From: an uncultured virus (IMG/VR IMGVR_UViG_3300009163_000001)
Lineage: Duplodnaviria > Heunggongvirae > Uroviricota > Caudoviricetes
Strand: one strand, 5' to 3'
Virus record (IMG/VR): IMGVR_UViG_3300009163_000001
DNA length: 64,000 nt
Program-made: the position numbers and the translations under genes
Part shown: piece by piece, positions 1-64,000 of the stretch
Layout of the letters: every line of letters starts with the position of its first letter
How positions within the stretch are numbered: the first letter of the stretch is position 1
The notes under the pieces: generated by a model
The model's database searches: none
Told to the model about the DNA's origin: nothing
The model's input: only the letters and a program-made list of their open reading frames with translations

Positions 1-123
1 TACGATAATAAGTATGATGCTAACCGTGCTACTAATGGTTTGATTGACAGTAAGAATGGGGTAGATGCTCGTTGTGTTTACCACACAGATTACCTTACAG
101 AAGTGGAGTTACTCAATGCCTAA
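1..123 (+). CDS. 5'-truncated hypothetical early protein
   Basis: Frame 1 is open from base 1 to TAA at 121-123 and overlaps the next start. Confidence 0.55.
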   Translation, partial: YDNKYDANRATNGLIDSKNGVDARCVYHTDYLTEVELLNA

Positions 124-646
124 TTGGTGTTATAATACTTGTGAAATTCGTTTGTTGAATAAAGATATCCGTGATGCTTTTAAGTTATCATTGGAGAACG
201 AAGTGTTGTTTTCGTTCTTATGTCCTCTTGATCTTGGTTATGATGAAGATGGTAAGCCTAAGTGGGATCACGATGTAGCCATTAACAAGTGGGGTACTAA
301 GTGGGATGTTAGTAGTCTACACTATACCCATGATGATGTTGAGGAAATATACTATCTTAACTTTGATACTGCATGGGGTCCACCTACATTATTCTATATG
401 TCCTTGATGGATAACGATGATGTAGACTTTGTAAGAGCCACTTATATTGAGGGTGGTATGGAGTTCCTTGGTCAGTATACTAATGATTGTGGTACTATTG
501 TTAATGATCAGTATGATTATGATGATGTTATCCCTGAGGAGTTAGGTCTTGAAGTAGGGCTTGATGACTATAGTGATGAGCCTGTCTTTGAGCGTGATGG
601 TGATGGTAACTTTGTTCGTATCCAAGAGAAAGATAAAACAGTATGA
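116..646 (+). CDS. DUF1281/YubB ferredoxin-like domain protein
   Basis: MPNWCYN start, NKWGTKWD and FDTAWGPP motifs; GGAG upstream of ATG 116. Confidence 0.75.
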   Translation: MPNWCYNTCEIRLLNKDIRDAFKLSLENEVLFSFLCPLDLGYDEDGKPKWDHDVAINKWGTKWDVSSLHYTHDDVEEIYYLNFDTAWGPPTLFYMSLMDNDDVDFVRATYIEGGMEFLGQYTNDCGTIVNDQYDYDDVIPEELGLEVGLDDYSDEPVFERDGDGNFVRIQEKDKTV

Positions 647-858
647 CAACAAGAATTAAACTACGACCAAACAAGAACCTTAATGGTAAGGTATATACTA
701 TGCAGGATATCTATGCTACTCTGAATAACATTCAGAAGCAACACATTGATGGTGTACTAGATGTATACGCACCTATTATGCGAGAGGGTATGCAGTACCC
801 TTCTATTGCTTGGCAATGGAAGAACGATGCATACAATAATAGGTATCGTCATGTCTAA
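643..858 (+). CDS. hypothetical early protein
   Basis: ATGA overlap with the previous gene. Confidence 0.65.
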   Translation: MTTRIKLRPNKNLNGKVYTMQDIYATLNNIQKQHIDGVLDVYAPIMREGMQYPSIAWQWKNDAYNNRYRHV

Positions 859-1081
859 GAAACAAGATGCTATCAATCAAGCATTACGATTACTAAGAGA
901 GAATCATTATGTTGTAATAGATTCAAAGCATATTAAGATGGACTATTATACTAGACATAAACAAAAGTTATCTCGTAGTGATGCTGCTCATTACTGGGAC
1001 TTGGCATATGGGTACTGTTGGATGGAGATGATGGAATCAATGCTTATCATAGCAGAAAGTAAGAAATATGGAATATACTAA
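851..1081 (+). CDS. hypothetical early protein
   Basis: MSKKQDAI start after AGGT; tiles with neighbours. Confidence 0.6.
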   Translation: MSKKQDAINQALRLLRENHYVVIDSKHIKMDYYTRHKQKLSRSDAAHYWDLAYGYCWMEMMESMLIIAESKKYGIY

Positions 1082-1178
1082 TCTTGGTAATATGTGGTGG
1101 GCATTAACTTGCAATGTATTTGTATGCATTGCTGCTCTTGGTTTTATGATGCTTCTTTGTGATAGGAAACAACAATGA
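1068..1178 (+). CDS. small membrane protein (36 aa, not in ORF track)
   Basis: MEYTNLGNMWWALTCNVFVCIAALGFMMLLCDRKQQ; one hydrophobic helix; its stop overlaps the next ATG (ATGA). Confidence 0.55.
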   Translation: MEYTNLGNMWWALTCNVFVCIAALGFMMLLCDRKQQ

Positions 1179-1387
1179 TAGTACCACTAAATAAGTATGA
1201 AGTAACTGTATACGAACGACAAGAGTGGTACTATACTTATACTATTGATGCTGTTGATCGAGAGAGTGCTAAAGATGTTGCACGACAACTACACGCTGAT
1301 GGTGAGCAGTCAGACGATAGTGGTATTGTAGATGGCTATAGTACAGGTATTGATTGTGTTGATATTGAAATCAAAGGAGAACAATAA
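1175..1387 (+). CDS. hypothetical acidic early protein
   Basis: AGGA SD; YEVTV...TIDAVDRESA pattern common in small phage proteins. Confidence 0.7.
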   Translation: MIVPLNKYEVTVYERQEWYYTYTIDAVDRESAKDVARQLHADGEQSDDSGIVDGYSTGIDCVDIEIKGEQ

Positions 1388-1581
1388 TGGAGATTGATCG
1401 TAGTAAACTTAATGAAGTAAAGATGCAACCGTTGTTTCTTGTGGTGGGTACTAATCGTACCTACCCATATGAAGTAATGTATTCATATGGTACTAAGATT
1501 TATTTCTTAGATTCATTCTCTGATCAAGAGGATGCTCTTGCATATGTGGACTTAAAGATGCGAGGTATCAAATGCTGTTGA
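1387..1581 (+). CDS. hypothetical early protein
   Basis: AAGGAG SD, TAATG coupling. Confidence 0.7.
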   Translation: MEIDRSKLNEVKMQPLFLVVGTNRTYPYEVMYSYGTKIYFLDSFSDQEDALAYVDLKMRGIKCC

Positions 1582-1883
1582 CCAAGGATGGAGAATACGG
1601 TTGTGTTAGGTTATTCTTTGGTGGTATACAATTAGATGTAGACTTTACTACTGTTGAAGAATGGCGCATGAGTATTGAAGAAGAAGATAGTTGTGAAGAA
1701 GGTGGTAGAATTGTGTACAATAAAGTTCGGGTGTATGACTGTGAGAAAGTCATCATCTGTAACTTAACTGTTAATGATGTAGCACCACAACTGTTGCACC
1801 TTACTCTTGTTGATATTATGAATGAATGCAGTAATTGGGTACGACAGAATGAGGAAGCAAATGAATGTGATTTTGCAGACTAA
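1572..1883 (+). CDS. hypothetical early protein
   Basis: GAGGT SD; overlapping tiling. Confidence 0.65.
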   Translation: MLLTKDGEYGCVRLFFGGIQLDVDFTTVEEWRMSIEEEDSCEEGGRIVYNKVRVYDCEKVIICNLTVNDVAPQLLHLTLVDIMNECSNWVRQNEEANECDFAD

Positions 1884-2034
1884 GATTGATGTATTGAAAT
1901 CGTTTGGAGTAACTACTACTGCTAGTATCAATACTCACCTTGAGTATGTGGCAGTAGACCCAAACACTTTGGAATGTACAAACTATGATGATTTACAATC
2001 ATGGTTTGATCTCTTGAAAGGAGAAATAAAATGA
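1861..2034 (+). CDS. hypothetical early protein
   Basis: GAGG SD before ATG 1861; its stop overlaps the next ATG. Confidence 0.55.
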   Translation: MNVILQTKIDVLKSFGVTTTASINTHLEYVAVDPNTLECTNYDDLQSWFDLLKGEIK

Positions 2035-2441
2035 GTGATGTTGCATCTGCTATTGAAACCTTGATTGATTATCGCTTGGATTGTAAGTTGGAAGACGCTG
2101 TGGATACTGCTATTGATAATAAACTTGATGATGCTGTTGATAGTAAACTCGATGACCTCAAGTCTGAACTTGAGAGCAAGTATGATGATGTTGAGGGTAA
2201 GTGTGATGATGTTGAAAGTAAGTGCGATGATATTGAGTCACGAGTTGATGACCTTGAGGGTAAGGATAGTTTAGATACTACTGCTATTGTGGATAGACTG
2301 GATCAACTTGAACTAAGGGTTAAGAATCTTGACCCTCGTATTGAAGAAGCAATGATCGGTCTTAACAGAAACCATAATACCAAGAATGAATTGGTTGTCC
2401 TGTTGACACAAGTTATGAATCTTGTGCGGGATATCACATGA
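2031..2441 (+). CDS. acidic heptad-repeat coiled-coil protein
   Basis: AAGGAG SD; DDVEGKC/DDVESKC/DDIESRV/DDLEGKD repeats. Confidence 0.75.
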   Translation: MSDVASAIETLIDYRLDCKLEDAVDTAIDNKLDDAVDSKLDDLKSELESKYDDVEGKCDDVESKCDDIESRVDDLEGKDSLDTTAIVDRLDQLELRVKNLDPRIEEAMIGLNRNHNTKNELVVLLTQVMNLVRDIT

Positions 2442-2635
2442 GTATTGAAGATGAACTAAAGAATGGTACTGTGTATACCATGAAACAATCTGATGTTCAT
2501 AAGTGTCCTCATTATATTATGATGCCTGATCATTATAATAATGATGGGTCGTGTAAGTGTACTGACTTCAGTCACGCAGAGATGCTGACATGGGGTTATA
2601 CTTGGGATGGTAAGTCTTGGGTTAACCCCCAATAA
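2438..2635 (+). CDS. hypothetical Cys/His protein
   Basis: ATGA coupling; CPH...H...CKC...H possible metal ligands. Confidence 0.6.
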   Translation: MSIEDELKNGTVYTMKQSDVHKCPHYIMMPDHYNNDGSCKCTDFSHAEMLTWGYTWDGKSWVNPQ

Positions 2636-2641
2636 CTTATT

Positions 2642-2715
2642 GGATTATTAGCATAGCGATCTAATGCTGTCCACTCATAATGGATAAGACCTTGGTTTGA
2701 ATCCAAGATAATCCA
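2642..2715 (+). tRNA. tRNA with CAT anticodon (Met or Ile2)
   Basis: Acceptor GGATTAT/ATAATCC+A; anticodon arm GTCCA-CTCATAA-TGGAT; T arm CTTGG-TTTGAAT-CCAAG; CCA not encoded. Confidence 0.8.
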
Positions 2716-2720
2716 TTCAT

Positions 2721-2794
2721 ATCCCTATAGCTCAATTGGATAGAGCAACAGCCTTCTAAGTTGTAGGTTGATGGTTCAAGTCCATCTAGGGATG
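2721..2794 (+). tRNA. tRNA-Arg(TCT)
   Basis: Acceptor ATCCCTA/TAGGGAT; D arm GCTCAATTGGATAGAGC; anticodon arm ACAGC-CTTCTAA-GTTGT; T arm GATGG-TTCAAGT-CCATC. Confidence 0.92.
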
Positions 2795-2814
2795 CTTTTA
2801 ACAAGGAGATAACT

Positions 2815-3000
2815 ATGTTTAATGTTGGAGATAAAGTATATTATAAGGGTGGTGGTAATGGTGAGCATACCTTTGCTACAGTAATGTATATTGAATCTGA
2901 TGATAGCATACATGTTAGGTTTGATAATGGAAACAGAATAAGTTGTGAGCAAGAATACTTTGAATTACAAAGTACTTACCTAGAAAGAATAACTAAATGA
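2815..3000 (+). CDS. small SH3-like hypothetical protein
   Basis: AAGGAG SD; FNVGDKVYY...VRFDNG pattern. Confidence 0.7.
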   Translation: MFNVGDKVYYKGGGNGEHTFATVMYIESDDSIHVRFDNGNRISCEQEYFELQSTYLERITK

Positions 3001-3284
3001 ATACTATTGAAGATGATAAGAAGTATGAAGAGTGGACTGTTAGTGTTAAGCATATGATCAGCGACTCTGATTCTTTTGAGGATGAAATCTGTGGTGGCTT
3101 AGACTTTTTAAATGTTGCATACTCATGTCGATACGATAGTGATGATACTATTGTTGTTACCCTTATGGTTAAGAATGAGAACCAAGCCTATCGTTGTTCA
3201 GAAAAGATTGAACAGTATCTTAATGATTGGTGGGATGCTGATGCTATTATCTTAGGAGTTGATCGTGTCGAAACCAAAAAATAA
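2997..3284 (+). CDS. hypothetical acidic early protein
   Basis: ATGA coupling. Confidence 0.65.
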   Translation: MNTIEDDKKYEEWTVSVKHMISDSDSFEDEICGGLDFLNVAYSCRYDSDDTIVVTLMVKNENQAYRCSEKIEQYLNDWWDADAIILGVDRVETKK

Positions 3285-3525
3285 ACTATGGACTGTTACT
3301 CATCGTGAGATATATACAACAATTGTTGTTAAGTCTTTTATAAATGTATGGGCAGCGACTAGAGATGATGCTGTTGAGTCTGTGTCTGATCATTTCTTTG
3401 AGGATAAAAAGAATCTTAAGAAGATATTTAAATCAGACTTTCAAATATCAGAACATAAAGAACTTGATGATGTATTAGATGAAGCATTTAAACAAAGAAA
3501 GAGTACTACACCATGTCAAAAATAG
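3259..3525 (+). CDS. hypothetical early protein (start uncertain)
   Basis: TAGGAG upstream; tiles between neighbours. Confidence 0.55.
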   Translation: MIVSKPKNKLWTVTHREIYTTIVVKSFINVWAATRDDAVESVSDHFFEDKKNLKKIFKSDFQISEHKELDDVLDEAFKQRKSTTPCQK

Positions 3526-3713
3526 ATGATGTTATTATTGATGCTCATAATGCTGTACCTATGGGCTATGGTATATGGGCTACTGAGATTAAGTCTTGGT
3601 TAATGGAAACTAAAGATCACATTGCATCATGGGTTACTGAGAAAGACGCTGATGTGTATCGTCGTAATCATTTAGTACATCCTGATATGTATATAATAAA
3701 GGTAATCAAATGA
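3513..3713 (+). CDS. hypothetical early protein
   Basis: Overlap tiling; ATGA coupling downstream. Confidence 0.6.
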   Translation: MSKIDDVIIDAHNAVPMGYGIWATEIKSWLMETKDHIASWVTEKDADVYRRNHLVHPDMYIIKVIK

Positions 3714-4171
3714 GTAAACATTCTGCTGGCAAGGGTAGTAAGTATAGACTTGTTAATAAGAAACAGTATGATAAGAACTATGACGCTATCTTTAATAAAC
3801 CTAAGAAGAAAAAATTGTATCAAACTAAACATACACTTTGTTATGAATTGTATGAGAAGGGTGGTGCTAAGGCTGTGATTGATTACTGTCTTAGCATAGA
3901 CCATTGTGAGTGGGCGTACTGTCCTGACTGTGAGGAAGCAGCACCAATAGAGTTTGATAACACTTGTCTTATATGTGGACAAATAACACCAAGACCTGAG
4001 TTTCATGTTGGTGATATTGTATACTACAATGATCCCGAAGATAGCCTATTATCCTGTCATGGTACAATCATAGAAATACATAGTCTATTCCCTGATGCTG
4101 TTGTTACATTAAGTACCATGCTGCATGGTGGTATAGAGTGTAGCTTATCTGAGTTAACTAAAGTCAAGTAA
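3710..4171 (+). CDS. hypothetical multi-module protein (GKGS motif, Zn ribbon, SH3-like)
   Basis: AGKGSKYR...YDKNYDAIF; CPDC-x11-CLIC; FHVGDIVYY. Confidence 0.7.
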   Translation: MSKHSAGKGSKYRLVNKKQYDKNYDAIFNKPKKKKLYQTKHTLCYELYEKGGAKAVIDYCLSIDHCEWAYCPDCEEAAPIEFDNTCLICGQITPRPEFHVGDIVYYNDPEDSLLSCHGTIIEIHSLFPDAVVTLSTMLHGGIECSLSELTKVK

Positions 4172-4176
4172 CAGTA

Positions 4177-4250
4177 GACTAGGTATCCCAACTGGCAGAG
4201 GAAGAAGACTTAAAATCTTTTTGTTGTGGGTTCGACTCCCATCCTAGTCA
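4177..4250 (+). tRNA. tRNA-Leu(TAA), short variable arm
   Basis: Acceptor GACTAGG/CCTAGTC+A; anticodon arm GAAGA-CTTAAAA-TCTTT; T arm GTGGG-TTCGACT-CCCAT. Confidence 0.88.
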
Positions 4251-4258
4251 TTAGAGTT

Positions 4259-4282
4259 CCCAATAGTTGGGGCTATAGATAC
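4259..4282 (+). promoter_or_regulatory. putative phage RNAP promoter
   Basis: CCCAATAGTTGGGGCTATAGATAC; intergenic; recurs at 9712, 17432 and 60033; aligns with T7 TAATACGACTCACTATAG. Confidence 0.8.
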
Positions 4283-4320
4283 GACAGTATCTAACGGATA
4301 AGTCAAGAGAAAGTAAAGTT

Positions 4321-4473
4321 ATGAGTCAACCTAAAAAGAAACAGTTTAAAAATAAAGATAGATACAAGTATAAAAATGTAGTTAAAAAAGGCTGGGCTGA
4401 TATTAAAGATAGGGAACTTAATCCTAAACATAAAGATCATATCATTAATCCTAATGACAGGGATCTTAAATAA
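4321..4473 (+). CDS. small basic protein (50 aa, not in ORF track)
   Basis: MSQPKKKQFKNKDRYKY...; open frame directly after the promoter; weak SD. Confidence 0.45.
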   Translation: MSQPKKKQFKNKDRYKYKNVVKKGWADIKDRELNPKHKDHIINPNDRDLK

Positions 4474-4513
4474 TCGTTTTTACTTTTTCACTTACCTATA
4501 AGGAGATACTATT

Positions 4514-5530
4514 ATGGCGCATGAATTGATGGAGAATGATGGTGCGGTGTTTAATCGACAAGCTGCATGGCATGGTATTGGACAGACTATCACTGAGGAT
4601 ATGACCCCATTCCAAGCATTGCATCTTGCAAAGTTAAATTGGAATGTTGTTAAGTCACCTATGATATACACTCAGTTACCTAATGTGGCTGAGCCTGTGT
4701 TCAGTACGGACTATGCTGCTATTGTCCGTGAAGATACTAATGAGATACTTAGTGTTCAATCACCTGACTATGAGATCATTCAGAACTCTGAGCATTTTGA
4801 GATGGCATACTCTATCAGTGATGATGTTAAGGTAGAGTCTGCATTGTCGTTGAAGAATGGTCGTAAGGTTATCTTGTTATTGCGTGGTGAAACATTCAAT
4901 GCATCTAATGTATCTATGACTGATGGTGATCCTGTTACTCAGTATCTTGCATTGATTAATTCGCATGATGGTAGCCTTGCATTCTGTGCATTACCTACTA
5001 GCATTCGTATCGTATGCAATAACACATTGAGTATGGCGTTACAAGCAAGTCGTGGTAAGAATATGTATCGTATCACCCACAAGGGTACTACGATGGAAGA
5101 TAAGATGCAAGCTATGCGTACTGCACTTGGTAAGTTTAAGGAAACTGGTGCGTTCTTTCAAGAGAAAGTACAAGCAATGGCTGCTACTGCCTTAACAAGT
5201 GATCAGATTAAATCATTCTGGATTGATATGTATGGAATGCTTGAGTCACCTGTTGTTGCTAACCCAACAACTGATGCTGAGTCTGAGAATTATAAGAAGG
5301 CTTTGGTAACTATCGGTAGTTGGGCAGAGACCTTTGATACTGAGCGTAAGGAAACTAAGGGTGAAGCAAGTCTTTGGCTTGCTGCTAATGCTGTTACTAA
5401 GGGTTTACAATTCAAGGTTGCTAGTAGGGGTCGTAAGACCACACAAGCCAACCGTGTATGGGATAACCTTAGTGGTGGAGCGCAAGACGATACCCTTAAG
5501 GTATTCAAGCAAGCGTTGCAACTAGTCTAA
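4514..5530 (+). CDS. DUF932 family (TIGR03299-like) phage/plasmid protein
   Basis: MAHE..., AWHGIG, YLALINSHDGS and TSIRIVCNNTL motifs; AGGAG SD. Confidence 0.85.
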   Translation: MAHELMENDGAVFNRQAAWHGIGQTITEDMTPFQALHLAKLNWNVVKSPMIYTQLPNVAEPVFSTDYAAIVREDTNEILSVQSPDYEIIQNSEHFEMAYSISDDVKVESALSLKNGRKVILLLRGETFNASNVSMTDGDPVTQYLALINSHDGSLAFCALPTSIRIVCNNTLSMALQASRGKNMYRITHKGTTMEDKMQAMRTALGKFKETGAFFQEKVQAMAATALTSDQIKSFWIDMYGMLESPVVANPTTDAESENYKKALVTIGSWAETFDTERKETKGEASLWLAANAVTKGLQFKVASRGRKTTQANRVWDNLSGGAQDDTLKVFKQALQLV

Positions 5531-5544
5531 GAGTCAGCTGCTAT

Positions 5545-5581
5545 GCCATGTAGGGGGTACGGAGGGTATCCCCTACATGGT
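5545..5581 (+). other. long hairpin before the RNAP gene (RNase III site or terminator)
   Basis: GCCATGTAGGGGGTAC-GGAGG-GTATCCCCTACATGGT, 16 bp with G-U pairs and a poor U-tract; second hairpin at 5629-5653. Confidence 0.55.
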
Positions 5582-5672
5582 GCGGCTTCTACTTTATGTA
5601 AGTTATACTGCTACTTAAGGGACATCACTCCATATTTAGATGCTAGATATGGATAACTAATAAGGAGATACT

Positions 5673-8168
5673 ATGCCTGACCTATGGAATATGCTATCAC
5701 CTGTTGAGCAAGAAAAGCGTAAGACTTTACAAGCGTTGTATGAAGAGGATATGATTAACCTGTCATCAATGCGTTACTGGGATGAGTACAATCGTGCGCC
5801 TGATGAGGGCTACCCCGAACAACAGTTACTTGATACCTGTGTGGTACACTTAACACCTATCTACCAAGAGTGGATAGATACCATTGCCAAGAGTAGCAAG
5901 ACTCCTGCTTGGGCTTACCCATTGTTTGCTGTTGGTGCGGGTAAGATGGCTGACATTACATTGCGTTGCCTAATGCTTGAGTGGTTTAACTCTAGCATAT
6001 GGGATCGTAAGGTAGAAGGTAAGGTTGGTGTTATGCATAACCTACCATTACCATCTGCACAACACATGTCTCATGCTATCAGTAATATGGTTATTGAAAT
6101 TGTTGCATATCAACAAGCCAAAGAAACCTTTAGAGATGATTGGAATAAACAATCACACTATCAGAAGTCTTGGACTACTAAGCGATGCCGTGCATTCGCT
6201 GAGAAGATGAGTCAGATTAACCGTAAGCAATTCACTAGGAAACAAAGAGAAGACTTTGGTCACCATATGCTACGCATTGCTGAGCTATCGTCTATTGTTG
6301 TGATGAAGAATCACCGCAAGCGTGTACATAATCGTTGGTATGAGCGTGTTGTTGTTGGTTTTACTGATGAAGTATTAGAAGAACTTAACAAGAGCCATGC
6401 TGATTTAATTGCTAGGGCATCTATGCTCTATCGACCTATGATTATACCACCTGTACCACATAGTGCTGATGCTAGTGGTGGTAATCTTATGCCGTGGATA
6501 CGCAAGCCTGTAGTACAGAAGTTTAAAGATATCATATGGGATGAGACAGTAGTACAAAAGAACAGTACTCCTGGAGATCTCGTACTGCGTGGTATCAATG
6601 GACTGATGAATACCGAGTGGTCAATTAACGCCAAAGTGTTAATAGTGATGGTAGATATGTTCACCAATAACACTAGGCAAGCTAACCTACCCGCATATGA
6701 CTTCAGTGCATTTGAATTTGGTGAGCCTTACCCTAAAGATGGGACTAAAGAAGAGCAATCTAAATGGTGTAGTAAGAGAGAGGAATCTTATTCGTTATGG
6801 TATAAAGAAGAGCGTAGCCGAGGTCGTATGTTAGTACGATTAAAGTTAGCTCAAGATTTAATCAAACAATTATTCTTCTATCATGTCTATACCTGTGACT
6901 TTCGTGGTCGTGCTTACACTACATGTGATCTATTATCACCGCAAGCATCTGACTTCGATAGGTCATTGATACACTTTGCTAAGCCTGTTAAGCAGACTCC
7001 GCAAGGTACTCGATGGTTAAAGATACACTTGGCTAATCTGTTTGACCAAGATAAGGAATCGTTTGAGGATCGTATTAGATGGGTAGATGCTAATCATGTT
7101 AACATAACTGAGACAGCAAAAGATCCTTATGATATGAGATCCTTTTGGGTTAGTGATAAGAAGAAGAAGAACCCATCGTTCCAACGATTGGCTGCTATCT
7201 TTGAGTTGTGTCGTACTGATGGTATGACTCAACTACCCATTCAAATAGATGGTTCATGTAATGGTGTTCAACATTGGGCTGCTCTGATGAAGGATGAATA
7301 CTTAGCATACAAGGTTAATCTTACTGGAACTAAAGATCCACAAGACCTGTATGGCTTTGTTGCTGATACCATTACAGATACTATGAAGAATGATGTTGAG
7401 GATACTACTGCTGATGATGATACAAAAGCATGGGCTGTAAAGTTCCTTGATCACTGGAATAATAAGATACCTAGATCAGTACCCAAGAGGGCAGTAATGA
7501 CTGATCCCTATGGTGTTACCTTCTATGGTATCAGAAGATATTGTAAGTCTGAGGGTCATTTAGATTGGGTTCCTAAAGAAGAATCTGCTGGTGCTGTAAT
7601 GGAACTGGCTACTTATATTGACGGTGCTTTAAAGAATACACTAACTAAGGCTAACGAGGGTAAGGTATGGCTGAAGGAGATTGCTGATATCTCTAGCAAT
7701 ACTGGTAAGATTCTTGAGTGGACTACACCATGTGGATTCCATGTGGTGCATCAATACTTTGAGATCTTATCTCGTCGTTCAGTTGCCAAGTTATTTAATA
7801 TGAAAGAGTTACACTTTGGTTCATCAGATGGTAAAACAATTGATAAGACTCAGGTTAATCTTGCTATCAGTCCTAACTACATTCATAGTTTAGATGCTAG
7901 TCATATGTGGGCAACTACAGTACGCTGTATGAATGCTGGTATGGAAGATTTTAGTATGGTGCATGATAGCTTTGGTTGTTACGCACCAATGATACCTATG
8001 CTTAAACAATTTACAAAGGAAGAGTTTTATGAAATGCACAAGGAACCGCTTCTCGAAACCCTCAAAGGTGAAGTCGAGAAACAAATCGGGATTACGCTAC
8101 CTACACCGCCCCAAGGGGGATGTTTCAATGTATCATCCGTTCTTGAAGCAGATTATATCTTCCACTAA
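5673..8168 (+). CDS. T7-like single-subunit DNA-directed RNA polymerase
   Basis: DFRGRAY; motif A DGSCNGVQH; motif B RSVPKRAVMTDPYG; PNYIHSLDASH; motif C VHDSF. Confidence 0.98.
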   Translation: MPDLWNMLSPVEQEKRKTLQALYEEDMINLSSMRYWDEYNRAPDEGYPEQQLLDTCVVHLTPIYQEWIDTIAKSSKTPAWAYPLFAVGAGKMADITLRCLMLEWFNSSIWDRKVEGKVGVMHNLPLPSAQHMSHAISNMVIEIVAYQQAKETFRDDWNKQSHYQKSWTTKRCRAFAEKMSQINRKQFTRKQREDFGHHMLRIAELSSIVVMKNHRKRVHNRWYERVVVGFTDEVLEELNKSHADLIARASMLYRPMIIPPVPHSADASGGNLMPWIRKPVVQKFKDIIWDETVVQKNSTPGDLVLRGINGLMNTEWSINAKVLIVMVDMFTNNTRQANLPAYDFSAFEFGEPYPKDGTKEEQSKWCSKREESYSLWYKEERSRGRMLVRLKLAQDLIKQLFFYHVYTCDFRGRAYTTCDLLSPQASDFDRSLIHFAKPVKQTPQGTRWLKIHLANLFDQDKESFEDRIRWVDANHVNITETAKDPYDMRSFWVSDKKKKNPSFQRLAAIFELCRTDGMTQLPIQIDGSCNGVQHWAALMKDEYLAYKVNLTGTKDPQDLYGFVADTITDTMKNDVEDTTADDDTKAWAVKFLDHWNNKIPRSVPKRAVMTDPYGVTFYGIRRYCKSEGHLDWVPKEESAGAVMELATYIDGALKNTLTKANEGKVWLKEIADISSNTGKILEWTTPCGFHVVHQYFEILSRRSVAKLFNMKELHFGSSDGKTIDKTQVNLAISPNYIHSLDASHMWATTVRCMNAGMEDFSMVHDSFGCYAPMIPMLKQFTKEEFYEMHKEPLLETLKGEVEKQIGITLPTPPQGGCFNVSSVLEADYIFH

Positions 8169-8436
8169 ACCTGTTAAGATTACTTGGTTAGATGCTGAGA
8201 CTATCGGTGATGGTGGTTGGCTTGAGTTAGAAGAGTGTATGAGAGAAATGTTAACACCATTACCAACTGTAATTAGTATTGGATATGTATTGTGTAGAAA
8301 TAAACAATGCATTACCATTGCTGATACAGTTAGCAGTGACTGCGTTGGTGTAATAAACCGCATACCATTGGGAATGATTGTCTCAATTGAAAGGCTAAGC
8401 GTTAATGTCCGAAAGAAAAAGAAAAGGAAAGCGTAA
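8128..8436 (+). CDS. conserved hypothetical phage protein (start uncertain)
   Basis: ITWLDA...GGW...SIGYV...IPLGMIVSIE pattern; overlaps the RNAP 3' end. Confidence 0.6.
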   Translation: MYHPFLKQIISSTKPVKITWLDAETIGDGGWLELEECMREMLTPLPTVISIGYVLCRNKQCITIADTVSSDCVGVINRIPLGMIVSIERLSVNVRKKKKRKA

Positions 8437-8680
8437 GAATATATTATCTGTGCGTAGTGAAGCAGATATGGAAGCCGTACTATTAATGGTTGTCGAGATG
8501 GCTTTGTCAACTGATGTTGAACGAGTCATAAACATATGGTTCCCTACTGATGGTTTGTCTGATATCTTCTTAGAGAATTGCTTGATAGAATTTAAGTTAA
8601 GAAAAATAGAGATCGCTGGTAACAATATGAATATGAATTTATTCATTGATGATCTCGATACAAAGGAAACAAATGGCTAA
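8405..8680 (+). CDS. hypothetical protein
   Basis: Tiles between neighbours. Confidence 0.6.
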   Translation: MSERKRKGKRKNILSVRSEADMEAVLLMVVEMALSTDVERVINIWFPTDGLSDIFLENCLIEFKLRKIEIAGNNMNMNLFIDDLDTKETNG

Positions 8681-9338
8681 GGTATTAGTAATTGGGGATA
8701 CACATTTCCCCGCTGTTCATAAGGACTACTTTAATTTTGTTAGTGGTATCTATGCTAAATGGAAGTGTGATAAGGTAATCCATATTGGTGATGTTGTTGA
8801 TCACCATAACATTTCATTCCATCAAAAGAATCCTGAGAATGAGAGTGCTATTGCTGAGTATGAAGCTGCACTTAAGTGTATTAAAAAGTGGTACAAAAAA
8901 TTTCCAAGCATGAGCATATGTATTGGTAACCATGATGATCGTGTAAGTCGGCTTGCCGCTGATCGTGGTATACCAAGAATGTATATCAAACCATTTGCTG
9001 CGTTATACGCTACCCCAGGATGGACTTGGAAAGATAGTACGCTAGTAGATGGTGTGCTGTACACTCATGGTACTGGTGCGTCATCACAATACCCAGCGTT
9101 TAACTCTGCTAAGGTTAGTGCTTGCTCTACAGTACAAGGACATCATCATTCTATTGCTGGTATTAACTGGTTGAATGGTCCATCTCATCGTGTGTTTGGT
9201 ATGAATGTAGGTAGTGGTGTTGACATCACACACCCAAGCATGTCATATGGTTCTTACTATGTTAAGAAACCAATGCTGTCTTGCGGAGTAGTGATTAATG
9301 GATATCCTTATCTTGAAACAATGAGTACAATGCCATGA
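8673..9338 (+). CDS. calcineurin-like metallophosphoesterase
   Basis: GDTH, HIGDVVD, GNHD, THG and GHHH motifs; AAGGA SD. Confidence 0.9.
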   Translation: MAKVLVIGDTHFPAVHKDYFNFVSGIYAKWKCDKVIHIGDVVDHHNISFHQKNPENESAIAEYEAALKCIKKWYKKFPSMSICIGNHDDRVSRLAADRGIPRMYIKPFAALYATPGWTWKDSTLVDGVLYTHGTGASSQYPAFNSAKVSACSTVQGHHHSIAGINWLNGPSHRVFGMNVGSGVDITHPSMSYGSYYVKKPMLSCGVVINGYPYLETMSTMP

Positions 9339-9706
9339 GAAATACTATTAAAGAGTTAGAACATTTACTTAAGATACAACGAGCATTAACTAGAATAGGT
9401 TTAAATAAAAATACAGAATTAGAGAATAGAATTACTGATCTAACTAAACCAGCACAACCAATGGTCTTACCTAATAATTTTGGTAAGGCGTTCATGGGTT
9501 ATGTTGAGTGCTTTGGTGGTAATTTACTAGCAATATATTGTAAGGATACTATTCTTGGTGTACTTCAAAAGAAAGACAAGATGTCTTATGAAGATGCTAT
9601 GGAGTATTTTAATTATAATATAGCTGGGTCTTGGGTTGGAAATGGAACACCATTATATCTTGAGAGATGTAGCATGGATGCATTTATGGATATAGTTGAA
9701 CAATGA
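9335..9706 (+). CDS. conserved hypothetical phage protein
   Basis: MSYEDAMEYFNYNIAGSWVGNGTP motif; ATGA coupling. Confidence 0.7.
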   Translation: MRNTIKELEHLLKIQRALTRIGLNKNTELENRITDLTKPAQPMVLPNNFGKAFMGYVECFGGNLLAIYCKDTILGVLQKKDKMSYEDAMEYFNYNIAGSWVGNGTPLYLERCSMDAFMDIVEQ

Positions 9707-9711
9707 ATTAA

Positions 9712-9736
9712 CCCCAATGGTTGGGGCTATAGATAC
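9712..9736 (+). promoter_or_regulatory. putative phage RNAP promoter
   Basis: CCCCAATGGTTGGGGCTATAGATAC, intergenic ahead of the SSB/replication genes. Confidence 0.8.
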
Positions 9737-9761
9737 GAAGTATCGTAAGAAAGGAGACACT

Positions 9762-9992
9762 ATGGAAAGTAATATTATTGATGTAGAAGCTACGCCAGTT
9801 GAGACACCTCAACCAACGCAGCAGGTTCCACAAGTTAGTGGAGTCAGCGTAATCGAATACTTGTCAAACATTAGTTATGTATTGACAGGAATGGTTACAA
9901 ATATTAACGAGCAAGTAACTCGTTTAATCGCAACAGGTAAACAACAGGAGAATGCAAATGGCAAAGACACGACTACCAGCAATGGTAACTGA
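9762..9992 (+). CDS. hypothetical protein
   Basis: AAGGAG SD before ATG 9762. Confidence 0.7.
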   Translation: MESNIIDVEATPVETPQPTQQVPQVSGVSVIEYLSNISYVLTGMVTNINEQVTRLIATGKQQENANGKDTTTSNGN

Positions 9993-10494
9993 GACGCTTG
10001 AAGTCAAGTGGTCTAACTTAAATAAGCCTGATGTTAACTTCGGTGTACACTCAGCTAATCATAACATTACAGTTGTGATTACACCTAAACTTCAAAAGCT
10101 TTTAACTGAGCTTACTAAGAAGTCTGGTGCTAAGAAGTTGAATGGTATGACTGAGAAGGATGATGTTAAGTATATTAAATTCAAGAGCAAGACTCATGTT
10201 GAATCAGCGGATGGTAAGTTCCCATGCGTTGATGCTGCGTCTAAGGAAACTGCTGCGGTTGCGTTTGGTGGCGATAAGGTAAGACTTAAGCTGCAACCAA
10301 TGGTTCTTGATCGTGATAACTCATTAAGTCTTTATCTTAATGGCGTTCAGATTATTGAGAAGGGTGAGTATAAACCATCTTCTGGTTTTGAACCAGTAGA
10401 GGGTGGCTTTGATGGCTCTACCTTTGTCGAATCTAAACCAACCGTTACTAAAGAAAAGGTTGATGAGCTTATCGAGGAAGACATTCCGTTTTAA
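9958..10494 (+). CDS. ssDNA-binding protein (T7 gp2.5-like)
   Basis: W..L.KPD; LSLYLNGVQIIE; acidic tail ending EEDIPF; position before the resolvase. Confidence 0.85.
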   Translation: MAKTRLPAMVTETLEVKWSNLNKPDVNFGVHSANHNITVVITPKLQKLLTELTKKSGAKKLNGMTEKDDVKYIKFKSKTHVESADGKFPCVDAASKETAAVAFGGDKVRLKLQPMVLDRDNSLSLYLNGVQIIEKGEYKPSSGFEPVEGGFDGSTFVESKPTVTKEKVDELIEEDIPF

Positions 10495-10874
10495 TGGAGT
10501 GGACTTTCAACATATCCCCTGTAGCTGCTAGTCGCCCTAGAGTCAGCAAGTGGGGAGCTTATTACACAGGTCCTTATAAAGAGTTCAAAGAGAAAGCTTC
10601 AGAAGAAGTTTATAAAGTGTTGGGTACAGAGCGTGAGTTGATCACCAAGCCCATCGTTGTATCTTTAGAAATGTATATAAGACAACCTAAAAAAACAGAG
10701 TTGGAATACCCAAGAGGTGATGTCGATAACTATGTCAAGGCTGTATTCGATGCAATGAATGGTAAACTTTGGAAAGATGATTCCCAAATCTTTGCTATGT
10801 TTGCATCGAAGCAGTGGGCAGATCGCTCATCCGATGGATACTTCACGCTGTCTATTAGTAATAAGATTAAGTAA
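10494..10874 (+). CDS. rusA: RusA-family Holliday junction resolvase
   Basis: SRPRV, GDVDNYVKAVFDAMNG and WKDDSQI motifs. Confidence 0.9.
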   Translation: MEWTFNISPVAASRPRVSKWGAYYTGPYKEFKEKASEEVYKVLGTERELITKPIVVSLEMYIRQPKKTELEYPRGDVDNYVKAVFDAMNGKLWKDDSQIFAMFASKQWADRSSDGYFTLSISNKIK

Positions 10875-10879
10875 AGACG

Positions 10880-10947
10880 AGCCATGTTTGGTGTAATTGG
10901 TAGCATTCCGTTTCACGGAGGTGGGAGTTCGAGTCTCCTAACTGGCT
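10880..10947 (+). ncRNA. tRNA-like RNA with truncated anticodon arm
   Basis: Acceptor AGCCA(T)GTT/AACTGGCT; D arm GTGTAATTGGTAGCAT; T arm GGGAG-TTCGAGT-CTCCT; anticodon arm only TCCG-TTTCA-CGGA. Confidence 0.6.
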
Positions 10948-10963
10948 TTATAAGGAGTATAAT

Positions 10964-11056
10964 ATGAATCCTTGGATAGCATTTTTTCTTGGAGTAGTTG
11001 TGTGTCAGTTGGTATGGATTGGAGTTATGATATGGGACACGAGGAGATTAAAATGA
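10964..11056 (+). CDS. small single-pass membrane protein (30 aa, not in ORF track)
   Basis: TAAGGAG SD; MNPWIAFFLGVVVCQLVWIGVMIWDTRRLK; ATGA coupling to thyX. Confidence 0.65.
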   Translation: MNPWIAFFLGVVVCQLVWIGVMIWDTRRLK

Positions 11057-11691
11057 GTATTGTAGAATATGTAGATCACATGGGTACAGATAATAGTGTG
11101 GTTGATGCAGCAAGGGTATCGTTTGATAAGGTATCGTTTGCTTATTCCGATTGGCAGAATGAAAAGTTAATTAGTTATCTCGCAGAACATAATCACTGGA
11201 GTCCTTTCTCTCATTGTTTTATTTCAATGAGATTCAAGGCTCCTGTTTTTATCGCACGACAACTAGCTAAACATCAGATAGGTTTTAGTTGGAACGAAGT
11301 ATCAAGACGCTATGTCACATCTGACATATCGTTTTGGATACCTGAGTATCTTAGAGAGAATTGTGCTGATAAAAAACAAGGATCATCTCTTGATAAAGTT
11401 GTTGACAATGAAAAGTTAATGATACAATATCTAAAATTACAATTAGATTGCAAGGCTTTGTATGAAAAGATGATTGAGTCTGATGTGTGTGGTGAGCAAG
11501 CACGAATGATCCTGCCACAGTCTATGATGACTGAGTGGATATGGTCTGGCTCGTTGTATGCATGGTCACGCATGTACAAGCTGCGATCACACGATGGTGT
11601 GCAACTTGAGACATCTTTGTATGCTAAAGAAGTAGGAAAGATTTGTAAGGAACGGTTCCCTATATGTTGGAAATATCTGGAGATTCAATAA
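11053..11691 (+). CDS. thyX: FAD-dependent thymidylate synthase
   Basis: AARVSF, HWSPF, RQLAKHQ..SWNEVSRRY and EQARMILPQS motifs. Confidence 0.95.
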   Translation: MSIVEYVDHMGTDNSVVDAARVSFDKVSFAYSDWQNEKLISYLAEHNHWSPFSHCFISMRFKAPVFIARQLAKHQIGFSWNEVSRRYVTSDISFWIPEYLRENCADKKQGSSLDKVVDNEKLMIQYLKLQLDCKALYEKMIESDVCGEQARMILPQSMMTEWIWSGSLYAWSRMYKLRSHDGVQLETSLYAKEVGKICKERFPICWKYLEIQ

Positions 11692-11870
11692 TGATAAACC
11701 AAGACCTTAATGAGATGGCAACAAAACACTATGAAAATGTACGATACGAGATTTTGTGCGATGCCAAAGACCATATGCGTGTTTATCGTTATTGGAGTTA
11801 TAGCATTGAAAAAAAGATGTTGCTTGATTTAGATACTCTAGAAAGGAAACACAATGACAACTGGTATTAA
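11691..11870 (+). CDS. hypothetical protein
   Basis: GGAG SD, TAATG coupling. Confidence 0.55.
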   Translation: MINQDLNEMATKHYENVRYEILCDAKDHMRVYRYWSYSIEKKMLLDLDTLERKHNDNWY

Positions 11871-13593
11871 GAAGCAATGTCCTAAGTGTGCTTCTGTTGG
11901 CAATGACAACAAGTGTAATAACTTTGTTGAGTATGATGACCATTGGTATTGCTTTGCATGTAAACACTACGAGAAAAAAGGAGATCATACTGTGATCGAA
12001 AGAACTGAAGAGGTTAAGAATGTTGGTGTATTGAAACCAACTAAGGGTACTATTGTTGGATTAGAACACCGTAACATTGATCAGAAGACTTGCCGCTTGT
12101 ATGGCTATGAGTCTGCTATCATCAATGGTAAAGAAGTAGAGATTGCTAATTACTATAACGGAACTGACTTAGTTGCTCAGCATCTCCGAGGTCCTGATAA
12201 GCAATTCTTTTGGAAGGGTGATACCAAGAAGCTTGAGTTGTTTGGTCAACACCTATGGCGTACTGGTGGTGGTAAGCGTGTCATCATTACTGAGGGTGAG
12301 ATTGATTGCATGACCGTGAACCAACTGTTAGGTGGTACATGGGCAGTCGTTAGCTTACCTAATGGTGCATCATCCGCTGTAAAATCTATTAAAGAAAACC
12401 TTGACTTTGTTTGCTCATACCAAGAAGTTGTATTGTGTTTTGATAACGATACCCCAGGTCGTGATGCTGCTAAGGCTGTTGCTGATATCCTACCTCCTGG
12501 AAAATGTAAGATCGCTAAGCTTCCATACAAGGATGCTAATGAATGTCTTATGAATGCACAGGGCAAGGCTGTTGTCTCCGCTATATGGGAAGCACAACAG
12601 TATTCACCTGATGAAATCTTACACATTTCATCTATTGTTCGTGACTCAACTGATATCTCTAACACTAAGGTATACCCATTCCCATTTGATACACTATCAG
12701 AATATCTGATCGGTCAGCGTGGTGGTGAGATTACATTGTGGGCTTCTGGTACTGGCTCTGGCAAGTCTACGATCCTCCGTGAGTTGATCTTAAATCATCT
12801 TGAGGAAGGAAGATCAGTCGGTGCTATCATGCTTGAGGAGTCACCACAGGAGACTATGGATGACATGATCAGCTTGATCTTAAACAAACCTGTCCGTGCT
12901 ATTATGGCGGGTAGGATGATGAACGATCTCCGTACTAAATTAGGTAAGCCTAAAATTAACATGGATTTTGTAAATGACTTTACCAATGAAGAGTATGCAC
13001 AGGCTAGACAAAAGTTATCTGAGACTTCTTTCTATGTCTATGATCACCTTGGCAACAACGCCATGAGTAATCTATTAGCACGAATGGAGTTCATGGCTGT
13101 GTCATTAAAGGTTGATGTCATTGTACTTGATCACATTACGGCTGCTGCTGCTGGCTTGCTTGGTATTACCAACAAGGATGTGGATGGTGGTAACTCAGAG
13201 CGTATCATCATTGATACACTTATGAAAGAACTACGAGCCATCTCTGTTCGCACTGGTGTGCATGTTGATATCGTATCACAACTAAAGAAGACTGACAAAG
13301 CCTTTGAAGAGGGTGACCGTATCACATTACAAGATCTTAGAGGATCTGGTGCGTTGTCTTCAGTACCCAATACTGTTGTTGCTCTTGAACGAGATCGACA
13401 GAACGCAGATGATACCGTTGCTAATACAACAATCATTCGTGTACTTAAGAATAGGTTGACTGGTCGTGCTGGAATTGCTACTGCACTATACTATGATCGT
13501 AAGAATGGTAGACTCAAGGAGATTGGGTTTGCTATGGATGATGGTGGTTCTGTAGTCTTTAACAACGAGGATACAAATGCACAAGAAGTTTAA
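11854..13593 (+). CDS. primase-helicase (T7 gp4-like)
   Basis: Zn finger CPKC/CFAC; TOPRIM EGEID and FDND; Walker A GTGSGKST; LDHI; DLRGSG; LKNR. Confidence 0.97.
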   Translation: MTTGIKKQCPKCASVGNDNKCNNFVEYDDHWYCFACKHYEKKGDHTVIERTEEVKNVGVLKPTKGTIVGLEHRNIDQKTCRLYGYESAIINGKEVEIANYYNGTDLVAQHLRGPDKQFFWKGDTKKLELFGQHLWRTGGGKRVIITEGEIDCMTVNQLLGGTWAVVSLPNGASSAVKSIKENLDFVCSYQEVVLCFDNDTPGRDAAKAVADILPPGKCKIAKLPYKDANECLMNAQGKAVVSAIWEAQQYSPDEILHISSIVRDSTDISNTKVYPFPFDTLSEYLIGQRGGEITLWASGTGSGKSTILRELILNHLEEGRSVGAIMLEESPQETMDDMISLILNKPVRAIMAGRMMNDLRTKLGKPKINMDFVNDFTNEEYAQARQKLSETSFYVYDHLGNNAMSNLLARMEFMAVSLKVDVIVLDHITAAAAGLLGITNKDVDGGNSERIIIDTLMKELRAISVRTGVHVDIVSQLKKTDKAFEEGDRITLQDLRGSGALSSVPNTVVALERDRQNADDTVANTTIIRVLKNRLTGRAGIATALYYDRKNGRLKEIGFAMDDGGSVVFNNEDTNAQEV

Positions 13594-13774
13594 TCATATC
13601 GTTACACTAACTTTTGATATCTTAACTAACTCAGAAGATCTTAAAGGTATGACTAAGATGGAATTAGTTAATGCTTTGAATAGAGTATACGATCCCAAGT
13701 GGATACTTGAAGACGGTGGTAAAAAGTTTATTGAGAAGTTAGCTATACAAGAAACAATTGAAATTAATAAATAG
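13577..13774 (+). CDS. hypothetical protein
   Basis: GAGG SD; tiling. Confidence 0.6.
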   Translation: MHKKFNHIVTLTFDILTNSEDLKGMTKMELVNALNRVYDPKWILEDGGKKFIEKLAIQETIEINK

Positions 13775-13782
13775 GAGTCTAT

Positions 13783-15492
13783 ATGAAACTTATTCTAGAT
13801 GTTGAGTGCGATTCACTCAGTGAGATTTCTATTAGCGGTGATAAAATTATTAGAGAAGCCAAGACTATTTGGTGTGCTGTTGCGTATGATATTGAGACAG
13901 AAAAAGTATATAGATTTACTTACGAGAATATGCATGAGTTACCTGATCTAATGGACAAGGCTGACCTGTTGATAGGACACAACATCTTATTTGATCTTGC
14001 TATTATTGATAGACTGCTTCGTAAAACTAAGTGTCCTAACTATCGAGACAGCTTGATCATCAGTAGGCTAATGCACCCTGATGTAAACGAGCATCCTCTT
14101 GGTGGCAATAGCTTGGAGATGTGGGGCAAGTTCCTTAAGAACCCTAAGATTGAATACAAGGGTGGCTGGGATCATTACTCACAAGAGATGCTTACTTACT
14201 GTGAGCAAGATGTCATGCTTAGTGCTGCTGTTTACAAGTATCAACTAGCGTGGTGTGCTGCACACGAGAACATCTTACCACCCGCTGTCATTAAACTAGA
14301 ACACTTAGTATCAAAGATACTTGCTGAGCAAACTGATAATGGATTTAACTATGACTATCACAATGGAGATATTTTATATGGTACATTACTATTACACAAA
14401 GTTAGTATTGAAGATGAGATGCGTGTTGTATTCCCTGATATTGTGCATGAGCGGGTATCGGAAAAGACGGGTAAACCGCTAAAGACTAAGGTCGAGATCT
14501 TTAACCCAGGATCACGCACACAGATTGCTAGTAGACTGAAAGATAAATATAATTGGACACCACCCACAACCGATAAGGGTAACCCAAAGGTTGATGAGGC
14601 TGTGCTTGCTGATCTAAACTATCCCGAAGCTAAGAAGTTAGTAGAGTATTTTAACTACATAAAACTTATGGGCATGGTTCTTGATTGGAATACAAGAGCC
14701 AACCTAACTAGGGATGGGCATATACATGGATCAGTTAACGCACAAGGTGCTGCTACTGGTAGATGTACACACTCCCAACCTAACATGGCACAGGTAAGCA
14801 AGGATAAAGAAGCAAGAAAGTTATGGATACCTGATACTAATTGTGTGCTTGTCGGTGCTGATCTTAAGGGATTGGAACTAAGAATGCTTGCACACTTTAT
14901 GGCTAAGTATGATGGTGGTAAGTATGGTGAGAAGATCCTAACGGATGACATTCACACATACAATCAAAAAGCTGCTGGTCTACCTGATAGAGACGCAGCT
15001 AAGACATTCATCTATGCGTACTGCTATGGTGCTGGTGATAAGAAGTTAGGTACAATCGTTGGTGGCAGTAGTGCCGCTGGTAAAACAATACGCACAAAGT
15101 TTCAGAAAGAAATTCCTGCGTTAGAAAAGGTTCATCAAGATGTCAAGTTTTCTGTCGCAAAAACTAAAGGTGTTAAACTATTGGATGGAAGGATTGTTCC
15201 TGTACGGTCTGAACATGCCGCTCTTAATACATTGTTACAAGGATCTGGGGCAGTACTATCTAAACTATGGATGTGTATTGCAAACAGGAACCTAAAGAAA
15301 ATATATGGAACAACTGTTAAACAAGTGGCATACATACATGATGAATTACAATTCACTTGTCCACCTGAGATTGCAGATGCAGTTGGTAAGGTTATTACTG
15401 ATGCTGCTACTGATGCTGGCGTAAGGTTGGGGCTAAAGATAAGAGTCGATGCGGGCTATTCCGTAGGAAAGAACTGGAGCGAAACACATTGA
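13783..15492 (+). CDS. family A DNA polymerase (T7 gp5-like) with 3'-5' exonuclease
   Basis: DVE, GHNILFD, YCEQDV; ATGR; DLKGLELR; AKTFIYAYCYG; IHDE. Confidence 0.97.
   Translation: MKLILDVECDSLSEISISGDKIIREAKTIWCAVAYDIETEKVYRFTYENMHELPDLMDKADLLIGHNILFDLAIIDRLLRKTKCPNYRDSLIISRLMHPDVNEHPLGGNSLEMWGKFLKNPKIEYKGGWDHYSQEMLTYCEQDVMLSAAVYKYQLAWCAAHENILPPAVIKLEHLVSKILAEQTDNGFNYDYHNGDILYGTLLLHKVSIEDEMRVVFPDIVHERVSEKTGKPLKTKVEIFNPGSRTQIASRLKDKYNWTPPTTDKGNPKVDEAVLADLNYPEAKKLVEYFNYIKLMGMVLDWNTRANLTRDGHIHGSVNAQGAATGRCTHSQPNMAQVSKDKEARKLWIPDTNCVLVGADLKGLELRMLAHFMAKYDGGKYGEKILTDDIHTYNQKAAGLPDRDAAKTFIYAYCYGAGDKKLGTIVGGSSAAGKTIRTKFQKEIPALEKVHQDVKFSVAKTKGVKLLDGRIVPVRSEHAALNTLLQGSGAVLSKLWMCIANRNLKKIYGTTVKQVAYIHDELQFTCPPEIADAVGKVITDAATDAGVRLGLKIRVDAGYSVGKNWSETH
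15426..15441 (+). promoter_or_regulatory. possible gene-internal phage promoter
   Basis: GTTGGGGCTAAAGATA, 15/16 match to the promoter core, near the end of the polymerase gene. Confidence 0.5.
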
Positions 15493-15962
15493 AAACAGAT
15501 ATCTATATTGCGTTCTATGATAATAGAAAGAGGTGTGGTTATATACACAGACTCGTACAAATTTGTACTTGGTCTAACATAAGCCACATAGCTTTAATAT
15601 TTGATATGGGATTTACTAAGTTAACTCCAATGGTATTGTCTGGTATTAAACCAAGACTAATGACAGAAGATAGTTTGAACTCTCAATCTAAATGTTTATA
15701 TAAAAAATATGTTGGGTCTTGTGATATGAATATAGAAAGTATTAAAAGTATATGTGATAACCATAGGGAAGTATCTGTATTACAAGAACTATTTTCTTTT
15801 ACTATTGGCTGGATGTTTGGTTTCAAATCAAGTAGTTGTTGTACACTCGCTGTTGATTTTATGAATACAAAAATGAATTACAATTTAAAAAATAGAAGTA
15901 ACCCTAAGAAACTAATGAAGGAGATTCGATATGATTGTTATTATGATTTCTGGACAAGCTAG
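15489..15962 (+). CDS. hypothetical protein, possibly permuted papain-like (NlpC/P60) fold
   Basis: N-terminal ISHIALIF and C-terminal SCCTLAVD resemble the His-then-Cys order; TTG start. Confidence 0.5.
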   Translation: MKTDIYIAFYDNRKRCGYIHRLVQICTWSNISHIALIFDMGFTKLTPMVLSGIKPRLMTEDSLNSQSKCLYKKYVGSCDMNIESIKSICDNHREVSVLQELFSFTIGWMFGFKSSSCCTLAVDFMNTKMNYNLKNRSNPKKLMKEIRYDCYYDFWTS

Positions 15963-16701
15963 AGTAGGTAAGACAACGCTGTCTAATTTCATAGCAGAGT
16001 ATTGTGTACACAACAACCTAACACCAAAGATTATTCCTTTTGCTCTTAGTATAAAGAAGCAAGCTGCAATTGAGGGGTATACTAAAGATTCAAATCAAGA
16101 AGAGTATCGTTCATTCTGTCAGCATCTTGGTCAGGGTATGCGTGATATTAATTCAAACCACTGGGTAAACGAGTGGGAGAAATTAGTTAGTGCTGTCTAC
16201 GATGAAGAGGTTAAGTTATTAAATGAACAGCCTGAGTTTTATAAAGAGCGTGTTGTTCTTGTAGATGATTGTAGATATCTAAATGAATTAGAGATTGGTA
16301 AAAAGTACAAAGCTATTGATATATTTATCTCAGCTGGTACTAGAAAATTAGAAGAGCATGATGCTGAGTGGCGCAAGCACCGTAGTGAAGAGCTTGCTTA
16401 TTCTATTGATAGACAAAGATCTAAATTAATTGATAGGTTTTATTACCATATTTACAATGAAAATACTATTGAAGACTTTAAGAAGTTTTGTACTAGACAA
16501 ATACCCACATGGTTAGGTCTTGTTGCTGACAATAACAAAGCAAACTGTAACTGTGAGTTATGTAGGGCTGATAGAGAGAACCGTCACCCAAATAATAATA
16601 CTGTACTAGAGGAAACTCTAGATTATTTAATGGATAAACTTCCAGAAGATTGGTTTAACCTTGGAAAGAAAGAAGATAAAGATGATAAAGATCCCAACTA
16701 A
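15931..16701 (+). CDS. deoxynucleoside monophosphate kinase-like P-loop protein
   Basis: ISGQARVGKTT, FA..IK, R..CQ.LG..MR, VDDCRYLNE, HRSE. Confidence 0.8.
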   Translation: MIVIMISGQARVGKTTLSNFIAEYCVHNNLTPKIIPFALSIKKQAAIEGYTKDSNQEEYRSFCQHLGQGMRDINSNHWVNEWEKLVSAVYDEEVKLLNEQPEFYKERVVLVDDCRYLNELEIGKKYKAIDIFISAGTRKLEEHDAEWRKHRSEELAYSIDRQRSKLIDRFYYHIYNENTIEDFKKFCTRQIPTWLGLVADNNKANCNCELCRADRENRHPNNNTVLEETLDYLMDKLPEDWFNLGKKEDKDDKDPN

Positions 16702-17449
16702 AGCTGTGCTTGATGGAGATATCTTAGCGTATCGTATTGCGTTTAGAGCTGATACTGATGGTGTTGATGGCATCCAAGACTGGGTACAGGATGACCTTAC
16801 TAAATGGACACCAGCAGGAGTGACTGATGTTACTGTGGCTTTCTCATGCTCTCGCAAGGATAACTATAGACGGACTGTTCTTGAGTCTTACAAAGCTCAT
16901 CGTGATGTAAGTAGACAAGCACCTGAGAGTTTGCCTATGGTTATCCAATGTATTAAGGATGTACTACCTCATTGTACAGGTATCTGTATCGAGGCTGATG
17001 ACATCATGGGTGTTAAGGCATCACAGGCTGACCGAGATACTATTGCGGTTACCATAGACAAAGACTTAAGATCAGTTCCAGGATGGCATTGGAACCCTGA
17101 TAAGGAAGAGTCGCCTGTTATGTTGACTGAGCAGGAAGCTGACCGTAACTTCCACATGCAATGGCTGACTGGTGATACAACCGATAACATTGGTGGTATC
17201 TGGAAGATGGGTGCTGTTAAAGCTAATAAGTTATTGGACTCTACTACACCTACTAACTGGACTGCCGCTGTCATGGCTGCTTATGAGACTATACTTAACA
17301 AAGATAAGGAACACTATGATATAACCTATGCCCTACAGATGGCTAGGTGTGTCAGAATCCTTAGGGCTGGTGAGGTTAAGTTTGTTATGAAGGCTGGTTT
17401 AATTGTAAATAATAAGGTTATTCTCTGGACTCCCCATTGTTGGGGCTAA
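16682..17449 (+). CDS. 5'-3' exonuclease (T7 gp6-like)
   Basis: LDGDILAY, YKAHR, EADD, DKDL, GDTTDNIGG. Confidence 0.93.
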   Translation: MIKIPTKAVLDGDILAYRIAFRADTDGVDGIQDWVQDDLTKWTPAGVTDVTVAFSCSRKDNYRRTVLESYKAHRDVSRQAPESLPMVIQCIKDVLPHCTGICIEADDIMGVKASQADRDTIAVTIDKDLRSVPGWHWNPDKEESPVMLTEQEADRNFHMQWLTGDTTDNIGGIWKMGAVKANKLLDSTTPTNWTAAVMAAYETILNKDKEHYDITYALQMARCVRILRAGEVKFVMKAGLIVNNKVILWTPHCWG

Positions 17450-17456
17450 GAGATAC
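17432..17456 (+). promoter_or_regulatory. putative phage RNAP promoter (variant)
   Basis: CCCCATTGTTGGGGCTAAGAGATAC across the exonuclease stop codon. Confidence 0.7.
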
Positions 17457-17475
17457 CGTAAGAAAGAGGTTGGAT

Positions 17476-17934
17476 ATGGTTATGTTTGATAAACTATTAA
17501 AATTTATGGGTAAGAAGGATAAGGTTAAGGTGGTTACTGAGTATATTAACCCCAATATTATTAATGTTGTGGCTGAACATTTACCAGAAGCTATTAATAA
17601 ATGCAACACTATCTTTAATTTAAAGGTTAGTTTAAATGCAATGCTATTAATTAAAGGTGAGGAGTCTGCTATACTATCAACTAATACTTGTATTAAGATC
17701 CCACAAAATTGCTGTGGTATAGTAACACTAAAGACTGATGGTTTAATTATACCGTCTGGCTTTGTAGTGATTACTCCAGATCATACTACTGATATTAAGA
17801 TTCCTGTTAAGAATATGTCACAACAAAAGCGTGTGTCAGTATATAATAACCAAGTTATTGCTGAGTTATTTATTATTAATTTATATACGCCAGAGTTTGT
17901 TAGAGTTAAACGATTGAATGAGGTTACAAAGTAA
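17476..17934 (+). CDS. degenerate trimeric dUTPase-like protein
   Basis: I..EE..I.ST...IKIP....G.V / VI.PD....I.I.V.N / IAEL follow the dUTPase fold, but the catalytic motifs are altered. Confidence 0.6.
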   Translation: MVMFDKLLKFMGKKDKVKVVTEYINPNIINVVAEHLPEAINKCNTIFNLKVSLNAMLLIKGEESAILSTNTCIKIPQNCCGIVTLKTDGLIIPSGFVVITPDHTTDIKIPVKNMSQQKRVSVYNNQVIAELFIINLYTPEFVRVKRLNEVTK

Positions 17935-19814
17935 TGGATACATTTCAAAATTTCATAGCGTTAAGTCGCTATAGTCGGTGGATTGAAGATAAGAATAGAC
18001 GAGAAACTTGGGAAGAAACAGTAGACAGATGGTGGAATTACTTTACTATTAGGACACCATTGCTCCTTTCAAGACCTGATATTAAGGATGCGATCTTAAA
18101 TCTTGAGGTATTGCCCAGTATGCGTGGTCTTATGACCGCTGGTCCAGCCTTGGATAAAGACCATACTGCCCTGTATAACTGTGCCTACCTTGAGATTGAC
18201 TCAGTAGATTCATTCAGTAACCTCATGTATATCCTTATGTGTGGTACTGGTGTAGGCTACTCAGTTGAACACCGATGTGTAGACCAACTACCTAAGGTAT
18301 CAACCATAACAAAAGATTTTAATACTGTATATCAAGTAGAAGATTCAAGAGAAGGCTGGGCTAATGCCCTGTATTCCATGATGACTTCTTTATACAACGG
18401 TAAGCATTATAAATGGGATGTAAGTAAGGTTCGCTTATCGGGTGAGAAGCTTAAGACCTTTGGTGGTCGTGCTAGTGGACCAGCTCCACTTGAAGACACC
18501 TTTAAATTCATAGTACAAACTATGACTAATGCTCAGGGTCGTAAGCTTACAGCACTTGAGTGCCATGATATCTGTTGCAAGATTGCACAGTCTGTCATCG
18601 TCGGTGGTGTACGCAGATCGGCTATGATCTCTTTGTCGGATCTATCTGACCGAGAGATGGCTAAGTGTAAGAGCGGGTCTTGGTGGGGATCTAGCGGTCA
18701 TAGAGCCTTAGCTAATAACTCAGCTATCTACCAATCAAAACCACCAATGGGACAATTCCTTGAGGAGTGGTCAGAGTTATACAACTCTCACTCAGGTGAG
18801 CGTGGTATCTGTAACCGTAAGGCTATGCGTGACTTGGCTGTCAAGTCTGGTCGTAGTGCAGACTATGAGTATGGTACTAATCCCTGCTCAGAGATCATCC
18901 TACGCCCTAATCAATTCTGTAATCTAAGTACGGTTGTCCTTAAAGAAACCGATAACCTTAAAGATATCCGTCGTAAGATTGAACAAGCAACTATCATTGG
19001 TACTATTCAAAGTACCTTTACAAACTTTACATACCTACCTAAGGTATGGAAAGACAACTGTAATGAGGAACGATTGCTTGGTGTATCTATGACTGGTATC
19101 TATGACAACGCCTTAATGAGTGGTAAGTCTGGTCTTGGTAAGTTACAACAAGCGTTGGACTATCTCCAAGAAGTATCCACACAAACCAATCACACATGGG
19201 CTGCTAAGTTAAACATTCCTAATAGCAAGTCTATTACATGTATTAAGCCTGAGGGTACAACCTCTTGCTTGGCAAATTCAGCTAGTGGCTTGCATCCTCG
19301 CTATGCTCCGTTCTATCTTCGTCGTGTACGCATTGACAAGAAAGATCCCATCTATTCCTTTATGAAGGATCAAGGTGTATCTAGTGAAGACTGTGTAATG
19401 AATCCAGATGCGACTGGTATCTTTACCTTCCCACAGAAGAGCAGTAGTGGTGCTATTACTCAAGATAAGTTAATGGCTATGGATCATCTTAAGTTATGGG
19501 AAACATATCAAGATCATTACTGTCATCATAAACCATCTATCACAGTATCATATGATGACACTGATTTCTTATCAGTAGGTCAATGGGTATACGAAAACTT
19601 TGATAAGATTTCTGGTATATCTTTCTTGCCTAAGTCTGATCATGTGTATACTCAAGCACCGTTTGAAGCTGTAGATGCACGAACATACAATCTATTTCCT
19701 AAGGTGGAGGTTGATTGGAGTTTGTTAGAGAAGTATGAACTAGTAGATTCAACTAAGAGTTCTCATGCTTTGGCGTGTACTGCTGGTGCTTGCGAGATTG
19801 TAGATCTATCTTAA
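17934..19814 (+). CDS. nrdJ: class II (B12-dependent) ribonucleotide reductase
   Basis: RRETW, PSMR, YNC, GGVRRSA, TNPCSEI, IKPEGT; C-terminal CTAGAC; no small-subunit gene nearby. Confidence 0.92.
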   Translation: MDTFQNFIALSRYSRWIEDKNRRETWEETVDRWWNYFTIRTPLLLSRPDIKDAILNLEVLPSMRGLMTAGPALDKDHTALYNCAYLEIDSVDSFSNLMYILMCGTGVGYSVEHRCVDQLPKVSTITKDFNTVYQVEDSREGWANALYSMMTSLYNGKHYKWDVSKVRLSGEKLKTFGGRASGPAPLEDTFKFIVQTMTNAQGRKLTALECHDICCKIAQSVIVGGVRRSAMISLSDLSDREMAKCKSGSWWGSSGHRALANNSAIYQSKPPMGQFLEEWSELYNSHSGERGICNRKAMRDLAVKSGRSADYEYGTNPCSEIILRPNQFCNLSTVVLKETDNLKDIRRKIEQATIIGTIQSTFTNFTYLPKVWKDNCNEERLLGVSMTGIYDNALMSGKSGLGKLQQALDYLQEVSTQTNHTWAAKLNIPNSKSITCIKPEGTTSCLANSASGLHPRYAPFYLRRVRIDKKDPIYSFMKDQGVSSEDCVMNPDATGIFTFPQKSSSGAITQDKLMAMDHLKLWETYQDHYCHHKPSITVSYDDTDFLSVGQWVYENFDKISGISFLPKSDHVYTQAPFEAVDARTYNLFPKVEVDWSLLEKYELVDSTKSSHALACTAGACEIVDLS

Positions 19815-19825
19815 GGAGATATGAT

Positions 19826-20035
19826 ATGTATTCAAAAGAACAAATTGATTTGAGATTAAAGATTGGTGCATCTATTTCATCTGCTGAGATGGTGATTATT
19901 ATTAAATCCATGATGCAAACTATTAACGAATTGGAATTAAAGTACAATGAATTATCCAAGAATAGAGGAGTCGCTGCTGCTCCTGTTAGAGAAGTTGTAC
20001 AAGCAACTCCCATACGACCCCAAGTTAAGCAGTGA
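19826..20035 (+). CDS. hypothetical protein
   Basis: TAAGGAG SD. Confidence 0.65.
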   Translation: MYSKEQIDLRLKIGASISSAEMVIIIKSMMQTINELELKYNELSKNRGVAAAPVREVVQATPIRPQVKQ

Positions 20036-20138
20036 CGATTTTACTAGGGATGCTGCCTTTGCCGCTGGTCAAGTTGATGTTGTAAATAAACTAAGAATGA
20101 TTTATGAAAAGCAACAGAAGGAGAAGTTAAATGGCTAG
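19947..20138 (+). CDS. small protein resembling T7-like gp6.5-type proteins
   Basis: P.I...LL..LEKLY...AGQVDVVNKL pattern; sits before the virion genes. Confidence 0.55.
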   Translation: MNYPRIEESLLLLLEKLYKQLPYDPKLSSDDFTRDAAFAAGQVDVVNKLRMIYEKQQKEKLNG

Positions 20139-21033
20139 TTATTTAGACGGTCTTTTACAAAAAGCAAATCAAATTTTAATTGCTAATAGTAAAAGAGCAT
20201 CGAATCAATCTCAACTTGATTACCAACAACCAATAACAAACACAACAAGACGAACAGTACAAGGTATGGAAACTAATAATAGATCTCAGCAAACACAAAG
20301 ATCTAGTTTACAATCCGTATATAAACAAGCTAAAGCTTATGATCCGTTTGCTGTTGTTAATAAGACAAAAGAAGAACTACAAAAACCACTTACATACTTA
20401 AATGATATACTTATTAAAGCAACTCCAGTTGCTAGTACAGAAACTACATGGAATAAAAAATGGCGTAAACCAAAAGATGGTGAAACAGGTAAACAAAAAG
20501 TATATACTACAAAAACTACATACACCACAGACCCAACTGGTGACACCGTTAATAAAGAAATGCTACAGGGTTTAGTTGATGAGCAAACTAAATACTTAGG
20601 TAAAGACTTTGCTAATATAGATACTAAAACCTTGGCAGCTGCTGATTGGACAGGCTTTCGTAATTTAGAAGGAGATGTAGTTAAGTATAATTCTCTTAGA
20701 GATAGTTATGTTGCTAAAGAAAAAAAAACCAAAGTAGATACGGATTGGATTAAACAATACGATACTCTATTGGCTGACACATATAAAGCAATAAGCGCAG
20801 AGGTTCCTAAGATATTAACAAGCGCAAGAAGTTCTTATGATACTATAGCAAAAACAAGAGATACTACTTTAGCTGCTATTGAATCATTACTACCATCTGA
20901 TAAACAAGATAGAAAAAAAACAATGGATGTTTCATCTGAAGATCCAAGATCTCAGATTGCAAACCGAGTGAAACTTGTAAGTAATTATGCAACTAAAAAA
21001 CCAACGCCAGTCTTTGAATCAAGACCAATATAA
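20131..21033 (+). CDS. hypothetical (putative virion) protein
   Basis: AAGGAG SD; position upstream of the portal. Confidence 0.7.
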   Translation: MASYLDGLLQKANQILIANSKRASNQSQLDYQQPITNTTRRTVQGMETNNRSQQTQRSSLQSVYKQAKAYDPFAVVNKTKEELQKPLTYLNDILIKATPVASTETTWNKKWRKPKDGETGKQKVYTTKTTYTTDPTGDTVNKEMLQGLVDEQTKYLGKDFANIDTKTLAAADWTGFRNLEGDVVKYNSLRDSYVAKEKKTKVDTDWIKQYDTLLADTYKAISAEVPKILTSARSSYDTIAKTRDTTLAAIESLLPSDKQDRKKTMDVSSEDPRSQIANRVKLVSNYATKKPTPVFESRPI

Positions 21034-21044
21034 GGAGAATTACT

Positions 21045-21389
21045 ATGGGTGGAGGACCTACAATATCGGGTGGAATGACTAAAGATGAGTATGATGCTGC
21101 ATTAGCAGAACAAAGAGACTATGCAACTAAAGCTGAATCAGCTAGAGATGAAAAGTTAGCTGAGTATGAAAAAAATAGAATAGCATCTGAAAAAGATTTA
21201 ATTCAAGCTCAAAAAAATGCTGAGTTAGCTAAGGTAACAGCACAACAAGATGCCGAGCAAATGACAGCAGCAGAAGCTGAAGCGGCAGCAAACGCTGCGT
21301 CTAGTGGTGCATCAGATACACTTAGCTCTAATTTTTATGATGCGCTATATACTGGTGTCAATGGAAGTAATGGCGAACGACCAAAGTAA
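21045..21389 (+). CDS. small virion/tail assembly protein (gp6.7/7.3 position)
   Basis: MGGGP start, Ala/Glu-rich, immediately before the portal. Confidence 0.65.
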   Translation: MGGGPTISGGMTKDEYDAALAEQRDYATKAESARDEKLAEYEKNRIASEKDLIQAQKNAELAKVTAQQDAEQMTAAEAEAAANAASSGASDTLSSNFYDALYTGVNGSNGERPK

Positions 21390-21397
21390 GGAATTAA

Positions 21398-23050
21398 ATG
21401 CACGAACAAACATTAGAAGAACGATTTAGATTGTTGGATGGTAGACGACAGTACCGAATTGATCTTGCAAGAAGATGTTCAAGTCTTACTATTCCTTCTG
21501 TACTACCACCACTTAACTGGACTGATGGCATGGCATTGACACAACCATTCTCATCTATTGCTAGTCGTGGTGTCACGGCTATGGCAAGTAGAATGTTGTC
21601 GGCATTGATGCCGCTAAACGACTCACCATTCTTTAGGTTTGGTTTAAAGAATGGAGCAGAAGCTACGCCTGAGATCAAAGCATATTTAGAAACACTATCG
21701 TATCAGGTATTTAATAAGGTTGTTTCTCAAAACTTAAGAGAAACAATCTTCCAAGCATTACAACATTTAATTATTGTTGGTGATGTAATGGTTATTATGG
21801 ATGATGACTTTTCTTTTAGAAATATTAGAACAGATCAATATGTTGTACAAAGAAATGTACAAGGTAAGGTAATTGAAACTATCCATTTAGAATATGAACC
21901 ATGTAAAGATGGTGATGATGATTACGCAACATCTTCTGCTGGTACTGGTATTAAACAAGGATATGATGTTATCTATTGCCAATATAAACTAAATGAAAAA
22001 AAGAATACATGGTCTAGTACAAAAGAAAATGATGAGGGTGAGGTTATTGACACTGGTGAGTATGTAGTATCTCCTCTCATTCCTTTGCGTTGGTATGGTA
22101 TCATGGGTGAAAACTATGGTCGATCACATTGCGAAGATATCTTAGGAGATCTAATGTCTCTTGAGAACTATACGCAATCTCATATCGAAGGTATGGCAGC
22201 GTCATCCACATTCTGGATTGGTGTTGATCCTGCTGGTATGACTGAGTTAGATGATATCTCGTCTGCTAGTAACGGTACATTTATCCCAGCTAGACAAGCA
22301 GATATCTTCTGTATTAGTCCAGCACAGACTTTGAACCCACAAGTAGCATCTACTGCTAACGCAGTTGCTGAGATGCGCCGTGAGGTTGCTGATGCGTTCT
22401 TAATGACAAGAGCTGCTATCCCATCGGGTGATAGAGTCACAGCCACAGCCATTCGTATGATTGGTTCTGAGCTTGAGACCGTGTTAGGCGGTGCGTTCTC
22501 TGCTATTGCAAGAGATCTAATGGAACCTATTATCAAAAGAACTATCTTTATCATGTTGAACAACGGTGATATGGATGAGGGCATGTATGCTCAGTTCTTT
22601 GATAAGGATGGTACGCTACAGACTGAGATCATCACTGGTCTACAGGCTTTATCACGGGATTCTGATCTTCAGAAGCTCATGCAAATGGGTGAGATGGTTC
22701 GTAACTTACCACCACAGGCATTACAAACATTCAAGTGGGACTCATATGCTACGGCATTGATCTCATCACTTGGGTTTGATGCTCGTATGTGGGTTAAGTC
22801 TGCTGAACAAGTAGCCCAAGAACAACAACAACAGCAACAACAAGCTATGCAAATGCAAATGCAACAGAAAGCTGGTGGTGCTGTTACTGATGGTGTTGTT
22901 AATACAGCAACACAAGCAGCACAGCAGGATATCCAACAGACTGGTGGTCAGAATATTGGCGCAATGATGCAACAATTAGGCATTGACCCATCACAATTAG
23001 GTATGGGGCAACAAGGTATGCAACAACAACCTACACAACAAGGTATGTGA
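21398..23050 (+). CDS. portal (head-tail connector, gp8-like)
   Basis: LTIPS, RGV..MASR, PFF, GENYGRS, RVTATAIR, ELE..LGG; Gln-rich tail. Confidence 0.96.
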   Translation: MHEQTLEERFRLLDGRRQYRIDLARRCSSLTIPSVLPPLNWTDGMALTQPFSSIASRGVTAMASRMLSALMPLNDSPFFRFGLKNGAEATPEIKAYLETLSYQVFNKVVSQNLRETIFQALQHLIIVGDVMVIMDDDFSFRNIRTDQYVVQRNVQGKVIETIHLEYEPCKDGDDDYATSSAGTGIKQGYDVIYCQYKLNEKKNTWSSTKENDEGEVIDTGEYVVSPLIPLRWYGIMGENYGRSHCEDILGDLMSLENYTQSHIEGMAASSTFWIGVDPAGMTELDDISSASNGTFIPARQADIFCISPAQTLNPQVASTANAVAEMRREVADAFLMTRAAIPSGDRVTATAIRMIGSELETVLGGAFSAIARDLMEPIIKRTIFIMLNNGDMDEGMYAQFFDKDGTLQTEIITGLQALSRDSDLQKLMQMGEMVRNLPPQALQTFKWDSYATALISSLGFDARMWVKSAEQVAQEQQQQQQQAMQMQMQQKAGGAVTDGVVNTATQAAQQDIQQTGGQNIGAMMQQLGIDPSQLGMGQQGMQQQPTQQGM

Positions 23051-23051
23051 T

Positions 23052-23348
23052 ATGAGAAAACCATTAAACAAAGCTAAGATGTCATGCAATAGCCCACAGA
23101 AATCTCCAAACCCAGCTAAGAAACGAGTTGTTAAAGCTTGTTCTAATGGGACTGAAAAGATTATTCACTATGGTGCTACTGGTTATGGTAATAATTACTC
23201 AGCGGCTGCTAGAAAATCCTTTAATGCTAGGCACAACTGCGCTAATGCTAAGGATAAACTAACTGCAAAGTATTGGGCGTGTAAAGATCTTTGGGGTGGT
23301 CCAGGAAAATCTAAGACAAGTTGTCCTAAAAATAGAAAGTGTAAATAA
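23052..23348 (+). CDS. conserved basic phage protein
   Basis: IIHYGATGY...ARKSFNARHNC...DKLTAKYWAC..LW pattern. Confidence 0.75.
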   Translation: MRKPLNKAKMSCNSPQKSPNPAKKRVVKACSNGTEKIIHYGATGYGNNYSAAARKSFNARHNCANAKDKLTAKYWACKDLWGGPGKSKTSCPKNRKCK

Positions 23349-23350
23349 CA

Positions 23351-23437
23351 ATGCATAAATGTAAATGCTCTCACTCAAAAGACACTAAGAAGCAACCAGC
23401 AAAGACGGCTAAGTATGCGAAGAAAAAGAAAAAGTAA
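23351..23437 (+). CDS. tiny Lys-rich peptide (28 aa, not in ORF track)
   Basis: MHKCKCSHSKDTKKQPAKTAKYAKKKKK fills the gap after the previous stop. Confidence 0.45.
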   Translation: MHKCKCSHSKDTKKQPAKTAKYAKKKKK

Positions 23438-23527
23438 GTTTATTATTAACAACATTGATTTTATTAAGGCATGTCGCAGAATGCGTATGCGTTATTCCAA
23501 ACTATTAAAAAGATTAAAGGATATATT

Positions 23528-24118
23528 ATGATTAGAACATCAACATACGCTACACAAAAGTACGCCCTCAGCGATACTTATTTACTATCACCAACAACTA
23601 ATATTACTCGTTGTGGTCAATCAGGTTCTCCAGCAACTGTTACTATTTTATCAGCTTTACCAGTATCAACTACTAATTCTAGAACCATTTCTTTAAACGG
23701 TAGCCCAAATATTAAGTTTTCTTTTTGGTTTGGTCAAGCACTTGTTGCTGGTGAAGTTGTAAGAATAAATGGTTGGTCTAAAACAACAGATAATAAATAT
23801 GTCCCATCACTATTATATAGGGGGACAATAACAGAACTTAGTACTGGAACAGCGTCTACTATTAACAGTGTAAATACGATGAAACCAGTTATTACCATGC
23901 TTCCAAGTGTGACTCTTGGCGCATCCTTTCAACCAGTAATTACAACAGCATCAACAGTAAACCCTATTCCATATAGTTATATGCCAGGAAGTGGGACCTC
24001 ACCAGCATCTTTAATTCTTAATACATTTGGCTTTACTAATCTTACAGTAGAGTTTAGCGCAACTAACGCAGATACAGATGATAGTAAAAATTATAATGCC
24101 TATGTTACTGAGTTTTAA
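23528..24118 (+). CDS. hypothetical Thr/Ser-rich beta protein (putative virion)
   Basis: AAGGA SD before ATG 23528. Confidence 0.65.
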   Translation: MIRTSTYATQKYALSDTYLLSPTTNITRCGQSGSPATVTILSALPVSTTNSRTISLNGSPNIKFSFWFGQALVAGEVVRINGWSKTTDNKYVPSLLYRGTITELSTGTASTINSVNTMKPVITMLPSVTLGASFQPVITTASTVNPIPYSYMPGSGTSPASLILNTFGFTNLTVEFSATNADTDDSKNYNAYVTEF

Positions 24119-24129
24119 GGAGCCGCTAA

Positions 24130-24666
24130 ATGTCTAATGTATTTACAGCATCCGTTAATAATCAGAAACAATTCATATTACCAGTAACTAATTTATTACC
24201 AAAAAATTCTGGTGGTGGTGCTTTAGCTAATTCATCTACATCACAAGCATGGACAAAAATAATTATACCAGAAGCAGTTAAACAATTTGATTATGATTAT
24301 ATTTCATTTTCTGCTTTAACGAATGCAGTTGCTAATGATATAGGTGTATGTGTTGTTAATATTGAGTATCAATTACCAGCTGCAATGGCTGATATGATTG
24401 AAATGCTGCCAAATAATGCAGATGTAACCCTAACAGATAGTATATATAAAGTAGAAATTAGAACTATAAATGGAATGCTATTGCCTATTGATTTAAAAAG
24501 TATATACGCTATATCTTTACCGTCTTCTGGCTACACAGCATATGCTACCGTTACAAATATTACTTTGTGGAAAACATTCTTTACAAGTGATGCTAACAAT
24601 AGCAAAACATTTTTAAAAGATGGTTTACTTTATCAGGGTGTTAATCAAAACAACCCAGTTGGATAA
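24130..24666 (+). CDS. hypothetical protein
   Basis: TAAGGAG SD. Confidence 0.7.
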   Translation: MSNVFTASVNNQKQFILPVTNLLPKNSGGGALANSSTSQAWTKIIIPEAVKQFDYDYISFSALTNAVANDIGVCVVNIEYQLPAAMADMIEMLPNNADVTLTDSIYKVEIRTINGMLLPIDLKSIYAISLPSSGYTAYATVTNITLWKTFFTSDANNSKTFLKDGLLYQGVNQNNPVG

Positions 24667-24693
24667 CTAATAACCTTAAGGAGATACTTTATA

Positions 24694-25656
24694 ATGATTG
24701 ACGAAACAAATGAGACTCAGACTTTTGAATATCAACAACCAGTGCCAACAAGCGAGGCTGATATTCAAGTACAACAAACTGAACAATCTCCAACCGCTAC
24801 CCCAGATGCAATGCAAGTTGCTAGGGAACACCAAGCTTTTGAAGCATATGTTAAGAATCAGGGTTTAGAAATCCCTAGTAATTTTAAAGATACTTCAGCT
24901 TGGTTTAATTCTTTAAAGAATGCACAGGGCGAATACACTAAGGCACGGCAAGAAGTTGCTGAGCTTAAGAAGGCTTATGGTCAAGTAGATGGTGGTGCTA
25001 ATCCAACATATGTACCAGAGCCAACTAAAGAAGTTGTTGCTATTACTAAGGTTCCAGAAGAACTACGCATTCCTAATGCGCCACCAGAGGTTGCTAAGAC
25101 TAATGAGCCAGTAAACGAACCTAAGTTTACTGATGATGATTGGTCTAAGTGGTCTATGGAAGTTGCGGTTAGCAATGATCTATCAGAAGAAACTAAGTCA
25201 GAGATTAAAACTAAGACTGGATTCTCTGATAAGATGATTGGTGATTACATGGAAGGTCAGAAGGCACGATCAAGAGAAGCCTTTGGTAAGGCTGCTGACA
25301 TTGTTGGCAGTAAAGATAAGTTGCATCAGATCTTCTCATGGGCTGCTAAGACGATGACTGTACAACAACAAGCAGAGATCAACGCCACACTTGCTAGTCC
25401 AAGTTGGGAAGTTGCATTGCTTGGTCTTGCTACAAAGTATGATCGTACTAGTGCCACTACTGACAAGAATAAGGAAATGGCATCAACAAGAACACAAGTA
25501 GCTGGTTCTCAGACACCTCAGGGAACAGCTGCATACAAAACAAAGCGTGAGTTCTACGCAGACAGAGGAAACCCAAGGTACAATTCTGAACCTAAGTTTC
25601 GTTTGGCTGTAGAACAACGAATGCTTAAGACGGATTTTAACCGTCTGACAAACTAA
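24694..25656 (+). CDS. capsid scaffolding protein (gp9-like)
   Basis: Acidic N-terminus; VG......IFSWA; C-terminal PRY..EP.FR..VE.R; precedes the capsid gene. Confidence 0.88.
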   Translation: MIDETNETQTFEYQQPVPTSEADIQVQQTEQSPTATPDAMQVAREHQAFEAYVKNQGLEIPSNFKDTSAWFNSLKNAQGEYTKARQEVAELKKAYGQVDGGANPTYVPEPTKEVVAITKVPEELRIPNAPPEVAKTNEPVNEPKFTDDDWSKWSMEVAVSNDLSEETKSEIKTKTGFSDKMIGDYMEGQKARSREAFGKAADIVGSKDKLHQIFSWAAKTMTVQQQAEINATLASPSWEVALLGLATKYDRTSATTDKNKEMASTRTQVAGSQTPQGTAAYKTKREFYADRGNPRYNSEPKFRLAVEQRMLKTDFNRLTN

Positions 25657-25790
25657 GTCAAACTAACCAACACAAACCCCCTACTTCGGTAGTAATGGGT
25701 GGTATAGTTAGTGAGACAACACAAGAAGACTCCTTTGGAACAATCTAATATTGTGTGTAGTTTCTATCGTTTACTTTTTTAATGTTACTA
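25657..25790 (+). promoter_or_regulatory. structured leader upstream of the capsid gene
   Basis: ACTAAC...CTAC-TTCG-GTAG...GTTAGT stem, then ACACAA...TTGTGT stem. Confidence 0.45.
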
Positions 25791-25812
25791 CACTTTTATA
25801 GGAGATACTAAT

Positions 25813-27063
25813 ATGGCTACTATTGATAATTTAGCTGCAACTGATATGGTTATGAGAACTTCTCTTACTGCAAACACCTCAGGTGGTGTTGCTGGCGTTA
25901 ATAAACTCTGGCTTCCATTGTGGAGCGGAGAGGTAATTCATGCATACGATCAAGTCAATATGTTTGAATCAATGATTACAACCAAGCCACTTACTGGTGG
26001 TTATAGTTGGGAGTTCCCAATTACTGGAACTGTTCAAGCAGCAGCGTCTTGGGATGCTGGACAGGAATTGGGTGGTGGTACTTCTGGTAGTAATACTATG
26101 AAGATTCAACTTGATAAACGACCATTAGCCACATATTTTGAATGCGATAATGTTGATTTATTGATTACCCAATGGGATTATCGTTCTGAGCTTGCTCGTC
26201 AAGCTGGTCTTCAACTTGCTAATATTCGTGATAAGCAAATTGCAGCTGCTATTTATGCTGCATGTATTTGTTCACCACTTGGCTTTAGTCATATAGCTGC
26301 TTCTGGCAGTAATGCTGATCCTCGTGGAACCTTTACTCAATCTACATTTCCGCAACCAGCTGTTGTTGCTGCAACCGCTGTTCCAGCAAGTCAATGTACT
26401 GAAGCATCAGCTTTGCTTATTCTTCAAGCAATTGAAAATTATTTTGTTACTATGCAAGAAAATGATTTTCCAATTGGTAATGTTTATTGCGTAGTTACTC
26501 CAAAGGTATTCCAAGTTATTCGTGGACTTGGTTTGACAAGATCTGCTGATGTATATACTGCTACAACTTCTAGTGTAAATAATTTTGGTAGTAACTTTAC
26601 CAAGAATCCACTGTTTGGTGGAGTTGCTGACATGGGTGGTCTTGGTGCGCCATATACTGTTGGATATAACTCAATGGGCGATAGCTTGGATTATATGGGC
26701 TGCAAGATTGTTAAGTCTAACCACTTACCAACAGCTAATACAACCCTTGCTTTAGGTTCTGCTAAGTACAACTTTGATACGACTGGTGTATACCCATATG
26801 GTATGATTTTCCAACCAGAAGCTATTGCTGGTCTTTCATTGCAGGGTATGAAGGTTGATTCTATTGCTGATGTTCGACGCAATACGCAATTCACCGTTGC
26901 ATCTATGATGAAGGGTACTGGAGTTCTTAAACCAGAACTTTGCCAACTTTTAGTTGGTGGTGTTTCTGCTAATATTGATACTAGAATTGAGCTTGGTGCA
27001 ATTGCTGGTGCTAACTTTAGTGGTGCTGGTGGCTTTGGTGGTGATTACTCAACTACTGCTTAA
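25813..27063 (+). CDS. major capsid protein (gp10-like)
   Basis: LWL..WSGEV..AY, FPITG, D.RSELARQAG..LA...D, G.KIVKSNHLP, GTGVLKPE. Confidence 0.95.
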   Translation: MATIDNLAATDMVMRTSLTANTSGGVAGVNKLWLPLWSGEVIHAYDQVNMFESMITTKPLTGGYSWEFPITGTVQAAASWDAGQELGGGTSGSNTMKIQLDKRPLATYFECDNVDLLITQWDYRSELARQAGLQLANIRDKQIAAAIYAACICSPLGFSHIAASGSNADPRGTFTQSTFPQPAVVAATAVPASQCTEASALLILQAIENYFVTMQENDFPIGNVYCVVTPKVFQVIRGLGLTRSADVYTATTSSVNNFGSNFTKNPLFGGVADMGGLGAPYTVGYNSMGDSLDYMGCKIVKSNHLPTANTTLALGSAKYNFDTTGVYPYGMIFQPEAIAGLSLQGMKVDSIADVRRNTQFTVASMMKGTGVLKPELCQLLVGGVSANIDTRIELGAIAGANFSGAGGFGGDYSTTA

Positions 27064-27084
27064 TTTGTTTTAATTAGGTTTTAA

Positions 27085-27119
27085 CCCCCAGTCCCTTAAG
27101 TGGGGCTGGGGGATTTCTT
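27085..27119 (+). terminator. T-phi-like terminator after the capsid gene
   Basis: CCCCCAGTCCC-TTAAGT-GGGGCTGGGGG followed by ATTTCTT. Confidence 0.8.
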
Positions 27120-27140
27120 ACAAAGAAGGAGGATGCTACT

Positions 27141-27827
27141 ATGGGTTTTATAACAAAGTTACAGGCTGTTAATCAAATGCTGTTGGCTTCGGGAGAATCA
27201 CCAGTAGCAGACCTTATTGGTAATTCTGGTATTGATACAGGTGTTGCAGATACCGTACTTGAACAAGCTAGTTTAGACTTTCAGTTGCGTGGTCTTGCTA
27301 ACAATAAGATTGTTAAGAAGATGAACGCTGACTCTAATGGTAAGATCTATTTACCACTAGGTGATGGCGATGAAGAAGGTGTATTATCGGCTGATCTTAT
27401 GTCTACGCACTATAATACTGATAACTATATCATTGTCGCTAGAGTATATGACGAGGGTACTGGTGCTTCTCAGTCTGTTAAGCTGTACAACTTTACCGAT
27501 GATACAGATATATGGTCATTGACCGAAGACTACTATGTTGAGATCATTAAGAAACTTAAGTGGTCACACCTAGATACACCAACACAACGATCCATCCTAG
27601 CATCAGCTGCTCGTCACTATCAGATCCTTACACAAGGCGATAGTACAACCGATAGTTTCCTTGCTTACCAAGAACAAATGTTTTCTATAAAGGCAAGATC
27701 ATCTGATATGAATGACAAGAAAAGAAACATCTTTAGGTCTGGTGATGGTAATGTTCGTGGTGCTGCGTTCCGTAACCCATACCTAAATGATCCTACATAC
27801 CGTAGGTTCTGGAACGGTGGTATTTAA
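27141..27827 (+). CDS. tail tubular protein A (gp11-like)
   Basis: TKLQAVNQMLLASGESPV N-terminal motif; synteny. Confidence 0.9.
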   Translation: MGFITKLQAVNQMLLASGESPVADLIGNSGIDTGVADTVLEQASLDFQLRGLANNKIVKKMNADSNGKIYLPLGDGDEEGVLSADLMSTHYNTDNYIIVARVYDEGTGASQSVKLYNFTDDTDIWSLTEDYYVEIIKKLKWSHLDTPTQRSILASAARHYQILTQGDSTTDSFLAYQEQMFSIKARSSDMNDKKRNIFRSGDGNVRGAAFRNPYLNDPTYRRFWNGGI

Positions 27828-30800
27828 TGGCTAAGCGTATCCCACAGTCTCGTCGTCAAGGTTCACCATCTGCCTCAACCAAGCTACCTATCTTTACCCT
27901 TAGTGGCGGTGTTAGTAGACAGGCTCAGTCCAAGAGACTACCAACTGAAGCACAGAACCTTGATAACGCATTGATCTCATTAGAGAGATCTTTTGAGAAG
28001 AGACCTGGGTTTGAGATTGTAACACAAAACGGATTTACTGGAGACATTAGTTATACCAATACAATCTCAGCAACAATTAGTAGGTCTGGTACAACTTGCA
28101 CTATTACTAGAGTTGGCAGTGTTCCACATGCATTAAAAACTGGTGATATTATTACTATTGATTTTGATAGTCCATCTGGACTAACAGATGGAAACTATAT
28201 TGTAACTTCATATACAACTACTACATTTACAGTAACTACAGCTGGTGGTAGTAGTGGTGCTACATGTACATATACTATTACTGATAATGTACAGTACTCA
28301 CAAAGACCAGACTTATTCCCACTTGAACACGATAACGGAACACCTAAAGATTATTGGTTCTATTGGTTTAACATAAATGAAAACAATAGATTCTTATTGG
28401 CTATTGATTATAAAGCAACTACATCTCCAGCTGTGTTAGTCTATGTATTTAGAATTAGACCAGACGGTACTTGGTCAAACGAAACAAACTACTCTAATGC
28501 CCCAATAAACACACAACAAAACACATCTATTATTAATACAGATACAAGAGCATACCTTACTTGGGGTAATGCTACAAACCAAGCTAAGGATGTACTAAAA
28601 GCAACAACAGTTGGCTCCAGTATTATTATTGTTAATACTTCAGTTAAGGCTGGATTCACTAGTACTGATAGTACATCTGGTTTACTGTTTAATTTAGACG
28701 GTACAGCTGGTAGTACAGCAGACACCAAAGGATCTAAGGTAGTCTACTACGCTGCCACACGCTATATGCAACTATCAGATAACAATTGGACACTAGCACC
28801 ACAGACCACAGCTAACGCAACAATTAGTTGGGGTGGTACTTTGGGTGTTGGTACTTCTGTTACATTAGCTACAGCTCCAACTTTACCAACTGATGTAATA
28901 CACACAGACCCTGGAGATACTGGTAAGTTAAACCCAAACACTAAGACTAAAATATTTGTACTCGGTGCGAGTAAATGGATGGTACTCAGTGGTTGGCAGT
29001 TAAACGGATTAGTTTGGACAGTTGAATCATTTGATGGTAGTTGGTCAACTGGAACAAACGCAACTACTTTATATTCTGGTTACTACCCAGAGGTAGAAGA
29101 CTTTATCTGGGGTGATGCCAGTGAACCTTGGTATGGTCAATCGCTTGCTGACTTCAGCGAGATTAGATTTCCACCAGAGTGGGCAGAAGTAACTGGAAAC
29201 AACGGATTATCATACAGTAGCGGTAATAATTCTTATACAGAATTTGGAGCAAGAACAATGTTACTTGCTTTGTATGGATCTATTGCTGGTGGTTCTACAA
29301 ATGGTGCTGGTAAGATATATTATACAGCATCACCTTATCTTAATTTTGGTAGTGGATACTATAGAATTATATCTTCATCATCTAAACCATATACTAAAAA
29401 AGTAAGATCACCAGATTCATTTTCAGTAATAGATGCTAGAAGAATGCCACAAAAGATTTCTTTTAATTCAGCTGTGTCTCCATCGTGGACAGCTAATCCA
29501 ATTGATTGGGAACCACGAACATCTGGTAATCGTTATTCAAACCCAGGACCAAGTATATTTTTATCTACTGATAAACTAACACCAAGACAAATCAGCATTA
29601 AAGCAATCTCAACATTTCGAGATCGACTCTACTTTGCGGCTGAGGATGTTGTGTTTACTAGTCAGTTAGGTGTCTATGAAGATTTGTTCCTATCTGATCC
29701 TAGTAATATTGTTGCTACTGATCCTATTGATATACGAGCATCATCTAACACCTTCAGTGAGATTACCTCACTAACTCCATTTAACACATACCTATTTATT
29801 AATACTCTTGGTAATGTTCAGTATGAACTAAAAGGAACACAGAACGAAATTACTCCGCTTACAGCAGAGATCTCACCAACGGCATTCTACGGTACATCTA
29901 AGTTTTTAGAACCACAGTTACTTGGGTCACTGATCTATTTCTTAGACTCATCTAAACTGTACCTATACTTTAGTTCAGAGTCTACTAGCCTTGCGGTTGC
30001 TCAGGAGCTTACAGTTACCTGTGCGGATTATTTACCTAGTTCAATGAAGCAAGTATGTACAGCACCATCTCAAAACTCTATTGCAATGATTGATAATGTA
30101 AATCAAAATTATATTTATTTTCATATATCTAGGTTTGCTGGAGATCGTAATTTACAGAACGCATTCTTTAGGTATATCTTAAATTCAAATGATATAGTTA
30201 TGTCAAATCAAAGTTATGATGATTATATTTATTCAGTTATAGCTAGACCAACAGCACAAAATACAACAAGTAGCCCTGTTGATATCGGTACAGCTGCAAC
30301 TGGTGGTGCTACTCAAACTAAAAGATATACACTAGAAAGAACATACATGAGATCTTTAGATGAAAATATTCCTAGATTAGATCGTATGTTTAAATTAATA
30401 TTAACAGCTAATAATTCTTCTTATGATGCTTCAGTTAATCAAACTACTATTAAAATACCAACCTCATTTAATTATTTAGATACATCTAAAATTCAATTGA
30501 TTACAAACAGTACTTGGTTTGACGATGCTGCGGGTAACAGAGTATATGAGCTTGCTTCTCCAATTGCTTACTCAACTAAAAATAAATATATTGAATTAGT
30601 ATTTTCTGGTAGGTTTGTTCCAGCTGTTGGAAATCCATTAGTTGTTACATATGATGGGATAAGATCAGTTTATATTGGAATTAAGTTTAGAATGGAAGTT
30701 GAATTATCTAATCAATTTGTTCGTGACCAAAACAATAATCCAATTGACGGTGTATTAAGTCTTCGCACTATAACAACTAGGCATAAAAAAACTGGAAACT

Positions 30801-31054
30801 ATGATATTGAGGTTTCAAATAGAGGAAGAGCTTCTGTTATTTCTTCTTTCACTAATCAGGGCATTGATACTTATGAAGATATTTTAAATATAAATAAGAT
30901 TATTGAAGAAGAGGGTGAGTTTATGACAAGTGTTCTAGGTTTCTCAGATTCGGTAAGTATTAAAATTGCCTCAGAATATCCAACACCGTGTAATATTGTT
31001 AATCTAGAAATCAAGGGTAAGTTTATTCAAAAGTATTCTGCCCTTACAACATAA
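27827..31054 (+). CDS. tail tubular protein B / nozzle (gp12-like) with insertions
   Basis: LSGGVSRQ, KRPG, W.PR.SG...SNP.PS, FRDRL, DPIDI. Confidence 0.92.
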   Translation: MAKRIPQSRRQGSPSASTKLPIFTLSGGVSRQAQSKRLPTEAQNLDNALISLERSFEKRPGFEIVTQNGFTGDISYTNTISATISRSGTTCTITRVGSVPHALKTGDIITIDFDSPSGLTDGNYIVTSYTTTTFTVTTAGGSSGATCTYTITDNVQYSQRPDLFPLEHDNGTPKDYWFYWFNINENNRFLLAIDYKATTSPAVLVYVFRIRPDGTWSNETNYSNAPINTQQNTSIINTDTRAYLTWGNATNQAKDVLKATTVGSSIIIVNTSVKAGFTSTDSTSGLLFNLDGTAGSTADTKGSKVVYYAATRYMQLSDNNWTLAPQTTANATISWGGTLGVGTSVTLATAPTLPTDVIHTDPGDTGKLNPNTKTKIFVLGASKWMVLSGWQLNGLVWTVESFDGSWSTGTNATTLYSGYYPEVEDFIWGDASEPWYGQSLADFSEIRFPPEWAEVTGNNGLSYSSGNNSYTEFGARTMLLALYGSIAGGSTNGAGKIYYTASPYLNFGSGYYRIISSSSKPYTKKVRSPDSFSVIDARRMPQKISFNSAVSPSWTANPIDWEPRTSGNRYSNPGPSIFLSTDKLTPRQISIKAISTFRDRLYFAAEDVVFTSQLGVYEDLFLSDPSNIVATDPIDIRASSNTFSEITSLTPFNTYLFINTLGNVQYELKGTQNEITPLTAEISPTAFYGTSKFLEPQLLGSLIYFLDSSKLYLYFSSESTSLAVAQELTVTCADYLPSSMKQVCTAPSQNSIAMIDNVNQNYIYFHISRFAGDRNLQNAFFRYILNSNDIVMSNQSYDDYIYSVIARPTAQNTTSSPVDIGTAATGGATQTKRYTLERTYMRSLDENIPRLDRMFKLILTANNSSYDASVNQTTIKIPTSFNYLDTSKIQLITNSTWFDDAAGNRVYELASPIAYSTKNKYIELVFSGRFVPAVGNPLVVTYDGIRSVYIGIKFRMEVELSNQFVRDQNNNPIDGVLSLRTITTRHKKTGNYDIEVSNRGRASVISSFTNQGIDTYEDILNINKIIEEEGEFMTSVLGFSDSVSIKIASEYPTPCNIVNLEIKGKFIQKYSALTT

Positions 31055-31068
31055 TAGGAATATAAATA

Positions 31069-34000
31069 ATGCCAACAACTTATAGCAATGTTATTGCAAC
31101 TACGAGTCAAGTTAATATTGTAACCAGCAGAGAAAATATACCGTATAGTACCATAACTTTAGTGGCTGGTATTGACCATAAACAACAACTAGAAGTTGAA
31201 AGAATATTTCAATATGATCGTAACGGTTTAGAATCTGGTGCATTAGAAATTAAAAGATTTCTTGAAGACCCATTAGTTAATGTTGAAGACAAACGAAATT
31301 TATTTATTATTCCAACTAGTTATATATCATATAACGCTGGCTCTACACAACTTACAATTGCTGATTTGGGATCTACAACATATAATTATACAGCATCTGG
31401 TTATACAATTCCAGTACCAGCTATTTCTAATGGCAATAAAGTTACAATCAGAAGAAAAACAATCAGTAATACTCCACTTGTAACTTGGTCTGCTGGTACT
31501 AAACTTACTAGTAATCAACTTAACTTAATGACAACTCAATTACTATATCTTCAACAAGAAGTTCTTGATAGAGTATATTACCAAGCTATTCTAAGCGGAG
31601 ACTCTGTAACCGCTCTCAACTCCAATAGTGTAAGTGAAGAAAAACTAACAGCAAACTCAGTATCTACAGCTAAAATACAAAACCTAGCTGTTACAAACGA
31701 TAAGATTGCACTTGGTGGAATTACATATGATCGTATTAATACAACAGATAGTCCTTGGGCTGTTGACTTAGGAACAACTCAAGCAATTACTGGATATAAA
31801 ACATTCTCTAGTTTAAGAATTAATAGTGATTTTGTTTTTAATCAAGGCTTACCAAGTCCAGCCGCTGGTGATCAATATATCCTAGCCTATAATGGTGATG
31901 GTGTTGGTGGTATAGCGTGGGCTTTAAATAATCCTTGGAATAACTTACCAGCTTATGTTTTAAGAACTGATACTAATCAAACTATTACTGGAAACAAAAC
32001 ATTTGGTAGTGCAACCACAACAGATATCCAAGGCATTCTTAAAATCAGCGGTCAAACACCAACAACAGGTAAAGCACTAACTGCTATAGATGGTACAGGC
32101 GCAACTACATGGTCACCAGTTGTTACTGGTATTTACACACCAGATGGACCAGTTAAAACTTTAAAGACTGGTGGAACGGTAGAAATATCACCAGCAAGTA
32201 TAGGCGCATTAAGTCTTACTGGTGGTACAATTACTGGTAATGTGTACTTTAATGCTAATGTAGATCTTGGTGATAGTATTGCAGATGATATTACCGTAAA
32301 TGGAACATTTAAATACAGACCTGGGAATGTTGACCCAGCTGCTGGTAAAATATTAATGACGAGTAGTGAAGGAACAATAGCACTTAACTCAATACCACCA
32401 ATTGGTGTTATGGCTATTACTATGGGTGGAAATACAGAAACTTCTAATACTGTTATTATCACCCCAGCAAAAATACAGGCATTAAGTTTAGTAGATACAG
32501 CAGTACAAACAATAGCTGGTCCTGTTACATTTACTAATAGTTTAACTATTGGTGATAACGCAGCAGTAGATAACTTAACTGTAGGGGCTGTTCTAAAGTA
32601 TACACCGACAGTAGCAACTGATGGAACACAAGCTGGTAGAGTATTAACCTCAGATTCTATTGGCAAGGCGCAGTGGTCACCAGTTCCTCCAACTGGAATT
32701 GTTAGCCTTACTCTTGGCAGCAGCGCAGCTAACTATGGTCCAGATGTAACTATTACTTCAGCATCTATAGGAGCGGTTACACAAACCACAAATGAAACTA
32801 TTACTGGTACTAAAACATTTACAAACGGTATAAGTATTGGATCTTCACTTTATTATACGGCTGGTACTTTAGCTAATGGTAAAGTATTAACTTCTAATGC
32901 TAGTGGATTAGCTTCTTGGCAACCTATTGGTAATATAGGTATCATGTCTATTAACATGGGAGGAACTGTTGAAACAACAGCAGATGTTACGATAACTCCA
33001 GCTAAAATACAAGCATTAAGTTTAGTAAGTACAGCTGATCAATCAGTAGCTGGACCAACTACATTTAGTGGTAATTTAAATATAGGTGCTTCTAGTAGTA
33101 ATACTATAAATATATCTTCAACATTAAAGTATTTACCATCGGTTAGTGGTAGTGGTCAAGCTGGTAAGGTATTAACTTCAGATTCTGTTGGAAATGTACA
33201 ATGGGCTGCTGTCCCAGCAACTGGTATTGTTGCTTTAACTTTAGGAAGTAACGCAATTGATTACGGTCCAAATATAACTATTACTCCAGCATCTATAGGT
33301 GCATTAACTATTAGTACTGCTGAGAATATTACTGGTATTAAAACATTTACGAATGGTTTTATTAGTAGTGGTGGTTTTAAATATACAAATGGAAACTACG
33401 GTAGTGGAAAAGTATTAACCTCAGATTCTCTTGGTAATGCGTCTTGGTCTACACCGTCTGCTACTGGTATTACTACTATTACTATGGGAGGAACACCAGA
33501 AACTACATCTACTGTAGAAATTACAGCAGATAAAATTAACGCAGTATCTATTGGAACTAATCAAACTATTACTGGAAATAAAACCTTTAGTGGTAATACC
33601 GTTATTGGAGATAATTATACAGATACTGTGGTAATCAATGGGTCTTTAACCTATCTCCCAACAGGACAATCAGCACCAACTAGTGGAATGGTACTAATGG
33701 CTAATGGTTCAACAGGGTCTCTGTCGTGGCAGAATCCAGACCTTACTAGTGTTGCTGTTACATCTTTCAACGGTGTAACAGGACCAATTAATGTTACCAT
33801 ACCAACAGAAGCTGGAGTAATTGCGGCAATACCAACAGCTAGTAGTACAGTTAGGGGTCTTGTTCAAGTAGCTTCTGGTACTGGCGGGTTGCGTATGGTT
33901 GGTAATGTATTATCTATTGATCCAGCACAAGCAAGTACTTTACCAATGGCTTCAGCTTCAGTTCTTGGTGGTATCAAATTAGGATCTGGCTTAACTATTA

Positions 34001-37000
34001 ATACAACAAGCGGTGTAGTTAGTGTTGATGGGTATACTGCTGGGTCAACCTCTGTTAATTCATTTGCTGGGGCAAACGGCACAGCAAGAACAGGCGCAGT
34101 AACCGCAGCGGCTGGTGACTATACAGCCACACCATCTCAAGGAACTTCAGTTACTAACGCAGTAGATACTATTACAGCACAGAATATTACAGCAATTAAA
34201 ACATTTAATGCCAATCAAATTGTAACAGCTGACGCTAGTCCTGGAGTTGGTGGGTCTGGTAAATCAGGTATTCAATTAAATACCACGGGTCAGATTACCG
34301 CACAAAGAGCTGCTTCAGCTAGTTCTGTATTTGAGGGATATTCTCAAGGTGGTGTAAAAACATCTTATATTGATGGGTTTGGAAATTCTTTCTTTAGTGG
34401 AACTGTATCAGCAGACTTAGGCTTTGTTACTACAGGTGGAGTAACGCTGGGTGATACTACAACTGATAGTATTATTTTAAACGGAACAATTAGAATCCCA
34501 CCAAACGCTGCTGTTGATCATGTACTAACATGTACTGTTGGTACAGCTTCTAATGCTGTTGTTGTTGGTTCTATTAGTGGTACTACTCTTACTGTAACTA
34601 GTGTAACTAGTGGCACTCTTCTTGTTGGTATGACAATTACAGGTACTGGTATTGCTGTTCTTACAAAAATAACAGCTGGAACTTCTAGTCCCTACACAGT
34701 TAATAAAAGTCAAACAGTTAGTAGCACAACTATTACTGGTATTAGTGCAACATCGGGAACGGCTGAGTGGAAAGTACCAGCAAATGCACCTGTCTCTTCT
34801 GTTAATTCTTTAACAGGTGCTGTTAAAATAACAACAGAAAACATATTTGATAGTGGAGGAACAACAGCTACTCCAGTTGTAACTAGGGGTGGTACTGAAA
34901 CCATTACTGGTGCAAAGACATTTGATGCTGGTACTACTACATTTAATAACAATGTAATTCTTGGTAGTAGCTATGCTGATATTGTTACAATAAACGCACT
35001 AACAAAAATACCACAAAGTGCTGCTGTTGATAGTATATTAATGTGTTCAAATGTAGATGGAAGTGCTGGGTGGCAAGCTAAAACACTGGTTACTTCTGTT
35101 AATAGCACATCACCAACAAGTGGAAATGTAAATATAACTCTTGGTAGTTTGGGTGGAGCATCTCTAACCGCTAACAATACATTTAGTGGAACACAAACAA
35201 TTAATGCTGATGCTTCATTTACTGCTAATACAACTATTGGTGATACTTCTGCTGATATTTGTTTAATACCATCTACTCTAAAGCTTACTGGAACAACACC
35301 AACAGTTGGTAAGTATCTAACATGCTCTAATGTAGATGGTACTGCTGGTTGGTCTACATTGCCTGTATTTGTTTCAACTATAAATGGATCTGGTCCAACA
35401 AGTGGAAACTTTGTAGTAAGTACTTCTACTCTTGGAGCAGTTGATTTAACTACAGCCCAAACTATAAACGGTAATAAAACTTTTGGTGGGACTTCTTCTT
35501 TTACCTCAGATGTTACAATAGGAGATGCTGGTACAGATATCCTAACAGTTAATTCACAATTTAAATTATTAAACGCTGGTCATGCATCAGGTAAAATATT
35601 AACAAGTGATGCTAGTGGTGTTGGAACATGGACTACTAAGACAATTGTATCCTCAGTAAACAATACTCCCCCAGATGGAAACGGTAATGTGGTTCTAGAA
35701 TTAGCTAGTATTAGTGGTGCTTCTACAGTAGCAGCTAATACTTTTTCAGCGGCACAGACATTTAGTAGTACAGTAAATGTCACTGGAAACACAGTTTTAG
35801 GTGATGCTGCTTCTGATACTTTAACTATTGGTGCTACATTAAAATATACCGCAGCTGGGTATGCTCTTGGTAAATATCTAACAAGTTCTGCTGATGGAAC
35901 AGCTGGTTGGACTAGCTTACCACTATTTGTAAAGACTATAAATTCAACAACACCAAACGCTACTACTGGAAATTTTGTTATAGATACAAGTACTCTTGGT
36001 GCTGTAGATTTAACTACTGCACAAAACATAACTGGAACTAAAACATTTACTGCTGCTACTACAGGTCTTATAGTTACCCACGCTGCAATATTTAACGGTG
36101 ATGTAACACTTGGAACTAATCAAACAAATACAATTACTATAAATTCAATATTGAATGCGGGTGGTGGCTTGGGTCAGGCTGGAGCAAACAAAGTATTAAC
36201 ATCAGATGGTGCTGGTCAAATTCAATTACAAAATCCACTTGTAAGCAGTGTTAGAGGATCAGCAGAAGCAACTGGTAAAATTGGTGATGTTGTTCTTTCA
36301 GCAGCTAATGTTGGTGCTGCAAGTATAGCAGAACTAGCAACTACGAATGCTAATGTTACAACAGCACAGTCTACTGCAACAGCCGCAGCCTCAGCCGCAG
36401 CTACTGCACAGTCTACCGCTAATGGAAAACTAAGTACTGTTAGTACACAAACAACAACAGTTGATAGCATAGTTTATACAACACTTACTGGAAGTGGTAC
36501 AGCTGGGTCTCCACTCGGTGTGCTTCGTGCGCCACCATGCGGAACAGCTAGTGGTGACCTTACTGGTACATACCCATCTCCAACAGTTGGTACTAATAAA
36601 ATAACATATGAAAAAATGCAACAAGTATCCTCTGCTGGTATGCTTCTTGGTGGACCAAGAACAGCTGCTGGTAATATTGTTGAGATTGGTATTGGTACTG
36701 GGCTTGCTTTTAATACAACTACTAATGTATTAGATTGTACTATTGCAAGCGCAACAGTTTTATTATCAAACGGTGGGTCAACAACACCACAGCAGTGGAC
36801 TGGTTATAATAGGTTTGTTAATGCAACAGTATTTGGCTCATCAATATCAGCAGGATCTATTACTGGTACTTCTATTGGTGTTACTAATGGTGGTATCACC
36901 ACAACAGGCACTAGTGGAACTATTTCTTCATCGGCAGGAATAACTGCGGGTACTGGTCTTACTGTTGCTGCTGGTGGTATTGGTGTTACTGGTGGTATTA

Positions 37001-37941
37001 CAGTTACTACTGGAGAAGTAGCAATTAATTCTACAACTGCGTCTACTACAACAGCCACTGGTGCTTTAAGAGTATCTGGTGGTGTTGGTATTGCTGGTAA
37101 TGCTAATATTGGTGGTAACGCTTCTATTACTGGTACTACTTATAATGGTGGTGCTGCTACTTTTAATAGTACTGCTACTTTTAATAGTACTATATCTGTT
37201 GGTGGTAAAACAATAAGTGGACCTACAACAACTTATGGGTCTATATCGGTAGGGGGTGCTAATAATGGTTATTCTGGCATACAGTTTCCTGAGACTGTTG
37301 GTGGTAGAACACTTATGGTTCGTGCTTCAGATGGGTTGTCTGGCGTTTTTGATACTACCAATAGTAAATGGGATTGGTATTTTACTACTGGTACTGGTAC
37401 TGGTACTTTGGCAGATGGTTCTCTTGCTGGTGGAGCTTTGACACAAGGTACTGTCCCAGTTGGTAGAATTACTGGAGTGCTTCCAGTTGCTAATGGTGGT
37501 ACTGGTAGTAGTACTGCTACTAGCGGTCCTCAGTTTGTAGTAATGACTAGTGTCACTATGCCCGCAACAACAGGAGGAACTACAACACAAAATATTACAC
37601 TAATTCCTTCTGGTACAGTTATAACTTTAACATTAGTAACCAACAATGCTGGTTGGGCGGGTAATAATTCTTATGCACTATCTGGATATGTAAGTTCTGG
37701 TAAATTATATCTATATAACCCAAATGAACTTACTCCTTATTATTCGTATACAGGAACAAACAACACTATTTCAAAAACATATATAGGAACATCCGATGGC
37801 GCAAATTATTTATTTGGTGTAGGAAACAGTAATAATCTTACTATTACTGGAAATCTTGCAAAATGGGGTATAGGGCAACAAACCGCTGTTGCTGGACAAA
37901 TTAATTATGCAACAAATTATATGGGATATTGGACTCCATAA
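31069..37941 (+). CDS. long repetitive tail fibre (2290 aa) with gp17-like N-terminal adaptor
   Basis: VTIRRKT...LVTW.AGT.LT..QLN....QLLYLQQE; many T.QTITG.KTF and [10 protein letters not shown] repeats. Confidence 0.9.
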
Positions 37942-37964
37942 TACTTTAAAAGAAAGAAAATCAA

Positions 37965-38240
37965 ATGCCACCACAAAGACAACAAATACTATTCTTAATT
38001 ATTTCTAGTTTACAACTTGTTGCCTTAATCGGCGGCATTGCAGCTGGATTTGTTTACATGGGTAGACGAGATGCTATGATAGACTATAGCATGAGAGATC
38101 TTGAAACCCTTAAGGGTATCGTGCAAGATCTAACCAAAGCACAGGTCGTCAGCGTAAGCAACGATTCGTTCTATTCAACAGCTCTTATAGAGATTAAATC
38201 TAGGTTAACCAAACTAGAAGATAAACAGGCTATGCGATGA
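37965..38240 (+). CDS. single-TM coiled-coil protein (holin-like candidate)
   Basis: N-terminal hydrophobic helix; C-terminal IKSRLTKLE. Confidence 0.55.
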   Translation: MPPQRQQILFLIISSLQLVALIGGIAAGFVYMGRRDAMIDYSMRDLETLKGIVQDLTKAQVVSVSNDSFYSTALIEIKSRLTKLEDKQAMR

Positions 38241-38713
38241 AGTACCTATGGTTATTTCTGTTATTCGGATGTTCAGCCGTTAAGGAAATATCAACGAGTA
38301 ACCATATCATACAAGAGAACGCAATGGCTATTATCGACACAAGAGATATCTCTGTAGCCCACAAACATGCTGAGGCTATATTAGGTGAAACTAAGGATAT
38401 CTCTGGTGCTGTTGGTGAGGTGGCAGACATAACTCCTTGGTGGGCTAATCTACTTAAGTACGGATTTATATCCATCAGTGGTATCGCTGTGGTGGTAATA
38501 CTCTGGCAGACTGGCTTGGGTACTGTGATTAGGTTAGCCGTTGGTTGGTTACCTGTTCGTAAAGTTAACGAAGCTAAGCTTGCGGTCAGTGCTTTAAATG
38601 ACAAAGACCCAGTAACAATGAGAGAATACATAGCAGCTAAGAGATCGTCAGATCCTATGTTTGATGCTGCGTGGAAGAAGGAGGTTGACAATGCCAGGAA
38701 GACGACCAATTGA
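38237..38713 (+). CDS. lipoprotein with internal TM helix (spanin candidate)
   Basis: MKYLWLFLLFG|CS lipobox; TM segment GFISISGIAVVVILW. Confidence 0.55.
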   Translation: MKYLWLFLLFGCSAVKEISTSNHIIQENAMAIIDTRDISVAHKHAEAILGETKDISGAVGEVADITPWWANLLKYGFISISGIAVVVILWQTGLGTVIRLAVGWLPVRKVNEAKLAVSALNDKDPVTMREYIAAKRSSDPMFDAAWKKEVDNARKTTN

Positions 38714-39422
38714 TGTTAGTCAGTTCTCAGCAGATAAATCAAATTTAAAATCTAGTTTATCACCAAAAAATAATAATAGCATTGCCCTTAAGACATTGGG
38801 TTTATCTCAGTTTTACGCAACAACATCATTACAATTGTTAAATATTATTACAGACCCAAGTGGAACTGGTAACCTAGTATTCAACACAAATCCATTATTG
38901 ACATCCCCACAAATTGGTACTAATAATTCTGTTATATTAACATCAGATGTAGTAACTGGTTCAACAACAGCTAATCAAATCTTAATGCAATTTCCTATGT
39001 ATGATATTGATAACCCAACTCCAGTCTATGGAACAGCTGATATATTAATACAAGTTGATGTTGGTACATTGACAACATTAGCTAGTTATACACAGAACAT
39101 AGTACAAAAAAGAGTTACTAAAATCTTAGCTTTATTTGATAACGATACTAATAATTTAGACGATCCATCACCAGCTGTTGGTGGTCAAGATAGACAAGTA
39201 TACCTTATAGAATATGCCACAGTAAACAGTTCTGGTTATAATTCAATAAGTAGTATTGGAACATTTGATATTATAAAAAATACTGGTAATTTAACTTTTG
39301 ATCTTGTAGTTACTCCAGCCTCAAATAAATATATGAAGTACAGGGTTATAGCTACTTGTGTAATATCAAGTGACTTTGATTTTAAATTTCCAGTAACAGA
39401 AACACCAGCGGAGTCAGCATGA
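38691..39422 (+). CDS. putative tail-fibre-associated structural protein
   Basis: AAGGAGGT SD; LSQF.ATTS.QL...I.D..GTG.LVF...P motif typical of fibre proteins. Confidence 0.65.
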   Translation: MPGRRPIDVSQFSADKSNLKSSLSPKNNNSIALKTLGLSQFYATTSLQLLNIITDPSGTGNLVFNTNPLLTSPQIGTNNSVILTSDVVTGSTTANQILMQFPMYDIDNPTPVYGTADILIQVDVGTLTTLASYTQNIVQKRVTKILALFDNDTNNLDDPSPAVGGQDRQVYLIEYATVNSSGYNSISSIGTFDIIKNTGNLTFDLVVTPASNKYMKYRVIATCVISSDFDFKFPVTETPAESA

Positions 39423-41149
39423 CAATAAGAGCTTTCTATTCTAGGGGTGGCTTCTCAATCCAAGACCCACCAATTCAAGTTATCAATAATGTTGGCAACT
39501 ATAACGGTGGAACAGGAACATTCAGTGGTGCTGTAACTGCCCCAAGCTTTATTGGATCTATTGCCGCTTCATCTATTACTGGAACAACACTAGCATCTAA
39601 TGTTGTACTGTCATCCCTTACTAGTTTAGGTACAATTACTAGCGGTGTGTGGAACGGTACAGTTATTGGAGATACCTATATATCCTCAGCTGCCACTTGG
39701 AACACAGCGTCTACAGATAGACTCAAGTGGGATGGTGGAGCCACAGGACTTGTTGCGGCTACTGGTCGCACAAGTCTTGGTCTTGTTATAGGTACGAATG
39801 TACAAGCCTACAGTGCTACCTTAACCACAGCTGCTGGTGGTACATACACAGGCAATGTTACTGGAAATGTAAGTGGCTCATCTGGATCATGTACTGGAAA
39901 CGCAGCAACGGCTACAAATGTCCCATATACAGGTCTTACAGGAACGGTTCCAACTTGGAATCAAAGTACAACAGGTAACGCAGCAACAGTTACTAATGGT
40001 GCGTATACAAATATTGACAATAACTTCAGCGCAACACAAACATTTCAAGCAGATGTAAGTTTGACAGGTAATATTGAAATTGGTATACCAGCAATTTTTG
40101 CGGTGAATAATACAAGTGGAGAAATAACAATAGGTAACAAAGGTGGTAGTTATGCGTCTTTTGTTAATGATGCAATCTTCAACGGAGCAAATTTTCAAAG
40201 AGACATTACTGTAAATACAATGACAGTTGGTTTAGGTAACGGATACAATAATGGAAACTCTGTTGCTATTGGTACTGGCGCACTTTTAGAGTGTACGGAT
40301 GGAATTTATAATACTGCTATTGGTAGTGGTACATTAGGTGTATTAACTGTTGGCGGCGAAAATTCAGCATTTGGCTTTGGCGCACTTGCCGCTTTAGTTG
40401 ATGGATCTGAAAATATTGCAATTGGAAAAGCGGCACTTGGATCGTTAGAAAGTGGAAGTACAAACACGGCTATTGGAAAATCAGCAATGTTTGATGCCGT
40501 AGATGCCGAAGGAAATGTTGCTATTGGGGGAAGCGTATTGCAAGCAAATGTTAGCGGTGTTTACAATGTTGCTATTGGGGAATCATGTTTAACTAGTGGC
40601 GAATGTACTGGCAATGTTGCCAATGGTCGTTCAGCACTACAGAATACTACTGGCAATTACAATGTTGCTTTGGGATATCAAGCTGGTAGGTACAGAGGAA
40701 CATCGACATTAACATTGAATACAGCAACTGAAAGCATATTCATTGGAAACACTGCTAGGGCTTCGGCATCTGCAATGACTAGAGAAATAGTCATTGGATC
40801 AAATGCAGTTGGGCTAGGTTCTAATACTACTGTAATTGGTGTTAGCACAACGCTGGGCAACCGCATCTTTGGAGTTGCTTCAACTGGACAAGTTGCGCCA
40901 ACCGTTGCAAGCGCAACTACGATTGCGCCAACTAAGACAATCACATTCATCAGTGGAACTACAGCCATTGCCACAATCACGGCTCCATCTCTAATTGCAT
41001 CTACTGGCGGTCAGATCACATTAATTCCAACTGGCATATTCACAACAACCACTGCTGGAAATATTGCATTGGCAAGTACTGCGGTTGTTAGCAAGGCTTT
41101 GATTATGACTTATGACGCAACCACAACTAAGTGGTATCCATCTTACTAA
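39419..41149 (+). CDS. second tail fibre/adhesin with N.AIG..AL repeats
   Basis: GTITSGVWNGT, RTSLGLVIGTNVQAY and GNAAT fibre motifs; about ten 14-aa YadA-head-like repeats. Confidence 0.8.
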   Translation: MTIRAFYSRGGFSIQDPPIQVINNVGNYNGGTGTFSGAVTAPSFIGSIAASSITGTTLASNVVLSSLTSLGTITSGVWNGTVIGDTYISSAATWNTASTDRLKWDGGATGLVAATGRTSLGLVIGTNVQAYSATLTTAAGGTYTGNVTGNVSGSSGSCTGNAATATNVPYTGLTGTVPTWNQSTTGNAATVTNGAYTNIDNNFSATQTFQADVSLTGNIEIGIPAIFAVNNTSGEITIGNKGGSYASFVNDAIFNGANFQRDITVNTMTVGLGNGYNNGNSVAIGTGALLECTDGIYNTAIGSGTLGVLTVGGENSAFGFGALAALVDGSENIAIGKAALGSLESGSTNTAIGKSAMFDAVDAEGNVAIGGSVLQANVSGVYNVAIGESCLTSGECTGNVANGRSALQNTTGNYNVALGYQAGRYRGTSTLTLNTATESIFIGNTARASASAMTREIVIGSNAVGLGSNTTVIGVSTTLGNRIFGVASTGQVAPTVASATTIAPTKTITFISGTTAIATITAPSLIASTGGQITLIPTGIFTTTTAGNIALASTAVVSKALIMTYDATTTKWYPSY

Positions 41150-41169
41150 AAATTAACAGGAGAACTAAC

Positions 41170-41298
41170 ATGATTACAATTGCAACTATTTCATCTTTCG
41201 TCGGTAGCGTATTCTTTGGCGCATTCCTCTTTGTGGCTGGCTATGTCCTTGGCAACCTGATCTCGGTTGATAAGGTCAAGAGCTGGCTCGGAAAGTAA
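41170..41298 (+). CDS. small membrane protein, holin candidate (42 aa, not in ORF track)
   Basis: AGGAG SD; MITIATISSFVGSVFFGAFLFVAGYVLGNLISVDKVKSWLGK; same position as T7 gp17.5. Confidence 0.65.
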   Translation: MITIATISSFVGSVFFGAFLFVAGYVLGNLISVDKVKSWLGK

Positions 41299-41301
41299 TA
41301 C

Positions 41302-41523
41302 ATGAACTATGCTAAACAAATCCAAGCCTTGAATAATGGCTTAATCAAACAACTGTTATCAGACCTTGGTGACCCAACTAAGTGTAGTCCAGGATTATAC
41401 CTTGTTATTCGTGGTATGATCACTGACAACAGGGATGCTTTGGATAACATTCCTAATTCAGCCCTAGAAGAACTAGAGGCTAAGTTGGCAACTAAGGCTC
41501 CGTTTAAATTTAAGGTGGGATAA
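41302..41523 (+). CDS. terminase small subunit (gp18-like)
   Basis: L..L...L...L...P.L..VIRG..TDN...PF; TAATG-coupled to the large subunit. Confidence 0.75.
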   Translation: MNYAKQIQALNNGLIKQLLSDLGDPTKCSPGLYLVIRGMITDNRDALDNIPNSALEELEAKLATKAPFKFKVG

Positions 41524-43211
41524 TGAATGTACCGCAAGAGATGGTTGATGATTTCCGTAATCATCTTTGGGCTTGTTTCAAGTACTTAGGAATCGGAGAA
41601 CCGACTCCATTACAGTACGCTATGGCAGAAGCCATGCAGAACGGTCCTAAAGACTTCCAGATGCAAGCAGGGCGTGGAGCTGGCAAGAGCGTAATCAACG
41701 CTTGCTTCGCATCGTGGCGGCTTCTAATGGATGCTAATAAGACCATCATGGTCTTGTCAGCAACCTCTGGTAGAGCCATCTCTTTCATTGCACAGGTTAG
41801 AAAGATAATTGATGTGGTTCCTTATTGTGAACACCTTAAGCCTAAGGAACACGATAAGGATAATGCATTTGGTTTCAATGTTGGATGCAAGACTACCTAC
41901 GGACAAGATCTGTCCTGCTATGCCAAGGGTATAACAGGACAGATCACAGGTAGCCATGCTGACGATATCATAGTGGATGATATTGAGATCGAGAAGAACT
42001 CAGATACTCCTTATGCTAGAGAACGGCTACTCAATAAGATAGCCGAACTAGAGCAGATTAGAAACAATACAGACGATGGATGCATCCGTATCTTGGGTAC
42101 ATTCCAATCGACTGACAGCGTATATCTTAAGCTATCTAACAGTTACCCTATTATTAAGTTCCCAGCTATTATGCCAAACCCTGATATTGCTGGGGAAATA
42201 GATTACTGTTCCGATTACATCTTAAAGTTGGGGCTAGAGATAGGAGACAGTACTCAGCCTGAGCGGTTCCCTTTAGATGTCCTCAAGCAAAGGGAAGCTA
42301 AGATTGGCTTAAAGTTATTCTCACTACATTACAAATTAGATCCATCTCTTAGCGATAGGTCTAAGTATCCCCTTAAGTTAGAAGATTTAATTGTTATTGA
42401 TGCTAGTCCTGAGTTGTTCCCTGAGAAGATTACTTGGGAGAAGAAGAACCACAACAAGACTATTGAGTCGTTTGGTATCACAGGCGATCTCCTGTATGAC
42501 CCACAATGGGTATCTCCCAACTTCATCCCCTACCAACAGACCGTCATGTTTGTTGACCCCAGTGGTCGTGGAGATGACGAGACAGCCATCTGTATCGCAT
42601 CCTTTGTGAATGGCTACATTGTGGTGCATGAACTCATTGGACTACAGGGCGGCTATGCTGAGCCTATCCTACGCAAGATAGGTAAGCTTGCCTATGAATA
42701 CAAGATCAAGTGTATCCGTGTTGAGTCTAACTTTGGTGATGCCATGTACTGCAACCTTCTGAAACCAGTGGTGTGCAGTATGTGTGGTCCAATTGCTATA
42801 GAAGACTTTAGAGTTACTGGCAATAAGGAACAGCGTATCATTAAGGTACTTGAGCCATTGATGTCAGTACATAAACTGATATTCAATACTAAGGCTATTA
42901 AAGATCCTGAGAACCAGAAACAGATCACTAGGTTAACGGAAAGAAAAGGTAGCTTAAAGCATGACGATAGAGTTGATATCCTTGGTAGTGCTGTGGCTTA
43001 TTGGCAGGACATGGTATCGCTGGATGCAGATACACAGATTGGAAAAAACAAAGTTAAAGAACAACAAGAGATCGTTAAAGGCTGGCTTGATAATAAAAGG
43101 TCTCTAGGATTGCTTGGCGACCGAATTAGTGGAGCCATATTACTTAATGGTCATCCAGTCAATATGAAAAATAGATTTCCAAGTGTGGTAAAACAAAGGT
43201 ATAAAAGATGA
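41523..43211 (+). CDS. terminase large subunit (gp19-like)
   Basis: QAGRGAGKS, GITGQITGSHAD, DDIE, DPSGRGDDE, ESNFGD, HDDRVD. Confidence 0.97.
   Translation: MNVPQEMVDDFRNHLWACFKYLGIGEPTPLQYAMAEAMQNGPKDFQMQAGRGAGKSVINACFASWRLLMDANKTIMVLSATSGRAISFIAQVRKIIDVVPYCEHLKPKEHDKDNAFGFNVGCKTTYGQDLSCYAKGITGQITGSHADDIIVDDIEIEKNSDTPYARERLLNKIAELEQIRNNTDDGCIRILGTFQSTDSVYLKLSNSYPIIKFPAIMPNPDIAGEIDYCSDYILKLGLEIGDSTQPERFPLDVLKQREAKIGLKLFSLHYKLDPSLSDRSKYPLKLEDLIVIDASPELFPEKITWEKKNHNKTIESFGITGDLLYDPQWVSPNFIPYQQTVMFVDPSGRGDDETAICIASFVNGYIVVHELIGLQGGYAEPILRKIGKLAYEYKIKCIRVESNFGDAMYCNLLKPVVCSMCGPIAIEDFRVTGNKEQRIIKVLEPLMSVHKLIFNTKAIKDPENQKQITRLTERKGSLKHDDRVDILGSAVAYWQDMVSLDADTQIGKNKVKEQQEIVKGWLDNKRSLGLLGDRISGAILLNGHPVNMKNRFPSVVKQRYKR
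42227..42242 (+). promoter_or_regulatory. possible gene-internal phage promoter
   Basis: GTTGGGGCTAGAGATA, 15/16 match to the promoter core, upstream of the internal virion genes. Confidence 0.5.
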
Positions 43212-43738
43212 CGATAATGAACTATACGCCTACTGAGTTGGCTTGTATTGTTGAACAAACCCAACAACAAGAGATTGTAATAGTAGAGCAGGATCTAGTT
43301 GTAAAACATAGACTTGATCTTGTTGAGATGAGCTTACAAAATGAAAAGGTCAGGGAGATAGAGCGTATAGTATTAAAGATGCCTCAATTGATTATTGAGA
43401 TTAATGATTTCATACACGGTAAGATGTATTCACGGACTATGTTCTGTCCAGCGGGTGCTATTGTAACTGGGGCATTAACTAAAATAGATAATATCTGTAT
43501 TATGCATGGTGATGTTACTGTTACAACTGATTATGGATTACAAAGGTTTACTGGATACCATGTGCTGCCATCTTTTGGTGGCGGTAAGAGAGCTTTGTTA
43601 TTCCATGCTGATACTTATTGGACTACTCTTATTCATACAGAAACAAAAGATTGTAAAATAGCCGAAGAAGAATTTACCGATGAGGCAGAGATGCTTCAAT
43701 CAAGAAAAGAAAGAAAAGGTAAAACATGGCAGGAGTAA
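43208..43738 (+). CDS. cupin-like hypothetical phage protein
   Basis: F...MYSRTMFCPAG..VTG..., G.KR.L..H.DT.WTT.H pattern. Confidence 0.7.
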   Translation: MTIMNYTPTELACIVEQTQQQEIVIVEQDLVVKHRLDLVEMSLQNEKVREIERIVLKMPQLIIEINDFIHGKMYSRTMFCPAGAIVTGALTKIDNICIMHGDVTVTTDYGLQRFTGYHVLPSFGGGKRALLFHADTYWTTLIHTETKDCKIAEEEFTDEAEMLQSRKERKGKTWQE

Positions 43739-44385
43739 TAGCTGGTGCTTTAGTTATTGGTGGTTTGGCGGCGGCTTCTGGGATTCTTGGGGGCATAGGA
43801 GCAAACCAGCAAGCCGCTGCTGCTGCTAAACAAGCACAAATGGCTAAGGAGAATGCTGAGTTTCAGCGTAGGTGGACTGTTGATGCTAACAATAGAAATA
43901 TTCTAAAGAATAACCTTGCTAAAGCTATTGCTAATAAGCAGATTGAAACTTTAGCAATCAGCCAACGAGCGATTGCTGAAGTGTATGGTAAGATGGGCTT
44001 TGATAATGCTAAGAGTCAGTACAGCAAACAAACAAGTCAAGTTAATTCTGCTCTATTAAGCAGTGTATCTAGTCGTGGTATGTCCTCATCGTCTGGTACT
44101 GCAAGAGCATTGCTCAGACAGAATATTGCAAACTCACAAACCAACATGGCTAATTTACGGATTACACAAATGAATAAGAATCGTGATATTGAAACCTCAT
44201 ATCAAAACACATTGAATAAACGAGACTTTAATTATACAGAACTGCAAACATTCTTACATGGAGATACTACTGTTAATAGTGGACAAACTAGTATGGGGAT
44301 GATCTTGGGGATGTCAGCACTTAGTGGATTGCAAGCTGGTGTTAGTGCTAATCTTATGTATGGTAAACCCGCAGCTCCCGCATAA
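43726..44385 (+). CDS. internal virion protein (gp14-like)
   Basis: Gly/Ala-rich hydrophobic ends, Gln/Asn-rich helix, RG...SG motif. Confidence 0.7.
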   Translation: MAGVIAGALVIGGLAAASGILGGIGANQQAAAAAKQAQMAKENAEFQRRWTVDANNRNILKNNLAKAIANKQIETLAISQRAIAEVYGKMGFDNAKSQYSKQTSQVNSALLSSVSSRGMSSSSGTARALLRQNIANSQTNMANLRITQMNKNRDIETSYQNTLNKRDFNYTELQTFLHGDTTVNSGQTSMGMILGMSALSGLQAGVSANLMYGKPAAPA

Positions 44386-44410
44386 ACCAACAAGCATAAG
44401 GAAATAAAAT

Positions 44411-45463
44411 ATGAACCAAGATTTAATGAACCAATTACAACAAATAGCAAGTGGTAAGGTATACTCTGGATCTGATAGTTATGATAAGATCAATGAGGTA
44501 AAAGCTGGAGATCTTAAGAAGAAGCTAAACCAACTAGAGTCTAATATTAAACAAATGTACCCAACAAAACCAGACAAGGTATTTGAGACATTCAAACAAC
44601 AGACTAAGGATATTGCCTTACCAACCGACAGCATCAAAGAGTTCTACTGGAACAAGTATTTAGACATGCATCCAGATGGTCGTGATGCCGCTAAGAAATT
44701 GCTTGTTAGACAAATAGAACAAGAGATGAATATGTTCAACAGTCCAGCCGAAAAGGAATTCTTCCTGCGTGATAAGATCTCTAGGTTTCCTTCTTGGCTG
44801 ACTAAGGAATTCAAAGGTGATGTACAAAACCTAGCCTTTAGAAACTCTTACAGTAACCTCAGCAAGTCAAAGCAAGTCTATAAGGACGATCTTTCAAAGA
44901 GACTTCGTAAGTTGGCTGACCGACAACTAGACCCAGATGTGGGTGAGGAAGCCCATGTAAATGATCTTATGAAGCTTGAGAAGATGAACCTAATGGATGT
45001 TGCTGATTCTCTCAATGGTCGCTTTGGTGTTGCCGATAAGAATGGTAACTTCAATCCAGCCTTTGATCTTAGAGATAGATCACAAGTATTCTCTAATGAT
45101 TCCGAGAGTACCCCAGGACCTGATGAACAACTGATGGTTGATGATTTAGCACCGCCGTTTATTAGAGACTATGTTAAGGGTAACTTGGCTAATCAACGGA
45201 GTCGTATCAACATGGATAACAAGGCATCTGAAGGTGTTGCTGGTATGATGCTTGAGCAAGGTAAGTTTACTATTGATAAGTGGGGAGAGGCTTTCTCTAT
45301 GTTTGCAAAGCCAAATTATCCTCTATTGATTGAGCGTGGTCTTAGGGGTGAGATCAACTCTGGTCGTGTACACAGCGACGAAGATTTAACTAAAGCTATT
45401 TACATGGCTACTAACCAATACAAAGACCTATTAGGAGACATGAACAATGCCACCAACGCCTGA
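44411..45463 (+). CDS. putative internal virion protein
   Basis: TAAGGA SD; helical composition; position. Confidence 0.6.
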   Translation: MNQDLMNQLQQIASGKVYSGSDSYDKINEVKAGDLKKKLNQLESNIKQMYPTKPDKVFETFKQQTKDIALPTDSIKEFYWNKYLDMHPDGRDAAKKLLVRQIEQEMNMFNSPAEKEFFLRDKISRFPSWLTKEFKGDVQNLAFRNSYSNLSKSKQVYKDDLSKRLRKLADRQLDPDVGEEAHVNDLMKLEKMNLMDVADSLNGRFGVADKNGNFNPAFDLRDRSQVFSNDSESTPGPDEQLMVDDLAPPFIRDYVKGNLANQRSRINMDNKASEGVAGMMLEQGKFTIDKWGEAFSMFAKPNYPLLIERGLRGEINSGRVHSDEDLTKAIYMATNQYKDLLGDMNNATNA

Positions 45464-48400
45464 GCAATTACAAATAGATATTAATCAGAACTTAGTACCA
45501 CAAGCCACACAAGTAGCACCAACTATTATTGATCCAAGTAATACAGCGGCAGTTACTCCAGAGGGCGTAGTATCTATGCCAGAACCACAGCAGTGGATTG
45601 GTGGTATTGATTATGGTATGAACTGGTATGCATTAGGAGCTAAAGCATTTGATGTGGCTGGTAATATATATGAAAAAGTACTTGATTACAATATACAGAA
45701 GAAGGGTGCTGAGGTAGCTGATGCAATCTTCGACAGTGAAACTCAAGTCTACGATAGCTTTAACGCCACCCAACTAGATGAATCTGGTAATGAAGTACCA
45801 CATGATATCAACAGTATTACTAAGTTTTATGAAGATAAACAAACACAACTGCGAACAAAAATTAATGAGATTATTGGTAATGATATCTTTGATCCTAATT
45901 TTACATTTGATGGGTATGGCTCAAAATGGTTTCCAGTTATTGATGGTGCAAGAAAGGGGTACTCAGAACTAGCAAAGGCTGGTCAACGAGTACAAAGAGA
46001 TACACTTGTAGCAGCCAAAGAACAACAAGATATTTTTACGGCTCTTGATGCTAATAGAAAAGGTCTTCAAAAAACCTCTAAACAAACAACTATGGTAGAC
46101 GACCTATATGTTAGTAAGCGACAAGAATTAGTTAATAAAACTGTTTTTACAATCCCAGCTAGTACAGACAATAGCGGAAGATATGCAAATGAAAAAACAA
46201 CTATTATTGATAAAGAAAACGGTACTTTAACCGTACAATCTTCGTTTGCAGATTTACCACCAATAGAACAACAAAGATTAGTTTCGTCAGTGTCAGATGT
46301 ATTTCAACCAGCAGCTGGTCAAAGTATTACACCATCTCAATCAAAATCTTTCCACGAGTTAGCTACATCAGATCTTTCTATTATGAATCAAAATGAACTT
46401 GCTTGGGATATGATAAGCCTTTCATCATTACCACCATCTCAATTTAATGCAATGCTTATTTCTGGTCAAGATTTAGACGCACAACAAAAAAATAGATTAT
46501 CATTTATAAGAACACTTGGGTTTTCTGGAATGCCTAACAGTAAAATTGTATCTTTTGTAAAAAGTACACCACCAGATGTTGCTGCCAAAGTAGCTAATAT
46601 AGTTTCTTATATGTCAAACAATAATCCAACAACAAATTTACCACACGCTTCTGATGCTGCTGCATTAGAAGCTAATATTTTTACTGGTATTAGCCCAGAA
46701 TTTAAATTAACAAACGATCACGAAACAATTCAAGCTATGTCTAGTAGATATCCTAGTGTTCGTGATTACATAGCAACAGTTGCGTATATTTCTAATCTGC
46801 CAATTGAGCAAGTAGAAAAAGATAAGTCTATTAATTTAATCAGAGAACAGTTTAATGCTAATCATGCAATGATAAAATCGGGTGAGATAGAAACTTTAAT
46901 TGATATAAGAAATATTCCAGTTCTTTCAGCTCCTTTATCTGGACCACTAGATAGAATGATTAAGGAAAGTATGCCTGTGGGTTATTCGGGAATGGGGACC
47001 ATGAAAACACAGGATAAAATTATAATGTATCATTCAGCTCAATTAGCTACCGTGACATATAATGGTAATACAGAAGCTTTAGTAAATAACAGAGAAAAAA
47101 GTTTTGATAGTACATATAATACAACTCATGTTATTGTAAATAATAGAATAGAAAATATTATAAAAAGTGAGTTCTTAAAATTAAGATCGCAAACTAAAGA
47201 TAAAGAAACTGGTAAACAAGTTACTGGTGGCTTAACAGATAGCCTTATACTTCAATATGTTCTTGCATCATCAGATCAAGCATTAGCTAATTTTAATGGT
47301 GGAAAAACACCAGTAACAGAAGCAGAAATTTTAGCTGCTTACAATAAAGGAATGGCAAGTATTGGACCAGCACATTCTTGGAAGTGGGATGTTGATACCA
47401 CCACTGATTCGGAAGTATCAAGAATAAAACAAGACGGTACTTCTAGTGTTCCGATGCGACTTAAATCAATCCCAATAAGAACTAACGATATGTCTAATGG
47501 TACTGGTGGTTTTTCTAATTTATTAGATAACAATACAATTTTTCCATCAGATAATAAAGATCGTCTTATTAAAAATAGCGGTGGAAAACCAACCTATGCT
47601 TTAACAAGTAATAAAAATGTTTATGGAATGATAGATATAACTGGTCAACAAGAAGATCTTGCTGAGTTTGTAGCTTCTACTAAAAGTGGTAAAGCTCCAG
47701 TAACATTTAGAAGTGGGGATATAGATCAATTTGGTCTCGATCATTATGTAGACCAACCTAAAACAAAAGAGCAAATTGTTTTTGAAGTATCTAATAATTT
47801 AATAAGGGAAGTTAGAAATACAAATCTGGATACAAGCTTTCTTGGTAGTGATCCTAAATTAGATAGTAGAGAAAAATTTAAAATGGCAATCTATAAAGAC
47901 CAACCATTTTTAATTCATCATACTGCTACTAAATTGGGAATATCAAATATACAAGCAACCAATATTGTGCATGAGTTATTAACTGATGAGAAATATTTAG
48001 ATACTATTTATAATAGAAATGTAGATGATACATATCTACATGCATTAGCTGATACTACAATCACTATAGCTCAGTTTCAAACCAATAACTCAATCTTACC
48101 ATCACTTAAAATACCAGAAGCTCAAGCTCCAACCTTTACAACCGAAATATTACATCAACCAAACCAACAGATAACTAACGAACCAATAACACCATCACCA
48201 GTAGTTTCTACACCAGTAGAAACACTAGATCAAAAGAAAGAACGATTTAAAAAAGAAGGAATGACTGACGCAGATATAGAAAGAATGTTAAAATTTAAAT
48301 CTGTAAATCCAGATGCAGTAAGTCCTGGATCTGTTCGTGGGTCTAACGCTAGTGACTTTATTTCTAAACAAGAAGGCTTTAGAACTGATGCCTATTGGGA

Positions 48401-48794
48401 TAAGACTGGCTGGGCTATTGGTAATGGCTCTCGTACTAAGTTAGATGGAACTCCTGTCAAAGAAGGAGATAAGGTTACAAAAGAACAAGCTACTACAATG
48501 TTAAATAACTATGTAGATGCTGTTCGGTCTAAATTAGAGAAGGAAGTTCCAACTTGGAATGAATTAAATATGAATCAACAAGATGCTTTAATTTCATTTG
48601 GGTATAATGTTGGTCCAGATTTTTATGGTAAGAAAGATTTTGAAACAATCACTAAAGCGTTATCTACAATTGATACATTAAAGACAGTTCCAGATGCTAT
48701 TAAATTATATAATAAATCTGGTGGTAAAGTTCTTAATGGGTTGATCAATAGAAGAAAAGCAGAAATTGATCTTTGGAATTCAGTAGTTCGATAA
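45447..48794 (+). CDS. internal virion protein with C-terminal GH24 lysozyme domain
   Basis: From about 48348: EGFRTDAYWD, IGNG, NQQDALISFGYNVG, GGKVLNGLINRRKAE. Confidence 0.85.
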   Translation: MPPTPEQLQIDINQNLVPQATQVAPTIIDPSNTAAVTPEGVVSMPEPQQWIGGIDYGMNWYALGAKAFDVAGNIYEKVLDYNIQKKGAEVADAIFDSETQVYDSFNATQLDESGNEVPHDINSITKFYEDKQTQLRTKINEIIGNDIFDPNFTFDGYGSKWFPVIDGARKGYSELAKAGQRVQRDTLVAAKEQQDIFTALDANRKGLQKTSKQTTMVDDLYVSKRQELVNKTVFTIPASTDNSGRYANEKTTIIDKENGTLTVQSSFADLPPIEQQRLVSSVSDVFQPAAGQSITPSQSKSFHELATSDLSIMNQNELAWDMISLSSLPPSQFNAMLISGQDLDAQQKNRLSFIRTLGFSGMPNSKIVSFVKSTPPDVAAKVANIVSYMSNNNPTTNLPHASDAAALEANIFTGISPEFKLTNDHETIQAMSSRYPSVRDYIATVAYISNLPIEQVEKDKSINLIREQFNANHAMIKSGEIETLIDIRNIPVLSAPLSGPLDRMIKESMPVGYSGMGTMKTQDKIIMYHSAQLATVTYNGNTEALVNNREKSFDSTYNTTHVIVNNRIENIIKSEFLKLRSQTKDKETGKQVTGGLTDSLILQYVLASSDQALANFNGGKTPVTEAEILAAYNKGMASIGPAHSWKWDVDTTTDSEVSRIKQDGTSSVPMRLKSIPIRTNDMSNGTGGFSNLLDNNTIFPSDNKDRLIKNSGGKPTYALTSNKNVYGMIDITGQQEDLAEFVASTKSGKAPVTFRSGDIDQFGLDHYVDQPKTKEQIVFEVSNNLIREVRNTNLDTSFLGSDPKLDSREKFKMAIYKDQPFLIHHTATKLGISNIQATNIVHELLTDEKYLDTIYNRNVDDTYLHALADTTITIAQFQTNNSILPSLKIPEAQAPTFTTEILHQPNQQITNEPITPSPVVSTPVETLDQKKERFKKEGMTDADIERMLKFKSVNPDAVSPGSVRGSNASDFISKQEGFRTDAYWDKTGWAIGNGSRTKLDGTPVKEGDKVTKEQATTMLNNYVDAVRSKLEKEVPTWNELNMNQQDALISFGYNVGPDFYGKKDFETITKALSTIDTLKTVPDAIKLYNKSGGKVLNGLINRRKAEIDLWNSVVR

Positions 48795-48848
48795 TTAACT
48801 AACACAACTTATTCATGGCACGAAAGTTCCCAGAAAGGTATTACACTT

Positions 48849-51800
48849 ATGAGCGAGAAGAATATTGATATTAATGAATTAAACGCACCAGCTGATATTA
48901 GACTTGGTGGTTTATATAATCCAGAGCCAACTCCAAGAGAACCAGAACTTAAGTACAACGCTACAGTACCTTACTATATTGGTAGATCAGTTAACAATAT
49001 TTTGCCATCAATAATGTCTGTGTTAACAGAACCACTTACTGGTGACGGCATAAACCCATATACTGAAGATGCTAATAACGCTAGAATGGGGATTGCTCCA
49101 GATACATTGTTATCTTCAATGTCTAATATAGCTAATTGGAGTAAGAATATAAAGACACAACAAGATCTATACCCATCCTTTACAAGCAGTCCTTCTGATG
49201 CTGCTTTTGATGAACAACTTAGAATTGAAAACATGGTTAATGGTGGAACTACTTCTGGAGCCATTGGTAGATCAGTAGATCAAACAGCACAAAAAAGATT
49301 AATTGCTGGTTATTATCTTAATCCATATTTTAAAATTAATGCAAACCAACAATTAATTGAGAATCGAGATGGGTTTGAACAAAGATATGACGAGTATGCT
49401 GCTAGTGTTAAATTAACAAATGATGATAGATTCCTTAAAGAAATGAACGCAACAGATTCTAAGTTAGCAAGCACGAATGTAAAAGATGCTAAGTTACCAG
49501 AACTAAAATTACTTAGTCAGAAAGAGTTATATGAGGGGCTTAAGAATTTTAATGAAACTGGAGCATGGGGTAGGTATGTTGCAAACCTTTCAGCAGAAGA
49601 TGGTTTGTTTTCTCTTGGTTGGGTAGTCAAAGATATTTTAACTGGCTTTGGAATGGCTAATCCACTTAATAAAGTTGAAGGTGGTTTTGAATTAGCAACA
49701 TATCAAAACCCGTGGAATATTATGGAGACTCCAGTTGTCTCACTTGGTAAAGATGTTATAGACTATGTAGCTAAAGAAGATCCAAACTTTAACGGACCAG
49801 AGTGGTTCTCACAACTAGAACTTCCAGTAGAAGTTCGACACCAAATGTTATTAAATGGTATTGATACTTCGTCTTTTATTGGATCTCGTGGTAAAAATGA
49901 AGCTTTATTTACACTACAAAACTTAATGTTTACTACAACTCTTAGAGATAAGTATGAAAACTTTTTAAAGAAGAATGAATTTTGGAATAGTAAAACAGGA
50001 TCACTAATAAAAATTGGTGTGTCTTTGCCCAACATGATTGCATCTGATCAAGATACTGTACTAGCTGTTGGAACATCCTTATTAAGTGCTGGTGTATCAT
50101 TGGTATCTAAAGGAACAGCGATGACTTTAGGTGCAATGAAGCTTACTGGAGCAGCAGCTAATACAATGAAAACCACTGGAGTAGTACTCAGTGGTCTTGG
50201 AACAGCCACAGCTTTATCTACTGGTGGTATCCCTAGATTTTTAAAGTATGCAAATTGGGGTACAAAACTTGGCTATAGTATTGGTACTGGTTCTTTAATT
50301 ATGGTTGCAAGAAACTTTAAAGATCAACAAAACAAAATAGCCTTTACTGTTGCTGGTTTAGAAGAGCAAGGTAAATATTCTTATGACTTATCGGAAGCAG
50401 CAACATCCGCATTTGAAGGTGCTATATTTGGTGGTGTAATGCATGGTGTGCATGAGGGTGCTGGTTATTTAAATAATAAAATTAGAATTGAATTAAACAA
50501 TGGTATTGATTATAACAGTTATACCATTAATGGACCAAACACCAAAATGAGACCAGCGGTTACTGATCTTTATTTCGGAGAGAAATTTAAAGAAGCTCAG
50601 TTATTAGATAGACCTGCTGGTAAATACCCACCACTACTTCCTTTCCTCAAAGCTAAGGTAAGTAAAGAAGAAAGACGACAATATGATCAAGTTGTCCTTG
50701 GTTTAACACCAGAACGACAACTCAATTTAGATAGTTTAACTGATACTTTGATTGCTGAAAGTAATAGTAAAGTACCAGAACCAACACCACTTAAAGAAGT
50801 TATGATTAATGGTGTAAGACATTTGTTTGAGGCAAATGAGGTAACACCAGTATCTAGTACTGAACACGCACAACATCTTCAAGAACCAGCAACCATTAAA
50901 AGTAGATATGGTAATTATTATTTTAGAGATGGTGATACTAATATGTATATAGAAACACCAGAAGGAGTTGTAAAAACAAATAATGACAATGTTGGTTTTG
51001 CAGAATATCAAGCAAACAAACCAATAGAACAAGAGCTTCCAGTAACACCACTAGCAGAAGGTGAGAAGTTAGCTGTAGCCAAGGACTCCTTCAGTGATCG
51101 CTCTACACTAGTAGAAGCCACCGACCTAAGGGAAGTACCAGAATCTGGTATCTTCTCAAGAGTTGAGGGTGAAGCCCCAGTAGCACATGCTGTGAGGTTA
51201 CTTAATGCAGACCAAATTGGTGGTGTATTAGATATTCATCCACTTACAGAAGGTTTTGGAGAAGGTAGACTTGAAGCAACTAAACAATTATCTGCTTACA
51301 AAAAAGCATTACGGATCTTAGAGTTTATTAATGAGAATAGAAATGAATCTCTGTCGGATCAACTTGAGTTATTTGGTGTGGGTCTTGACCCAAAGATAGC
51401 AGAAAAATTACCACAATTAATTAAAGAACTTAATAGTGTTATTAAACAAGTTGAAGAACACACAGCTGATCAAGTAGCTAAAGACTGGTCTCCAGAAGTT
51501 TCTAGTTCTATGACCAAGAATCAAAGAGTAACCTTTCAAGAAGATTTAAGTTATCAAAGAGCTAGGTTAGAATCTGGAGTAGAACCAAAACAAATCTATA
51601 AAGCATTAGATCAAGCTGTTGAGGATGGGACATTTACAAAAAACTATAGAGACGCTATTGTAAAAGTTCTTACAACCCTTGGTGAGTTACCTAAAGAAGA
51701 AGTACCTGAGGTAACTAGCGCAAAACCAACAGTTAAAAATCAAGTTCGTAGAAGACTTGCTAAGATTGAAACTAGTAGTAATGATAGGGTTATTAGACAA

Positions 51801-54800
51801 ACTACTCAACGATTTAAAAGTGTGTTTAATGATAAACAACAAGCTAAAGCAAGGGCTGCATATAAAAAACCATATGGATCTAATAAAGCAAAAAACGGAT
51901 TTATTAAAAACTTTAGTAAGCGATTAGCAAAAAATGGTGTTTCAATTGACACAAGAATTGAAGCTGTTAAATTATTAAGTGCTAGTTTAGCTAACTTAAA
52001 AGTAGGTCCAGCCCAATTACTTATGTGGGTGGATAAAATAAAAACAATAGATGTTAATCCAGATGGATATCGAGGTCAAGCTACAGCAAGTATTGTTCCA
52101 AAAATTGATATTAAACTAGGTAAAAACTATGCTTCTGAGTTAAGCGTAAACCAAGCACCAGAAGTAGTTAAGTTAACTTTACATGAACTTGGTCATATTT
52201 ATTCATATTTATTTTCTAGTGTAGAAGAACAAAAATTAAACGATCTATATACTAAATATGTTGATGTATATACTGTTAAAAAATATATGCTTAATGAGAA
52301 TGCTTTGTTTGGAAACGCATATCATTTAACAAAACAAAATAAATACAACATATCAAACCTAAGTGGAAGTATATTAAGTGATAACTTTTCTTATGATTTT
52401 AAGGGTGTTGATGAATTTTTTGCAAATATGTTTCAGAGTACACTTTATAATGAAACAATAAATGCTTTAAAAACAACACCAAGAAATAAACCTGTAAGTC
52501 TGTGGCTTATAGACTCATTAGTTCATTTTAAAAATACATGGAACTCTATTAAAAATATAGTTAGTGATGATAATTTAAATGGATTAACAAAAGGAATTTT
52601 TGAACTAATTAAAAAAATAGATAAACAAACTTATTTAACTGGTGAAGAAGCTCTAATTAGAGAAAGAGTATCAGCTAAAATTCAATTTCGTCTTGCTCAA
52701 AACTCTTCTTTAGTAAATTTAACAGACCTTCCAAATTTTAATGGTTTATTATCATATAGAAATTATAATGAACAGCTTGGTACTAGATTATTAAATATGT
52801 TATATGATCCACAAAGCGAAAAGTTATTATCTAGTTTAGTAGATATGGAAAATCATACAAGCGAACAAGCCCGAAGTCTTGCACTTGATACTATAAGAGG
52901 AAGAATAGAAAAAGAAATTAATAATCTTGTTGGTGTTGTGGAGGGTGGAGAAGCACATGCAGATCCATTTACTGAAATATTTAGAATGACTAGTGGTTTT
53001 GAGGTAGATACGAACACTGTAATTTGGAAACAACTTGCTTATATGCTTGATTCAGACGGTAGTATTCGTGATGTATTAAAACAACCTACTGAATTTATTA
53101 TATCAGATAATATGGAATCATTTCCTGGTTCTAAAACAGAACCTAAAACAACCATAAATGAATATGATTTAGAATCAAGATTGGTTGTTGCGTCTATATT
53201 TATGCCTCATAGAATATCAGAAATATTACAAACTTGGCAACGATCAGCACATGATACTAATATTATTGGAATGGGATTAGAAACTAATGTATCTAATTTA
53301 AATGTGATGTCAAATACTGCAAAGATTGTAGTTAGATATTTAGACATTAGAAAATCTGTTGATGATTATAAAGCAACAGCTTTTGCTTATGCTGTACCCG
53401 ATTTATTTAAGGATAACAAATCAAACAGAGCATTCTATACAGAGTTTAGTAGTATTGCTGATTTTGTAAATATGTTACACTCAAATGAAAATGCTGAGGT
53501 TAATATAAACACATTGCAAGATAGATTAATTTATTTATCAAAAGAAAAGTATGCAGTTGGAGATCCAATTGCTGGTAGTTATCTCCAACAATTTTTATTT
53601 TTAGATGATATTCTAGAACATTTAAATCAAGAGTTTGGTATTCGATTAAAAGAAAAACAAAACATATTTACACCAGAATTAGATCGTGGGGCTAAAGAAG
53701 TTATTAATGATTTAATAACAAGTCCATTTATACCAAACAATAGAAAATATGAAATTATTAACCTGTCTGTTCGTGGCGGTAAAACTAAACATGGTTTTAA
53801 TTCTTTCTTTGAAGTTGCAGCAGATCTTGATAGAAATGATAATCTTAGATCTATGGTTTATGGTTTTCTTGATAAACTAAATTTAGATGGTGTTACATTT
53901 GACACTCGTTTAAAAGAAGCTTCACTACGCTTATTAGATACTAGTGATATAGATAAAAAGGTTATTGAAACAGAAGATTTATTTACACTAGCTAGATTAA
54001 TTGCTAATGAAATTCTTGGACCAGATAAGGTAGAAATTGTTAAACAAAATATTACTACTAGAAAAAAACTACTCAAGGCAAAACCAGAGTTAGTAGAAAA
54101 AATTAAAACAAAGCAACAAGAAGTAGCTGTTGCTAAAATTAAAGCTGCTTCAGTTAAAGTTAAAACAGAACCAATAAATAATAACGAAGTATCTGAGTTA
54201 CTTGCTGACGCAGCCAGTGAACCACTAACGGCAGATGAAACCGCAGTCACAACAAATAACTGGAAAACAAATCCAAAAACAACTACTACTGATGTAGTGA
54301 GTGGGGAAATTGGATTAACTAAAGCTAAAAACTTTAGTTATTTATCTGATGGTCCTATGTTAACTGTGGTTGATATAAGCTTGTTAGTTAGTACAAAAGG
54401 TAATATTCTTCGTAAAGTATTATTTTCAGCTCTTGGAAAAATGAGAGGAAAGCTTTCAATTGAGGGTAAAGAAGATATGCTAAGTGAGTTAGGATTAGCA
54501 ATTCAATATGAACCAACTACTAAAAAAGCTTATGAAACTATTCTTGCTGATGGAAAAGATGTTAAACCTAGAATTGTAGGTCTATCTAAAAAAGTTTTAT
54601 TTAATGCTATTCAAACTAAAATTAGAAACGAATCTATTTTATCATCAACTGGTGAATCACAAAAGAAAGAAAATAGTATTATTGGTCCTGATGGAGAATC
54701 AATGGACTTTGCTCAAGTTGTTAATAATAAAAGAAGAACAACCGAAAGAACGCTAAATGAAGCAATGATGGCTTTAAACCAAGTAGGATTAACAAAAGAT

Positions 54801-57800
54801 ACAATAGATAAATTTGAAACATTTTCTAGATTACGATTAACTCCTGGCTCTACTGAAAAAAGCGTAGCTGAAATAATGGGTATGACTGAAGACGCTATGA
54901 ATAAACTTGTACATAGAGTTAAAGAAGCTTTTAAAAAAAAACAAATAACTATAGATATTTTAGATGGTAAGATAACTGATATTAACCCACAACAATTAGC
55001 TAGTCGAATGGCTAGAATAGAACTTGAAAATTCTACAACAACAGAATTAGCTAACCCAATTGAGGCTGCAAAAAAAGCAATTAAACCACTTAGAGAAAGA
55101 ATGGCTATTGCAACTAGAAGAGAAGCAACAGCAGAAATATTTAAAGATGCTGTTGTTGATACTAGCACTGAACCAAGTGTTGCTATGCCTATTGTTAATA
55201 AGTCAAAAACAAAAGAAACTATGTATGCTACTACACTAGATGGTACTAGTGAATCTGTACCAAATGGGACTGTATTAGTAGCACACGAAATTGCTACAAC
55301 AATTGCAGAATCAAAACAAGCTGAGATAACAACTCAAGTTGTTGTTGATATAACTAAACCAACTATTGAATTAGTAGCTGGTAATGGACTTGTAGATACA
55401 CTTAAAAATACACCAGCATCTGTATTTGAAGAAGTTGGTCTTGAAAAAGAAGCACTCATTGAAACTTTGGTTGCTGTAAATAATCCAGAAGAAGTATTAA
55501 TGAATATTTTAAAAGAAAATGAAGTACCACCAGCAACAATTACTATTACTAATAAAGCAAAAAAGACAAAGGCTATTATTGTTTTAGAACCAGAGGTTGC
55601 AAAGGTAACTGGTGTTATCGACAATACTGTTGAATCTCCAACTGTTAGAAATGTTGGAACAGAACCAGCTAAAGTAGATCCAAGTATTGTTATTGAATCT
55701 ACTGTTAAGAACCCTGAGAAAGAAGTTATTATTTTTGATAAGTCTACTGGTGAGTCTCCTGATTTAAAACCAATGATTGTTACTGGCACTAGTGATAGAG
55801 TTGAACTATCTCCTATTGATAAGTTTGATAGTGAAGTAATGGCTGGTAAGGAAATGCTTAGACTTAATGGACAAGATCCAAAGTTTATAAAGTATTTCCT
55901 ATTGAAGTTTAACAAACTATCTTCTGCTCTAGTTAAGAATATTGGAGTTAAGATTGATGCTATACCAAAAGAATTTGAAAACTTATTGGCTGAGATACAA
56001 TCTTATTATCTTGCTATTAGTGAGCATAATAGAAGTAACTTTCCAGATTATGTATTTAATAGTCTTAATGATAAATTTTGGAAAGAGTTTGATAAACAAG
56101 TTGTTGCTGATCTTGCCGCTAGAGCTACACCACTTTCTGAAATGAAACCAAAAAAACTTGGTGAAATTATTAAAGCAGCATCTGACAAAGTAAATGAGTT
56201 TATAGCTTATCATAATAAAGTAGAAATAGGCAGTGTAAAACCTGAGCGTGTTTCTCTTTGGGCTGAATTCTTACCACCTATTTCTCCAGATGACTTTATC
56301 TTAAGTACACTACAAACCGCAAAGGATGTAAATGAAAGTACCTTTATAACTGAAGTAAGACTAAGACCAAAGAGTGAAGGTGAGCGGTTATTTAAAGCAG
56401 CAAAGCAAAAAAGAATAACAGCAAAAACTATTGTTGAAGATTTCAAACTAACTCCGTTAACAGAACCAATTGAATCTGCTAAGCCAACTGAGGTTCCTAA
56501 GCCAACCGAAGCTGCTAAGCCAACCGAAGCTGCTAAGCCAACCGAAGCTGCTAAGCCAACCGAAGCTGCTAAGCCAGTAAAAGAAATAGATACAGTTGAT
56601 ACTATTACTGAATCTCTTGCTGATGATTTAAAGAAAAGAATGGAAGATAAAAAGAATAGTAAAGATCGTAATGGCTTCCTACGAAATTGGTGGATAAAGT
56701 ATTCAGATATGCATACAATGCATCACACATCTCTTAATTGGTGGTCTAGATTTTGGAGAGGATCAGCTAAAGAAATTACTGCTGATGCTAATATGATCTC
56801 TAGGTTTATGAGATTATCAAGTGGGCTTATTGCAAACAGGTCTGCCGAAGGAAAAACTATTCGTAGTTTAAATAATGTAATGCGGCTTATATCTTCATTC
56901 GCAGAAAATGGAAAGTTAATGTCTCATCAATTTGTCAAAGTTGGAATAGAAGCGTTTAAAACATTTGAAGCTTGTGCTTCTCAAAACTTTAGAGAAATCA
57001 TTCCATTGTACGACGCTCAAACAAAGTTTAATAACGCTGTTGGTCATATGCAAATGGCTAGAGATCTACAGTGGAACATGATTAAAGCTAAGGCAAAGAC
57101 AAAGGGTGTCTTAGTTGATAGCGAACTAGAGAAAATTATATTAACTCATAAACCTAAGGCAACAAAAGAATTTATTAAGACAGTTATTCAAAGAGCAAAG
57201 GAACTACAGCAAGTAGATATTAATGATAATAAATTATTGATTGATCTAGAAGTTAAAACTAAATGGGGTAGAATGGTTGACCGTAATGGAAAACAAATGG
57301 ACCCAAATGAATACCATAGTATGACGGTTGATTCTAATTTAGTTGGAACTCAAAATAGAACTACTATATTAGAAGCTATGGCAGATGTCCGTAGTCAAAC
57401 ATTGTTATCGGAAGATACACTAGATGGTAATATTATGTTTGGTATGGGTTGGTTAACTGAAGGTACTAAGAAGAATAGAACCATTTGGTCAAGAGATAAT
57501 AGATCAGGTGTCCAAATAAGTGACATGGCTGATTCTCCTTTTGATAGAACAACTTTAAAAATGTTGGAAGCAAAAGCAAAACTAGATGGAGAAAATCGGT
57601 ACGCCCCAGGAACAGACTTGGAAAAGATTTGGCAACTGAACGACAAGAACAATCATAAATATTTTTCATACATTGATCCAGCTACTTTAGAAGTTGTGAT
57701 TTGTTCTATGCCAGAAGTAAAAGCTGAGTTAAGTGCTGGAGATTTACTGAAGTATAACGAAACGGTTACTGGTAGCTTAGATCATTTATCTCCATTTTGG

Positions 57801-60020
57801 TTGGATCGCTTTAGAAACAAATCAGTACTAGAAGTAACTATGGAAGAACTATTGCAGTACAAAACAAGAACTGGTAGTTATTCGCCGCATAACACCGCAT
57901 CAGATACTGGTAAGGCTGTAATAGGATTGTTTGGTAGGGGTAATACATATGAGGGATTTGCTGTTAGAAATCTTTCTATTGATGAAGTCCTTAACAGTAA
58001 AGTTCTTAAGGATATCTTTAGGTATGAATACTTTTCAACAAAGAAAAACTTTAGACAGAGCAGAGGATTTGAATTATTAGTACAACGAGAAATTGATAGA
58101 CAACTTGGTGTTACTGGATTTAGGGCATCGGAATTCTTTGAGTCTGGTAGACAAATAGCTTTAGAGGGTGCTGGGTCAAACGATAAGATGGTTGACCATA
58201 TCAACGGAGGCTTTAGTAGAATCTCTGATGACTACAATTCGTATGCTGGTAATCTTCCATCCATCAACAGTAAATATAATAATGTAGATCAGGTTGTATC
58301 TAATATTGGTACAAACATTATTAAGATTGCTTCAGCACCAAAGTGGGCAATCAGAAGTTTAGCTGAGCCTATGGTATTATTAACAGATGAATTAGTTGGT
58401 AGAAATTTTGGTGATAGTATCAATGGAGTATTTAATATATTTAAACAATATATTATGCGTGATAAAAAATCATTTGAAAAAAATTCAGTTAATAATTTAA
58501 TCTTTGGAATGAGAGAAGTTATGAACCATCAAGAAAGATTCTTATCAGAAGCCGATGATATTCTTTCTTCTTCTCTTGGCAGAAATAGATGGGTAGATAG
58601 ATTACTAAGAACAAAAGAAAATGGAACTGTTATTGAAAAAGCTTTTGATATTGGTGGAAACTTTGGAGTAGAGGCTGGAGGCAGCAGGGAATTAAGCACA
58701 GCTGCTAGAGGTATTGCTATTGTAAAGTTTGTAAGAGAGTTTGCGCTTACAATTGACAAGGCTCAAGAACTTTTAGTTCTTATGCAAAAACCAGAGAATA
58801 GAAAAATAGCTGCTGAGTTGAATCAACTATCCAGATCAAAAACATCTGGAAGTGTACAATTAAGCAAACACTTTAAGACACTTGCAAGAGAAGCTAGGTT
58901 TGGTGGTGACTGGGCAACAGCTGCTCAGTATGTCAGATTTAATTTACTTAATAAGGAAACACTGGATGCTATTGCATTTGCATTTAAAGATATGGGTGTT
59001 CGAGATGGTCGGGTTGATATGGCTAAGTTTAGAGAGTGGACACAAGCATATACAACAAATGGTATTGGTCCAATCTCTAAAGAAGTTATGCACCAAGCCT
59101 ACCACGATTTTGCATATGCAATAGAAACTAGAGTAGGAACGGATGGTATGATCTCTGAAGCAAGAGGCTTAAATAGAGATCTGAGTATTGCTAGTAGGAC
59201 ACCACTTGGTCGGTTTATGAAAAGCTTACTACAATGGTCATCTTCGTACTCAAGTAATGTATTACAGAATGGTGGTTTAATGACACCAGCTGGAGTTATT
59301 CTTAAAGCCATTATTATTTATAATGTATATACATACCTAACTGATTTATTAGTAGAGTATGCAAGAGGTAGAGATCCAAAAGATATTGTGAAGGAACTAC
59401 AAGATCCTAAGACATATGTATTTAGAATGGCATCAGAAACGCCAGTACTAGGTAGGTATCAATCCTTGTTATCAGAAGGTCTTGCAATGTCATCAGCATT
59501 AACTGGTGGCAAGTTTCAATCGTTTGGCGTATCAACCAATGTTCCAGCTGCAAGCGTTGCTAATGCATTTATTAGGAAATGGGGCAAGTCTGTTAAAGCT
59601 TTAGCAACTGAAAAGAATCTAACTGCTGGAGAAGTAGCTGGTCATATTGGTAATATCACAGGAGTTAACAGTTTAGTCAATGGAAGTCCAATTGGTGTTG
59701 GTGCTTCTACTATGCAACAGATGGGTATTATCCAACAGCATGATGCTCTTAGCGATTATCTTAAGATTGCTAGAGGAAACCCAGCATCCCTAAATAAGTA
59801 TGGTGGCGTACAACCAGCAAGCAATACTAACTATGACTATAGTCCTAGCTCTGAAACTCAATACGAACTTAAGAGAAGAAAGACTTATGAACAGATGAAG
59901 CAAATAGAGAAGCTTAATAAGATCATGGAGAAACCCAAGTCATTAACACCCATGATGATTAATATCAAGGGTGTCTCCTATGATCTAGCCAAGAAGCTGA
60001 ATGAGATGAACCAGCAATAA
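48849..60020 (+). CDS. giant internal virion/ejection protein (3723 aa, gp16 position), multi-domain
   Basis: Last gene of the internal virion cluster; HELGH...DEFFA zincin motif; sigma-like HTH; AKPTEA repeat. Confidence 0.75.
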   Translation: MSEKNIDINELNAPADIRLGGLYNPEPTPREPELKYNATVPYYIGRSVNNILPSIMSVLTEPLTGDGINPYTEDANNARMGIAPDTLLSSMSNIANWSKNIKTQQDLYPSFTSSPSDAAFDEQLRIENMVNGGTTSGAIGRSVDQTAQKRLIAGYYLNPYFKINANQQLIENRDGFEQRYDEYAASVKLTNDDRFLKEMNATDSKLASTNVKDAKLPELKLLSQKELYEGLKNFNETGAWGRYVANLSAEDGLFSLGWVVKDILTGFGMANPLNKVEGGFELATYQNPWNIMETPVVSLGKDVIDYVAKEDPNFNGPEWFSQLELPVEVRHQMLLNGIDTSSFIGSRGKNEALFTLQNLMFTTTLRDKYENFLKKNEFWNSKTGSLIKIGVSLPNMIASDQDTVLAVGTSLLSAGVSLVSKGTAMTLGAMKLTGAAANTMKTTGVVLSGLGTATALSTGGIPRFLKYANWGTKLGYSIGTGSLIMVARNFKDQQNKIAFTVAGLEEQGKYSYDLSEAATSAFEGAIFGGVMHGVHEGAGYLNNKIRIELNNGIDYNSYTINGPNTKMRPAVTDLYFGEKFKEAQLLDRPAGKYPPLLPFLKAKVSKEERRQYDQVVLGLTPERQLNLDSLTDTLIAESNSKVPEPTPLKEVMINGVRHLFEANEVTPVSSTEHAQHLQEPATIKSRYGNYYFRDGDTNMYIETPEGVVKTNNDNVGFAEYQANKPIEQELPVTPLAEGEKLAVAKDSFSDRSTLVEATDLREVPESGIFSRVEGEAPVAHAVRLLNADQIGGVLDIHPLTEGFGEGRLEATKQLSAYKKALRILEFINENRNESLSDQLELFGVGLDPKIAEKLPQLIKELNSVIKQVEEHTADQVAKDWSPEVSSSMTKNQRVTFQEDLSYQRARLESGVEPKQIYKALDQAVEDGTFTKNYRDAIVKVLTTLGELPKEEVPEVTSAKPTVKNQVRRRLAKIETSSNDRVIRQTTQRFKSVFNDKQQAKARAAYKKPYGSNKAKNGFIKNFSKRLAKNGVSIDTRIEAVKLLSASLANLKVGPAQLLMWVDKIKTIDVNPDGYRGQATASIVPKIDIKLGKNYASELSVNQAPEVVKLTLHELGHIYSYLFSSVEEQKLNDLYTKYVDVYTVKKYMLNENALFGNAYHLTKQNKYNISNLSGSILSDNFSYDFKGVDEFFANMFQSTLYNETINALKTTPRNKPVSLWLIDSLVHFKNTWNSIKNIVSDDNLNGLTKGIFELIKKIDKQTYLTGEEALIRERVSAKIQFRLAQNSSLVNLTDLPNFNGLLSYRNYNEQLGTRLLNMLYDPQSEKLLSSLVDMENHTSEQARSLALDTIRGRIEKEINNLVGVVEGGEAHADPFTEIFRMTSGFEVDTNTVIWKQLAYMLDSDGSIRDVLKQPTEFIISDNMESFPGSKTEPKTTINEYDLESRLVVASIFMPHRISEILQTWQRSAHDTNIIGMGLETNVSNLNVMSNTAKIVVRYLDIRKSVDDYKATAFAYAVPDLFKDNKSNRAFYTEFSSIADFVNMLHSNENAEVNINTLQDRLIYLSKEKYAVGDPIAGSYLQQFLFLDDILEHLNQEFGIRLKEKQNIFTPELDRGAKEVINDLITSPFIPNNRKYEIINLSVRGGKTKHGFNSFFEVAADLDRNDNLRSMVYGFLDKLNLDGVTFDTRLKEASLRLLDTSDIDKKVIETEDLFTLARLIANEILGPDKVEIVKQNITTRKKLLKAKPELVEKIKTKQQEVAVAKIKAASVKVKTEPINNNEVSELLADAASEPLTADETAVTTNNWKTNPKTTTTDVVSGEIGLTKAKNFSYLSDGPMLTVVDISLLVSTKGNILRKVLFSALGKMRGKLSIEGKEDMLSELGLAIQYEPTTKKAYETILADGKDVKPRIVGLSKKVLFNAIQTKIRNESILSSTGESQKKENSIIGPDGESMDFAQVVNNKRRTTERTLNEAMMALNQVGLTKDTIDKFETFSRLRLTPGSTEKSVAEIMGMTEDAMNKLVHRVKEAFKKKQITIDILDGKITDINPQQLASRMARIELENSTTTELANPIEAAKKAIKPLRERMAIATRREATAEIFKDAVVDTSTEPSVAMPIVNKSKTKETMYATTLDGTSESVPNGTVLVAHEIATTIAESKQAEITTQVVVDITKPTIELVAGNGLVDTLKNTPASVFEEVGLEKEALIETLVAVNNPEEVLMNILKENEVPPATITITNKAKKTKAIIVLEPEVAKVTGVIDNTVESPTVRNVGTEPAKVDPSIVIESTVKNPEKEVIIFDKSTGESPDLKPMIVTGTSDRVELSPIDKFDSEVMAGKEMLRLNGQDPKFIKYFLLKFNKLSSALVKNIGVKIDAIPKEFENLLAEIQSYYLAISEHNRSNFPDYVFNSLNDKFWKEFDKQVVADLAARATPLSEMKPKKLGEIIKAASDKVNEFIAYHNKVEIGSVKPERVSLWAEFLPPISPDDFILSTLQTAKDVNESTFITEVRLRPKSEGERLFKAAKQKRITAKTIVEDFKLTPLTEPIESAKPTEVPKPTEAAKPTEAAKPTEAAKPTEAAKPVKEIDTVDTITESLADDLKKRMEDKKNSKDRNGFLRNWWIKYSDMHTMHHTSLNWWSRFWRGSAKEITADANMISRFMRLSSGLIANRSAEGKTIRSLNNVMRLISSFAENGKLMSHQFVKVGIEAFKTFEACASQNFREIIPLYDAQTKFNNAVGHMQMARDLQWNMIKAKAKTKGVLVDSELEKIILTHKPKATKEFIKTVIQRAKELQQVDINDNKLLIDLEVKTKWGRMVDRNGKQMDPNEYHSMTVDSNLVGTQNRTTILEAMADVRSQTLLSEDTLDGNIMFGMGWLTEGTKKNRTIWSRDNRSGVQISDMADSPFDRTTLKMLEAKAKLDGENRYAPGTDLEKIWQLNDKNNHKYFSYIDPATLEVVICSMPEVKAELSAGDLLKYNETVTGSLDHLSPFWLDRFRNKSVLEVTMEELLQYKTRTGSYSPHNTASDTGKAVIGLFGRGNTYEGFAVRNLSIDEVLNSKVLKDIFRYEYFSTKKNFRQSRGFELLVQREIDRQLGVTGFRASEFFESGRQIALEGAGSNDKMVDHINGGFSRISDDYNSYAGNLPSINSKYNNVDQVVSNIGTNIIKIASAPKWAIRSLAEPMVLLTDELVGRNFGDSINGVFNIFKQYIMRDKKSFEKNSVNNLIFGMREVMNHQERFLSEADDILSSSLGRNRWVDRLLRTKENGTVIEKAFDIGGNFGVEAGGSRELSTAARGIAIVKFVREFALTIDKAQELLVLMQKPENRKIAAELNQLSRSKTSGSVQLSKHFKTLAREARFGGDWATAAQYVRFNLLNKETLDAIAFAFKDMGVRDGRVDMAKFREWTQAYTTNGIGPISKEVMHQAYHDFAYAIETRVGTDGMISEARGLNRDLSIASRTPLGRFMKSLLQWSSSYSSNVLQNGGLMTPAGVILKAIIIYNVYTYLTDLLVEYARGRDPKDIVKELQDPKTYVFRMASETPVLGRYQSLLSEGLAMSSALTGGKFQSFGVSTNVPAASVANAFIRKWGKSVKALATEKNLTAGEVAGHIGNITGVNSLVNGSPIGVGASTMQQMGIIQQHDALSDYLKIARGNPASLNKYGGVQPASNTNYDYSPSSETQYELKRRKTYEQMKQIEKLNKIMEKPKSLTPMMINIKGVSYDLAKKLNEMNQQ
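56478..56576 (+). repeat. 18-bp in-frame tandem repeat
   Basis: CTAAGCCAACCGAAGCTG four times (56497-56568) with degenerate flanking copies; encodes (KPTEAA)n. Confidence 0.95.
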
Positions 60021-60032
60021 GAGTGTGTATTA

Positions 60033-60054
60033 CCAATAGTTGGGGCTATAGATA
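60033..60054 (+). promoter_or_regulatory. putative phage RNAP promoter at the right end (phiOR-like)
   Basis: CCAATAGTTGGGGCTATAGATA just after the last structural gene, facing non-coding DNA. Confidence 0.8.
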
Positions 60055-60600
60055 ATACCTAAGGGTATACCTTAGGGATAGTCGAGATCTAAAGATCTCC
60101 TATAGGTTATGTATTTAATTATATTAATACTAATCTATAGGAGATCTTAGTCCGAAGTACAGTTAAGTCTATGGGTTACTTAGGATACCTTAGGGGTCGT
60201 AGTTAGGTACTACTCCCTGTCGAGATCCTTGGTCCCATCCCTGTCGATCTCCGACGGTTCTAGGGGGTTCGGTGCTATACACATCAACAACAACCTGTAT
60301 ACAAATCCAGGATATCTATGCATGTTCCTTGGTTTAACATGGGTGACCGCCCTGTCCATAATATACTGTGAGTTACTTTCAGGATACGCAAGTATTGCAC
60401 AATACATAGACCCTGTGTACCGTTGGGTCTCCCGACACTTATTACGACAATGTGTCGGGACAGCTAGTACGCCATTGGTGACCTAGTAACCCCCAGCCTG
60501 TACCCTAGTACGCCATTGGTGGCTCTTTAGTAAATCGACTTAGGGGTCGAGAATTTATAGACCACCTCTATCCCATGTTGTACTCCCGCCGTCCCCCCAT
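60055..60600. other. probable genome-end / concatemer-junction region
   Basis: Non-coding; 18-bp hairpin 60092-60148; direct repeats TCCCTGTCGA (60214, 60238) and CTAGTACGCCATTGGTG (60464, 60505); lies between the last late and first early gene. Confidence 0.55.
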
Positions 60601-60655
60601 AGCCCGATAACCACGGCGATTGCACATAGTCCCATAAGTCACTAATTTAATATCC

Positions 60656-61124
60656 TTGTGGCGGTTTATTCCCTTGAATGATACTTAAGTACTCGGGGAT
60701 ACTAAATACGAAACAAGTGACCATAGAAGTAAATTGTTTCCGCTGATTACATGGTTGAGTTCAATCAACCGTTGCGCCTTGAGCAGACTTATGCTCTCTA
60801 AGGGCTACCCTTCCTTGTTGAAGTTGGGGTAACAACGGACTCGGGATGGTTCAATCGGTTGCTCGGACTGAGCGTAACGGCGTATGCCACCAACTCCGCA
60901 GAGATTCTCTGTAGTGGAGTGATTCATTCAAACACATGAATCGTAATAATTCTAGTTGTTCCTAGAATTGTCTCTTATGCTTGCCTTACGGCTATCCGCT
61001 GAGAGTATAAAGAAACGCTTGGCAACGATTCTGCTTTTTTCCAAGAGCATAGTCCGTTGCTAGGCGTGATTTCCACTAAGATTAGTGGCATTCACGCCGT
61101 TCCCTACAAGGTGTAGGGGATAGC
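60656..61124 (+). ncRNA. candidate large structured RNA / early leader
   Basis: No ORF; more than ten helices with G-U pairs and nested long-range pairings. Confidence 0.55.
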
Positions 61125-61149
61125 AATAATACCTAACATGGAGATACTA

Positions 61150-61458
61150 ATGAAACTTTCAAGTCAAGTTTGGGCTGAATTATCGTACAACGATCAATCG
61201 AATGTGATTATCGACCTGTACCAAGTATGTTTGAAGACTGGTTACTGTTCCAACAAGGGTCGTAAGCCTGTAGAAGACCTTCAACTCGTGATTCAGCATG
61301 TATTTGGAATCAAGTTGGATACTGCGGCATTCGCATTGCGTTGCAAAGGTTTATTGAACAAGGGCGATAGCAATTCTCAGAACAAGGCATTGCGTCAACA
61401 ACAGATGTTGAAGACTCTTGCTGAACTCTTTGCCGCCGCTAAGCCTGTTACTGCCTGA
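61150..61458 (+). CDS. hypothetical early protein
   Basis: CCTAACATGGAG SD module followed by ATG 61150. Confidence 0.75.
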   Translation: MKLSSQVWAELSYNDQSNVIIDLYQVCLKTGYCSNKGRKPVEDLQLVIQHVFGIKLDTAAFALRCKGLLNKGDSNSQNKALRQQQMLKTLAELFAAAKPVTA

Positions 61459-61462
61459 TAAG

Positions 61463-61546
61463 GTAACGATTGCCTACCTCGCCCCATAGGGAAACCTATG
61501 GGGCTTTATAGGTTACCGTTGGTAACTATTAACCCCTAACATGGAG
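61463..61546 (+). repeat. intergenic module copy 1 (GAAA hairpin plus 40-bp repeat with SD)
   Basis: GCCCCATAGG-GAAA-CCTATGGGGC, then 61507-61546, identical to 61854-61893. Confidence 0.9.
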
Positions 61547-61553
61547 AGTAACT

Positions 61554-61808
61554 ATGACTATGCGAAACTTAACAGTAGTGCGCCAAGTAACTAAGTCTGC
61601 TAATGTTCTATCGGTTGGATTCATTCAAGCGAATGATGCCGCAATGGCTGAGATTGCTACGCTCAAAGAGCAGGTACTCGGTCTTACTCGTACGATTGAA
61701 GCAATGAAACTCGCTGAGAGTAATCGCCTAGACTCGGAGTTCCGTTCTACTCAACATAAACTTGAGGCAAGTAATGCAATGCGATTAGCAATGATTGCCT
61801 CACTCTGA
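61554..61808 (+). CDS. hypothetical coiled-coil early protein
   Basis: GGAG SD from the repeat module. Confidence 0.75.
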   Translation: MTMRNLTVVRQVTKSANVLSVGFIQANDAAMAEIATLKEQVLGLTRTIEAMKLAESNRLDSEFRSTQHKLEASNAMRLAMIASL

Positions 61809-61810
61809 GA

Positions 61811-61893
61811 GTAACGATACTCTATACTCCAAGTGTGGGAAACCACACTTGGCTATAGGTTACCGTTGGTAACTATTAACCCCTAACATGGAG
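61811..61893 (+). repeat. intergenic module copy 2
   Basis: CCAAGTGTGG-GAAA-CCACACTTGG, then the same 40-bp sequence. Confidence 0.9.
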
Positions 61894-61899
61894 TCTATC

Positions 61900-62268
61900 G
61901 TGAGTGATAAGATGATTAAAGATGGAGAGGAAGGTAGATTTGTATCTACATTCTGGCTTGACCAAGCCACCAATAGTTTTAACTTGGTTAAGGGAATGCT
62001 TGAAGAAAATATTGCGTCAGTAAAGTCTTTGCGTCATAGTGTGAGTATTCGTGATACTACTATAGATGGACTCTACAAACTTACTGAAAGTAAAGATGTT
62101 CTAATTAAAGAGAAAGATGCTAGGATTGAATTGCGTAATGAAACTATTATGGATTTACGCAAGACAGTACAAGAGCAAGTCGATGCTCTTGAAGAGCAGT
62201 CTACTATTATTAAAGACCTTAATAGGGTAATCGCTGAGTACCGTAACCTAACAGGAGAAACCAAATGA
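61900..62268 (+). CDS. coiled-coil early protein (paralog family)
   Basis: GTG start 6 nt after GGAG; DLRK..QEQ..A...IKDL motif. Confidence 0.7.
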   Translation: MSDKMIKDGEEGRFVSTFWLDQATNSFNLVKGMLEENIASVKSLRHSVSIRDTTIDGLYKLTESKDVLIKEKDARIELRNETIMDLRKTVQEQVDALEEQSTIIKDLNRVIAEYRNLTGETK

Positions 62269-62579
62269 GTGCTATTGATAGTAAGATTATTAGGTTGTGT
62301 AATAGGCTTGATGTTAAGGATGCTATCATTACATTGTTAGATTCATCCCTTAAAGAGAGGGATGATAGAGTGTCTATCCTTCGCAATATCATTAGTGATA
62401 ATGATAAGACTATTGTGCGTTATACTATGTACGAAGTTCACTTAAAGAAAGAATTGGATATCAAAGATACTATAATCTCAGACTTGCGGAAGGGTATACA
62501 AGAGCAAGCCAATGCTATTAAAGATTTGCTTAACTTGCTTGCTGATTGTCGTACTGAGTTAACAAGAGGTACACGATGA
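62265..62579 (+). CDS. coiled-coil early protein (paralog family)
   Basis: AGGAG SD, ATGA coupling; DLRKGIQEQANAIKDL. Confidence 0.75.
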   Translation: MSAIDSKIIRLCNRLDVKDAIITLLDSSLKERDDRVSILRNIISDNDKTIVRYTMYEVHLKKELDIKDTIISDLRKGIQEQANAIKDLLNLLADCRTELTRGTR

Positions 62580-62791
62580 AAGATAGTAAAGATAGAGAAC
62601 TGATTAGGCATAAAGGTATTCCTGGGTACTTTGTACCTCGGGGACTATATGAACTCATGGAGTTTGGGATTGAAGCGGCACTAGCAGATATTGATAGTAA
62701 GGGTACTAAGATTAAAGACCTTACTAAAGAGATAGAGAGATTGACTAGTGCTATTAGAGAGATTCATCCAAAGTGGAATACAATGGATTAA
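62576..62791 (+). CDS. hypothetical early protein (partial paralog)
   Basis: GAGGT SD, ATGA coupling; IKDL..EI.RLT. Confidence 0.7.
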   Translation: MKDSKDRELIRHKGIPGYFVPRGLYELMEFGIEAALADIDSKGTKIKDLTKEIERLTSAIREIHPKWNTMD

Positions 62792-63215
62792 GGGTTCGCC
62801 CTTAAGTACCTTCGGGTACTTAGTAGGTATCACTAGGTAATGCCTAGTGTATCCTATAGAACACAGTGCTTCATAGGTCAGATAAAGAATGACTATGGTA
62901 CTGTGTTCTATAGGATAAGTAGTACAAATACCCTAGCACCACAGTAAGTCTATGGGTATTACCCTATGAGTCCTTGCATCATGGTACTATAGTCGAAAGA
63001 CTATGGTACTATTTATCGGGTTATGTGGGTATATTAGTATCCATATACAGGAGTATTAGATGTAAACTAATACTCAAAGGTACTGTGACTAATATCATAG
63101 TATGACATCGTATGCGATTAGCATATAAGTTATAGAGTCTTTGACTCTAATGAAGTGGGTAGTTACATACCACACAACTATGGTACTACAGTCGAAAGAC
63201 TATAGTATTATTTAT
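62788..63215 (+). other. non-coding hairpin array
   Basis: About ten consecutive hairpins, including TTCG and GAAA tetraloops, a 20-bp stem and a 36-nt direct repeat (62981, 63180). Confidence 0.65.
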
Positions 63216-63275
63216 GACACCTGTAGTGTATCGTATACACCTGTAGTGTCTGTTTCTTTCAGAGGATATACTGCT

Positions 63276-63398
63276 ATGCATGATCTTGTATTCACTATAC
63301 AGAAAGTTACTACTGTGATGGGAGTATGTTGTGGATTGTTTGGTATGCTTATGATTCTTATTGGTACTCTTATGGCATTCATTGGAGAAACACTATGA
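63276..63398 (+). CDS. small membrane protein
   Basis: GAGG SD; hydrophobic; ATGA coupling to the next gene. Confidence 0.6.
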   Translation: MHDLVFTIQKVTTVMGVCCGLFGMLMILIGTLMAFIGETL

Positions 63399-63685
63399 TA
63401 ACTCAGTACCATAGTAATGGATTCAGCATTAACTTTGTCAACGGCTATAGTATATCTGTGATATGGAACACAGGTTCTTATAGTGACAATAGGTCTAACT
63501 TTTTACCTACCTCGTCAACTGTTGAAGTAGGTATCTTTGCTACTGCTGATGGAACGAGTAAGTTTATACGACCTGATTATCGGTTTGAACCTGAAGAATC
63601 TAATGATGTTATTCCGTTTGTTGAGGTGGAGTTACTCGCTAAATTGATTGCGTGGACTAGTGGGTTACGGAGTGTAACACCATGA
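63395..63685 (+). CDS. conserved hypothetical phage protein
   Basis: GGAG SD; F.NGYSISV....GSY...VEV pattern. Confidence 0.7.
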   Translation: MITQYHSNGFSINFVNGYSISVIWNTGSYSDNRSNFLPTSSTVEVGIFATADGTSKFIRPDYRFEPEESNDVIPFVEVELLAKLIAWTSGLRSVTP

Positions 63686-64000
63686 GTAGTGTACCATTGC
63701 ATAAGAAGGGTAACACTAAGGTACTAAAGGTTAGTGATGGCTATGATGTTACTCTATACGGACATCTTATAGTACAAGTGCGTGGTAACCTTATCCACAT
63801 GAATACTTGTGGCTATAGTACGGCTACCACTAAACAGCGTATGAACATGGTACTCGCTATTGAAGGGATCAACATTCGTGTTGGTTCTGTTAAGGGTAGG
63901 TGGTACTGTGGTAACAATCCGTTCTGTCATCAACTCAATACATATTACTATGGCGTACATAATAATAACTTGTATTGTACTATCAATAAGGATAACGCAT
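63682..64000 (+). CDS. 3'-truncated hypothetical phage protein
   Basis: ATGA-coupled; open to the window end; VTLYGH.I...GYSTATTKQRMN pattern. Confidence 0.7.
   Translation, partial: MSSVPLHKKGNTKVLKVSDGYDVTLYGHLIVQVRGNLIHMNTCGYSTATTKQRMNMVLAIEGINIRVGSVKGRWYCGNNPFCHQLNTYYYGVHNNNLYCTINKDNA

Follow-up and report, generated by a model that had tools for sequence, protein, structure and literature searches.

The DNA analysed here (the window, 64,000 nucleotides) belongs to an uncultured, freshwater, T7-like phage, and its features are collected in Table 1. A T7-like podovirus cluster follows the terminase, with genes for proteins of 219, 350, 1115 (lysozyme) and 3723 aa in tandem, and this putative ejection cluster, in which the giant ORF is both last and largest, has one gene more than that of T7. 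The 1115-aa protein also matches phrog_2083 (internal virion lysozyme motif; E 5.5e-7), and a lysozyme on the protein at the gp15 position is found as well in K1E/K1-5 (PMC8954989); the 219/350-aa gene pair matches phrog_2867 (virion structural protein) at only E 0.052. The phage RNA polymerase shows 26-27% identity to those of isolated T7-like phages, and about 11.8 kb of early DNA precedes its gene, so that host polymerase is required for that DNA. A search for the host found no relative in species genomes.

Table 1. Features of the window discussed in the text, with the basis of each assignment.
Feature	Position	Strand	Basis or remark
Phage single-subunit (T7-type) RNA polymerase	5673..8168	+	PF00940 E 7.6e-87
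Two smaller genes (219, 350 aa), putative ejection cluster	43726..45463	+	Position; putative role
1115-aa protein, C-terminal phage lysozyme, gp15 position	45447..48794	+	PF00959 E 1.9e-24 at 974-1106
Giant polyvalent protein, 3723 aa	48849..60020	+	ORF; last gene of virion block (gp16 position)
Zincin-like metallopeptidase motif	52179..52424	+	HExxH at 1112-1116, downstream Glu 1189
Sigma2-like domain, residues 1837-1931, five helices	54357..54641	+	Predicted; pLDDT 73-91 per block of ten
Region 2.2-like core-binding helix start	54468..54494	+	D1876 = sigmaE D48, S1879 = Q51, E1880 = E52; hhalign to ECF profile
Region 2.3-2.4-like helix	54579..54626	+	L1912 = sigmaE W73, N1919 = N80; register uncertain by one turn
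Sigma2/sigma4 linker, about 33-36 residues	54642..54740	+	Predicted disordered; pLDDT <50, model residues 93-128
Sigma4-like helix-turn-helix domain, residues 1965-2030	54741..54938	+	Sigma70_r4_2 E 0.07, KorA E 0.012
Non-coding leader ahead of first early gene, likely first-initiation site	60562..61137	+	Putative role

The giant protein has nine homologues (2115-3799 aa); as a whole it finds no family match in Pfam, NCBIfam or PDB sequences, and no sequence link to a known ejection protein or gp16 was found in PHROGs, phage records or PDB sequences. Its gene position suggests an ejection protein, and from the same position we consider it probable, with good confidence, that virions contain it and that it goes into the cell together with the DNA. 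T7 gp16 is likewise the product of the last and largest gene of the ejection cluster, with host polymerase needed for the leading DNA (PMC8954989); the giant protein is about 2.8 times as long as the largest gp16 in that work (1337 aa) and shows no detectable sequence homology to it. Hydropathy windows of 19 residues above 1.5 are absent from P0001, and one or two occur in each of the four homologues checked.

Judged by its zincin motif, the ART-PolyVal domain of its relatives, its variable effector domains and its mosaic identity, the giant protein is a polyvalent protein. The HExxH and downstream Glu, a motif defined as in PMC5512222, are kept in 9/9 covering rows, at motif level and with no Pfam score above cut-off, and an ART-PolyVal domain scores above cut-off in three of the nine homologues, immediately N-terminal of the sigma-like module described below, being absent from the window's protein. 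Phage-type polyvalent proteins, as portrayed by Iyer et al. (2017, PMC5512222), are also giant late-gene products with zincin HExxH, ART-PolyVal (here in relatives) and mosaic domain slots; their transcription modules in that paper are N4-like polymerases and modifying enzymes, and the word sigma is absent from its main text. Neither the polyvalent nature of the protein nor the mosaicism of the module had been part of an earlier, sequence-only reading of this DNA.

Positions 54390-54945 correspond to residues 1848-2033 of ORF 48849-60020, where both peptides quoted in that reading are present in the same order. It had claimed a complete ECF-like unit by order, spacing and region 4 pattern, and this was borne out: a sigma2-linker-sigma4 module of ECF type, with no sigma3 domain, spans residues 1837-2030 (about 195 residues), and homology and fold together make it very probable that the module is a strongly diverged ECF-type sigma factor within a polyvalent ejection protein. 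Since contigs from two other studies hold the same allele unbroken, the module is not an assembly artefact. TIGR02937 (sigma70-ECF) is matched by the orthologous module of P0009 from position 18 to 163 of the 165-position model (E 1.3e-6), and hhalign finds this module homologous to that of the window (90%, E 1.7e-6, 166 columns). Our own ECF profile, built from 13 ECF sigma factors, ranks the module stretch first among 35 windows (alignment P0001/2/4/5; prob 44%, E 2.4e-4, 152 columns), the best non-overlapping window of the giant protein reaching only 2% prob; the module alignment scores 34.6 against this profile, versus at most 16.5 when its columns are shuffled (25 shuffles) and 12.1 when it is reversed. 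Furthermore, ESM Atlas neighbours of the module lie at 0.95-0.97, and the nearest named clusters are Sigma70_ECF (23% of members), Sigma70_r2 (48%, 100%) and Sigma70_r4_2 (96%).

The curated cut-offs of TIGR02937, Sigma70_r2 and Sigma70_r4_2 are reached by no module copy, the best one (an orthologue) having 28.2 bits against the TIGR02937 cut-off of 42.9, and the window's own copy lies below every family cut-off (Sigma70_r4_2 E 0.07, KorA E 0.012, NF041236 E 0.002). Of the two sigma families named in the sequence-only reading, Sigma70_r4_2 gives this match below cut-off on the window, and PF04542 (Sigma70_r2) reaches its cut-off in 0/5 module records; the statement that region 4 matches better than region 2 was correct at the level of sequence. 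The window's region 2 alone has no ESM Atlas match, and when 72 windows are ranked against ECF region 2 it is not among the best 6; with distant lineages pooled, region 2 ranks first of the 72 (E 4.8e-4). A search of 1.84 billion proteins with the module profile returned no bona fide sigma factor, its nine matches being three family members, five HTH-repeat proteins and one unrelated protein. Family scans of the whole giant protein returned nothing, word-seeded homologue searches yielded 0/774 candidates with the module and 0/435 stand-alone-length candidates with the P0009 module, tblastn of the latter against plasmids found none, and PDB sequence searches matched only KorA, HemS and a designed HTH repeat.

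The AlphaFold model, which rests on a 10-row alignment (pLDDT is 48 from the single sequence alone, and that model was unused), has two confident domains with a disordered linker between them. For the sigma2-like N-domain, the best match among 48,161 chains is 5uxx_C RpoE (Z 7.4, rmsd 2.8, 79 aligned), and 9m98_F gives a modest Z of 7.9 (rmsd 3.0, 78 aligned); the sigma4-like domain matches sigma4 domains at Z 5-6 and rmsd 1.7-3.5. The fold that the sequence-only reading had anticipated is predicted, as two domains with ECF sigma factors as best matches at a modest Z of 7.4-7.9. Among the matches listed in an unbiased fold search, 17/50 are sigma70-family chains; every Foldseek match has an E above 0.001 and every Z stays below 8, and the tool warns that such Z values are common. 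It is very improbable that a generic helical bundle is followed here by an unrelated helix-turn-helix. Such a coincidence could draw on these Z values, on the non-sigma rivals in the fold search (XPD tying at Z 7.3 for the C-domain, Set2 SRI at 5.9 for the N-domain), on the lack of sequence signal in region 2 of the window's lineage alone and on a model based on 10 sequences, but it would leave unexplained the nearly full-length TIGR02937 match of an orthologue, the sigma70-family share of the listed fold matches, and the window and shuffle controls that favour the ECF profile match.

Residues D48, Q51 and E52 of sigmaE, whose conservation was seen in the ECF comparison, are the region 2.2 polar residues contacting the beta' clamp helices. 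The window's module keeps D1876 and E1880 at D48 and E52, with S in place of Q51; the D48 column is acidic in 9/10 rows, and Q occurs at Q51 in two of the ten, both of one lineage. R171-S172-R173 and R176 of sigmaE are the contacts of its basic -35 recognition helix, of which the module keeps only R176 (R2023); the net charge of this helix runs from -3 to +1 in the 10 rows versus a median of +3 in the 13 ECF factors, and it is acidic in P0002-P0004. The module is hydrophobic at the positions equivalent to V131, F132, I135 and I181, the residues through which sigmaE contacts the flap tip helix (PMC6648896). As for the -10 pocket and wedge residues F64, W73 and N80 (PMC6648896), the F64 column is not alignable in the module, where there is an insertion; the W73 position is Leu in the window's module in the ECF-profile register, and non-aromatic in its lineage in either register; and N80 corresponds to Asn1919 in the ECF-profile register, the other register giving an equivalent of neither W73 nor N80. 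P0009 has Tyr and Asn at W73/N80, the N80 position is Lys in P0002-P0004, residues resembling N80, T81 and A82 of the melting helix are kept in P0009/P0010, and the N is kept in P0001/P0005. In these alignments, core-contact positions appear better kept than DNA-contact positions, with the core-binding residues partly kept and the -35 basic residues and, apparently, the -10 tryptophan lost.

In alignment A2, all 10 rows keep both domains, their order and a linker of 30-40 residues, with 12-34% identity to the window; this speaks for selection acting on the two domains as a unit. Between near-identical phages the module shows 22-34% identity, versus 92% outside it, and seems to be either swapped between them or fast-diverging in them; close relatives exchange the whole module instead of losing it. 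Conservation in related giants, raised in the sequence-only reading, holds for these ten rows but not for three orthologous giants (G007, G008, G010), which have no significant match to the module and in which the helix-turn-helix appears interrupted. G010 and G002 have RNA polymerases that are 98.7% identical, so that a recognisable copy is dispensed with in a close relative. The slot of these three is sigma2-like by eye and in register with ECF regions 2.2-2.4, though not significantly so (E 0.038), and gives E 0.02-0.35 against other module groups; an ART-like stretch ahead of it was left unconfirmed by the ART profile. The P0006/P0007 module group aligns end to end but weakly with the window's group (E 0.0086, prob 4.7%) and does not match the ECF profile (E 0.3), and seven far more distant giant-protein frames (2111-5131 aa; the end of the region truncates three) gave no module match. 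A sigma-derived fold that serves as DNA clamp, spacer or structural part and no longer touches RNA polymerase is unlikely. The extreme divergence across the family, the confinement of Q51 to a single lineage, the three orthologues without a detectable module and the binding of DNA by T7 gp16-C without sequence preference (PMC8954989) would all suit it; the joint persistence of both domains and linker length, the acidic recognition helix of P0002-P0004, which fits DNA clamping poorly, and the exchange of whole modules among close relatives would not.

Sigma70-like sites are not enriched in the leader (7 seen versus 11.7 expected), and the window's leader holds 4 repeated 5+5 motifs versus 4.65 in shuffles. 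The same motif test on six leaders put one of them (G010) marginally above its shuffles (15 versus a maximum of 14), and no cognate bipartite promoter stands out in the early leader of the window's phage or of five relatives. When module type was compared with the early leader for co-variation, G002 and G003 shared 100% of the leader and G010 shared 0% with either; G007 and G004, with different module types, shared 54% of it, and the module and leader regions are also linked.

T7 uses host sigma70 and strong early promoters, and, unlike in T7, no strong sigma70 early promoters stand out in the window's leader. The explanation that we prefer as a whole, quite possible though somewhat short of probable, is that a delivered ECF-type sigma recruits host core polymerase to the entering genome end. 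Going by the fold and the partly kept residues, sigma2 would dock on host core RNA polymerase at the beta' clamp helices and sigma4 at the beta flap, and the complex would initiate transcription on the incoming genome end. Since the residues that normally read -35 and -10 are eroded, specificity would probably come mostly from the module being held beside the incoming DNA, whether it stays at the ejection conduit or is excised by the metallopeptidase of the same protein. Early genes would thereby be expressed, and the roughly 11.8 kb preceding the phage polymerase gene would enter coupled to transcription, so that the N4 logic of an enzyme delivered on an ejection protein would be achieved with a sigma in place of a polymerase. 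In T7, the DNA needs host polymerase, working next to cytoplasmic gp16-C, in order to enter (PMC8954989). The sequence-only reading had the virion deliver a sigma-like factor; it stands insofar as a complete unit lies in the last and largest ejection-cluster gene of a T7-like phage, but a plain promoter-specific sigma is disfavoured, because the module does not retain the W73 pocket residue or the basic -35 residues and no promoter-like motif recurs noticeably in the early leaders of this phage and five relatives. The evidence shifts weight from sequence-specific promoter reading to tethered recruitment or competition, and the three functions proposed there (directing host polymerase to early promoters, pulling the genome in, competing with host sigmas) stay alternatives.

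Competition alone would make the delivered module a decoy occupying the core's sigma-binding sites without initiation, thereby lowering host transcription (stress or defence) or sequestering a host anti-sigma, in concert with the ART neighbour where present; T4 Alt is an injected ART modifying host polymerase, according to PMC5512222. We regard this as rather doubtful. The better preservation of core-contact positions, rapid allele swapping (which fits a host-conflict surface), the ADP-ribosyltransferase adjoining the module in 3/9 homologues and the lack of a promoter motif in early leaders speak for it. However, T7-type stoichiometry delivers only few copies of an ejection protein, which cannot titrate the cell's polymerase pool; the phage itself requires host polymerase early; and the melting-helix residues kept in P0009/P0010, and the N in P0001/P0005, are at odds with it.

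T7 gp2 inhibits or redirects host polymerase during packaging, and the module might act at that stage, being cut off before or during assembly and not injected. This is quite improbable: the giant-protein gene is late, its zincin motif is intact, and polyvalent proteins such as P1 DdrB are processed before packaging, but the module is internal with conserved flanks on both sides, and the N4 virion polymerase, peptidase-bearing too, is packaged whole (both precedents from PMC5512222). Returning to tethered recruitment, a far-reaching form of it, unlikely to hold in full, would make the ejection conduit itself the initiation factor: a covalently tethered, promoter-blind sigma would load host core onto the emerging genome end and open DNA with little sequence preference, host polymerase would become an entry motor independent of host sigmas and physiological state, and sister phages would swap alleles to match different hosts' polymerases.

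Among known systems, ECF (group 4) sigma70 factors (M. tuberculosis sigmaH/sigmaL, Bartonella RpoE, E. coli sigmaE; phage ECF-like sigmas in BFVD) resemble the module in two-domain layout and predicted folds, and have in common with it the region 2.2 acidic residue and the hydrophobic flap-binding face. Unlike them, the module is embedded in a 3723-aa virion-type protein, lies below all family cut-offs and has lost the basic -35 residues and, apparently, the W73 pocket, with no anti-sigma gene or promoter identified. The N4/DEV virion RNA polymerase is, as here, a third ejection protein of about 3500 residues with a metallopeptidase, and has been proposed to carry transcription to the conduit's cytoplasmic end and to draw DNA inward (PMC11445570, PMC13434306). 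Unlike N4/DEV, the sigma-like module would borrow the host core, in a T7-like genome with a non-virion single-subunit polymerase; family scans and PDB sequences revealed no polymerase domain in the giant protein. The dCas12f-sigmaE system (10.1101/2025.06.10.658880), where an ECF sigma relies on a tether instead of -35 reading and has lowered -10 specificity, offers a works-like analogy for eroded DNA contacts. The module has no Cas12f or guide RNA, its tether would be covalent, to the ejection protein, and the rank 4 of the dCas12f-sigmaE chain 9n9q_C in the fold search (Z 6.7, tied with other rows) indicates no special kinship.

For their first transcription, phages use strong promoters read by host holoenzyme (T7), inject a polymerase (N4) or inject an enzyme that modifies the host's (T4 Alt). 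Delivery of a sigma by the virion, if true, would be a further route, and was not found in the open-access literature searched; the phage may come with its own means of gripping host transcription, and could then start in starved or stressed cells with scarce primary sigma. Interest is tempered by an uncultured phage, no host and an eroded module. Whether tethering can replace promoter reading in a natural fusion would become testable, and the module, of 200 residues, is small enough for work with purified core polymerase without a phage isolate.

The giant protein (P0001, the window's copy) carries at residues 1837-2030 an ECF-derived unit, made of a sigma2-type domain, a linker and a sigma4-type domain, within a polyvalent ejection-type protein. 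Both peptides by which the sequence-only reading had recognized regions 2 and 4 are present (residues 1848-2033). The window's module alone gives matches that are all sub-threshold: Sigma70_r4_2 (E 0.07), KorA (E 0.012) and the RpoE-like NF041236 (E 0.002). In the ESM Atlas, a 207-residue piece lies at 0.95-0.97 next to clusters of ~200 aa, the best 30 of which have no shared family, the nearest named ones being sigma70 families; the N-half alone finds no usable match there. Two of five module records match TIGR02937, namely that of the relative P0009 (positions 18-163 of 165, E 1.3e-6, 28.2 bits, where the cut-off is 42.9) and that of G004 (E 7.1e-5), and the window's and P0009 groups align over both domains (probability 90%, E 1.7e-6). 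Against a profile built from 13 ECF factors of E. coli and plasmid records, the window's group aligns over 154 columns (58.6%, E 9.5e-5) and the 10-row module alignment reaches a probability of 90%. A chance resemblance is very improbable: the module ranks first of 35 windows along the giant protein, and its alignment scores of 34.6 and 46.1 compare with maxima of 16.5 and 18.6 over 25 column shuffles. Region 2 alone ranks first of 72 windows only with distant lineages pooled, and in the window's lineage falls outside the top 6 of 72 against ECF region 2. Of the expected family matches, region 4 was thus recovered, although below cut-off, whereas region 2 alone gave no signal in the window's lineage. 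When 1.84 billion proteins were searched with a profile of the module, no true sigma factor emerged.

AlphaFold, supplied with the alignment, predicts at a mean pLDDT of 72 a domain of five helices (1-95) and a helix-turn-helix domain (130-194), joined by a linker (93-128) that is disordered; the anticipated sigma2- and sigma4-type domains are therefore predicted, with ECF sigmas as best matches at modest scores. The best nine Foldseek rows in the PDB all represent chain F in initiation complexes of M. tuberculosis (178-194 columns, E 0.006-0.1) and are largely one and the same protein, seven being named ECF sigmaH, sigmaL or chimera; none of 285 matches reaches E 0.001. In the viral library, phage ECF-like sigmas are found (best E 0.004). 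In a second, independent fold search of 48,161 chains, the N-domain is closest to the sigma2 domain of RpoE from Bartonella (Z 7.4, rmsd 2.8, 79 aligned), followed by sigmaH (Z 7.3), the best non-sigma being Set2 SRI (Z 5.9); for the C-domain, XPD ties at Z 7.3. Sigma70-family chains make up 17 of the 50 rows, none of which reaches Z 8. Taken together, these modest lines of sequence and modeled structure make a sigma origin very likely. Nonetheless, classing the module as an ECF sigma factor would not be justified, because its scores lie below family cut-offs, the -35 residues are not retained and any sigma activity is putative. Searches of an open-access library showed no virion-delivered sigma; "sigma" does not occur in the main text of the polyvalent-protein paper (PMC5512222), and a jumbo-phage review, where it deals with phage sigmas, treats them as stand-alone genes (PMC7824862).

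Searching with the C-terminal third of the giant protein yielded nine homologues among 2085 candidates, all with the module in the same place; seven of them, one partial locus and the window form the module alignment, P0009 being entered by locus and P0008 omitted as a near copy of P0007. All 9 of the 9 rows that cover the zincin HExxH and its downstream Glu have both unchanged, and ART-PolyVal scores above cut-off directly N-terminal of the module in three of the nine homologues, both being described as marks of phage polyvalent proteins (PMC5512222). The module is mosaic: the two ends of P0001 and P0003 share 94% and 92% identity, but inside they share 34% (sigma2) and 22% (sigma4); P0002 and P0003 are 96% identical inside the module, and for P0006 and P0007 identity falls from 99% at the C-end to 44-50% inside. 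As the metallopeptidase region is also mosaic, this pattern reflects cassette exchange rather than selection acting only on the sigma. That the allele of the window is real follows from its recurrence in contigs from other studies, one covering 52003-55018 (111 differences) and another covering 54288-54984 (23 differences). Among 29 related records, nine hold the C-terminal part of the giant gene and three match the module profile, all from the profile-building lineage. Conservation, suggested earlier as a check, holds in the nine homologues, but the orthologous giants of phages G007, G008 and G010 give no significant module match, although the G010 polymerase is 98.7% identical to that of G002.

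By eye, these three giants (L080, L081, L082) show ART-like and sigma2-like stretches below significance (residues ~1380-1600 and ~1610-2000), followed by an interrupted sigma4-like part. At P0009 residues 1576-1693, ~107 residues present in one of L062/L064 are missing from its 97-99% identical sister; this indel occupies the ADP-ribosyltransferase slot of other relatives, N-terminal of the sigma-like module. A Pro/Glu/Lys/Ala repeat of varying copy number among populations provides a flexible hinge ahead of the C-terminal domain, which is conserved. More distant giants (L083, L084, L085, L088 and L086:7235-19999 of G011) span at least 4255 to 5131 aa, that of G011 having RNase_H_2 above cut-off (E 3.8e-7, residues 3788-3941).

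Family and PHROG-type matches identify the window as most of one divergent T7-like podovirus genome, with primase-helicase, DNA polymerase A, portal, capsid, tail and terminase genes; 3' of terminase lie genes for 176, 219, 350, 1115 (C-terminal lysozyme) and 3723 aa. In T7, the ejection cluster lies before the tail fibre, unlike its position after terminase here. The 1,979-base gap from the window's end round to its start is bridged by a 66,145-base contig that is otherwise identical with it, so that the giant gene and the gene of the phage's own polymerase lie ~11.8 kb of early DNA apart. Where labelled, runs containing the stretch are freshwater or lake, and no host was found among species genomes.

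Features of the window and their nucleotide positions
Feature	Position	Remark
DUF932 gene	4514-5530	E 5e-32; directly 5' of RNA polymerase gene
Single-subunit RNA polymerase	5673-8168	
Ejection-type cluster	41523-60020	3' of terminase gene, right end of genome
Giant-protein gene	48849..60020 (+)	
Six-residue tandem repeat	~56460-56580	giant-protein residues 2545-2578
Short non-coding elements	60030-60085; 60528-60561	
Early leader	60562-61137	non-coding
Exact 40-nt repeat	61507-61546; 61854-61893	hairpin z -3.6 and -4.1
Further strong hairpins	5520-5620; 61040-61140; 62960-63030; 63180-63215	5' of early genes and RNA polymerase gene

Since the giant gene sits in a gp14-gp15-gp16-like cluster (type as in PMC8954989) with lysozyme on the middle gene, its product is, by analogy, probably packaged in the virion; PHROGs, phage records and PDB sequences gave no sequence link to gp16, and a late role without injection is improbable. 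In the ECF register, D1876, S1879 and E1880 lie opposite sigmaE D48, Q51 and E52, L1912 opposite W73 and N1919 opposite N80, where N80 is described as the wedge and F64 and W73 as pockets for flipped -10 bases (PMC6648896). Two alignments set the region 2.4 register one helical turn apart, and in neither does an aromatic stand opposite W73; at the N80, +4 and +7 positions, P0005 retains Asn, Asp and Arg, and P0002-P0004 have Lys for N80. The flap-binding face reported for sigmaE comprises V131, F132, I135, L151, I181, V185 and I189 (PMC6648896), and four of these positions are clearly hydrophobic in the window (A1972, M1973, L1976, F2028), that of V185 being Gln. The recognition helix keeps R176 alone, begins with acidic residues and has a net charge of -3 to +1, the ECF set having a median of +3. 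Polymerase-facing positions are thus better kept than DNA-facing ones, and we infer docking on the host core polymerase; a decoy, which such a pattern would also suit, is unlikely, and a repurposed or relic domain is judged equally so.

The proposal that the virion delivers a sigma-like factor directing host polymerase to early promoters is partly upheld: homology, predicted fold and genomic context speak for it, but DNA-reading residues are eroded and no promoter motif was found in the window's early leader. These last two features suggest specificity by proximity, in that a tethered sigma would act through nearness to the entering DNA and not by reading sequence, for which dCas12f-sigmaE is a precedent (10.1101/2025.06.10.658880). 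The cytoplasmic part of T7 gp16 is described as gripping the leading DNA until host polymerase draws it in (PMC8954989), and the third ejection protein of DEV, an N4-like phage, reportedly bears the pulling polymerase (PMC11445570); a sigma on an ejection protein would unite T7 entry by host polymerase with N4-like entry by a factor on the ejection protein. We tentatively favor such a delivered module, docking on the host core with proximity-based specificity, as a quite possible reading.

In the early region, each copy of the exact repeat is the last of three tandem hairpins and ends in the ribosome-binding site of an early gene; that they are processing or stabilizing elements is a guess. 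Three of the further hairpins were folded (z -4.2 to -5.2), several of the whole set have GAAA loops, and relatives' early regions contain repeated hairpins of their own. The two short elements, candidate genome-end, packaging or terminator signals, are common to all five relatives compared, to which the remaining early region has no DNA similarity. The early leader, swapped between near-identical phages, has a G+C of 0.46 in the window, above the 0.32-0.42 found mostly elsewhere in it, and of 0.54-0.59 in relatives (G002, G003, G004, G007, G010).

Follow-up and report, generated by a model that had tools for sequence, protein, structure and literature searches.

A gene-free stretch ahead of the first small gene of an uncultured lake phage most likely yields a heavily folded and unusually conserved RNA of ~320–400 bases that belongs to no catalogued family and is represented in RNA libraries from lakes. 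We lean, tentatively, toward reading this RNA as a leader: it would form the 5′ end of the leftmost transcription unit, be cut off by processing, and remain stable, much like the T7 leader and its R0.3 site. A first-pass annotation had placed a folded, non-coding RNA in front of the first small gene, on the + strand, and that description is supported here: the observation is confirmed, and the fold exceeds chance expectation. It is also plausible, from the T7-like gene order, that the transcript would be among the first RNAs of infection, as the same annotation proposed.

The Phage Genome and the Gap

All positions refer to the window, i.e., the whole 64,000-nt stretch of DNA that was analyzed, in which all long open reading frames (ORFs) lie on the + strand. 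Pfam and PHROGs identify a T7-type single-subunit RNA polymerase (gene 5673–8168), together with a T7-type primase-helicase, a family A DNA polymerase, and a class II ribonucleotide reductase; they also identify a T7-type portal, scaffold, capsid, nozzle, and large terminase, as well as an internal virion protein with a lysozyme domain. Between this polymerase and that of the nearest GenBank phage, identity is only 27%, and the source is therefore a distant, uncultivated T7-like podophage, with a genome of ~66 kb, from a lake. L002, a metagenome contig of 66,145 nt, shows no difference from the window over the 7,987 bases compared (55531–63517); from its coordinates, ~2.1 kb would be absent from the window between its end and its start.

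Between the last late gene and a series of small genes with GGAG ribosome sites lies a gap at 60021–61137:

48849–60020 (+): giant gene, the last late gene, encoding a 3723-aa virion protein
61150..61458 (+): gene 1, 102 aa, no known family

By analogy with T7-type genomes, the ends and the early control region would fall in this gap; the term "leftmost" rests on the T7-like gene order. The rest of the gap, outside the RNA, is rich in repeats, and the 1-kb bin at 60001–61000 has the highest G+C content of the window (0.444). The giant protein has no match in Pfam, PHROG, or PDB, and none of ten early proteins has a Pfam family above the curated cut-off. Gene 1 likely starts at ATG 61150, which is preceded by GGAG at 61140–61143, and not at ATG 61138 of the ORF list; it has no PHROG match when read from 61138 and no Pfam match when read from 61150.

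Searches for Known Families and Relatives

Across the whole window, Rfam 15 at gathering scores recognizes only three tRNAs (2642, 2721, and 4177), and at E ≤ 10 the five weak matches within 60000–61600 all fall outside 60656–61124. No Rfam 15 model for 6S RNA, tmRNA, RNase P, an intron, a riboswitch, a self-cleaving ribozyme, or a large non-coding RNA reaches its gathering score, and ARAGORN reports 0 genes for tRNA or tmRNA in 60000–61300, which bears out the original impression that the RNA was none of the familiar ones.

Relatives of the locus are few. A blastn search in distant mode of 60021–61137 against 50,697 phage records gave no match, and neither did a tblastn search with the last 999 aa of the giant protein. 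Scans of IMG/VR with gene 1, the C-terminus of the giant protein, and alignments A1 and A2 returned only one record (L001), which ends inside the giant gene; two exact patterns, 27 nt from the RNA and 24 nt from a 40-nt repeat just downstream of gene 1, had 0 matches in IMG/VR, and the nearest virus record (G001) is without the stretch. A metagenome scan found L002, which represents this very genome, and a contig of 3,760 nt, L003, which is the one relative covering the stretch. A genome scan found L004, in a metagenome-assembled genome (MAG) that carries only the first 209 nt of the gap, and 401 searched genomes of this MAG's phylum gave 0 matches to the RNA. Among 5.8 billion proteins, the giant protein has four relatives, which share 57–90% identity with it and are encoded on contigs of 13.6–27.5 kb, and gene 2 has only two close ones. 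The lineage known to carry the RNA thus appears, from these searches, to be narrow. In a full-text literature search, the RNA was not described.

As for the host, a member of the Bacteroidota, taken from the MAG bin, was considered and dropped; the phage genes have strong GGAG ribosome sites, and such sites are rare in Bacteroidota.

Contigs From RNA Libraries

Twenty-four sequencing runs are listed with part of 60021–61600, and six of them are RNA libraries. Three RNA runs (X2, X20, and X21, from three studies) and one DNA run (X4) were mapped on 58000–64000, with the following pieces on the stretch:

60709–61021: X2 (RNA) contig, depth 30.8
60706–60933: X20 (RNA) contig, depth 9.4, the sole X20 piece on the 6-kb stretch
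60704–60985: X21 (RNA) contig, depth 30.1
Same stretch: X4 (DNA) pieces, depth 2.8–5.3, not above the rest of X4

These values are k-mer depths of assembled contigs, which are a poor proxy for expression; moreover, a conserved stretch may pool reads of several strains, and contigs show neither strand nor true ends. The other phage pieces in X2 have depths of 2–3.9, and its gene-1 piece (61104–61476) has a depth of 8. X2 also holds late-gene pieces at low depth, and some phage DNA or background RNA is therefore present in this library.

The stretch is very probably transcribed. That three contigs from three studies start within six bases of one another hints at an RNA 5′ end near 60704; no loose ends are listed for the X2, X20, and X21 contigs on the RNA. 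A second 5′ end is hinted at by the gene-1 RNA contigs, which begin at 61104 (X2) and 61107 (X21), where the X4 DNA contig continues (60997–61267). The 3′ end of the RNA could reach ~61101. The candidate had been placed from 60656 onward, and this limit has to be moved, as the RNA-library contigs begin at 60704–60709 instead; 60656–60703 looks like promoter or upstream DNA.

Two further observations were not counted as evidence: in X2, 61022–61103 and genes 2–3 are without a contig, and the end of the X21 contig at 60985 adjoins known variant sites.

Predicted Fold and Anatomy of the RNA

On neither strand does anything longer than 40 aa overlap 60656–61124, as expected of a stretch first described as ORF-free, and all 13 of the helices listed at that time are present at their places in the sequence (the strings of the arms were checked by script for 11 of the 13, and by reading only for TATTCCCTTGA/TCGGGGATA and TATGCTT/GAGTATA). 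The dense folding was compared with 100 dinucleotide shuffles, which it withstood: the minimum free energy of 60656–61124 is −164.9 kcal/mol vs. a mean of −128.4 (z −5.84), and 0 of the 100 shuffles are as good. The whole window was also divided into 320-nt tiles, each compared with 15 shuffles; the 200 tiles have a mean z of −1.36 (sd 1.69), and the one at 60801–61120 is the most extreme (z −8.2). The tile at 60704–61023, on the span of the RNA contigs, has a z of −4.2 (40 shuffles). The minus strand of 60656–61124 has a nearly equal value (z −5.62), and therefore the fold by itself picks no strand.

The anatomy of the RNA was revised as follows; the values given are ensemble pairing probabilities:

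60710..60740 (+): P1 hairpin, GAAACAA/TTGTTTC; 0.97 (window) and 0.99 (L003) in the fold of 60704–61125; invariant in L003
60742..60859 (+): P2 domain, in which GCTGATT/AATCGGT closes a multiloop with P2a, the variable arm, and P2c
60753–60770 (+): P2a, GGTTGA/TCAACC; 0.95–0.99
60768..60838 (+): hypervariable three-way-junction arm, with a closing stem CCGTTG/CAACGG and two hairpins
60837–60852 (+): P2c, in the P2 multiloop
60861..60873 (+): P3 hairpin, GCTC-GGACT-GAGC; 0.63–0.96; invariant in L003
60876..60890 (+): P4 5′ strand, AACGGCGTATGCCAC, forming a long-range helix with 61085–61101
60893–60920 (+): P5; 0.27–0.97
60921–60942 (+): P6; 0.99
60947–60970 (+): P7; 0.94–0.99
60972–61005 (+): P8; 0.33–0.94
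61015..61067 (+): P9 long hairpin, 23 predicted pairs; 0.93–0.95; invariant in L003
61085..61101 (+): P4 3′ strand, GTGGCAT-TC-ACGCCGTT
61100..61120 (+): P11 hairpin, TTCCCTACA-AGG-TGTAGGGGA; 0.77–0.82; heads the gene-1 RNA contigs

The closing helix of P2 has a probability of 0.27–0.82, which varies with the range folded. Folded alone, the arm adopts the same three-way junction in the window and L003 sequences; forcing its closing stem in the full RNA costs 2.0–2.6 kcal/mol, with one 5′ domain common to both sequences. The 3′ domain is closed by P4, a helix of 15 bp with a 2-nt bulge and a probability of 0.81–0.96 in both sequences. Within this domain, P9 consists of a 13-bp lower stem (ACGCTTGGCAACG/CGTTGCTAGGCGT), 3 further pairs, and a 7-bp upper stem. 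RNase III requires about two helical turns, and the 23 pairs of P9 are of that size; on its predicted structure, P9 is a candidate RNase III-type processing site.

P4 also replaces helices of the earlier model. The first domain had been drawn as closed by GTGGCG(60658)/TGCCAC(60885), a helix that has an ensemble probability of 0.0 even with the upstream part included and whose end pair is lost in L003 (G60658A); its 3′ arm pairs instead with 61085–61101 (15 bp, probability 0.81–0.96). With an RNA start near 60704, this outer helix is therefore not part of the RNA. The helix CCACTAA/TTAGTGG, also proposed at first, has a probability of 0.05 and is outcompeted by the pairing of 60876–60890 with 61085–61101.

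Conservation and Probable Selection on the Folded RNA

Compared with L003, the changes are distributed over the locus as follows:

60704–61125, whole RNA: 24 of 422 positions changed
60704–60767: 0 of 64
60768–60838, variable arm: 18 of 71
60839–61149: 6 of 311
Gene 1: 54 of 309; third codon positions, 29 of 103
Gene 2: 13 of 255; third codon positions, 10 of 85
End of the giant gene: 96 of 1606; third codon positions, 59 of 535

Outside the 71-nt arm, only 6 of 375 positions have changed (98.4% identity), compared with differences of 11–28% at nearby third codon positions, which means that the RNA core changes ~7 to 17 times more slowly than these positions. Similarly, X21, which represents a third strain, has four differences in 282 nt on the RNA vs. 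31 in 221 nt on gene 1.

The six L003 changes outside the arm leave all predicted helices intact: G60943A lies in a linker, C60996A is unpaired, T60957G and T60987A fall in hairpin loops, A60966G converts a U-A into a U-G pair, and T60993G lengthens a stem. In X21 and X4, T60920C breaks one end pair. Within the arm, three pairs are compensated (T60773A/A60834T, C60778T/G60803A, and A60782G/T60795C), and C60784T produces a U-G wobble. Of 3000 copies of the arm with 18 random substitutions, 4.3% were as stable as the L003 arm and 0.9% also kept its shape; with random bases placed at the observed positions, the value was 3.0%. Covariation from two sequences is at most suggestive, and a pair-count control on these two sequences, in which 115 of 500 shuffles reach the observed value, is without power. 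Most helices, P4 among them, are invariant and are thus neither supported nor contradicted by variation.

No protein-coding frame is kept in L003, and the longest ORF of the stretch has 40 aa. The TTG start of a 35-aa ORF (60956–61063) is removed by T60957G, and a 32-aa ORF (60734–60832) crosses the variable arm, where 18 of 71 columns are changed.

The many G-T pairs of the + strand had been read as a sign of selection on RNA. Such pairs are present, and the support that they give is modest, as 16 of 140 consensus pairs are G-U. The strand is further addressed by the one-sided L003 changes C60784T and A60966G, which give U-G on the + strand and A-C mismatches on the other. These changes bear on a quite improbable alternative, namely that the conserved feature is the DNA: the stretch would carry signals of the genome end (for DNA entry, packaging, replication, or the binding of proteins), its hairpins would be inverted repeats in the DNA, and the transcript would be an incidental read-through. 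Such signals would suit a stretch that lies within the 1.1-kb junction where the genome ends must be, whose strands fold equally well by z-score, and which is surrounded by a repeat-rich gap with 93.5–95.9% identity to L003. However, the two U-G-giving changes are A-C mismatches in duplex cruciforms as well as on the other strand, conservation upstream of 60704 falls clearly below that of the RNA core, and the RNA contigs start sharply at 60704–60709 with a depth far above the flanks, whereas the DNA depth is flat.

The sequence is nearly frozen in its loops as well as in its stems, which suggests that a specific partner also binds the RNA. A role as a shield alone needs no frozen loops or linkers, and a purely cis-acting reading therefore fails to explain the conservation. 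This brings forward a second possibility, unlikely in our estimation but deserving serious attention: the RNA itself could be the product, a trans-acting, stable, structured decoy, sponge, or scaffold of ~320–400 nt, with gene 1 merely sharing its promoter. Its targets could then be, just as doubtfully, a nuclease, an RNA-binding protein, or a defense sensor, for example, of the host or of the phage. The pattern of change fits such a molecule, as loops and linkers are frozen like stems (0 changes in 60704–60767 and 6 of 311 in 60839–61149) while the adjoining genes differ by 5–18%, and in the mapped runs this is the most conserved part of the locus. So does its architecture, several domains with a single peripheral arm that is free to vary, which is also seen in large functional RNAs, and, within the same library (X2), the contig depth of 30.8 vs. 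8 on the gene-1 piece, although contig depth cannot rank expression. However, neither a partner nor complementarity to a target nor a known motif turned up, the RNA is not delimited as a separate gene by a terminator or a mapped 3′ end, and the lineage is narrow (four relatives of the giant protein and two of gene 2 in the protein set searched). In its strongest form, which we regard as doubtful, the RNA would represent a new class of large phage-made trans-acting RNA, with two domains and ~400 nt, made in bulk at the leading end of the genome and acting untranslated, for example by disarming a host nuclease, RNA-binding protein, or defense sensor to which it binds; such a class would explain a near-frozen RNA sequence beside fast-evolving protein genes. 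Should the RNA act in trans, it would count as a new RNA effector of phages and could be tested directly, since it is short enough to synthesize, probe, and use in pull-downs.

A Csr-type sponge was considered separately and rejected from a reading of the sequence, in which GGA motifs in loops or single-stranded parts are few.

Candidate Start Site and Probable End of the Transcription Unit

The sequence just upstream of the contig starts contains two kinds of promoter-like elements:

60674..60703 (+): candidate start region, with a weak sigma-70-like site and a phage-promoter-like sequence, both predicted

The sigma-70-like site (TTGAAT-18 nt-GATACT, 60674–60703) has 8 of 12 matches and a predicted start near 60710, i.e., 1–6 nt downstream of the contig starts; none of the promoter candidates is convincing. 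A better site (60334–60362, +, 10 of 12) lies 340 nt upstream, where RNA contigs have depths of 2–3; it is the only one on the + strand in a scan at ≥9 of 12, which found no tandem strong host-type promoters of the A1–A3 kind. L003 differs from the window at 60678 and 60691 in the candidate start region.

The other element, GGGGATACTAA-ATACGAA, resembles the phage-polymerase core GGGGCTATAG-ATACGA and predicts a start at 60705. A promoter-like consensus, GTTGGGGCTATAGATA, recurs six times in the window (4266, 9720, 15426, 17439, 42227, and 60039), and we take these copies to be promoters of the phage polymerase by analogy with those of T7, T3, and SP6. The element ahead of the RNA has GGGG and ATACGA in common with these copies, with only 4 of 9 matches at the other upstream positions and a spacing that is off by one base. 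An improbable reading builds on this resemblance: the T7-type polymerase of the phage would make the RNA from a diverged promoter at 60695–60705, the counterpart of phiOL, and the transcript, a middle or late rather than an early RNA, would serve replication or concatemer processing as a primer, an R-loop, or a polymerase pause. The six consensus copies are consistent with it, the one at 60039 lying just past the final gene, like phiOR of T7, and so is the predicted start, which falls within the range of contig starts; a high abundance would also suit a product of the phage polymerase. However, the mismatches outside GGGG and the shifted spacing weaken the promoter, the compensated pairs and U-G changes suggest that selection acts on a folded RNA and not on transcription alone, and the class II pause motif of T7, ATCTGTT, is absent from the gap.

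Downstream, neither a terminator scan nor the sequence reveals a terminator between the RNA and gene 1; the two therefore form one transcript unless a second start exists. The unit of RNA plus gene 1 probably ends at the following element:

61481..61509 (+): G+C-rich hairpin of 10 bp with a GAAA loop, followed by TTTAT

The stem of this hairpin differs in sequence in L003 and still pairs; its score is below the threshold of the terminator scan. Hairpins of this sort enter a further, very improbable proposal, in which the RNA acts in cis in processive antitermination, as put of phage HK022 does, and modifies the host polymerase to read through the hairpins of the early genes. The position of the element directly behind the presumed start of the first unit, its strong conservation, which suits a polymerase-binding RNA, and the presence of a hairpin after each of genes 1 and 2 would agree with this. 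However, neither downstream hairpin passes the terminator scan, only that of gene 1 is followed by a U-rich tail (TTTAT), the element is ~five times as long as put, and the boxA-like TGCTCTCTAA at 60791 is part of a variable-arm stem, with a changed sequence in L003.

Two related candidates were rejected. A boxA/nut leader would need a conserved, single-stranded boxA, and TGCTCTCTAA at 60791 is paired in hairpin A and reads TGCCCTCTAA in L003. As for N4-type hairpin promoters, the hairpins with 7–9-bp stems and 3-nt loops that precede genes 1–3 sit inside the RNA contig that starts at 61104, not upstream of it.

A Proposed Model of a Processed Leader

According to the processed-leader reading that we tentatively favor, ~60704 to ~61101 would be transcribed on the + strand as the untranslated head of the RNA-plus-gene-1 unit. 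It would fold into two domains, the 5′ one made of P1 and the P2 multiloop with its fast-evolving arm, and the 3′ one closed by P4 and containing the hairpins P5–P9. Folding during synthesis could shield this long untranslated RNA from Rho. An endonuclease cut in or beside P9, like that of RNase III at R0.3, would then free the folded part from the gene-1 message, which would begin near 61102–61107 with P11. The cut fragment would persist, its dense pairing presumably keeping nucleases off. The identity of the starting polymerase and the role in cis are parts of this model that we infer. A persistent fragment of this kind fits the contig pattern.

We prefer the processed leader because a T7-type gene set lies entirely on the + strand and the gap separates the last late gene from the small genes, and because a fold with a z of −5.84 and the best of 200 tiles coincides with as few as 6 changes in 375 positions outside the arm. 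The three compensated pairs, the two U-G changes, and the arm null of 0.9–3% are a further reason, as are the RNA contigs, which share a 5′ edge at raised depth, with two others starting at 61104/61107. Finally, it is favored because no terminator precedes gene 1 and because the size of P9 fits RNase III.

Protein-free functions at the onset of phage infection are poorly known, and the stretch offers a concrete candidate: it belongs to no catalogued family, is more conserved than any neighboring gene, and is present in environmental RNA libraries of three studies. If it is a processed leader only, the T7 arrangement, in which a processing hairpin accompanies the leader, would extend to a distant lineage of lake phages, and such leaders could be large two-domain RNAs under strong selection.

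Comparison With Known Systems

Large structured RNAs linked to phages or prophages, such as ROOL and GOLLD, are represented in Rfam. Like them, the present RNA is phage-borne, several hundred nucleotides long, and composed of many helices. However, it has no match in Rfam 15, and it is attached to a downstream gene, whereas ROOL and GOLLD are free-standing near tRNAs.

The put RNA of HK022, which consists of two stem-loops in ~70 nt, brings about antitermination by RNA alone. As with put, a folded RNA would be made first from an early promoter, ahead of genes punctuated by hairpins, and would need no phage protein. In contrast to put, at least 10 helices extend over ~400 nt here, and the hairpins further downstream could at most terminate weakly.

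A published catalog of candidate structured RNAs predicted in IMG/VR viral contigs describes candidates of the same kind, i.e., conserved folded intergenic phage RNAs, some of them directly upstream of a gene (PMC10690425). The catalog was built from IMG/VR, where the two exact patterns from this locus had 0 matches and where the sole related record ends inside the giant gene.

The region is a real, conserved folded RNA that constitutes a new family, and the known kind to which it belongs is the folded early leader of T7-group phages. In T7, the early promoters A1–A3 are followed by an untranslated leader and by the RNase III site R0.3 ahead of gene 0.3; according to Dunn and Studier, cut-off pieces of this leader reportedly accumulate as small "initiator" RNAs. 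In the lake phage, as in T7, a gene-free stretch of ~1 kb precedes the first gene on the same strand, presumably at the left end, and a long irregular hairpin stands just before that gene, which would here be P9 with its 23 predicted pairs. In both, the RNA fragment upstream of the hairpin also appears separately in RNA data. Unlike T7, the lake phage is without tandem strong host promoters, the best site near the RNA start matching at 8 of 12 positions, and the stretch has no sequence similarity to any phage record searched. RNase III cleavage is, for the lake phage, a prediction. Moreover, a two-domain RNA of ~400 nt closed by a long-range helix takes the place of a single processing hairpin, and it is far more conserved than the adjoining genes. 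Its size, its two-domain build, and its degree of conservation are unusual for early leaders.

Promoter-like repeats and tRNA genes

A short repeat recurs along the phage sequence, always on the same strand.
4266, 9720, 15426, 17439, 42227 and 60039, + strand: six copies of GTTGGGGCTATAGATA
Three of the six copies are exact and the other three differ by one to three bases, and CCAAT-like bases are found 5' of most of them. This family probably represents promoters for the phage's own T7-type polymerase, and one copy, immediately 3' of the last gene, matches the position of phiOR in T7.

Three tRNA genes were also found; in a T7-like genome, their location corresponds to the early or middle region.
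2642-2715: tRNA gene
2721-2794: tRNA gene
4177-4250: tRNA gene

Upstream part of the gap

The gap between the last late gene and gene 1 (60021-61137) contains several repeats upstream of the folded RNA.
60092-60148: inverted repeat, 18 bp (94% complementarity), separated by an A+T-rich loop of 21 nt
60431-60461: 9-bp hairpin in the upstream half
60464 and 60505: two exact 17-nt direct repeats, CTAGTACGCCATTGGTG, in the upstream half
The inverted repeat at 60092-60148 might serve either as a late terminator or in end processing. It lies 40 nt 3' of the promoter-like site at 60039, and its tile has a z of -7.4 (folding energy against shuffles, 200 tiles of 320 nt). The upstream half (60300-60650) also contains short repeats of the CCTTAGGG type; similar short repeats are found near the ends of T7. 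Relative to the window, the metagenome contig L003, which covers the folded RNA, has 12 nt deleted at ~60157-60168 and a 31-nt insertion at ~60337 that duplicates ATATCTATACATG (window 60300-60650 compared with L003 1900-2250).

Upstream sequences and start codons of genes 1-3

Genes 2 and 3, downstream of the folded RNA, share an exact repeat.
61507-61546: 40-nt repeat TATAGGTTACCGTTGGTAACTATTAACCCCTAACATGGAG, 5' of gene 2
61854-61893: 40-nt repeat TATAGGTTACCGTTGGTAACTATTAACCCCTAACATGGAG, 5' of gene 3
A 10-bp, GAAA-looped hairpin precedes each copy. The repeat itself contains a 7-bp stem capped by a 3-nt loop, and its sequence in L003 is identical to that in the window. Similarly, gene 1 has an analogous predicted hairpin (P11, 61100-61120), followed by the same CCTAACATGGAG. 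The ORF-list starts of gene 1 (ATG 61138) and gene 3 (ATG 61888) both fall within CATGGAG; the true starts are likely 12 nt downstream, behind GGAG, at ATG 61150 and GTG 61900, respectively.

A second strongly folding region

The tile at 62721-63040 is the second strongest fold in the window (z -7.5). The region, more widely ~62792-63325, has few ORFs and four GA(A/T)(A/T)GACTATGGTACT-like repeat copies.
62850-62867/62900-62917: perfect inverted repeat, 18 bp
This region could represent an additional non-coding element or, alternatively, an origin.

Host and the giant last gene

A 2861-nt contig, L004, with 87% identity to the end of the giant last gene, was assigned by binning to a Bacteroidota MAG. 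Strong GGAG ribosome sites in front of the phage's genes are evidence against a Bacteroidota host, and the folded RNA was not found in the 401 Bacteroidota genomes searched. The last gene itself (48849-60020) encodes a 3723-aa protein with no sequence match in Pfam, PHROG or PDB, and a search of 5.8 billion proteins yielded only four relatives of it (57-90% identity); its gene occupies the position equivalent to that of the internal virion protein gp16 in T7.
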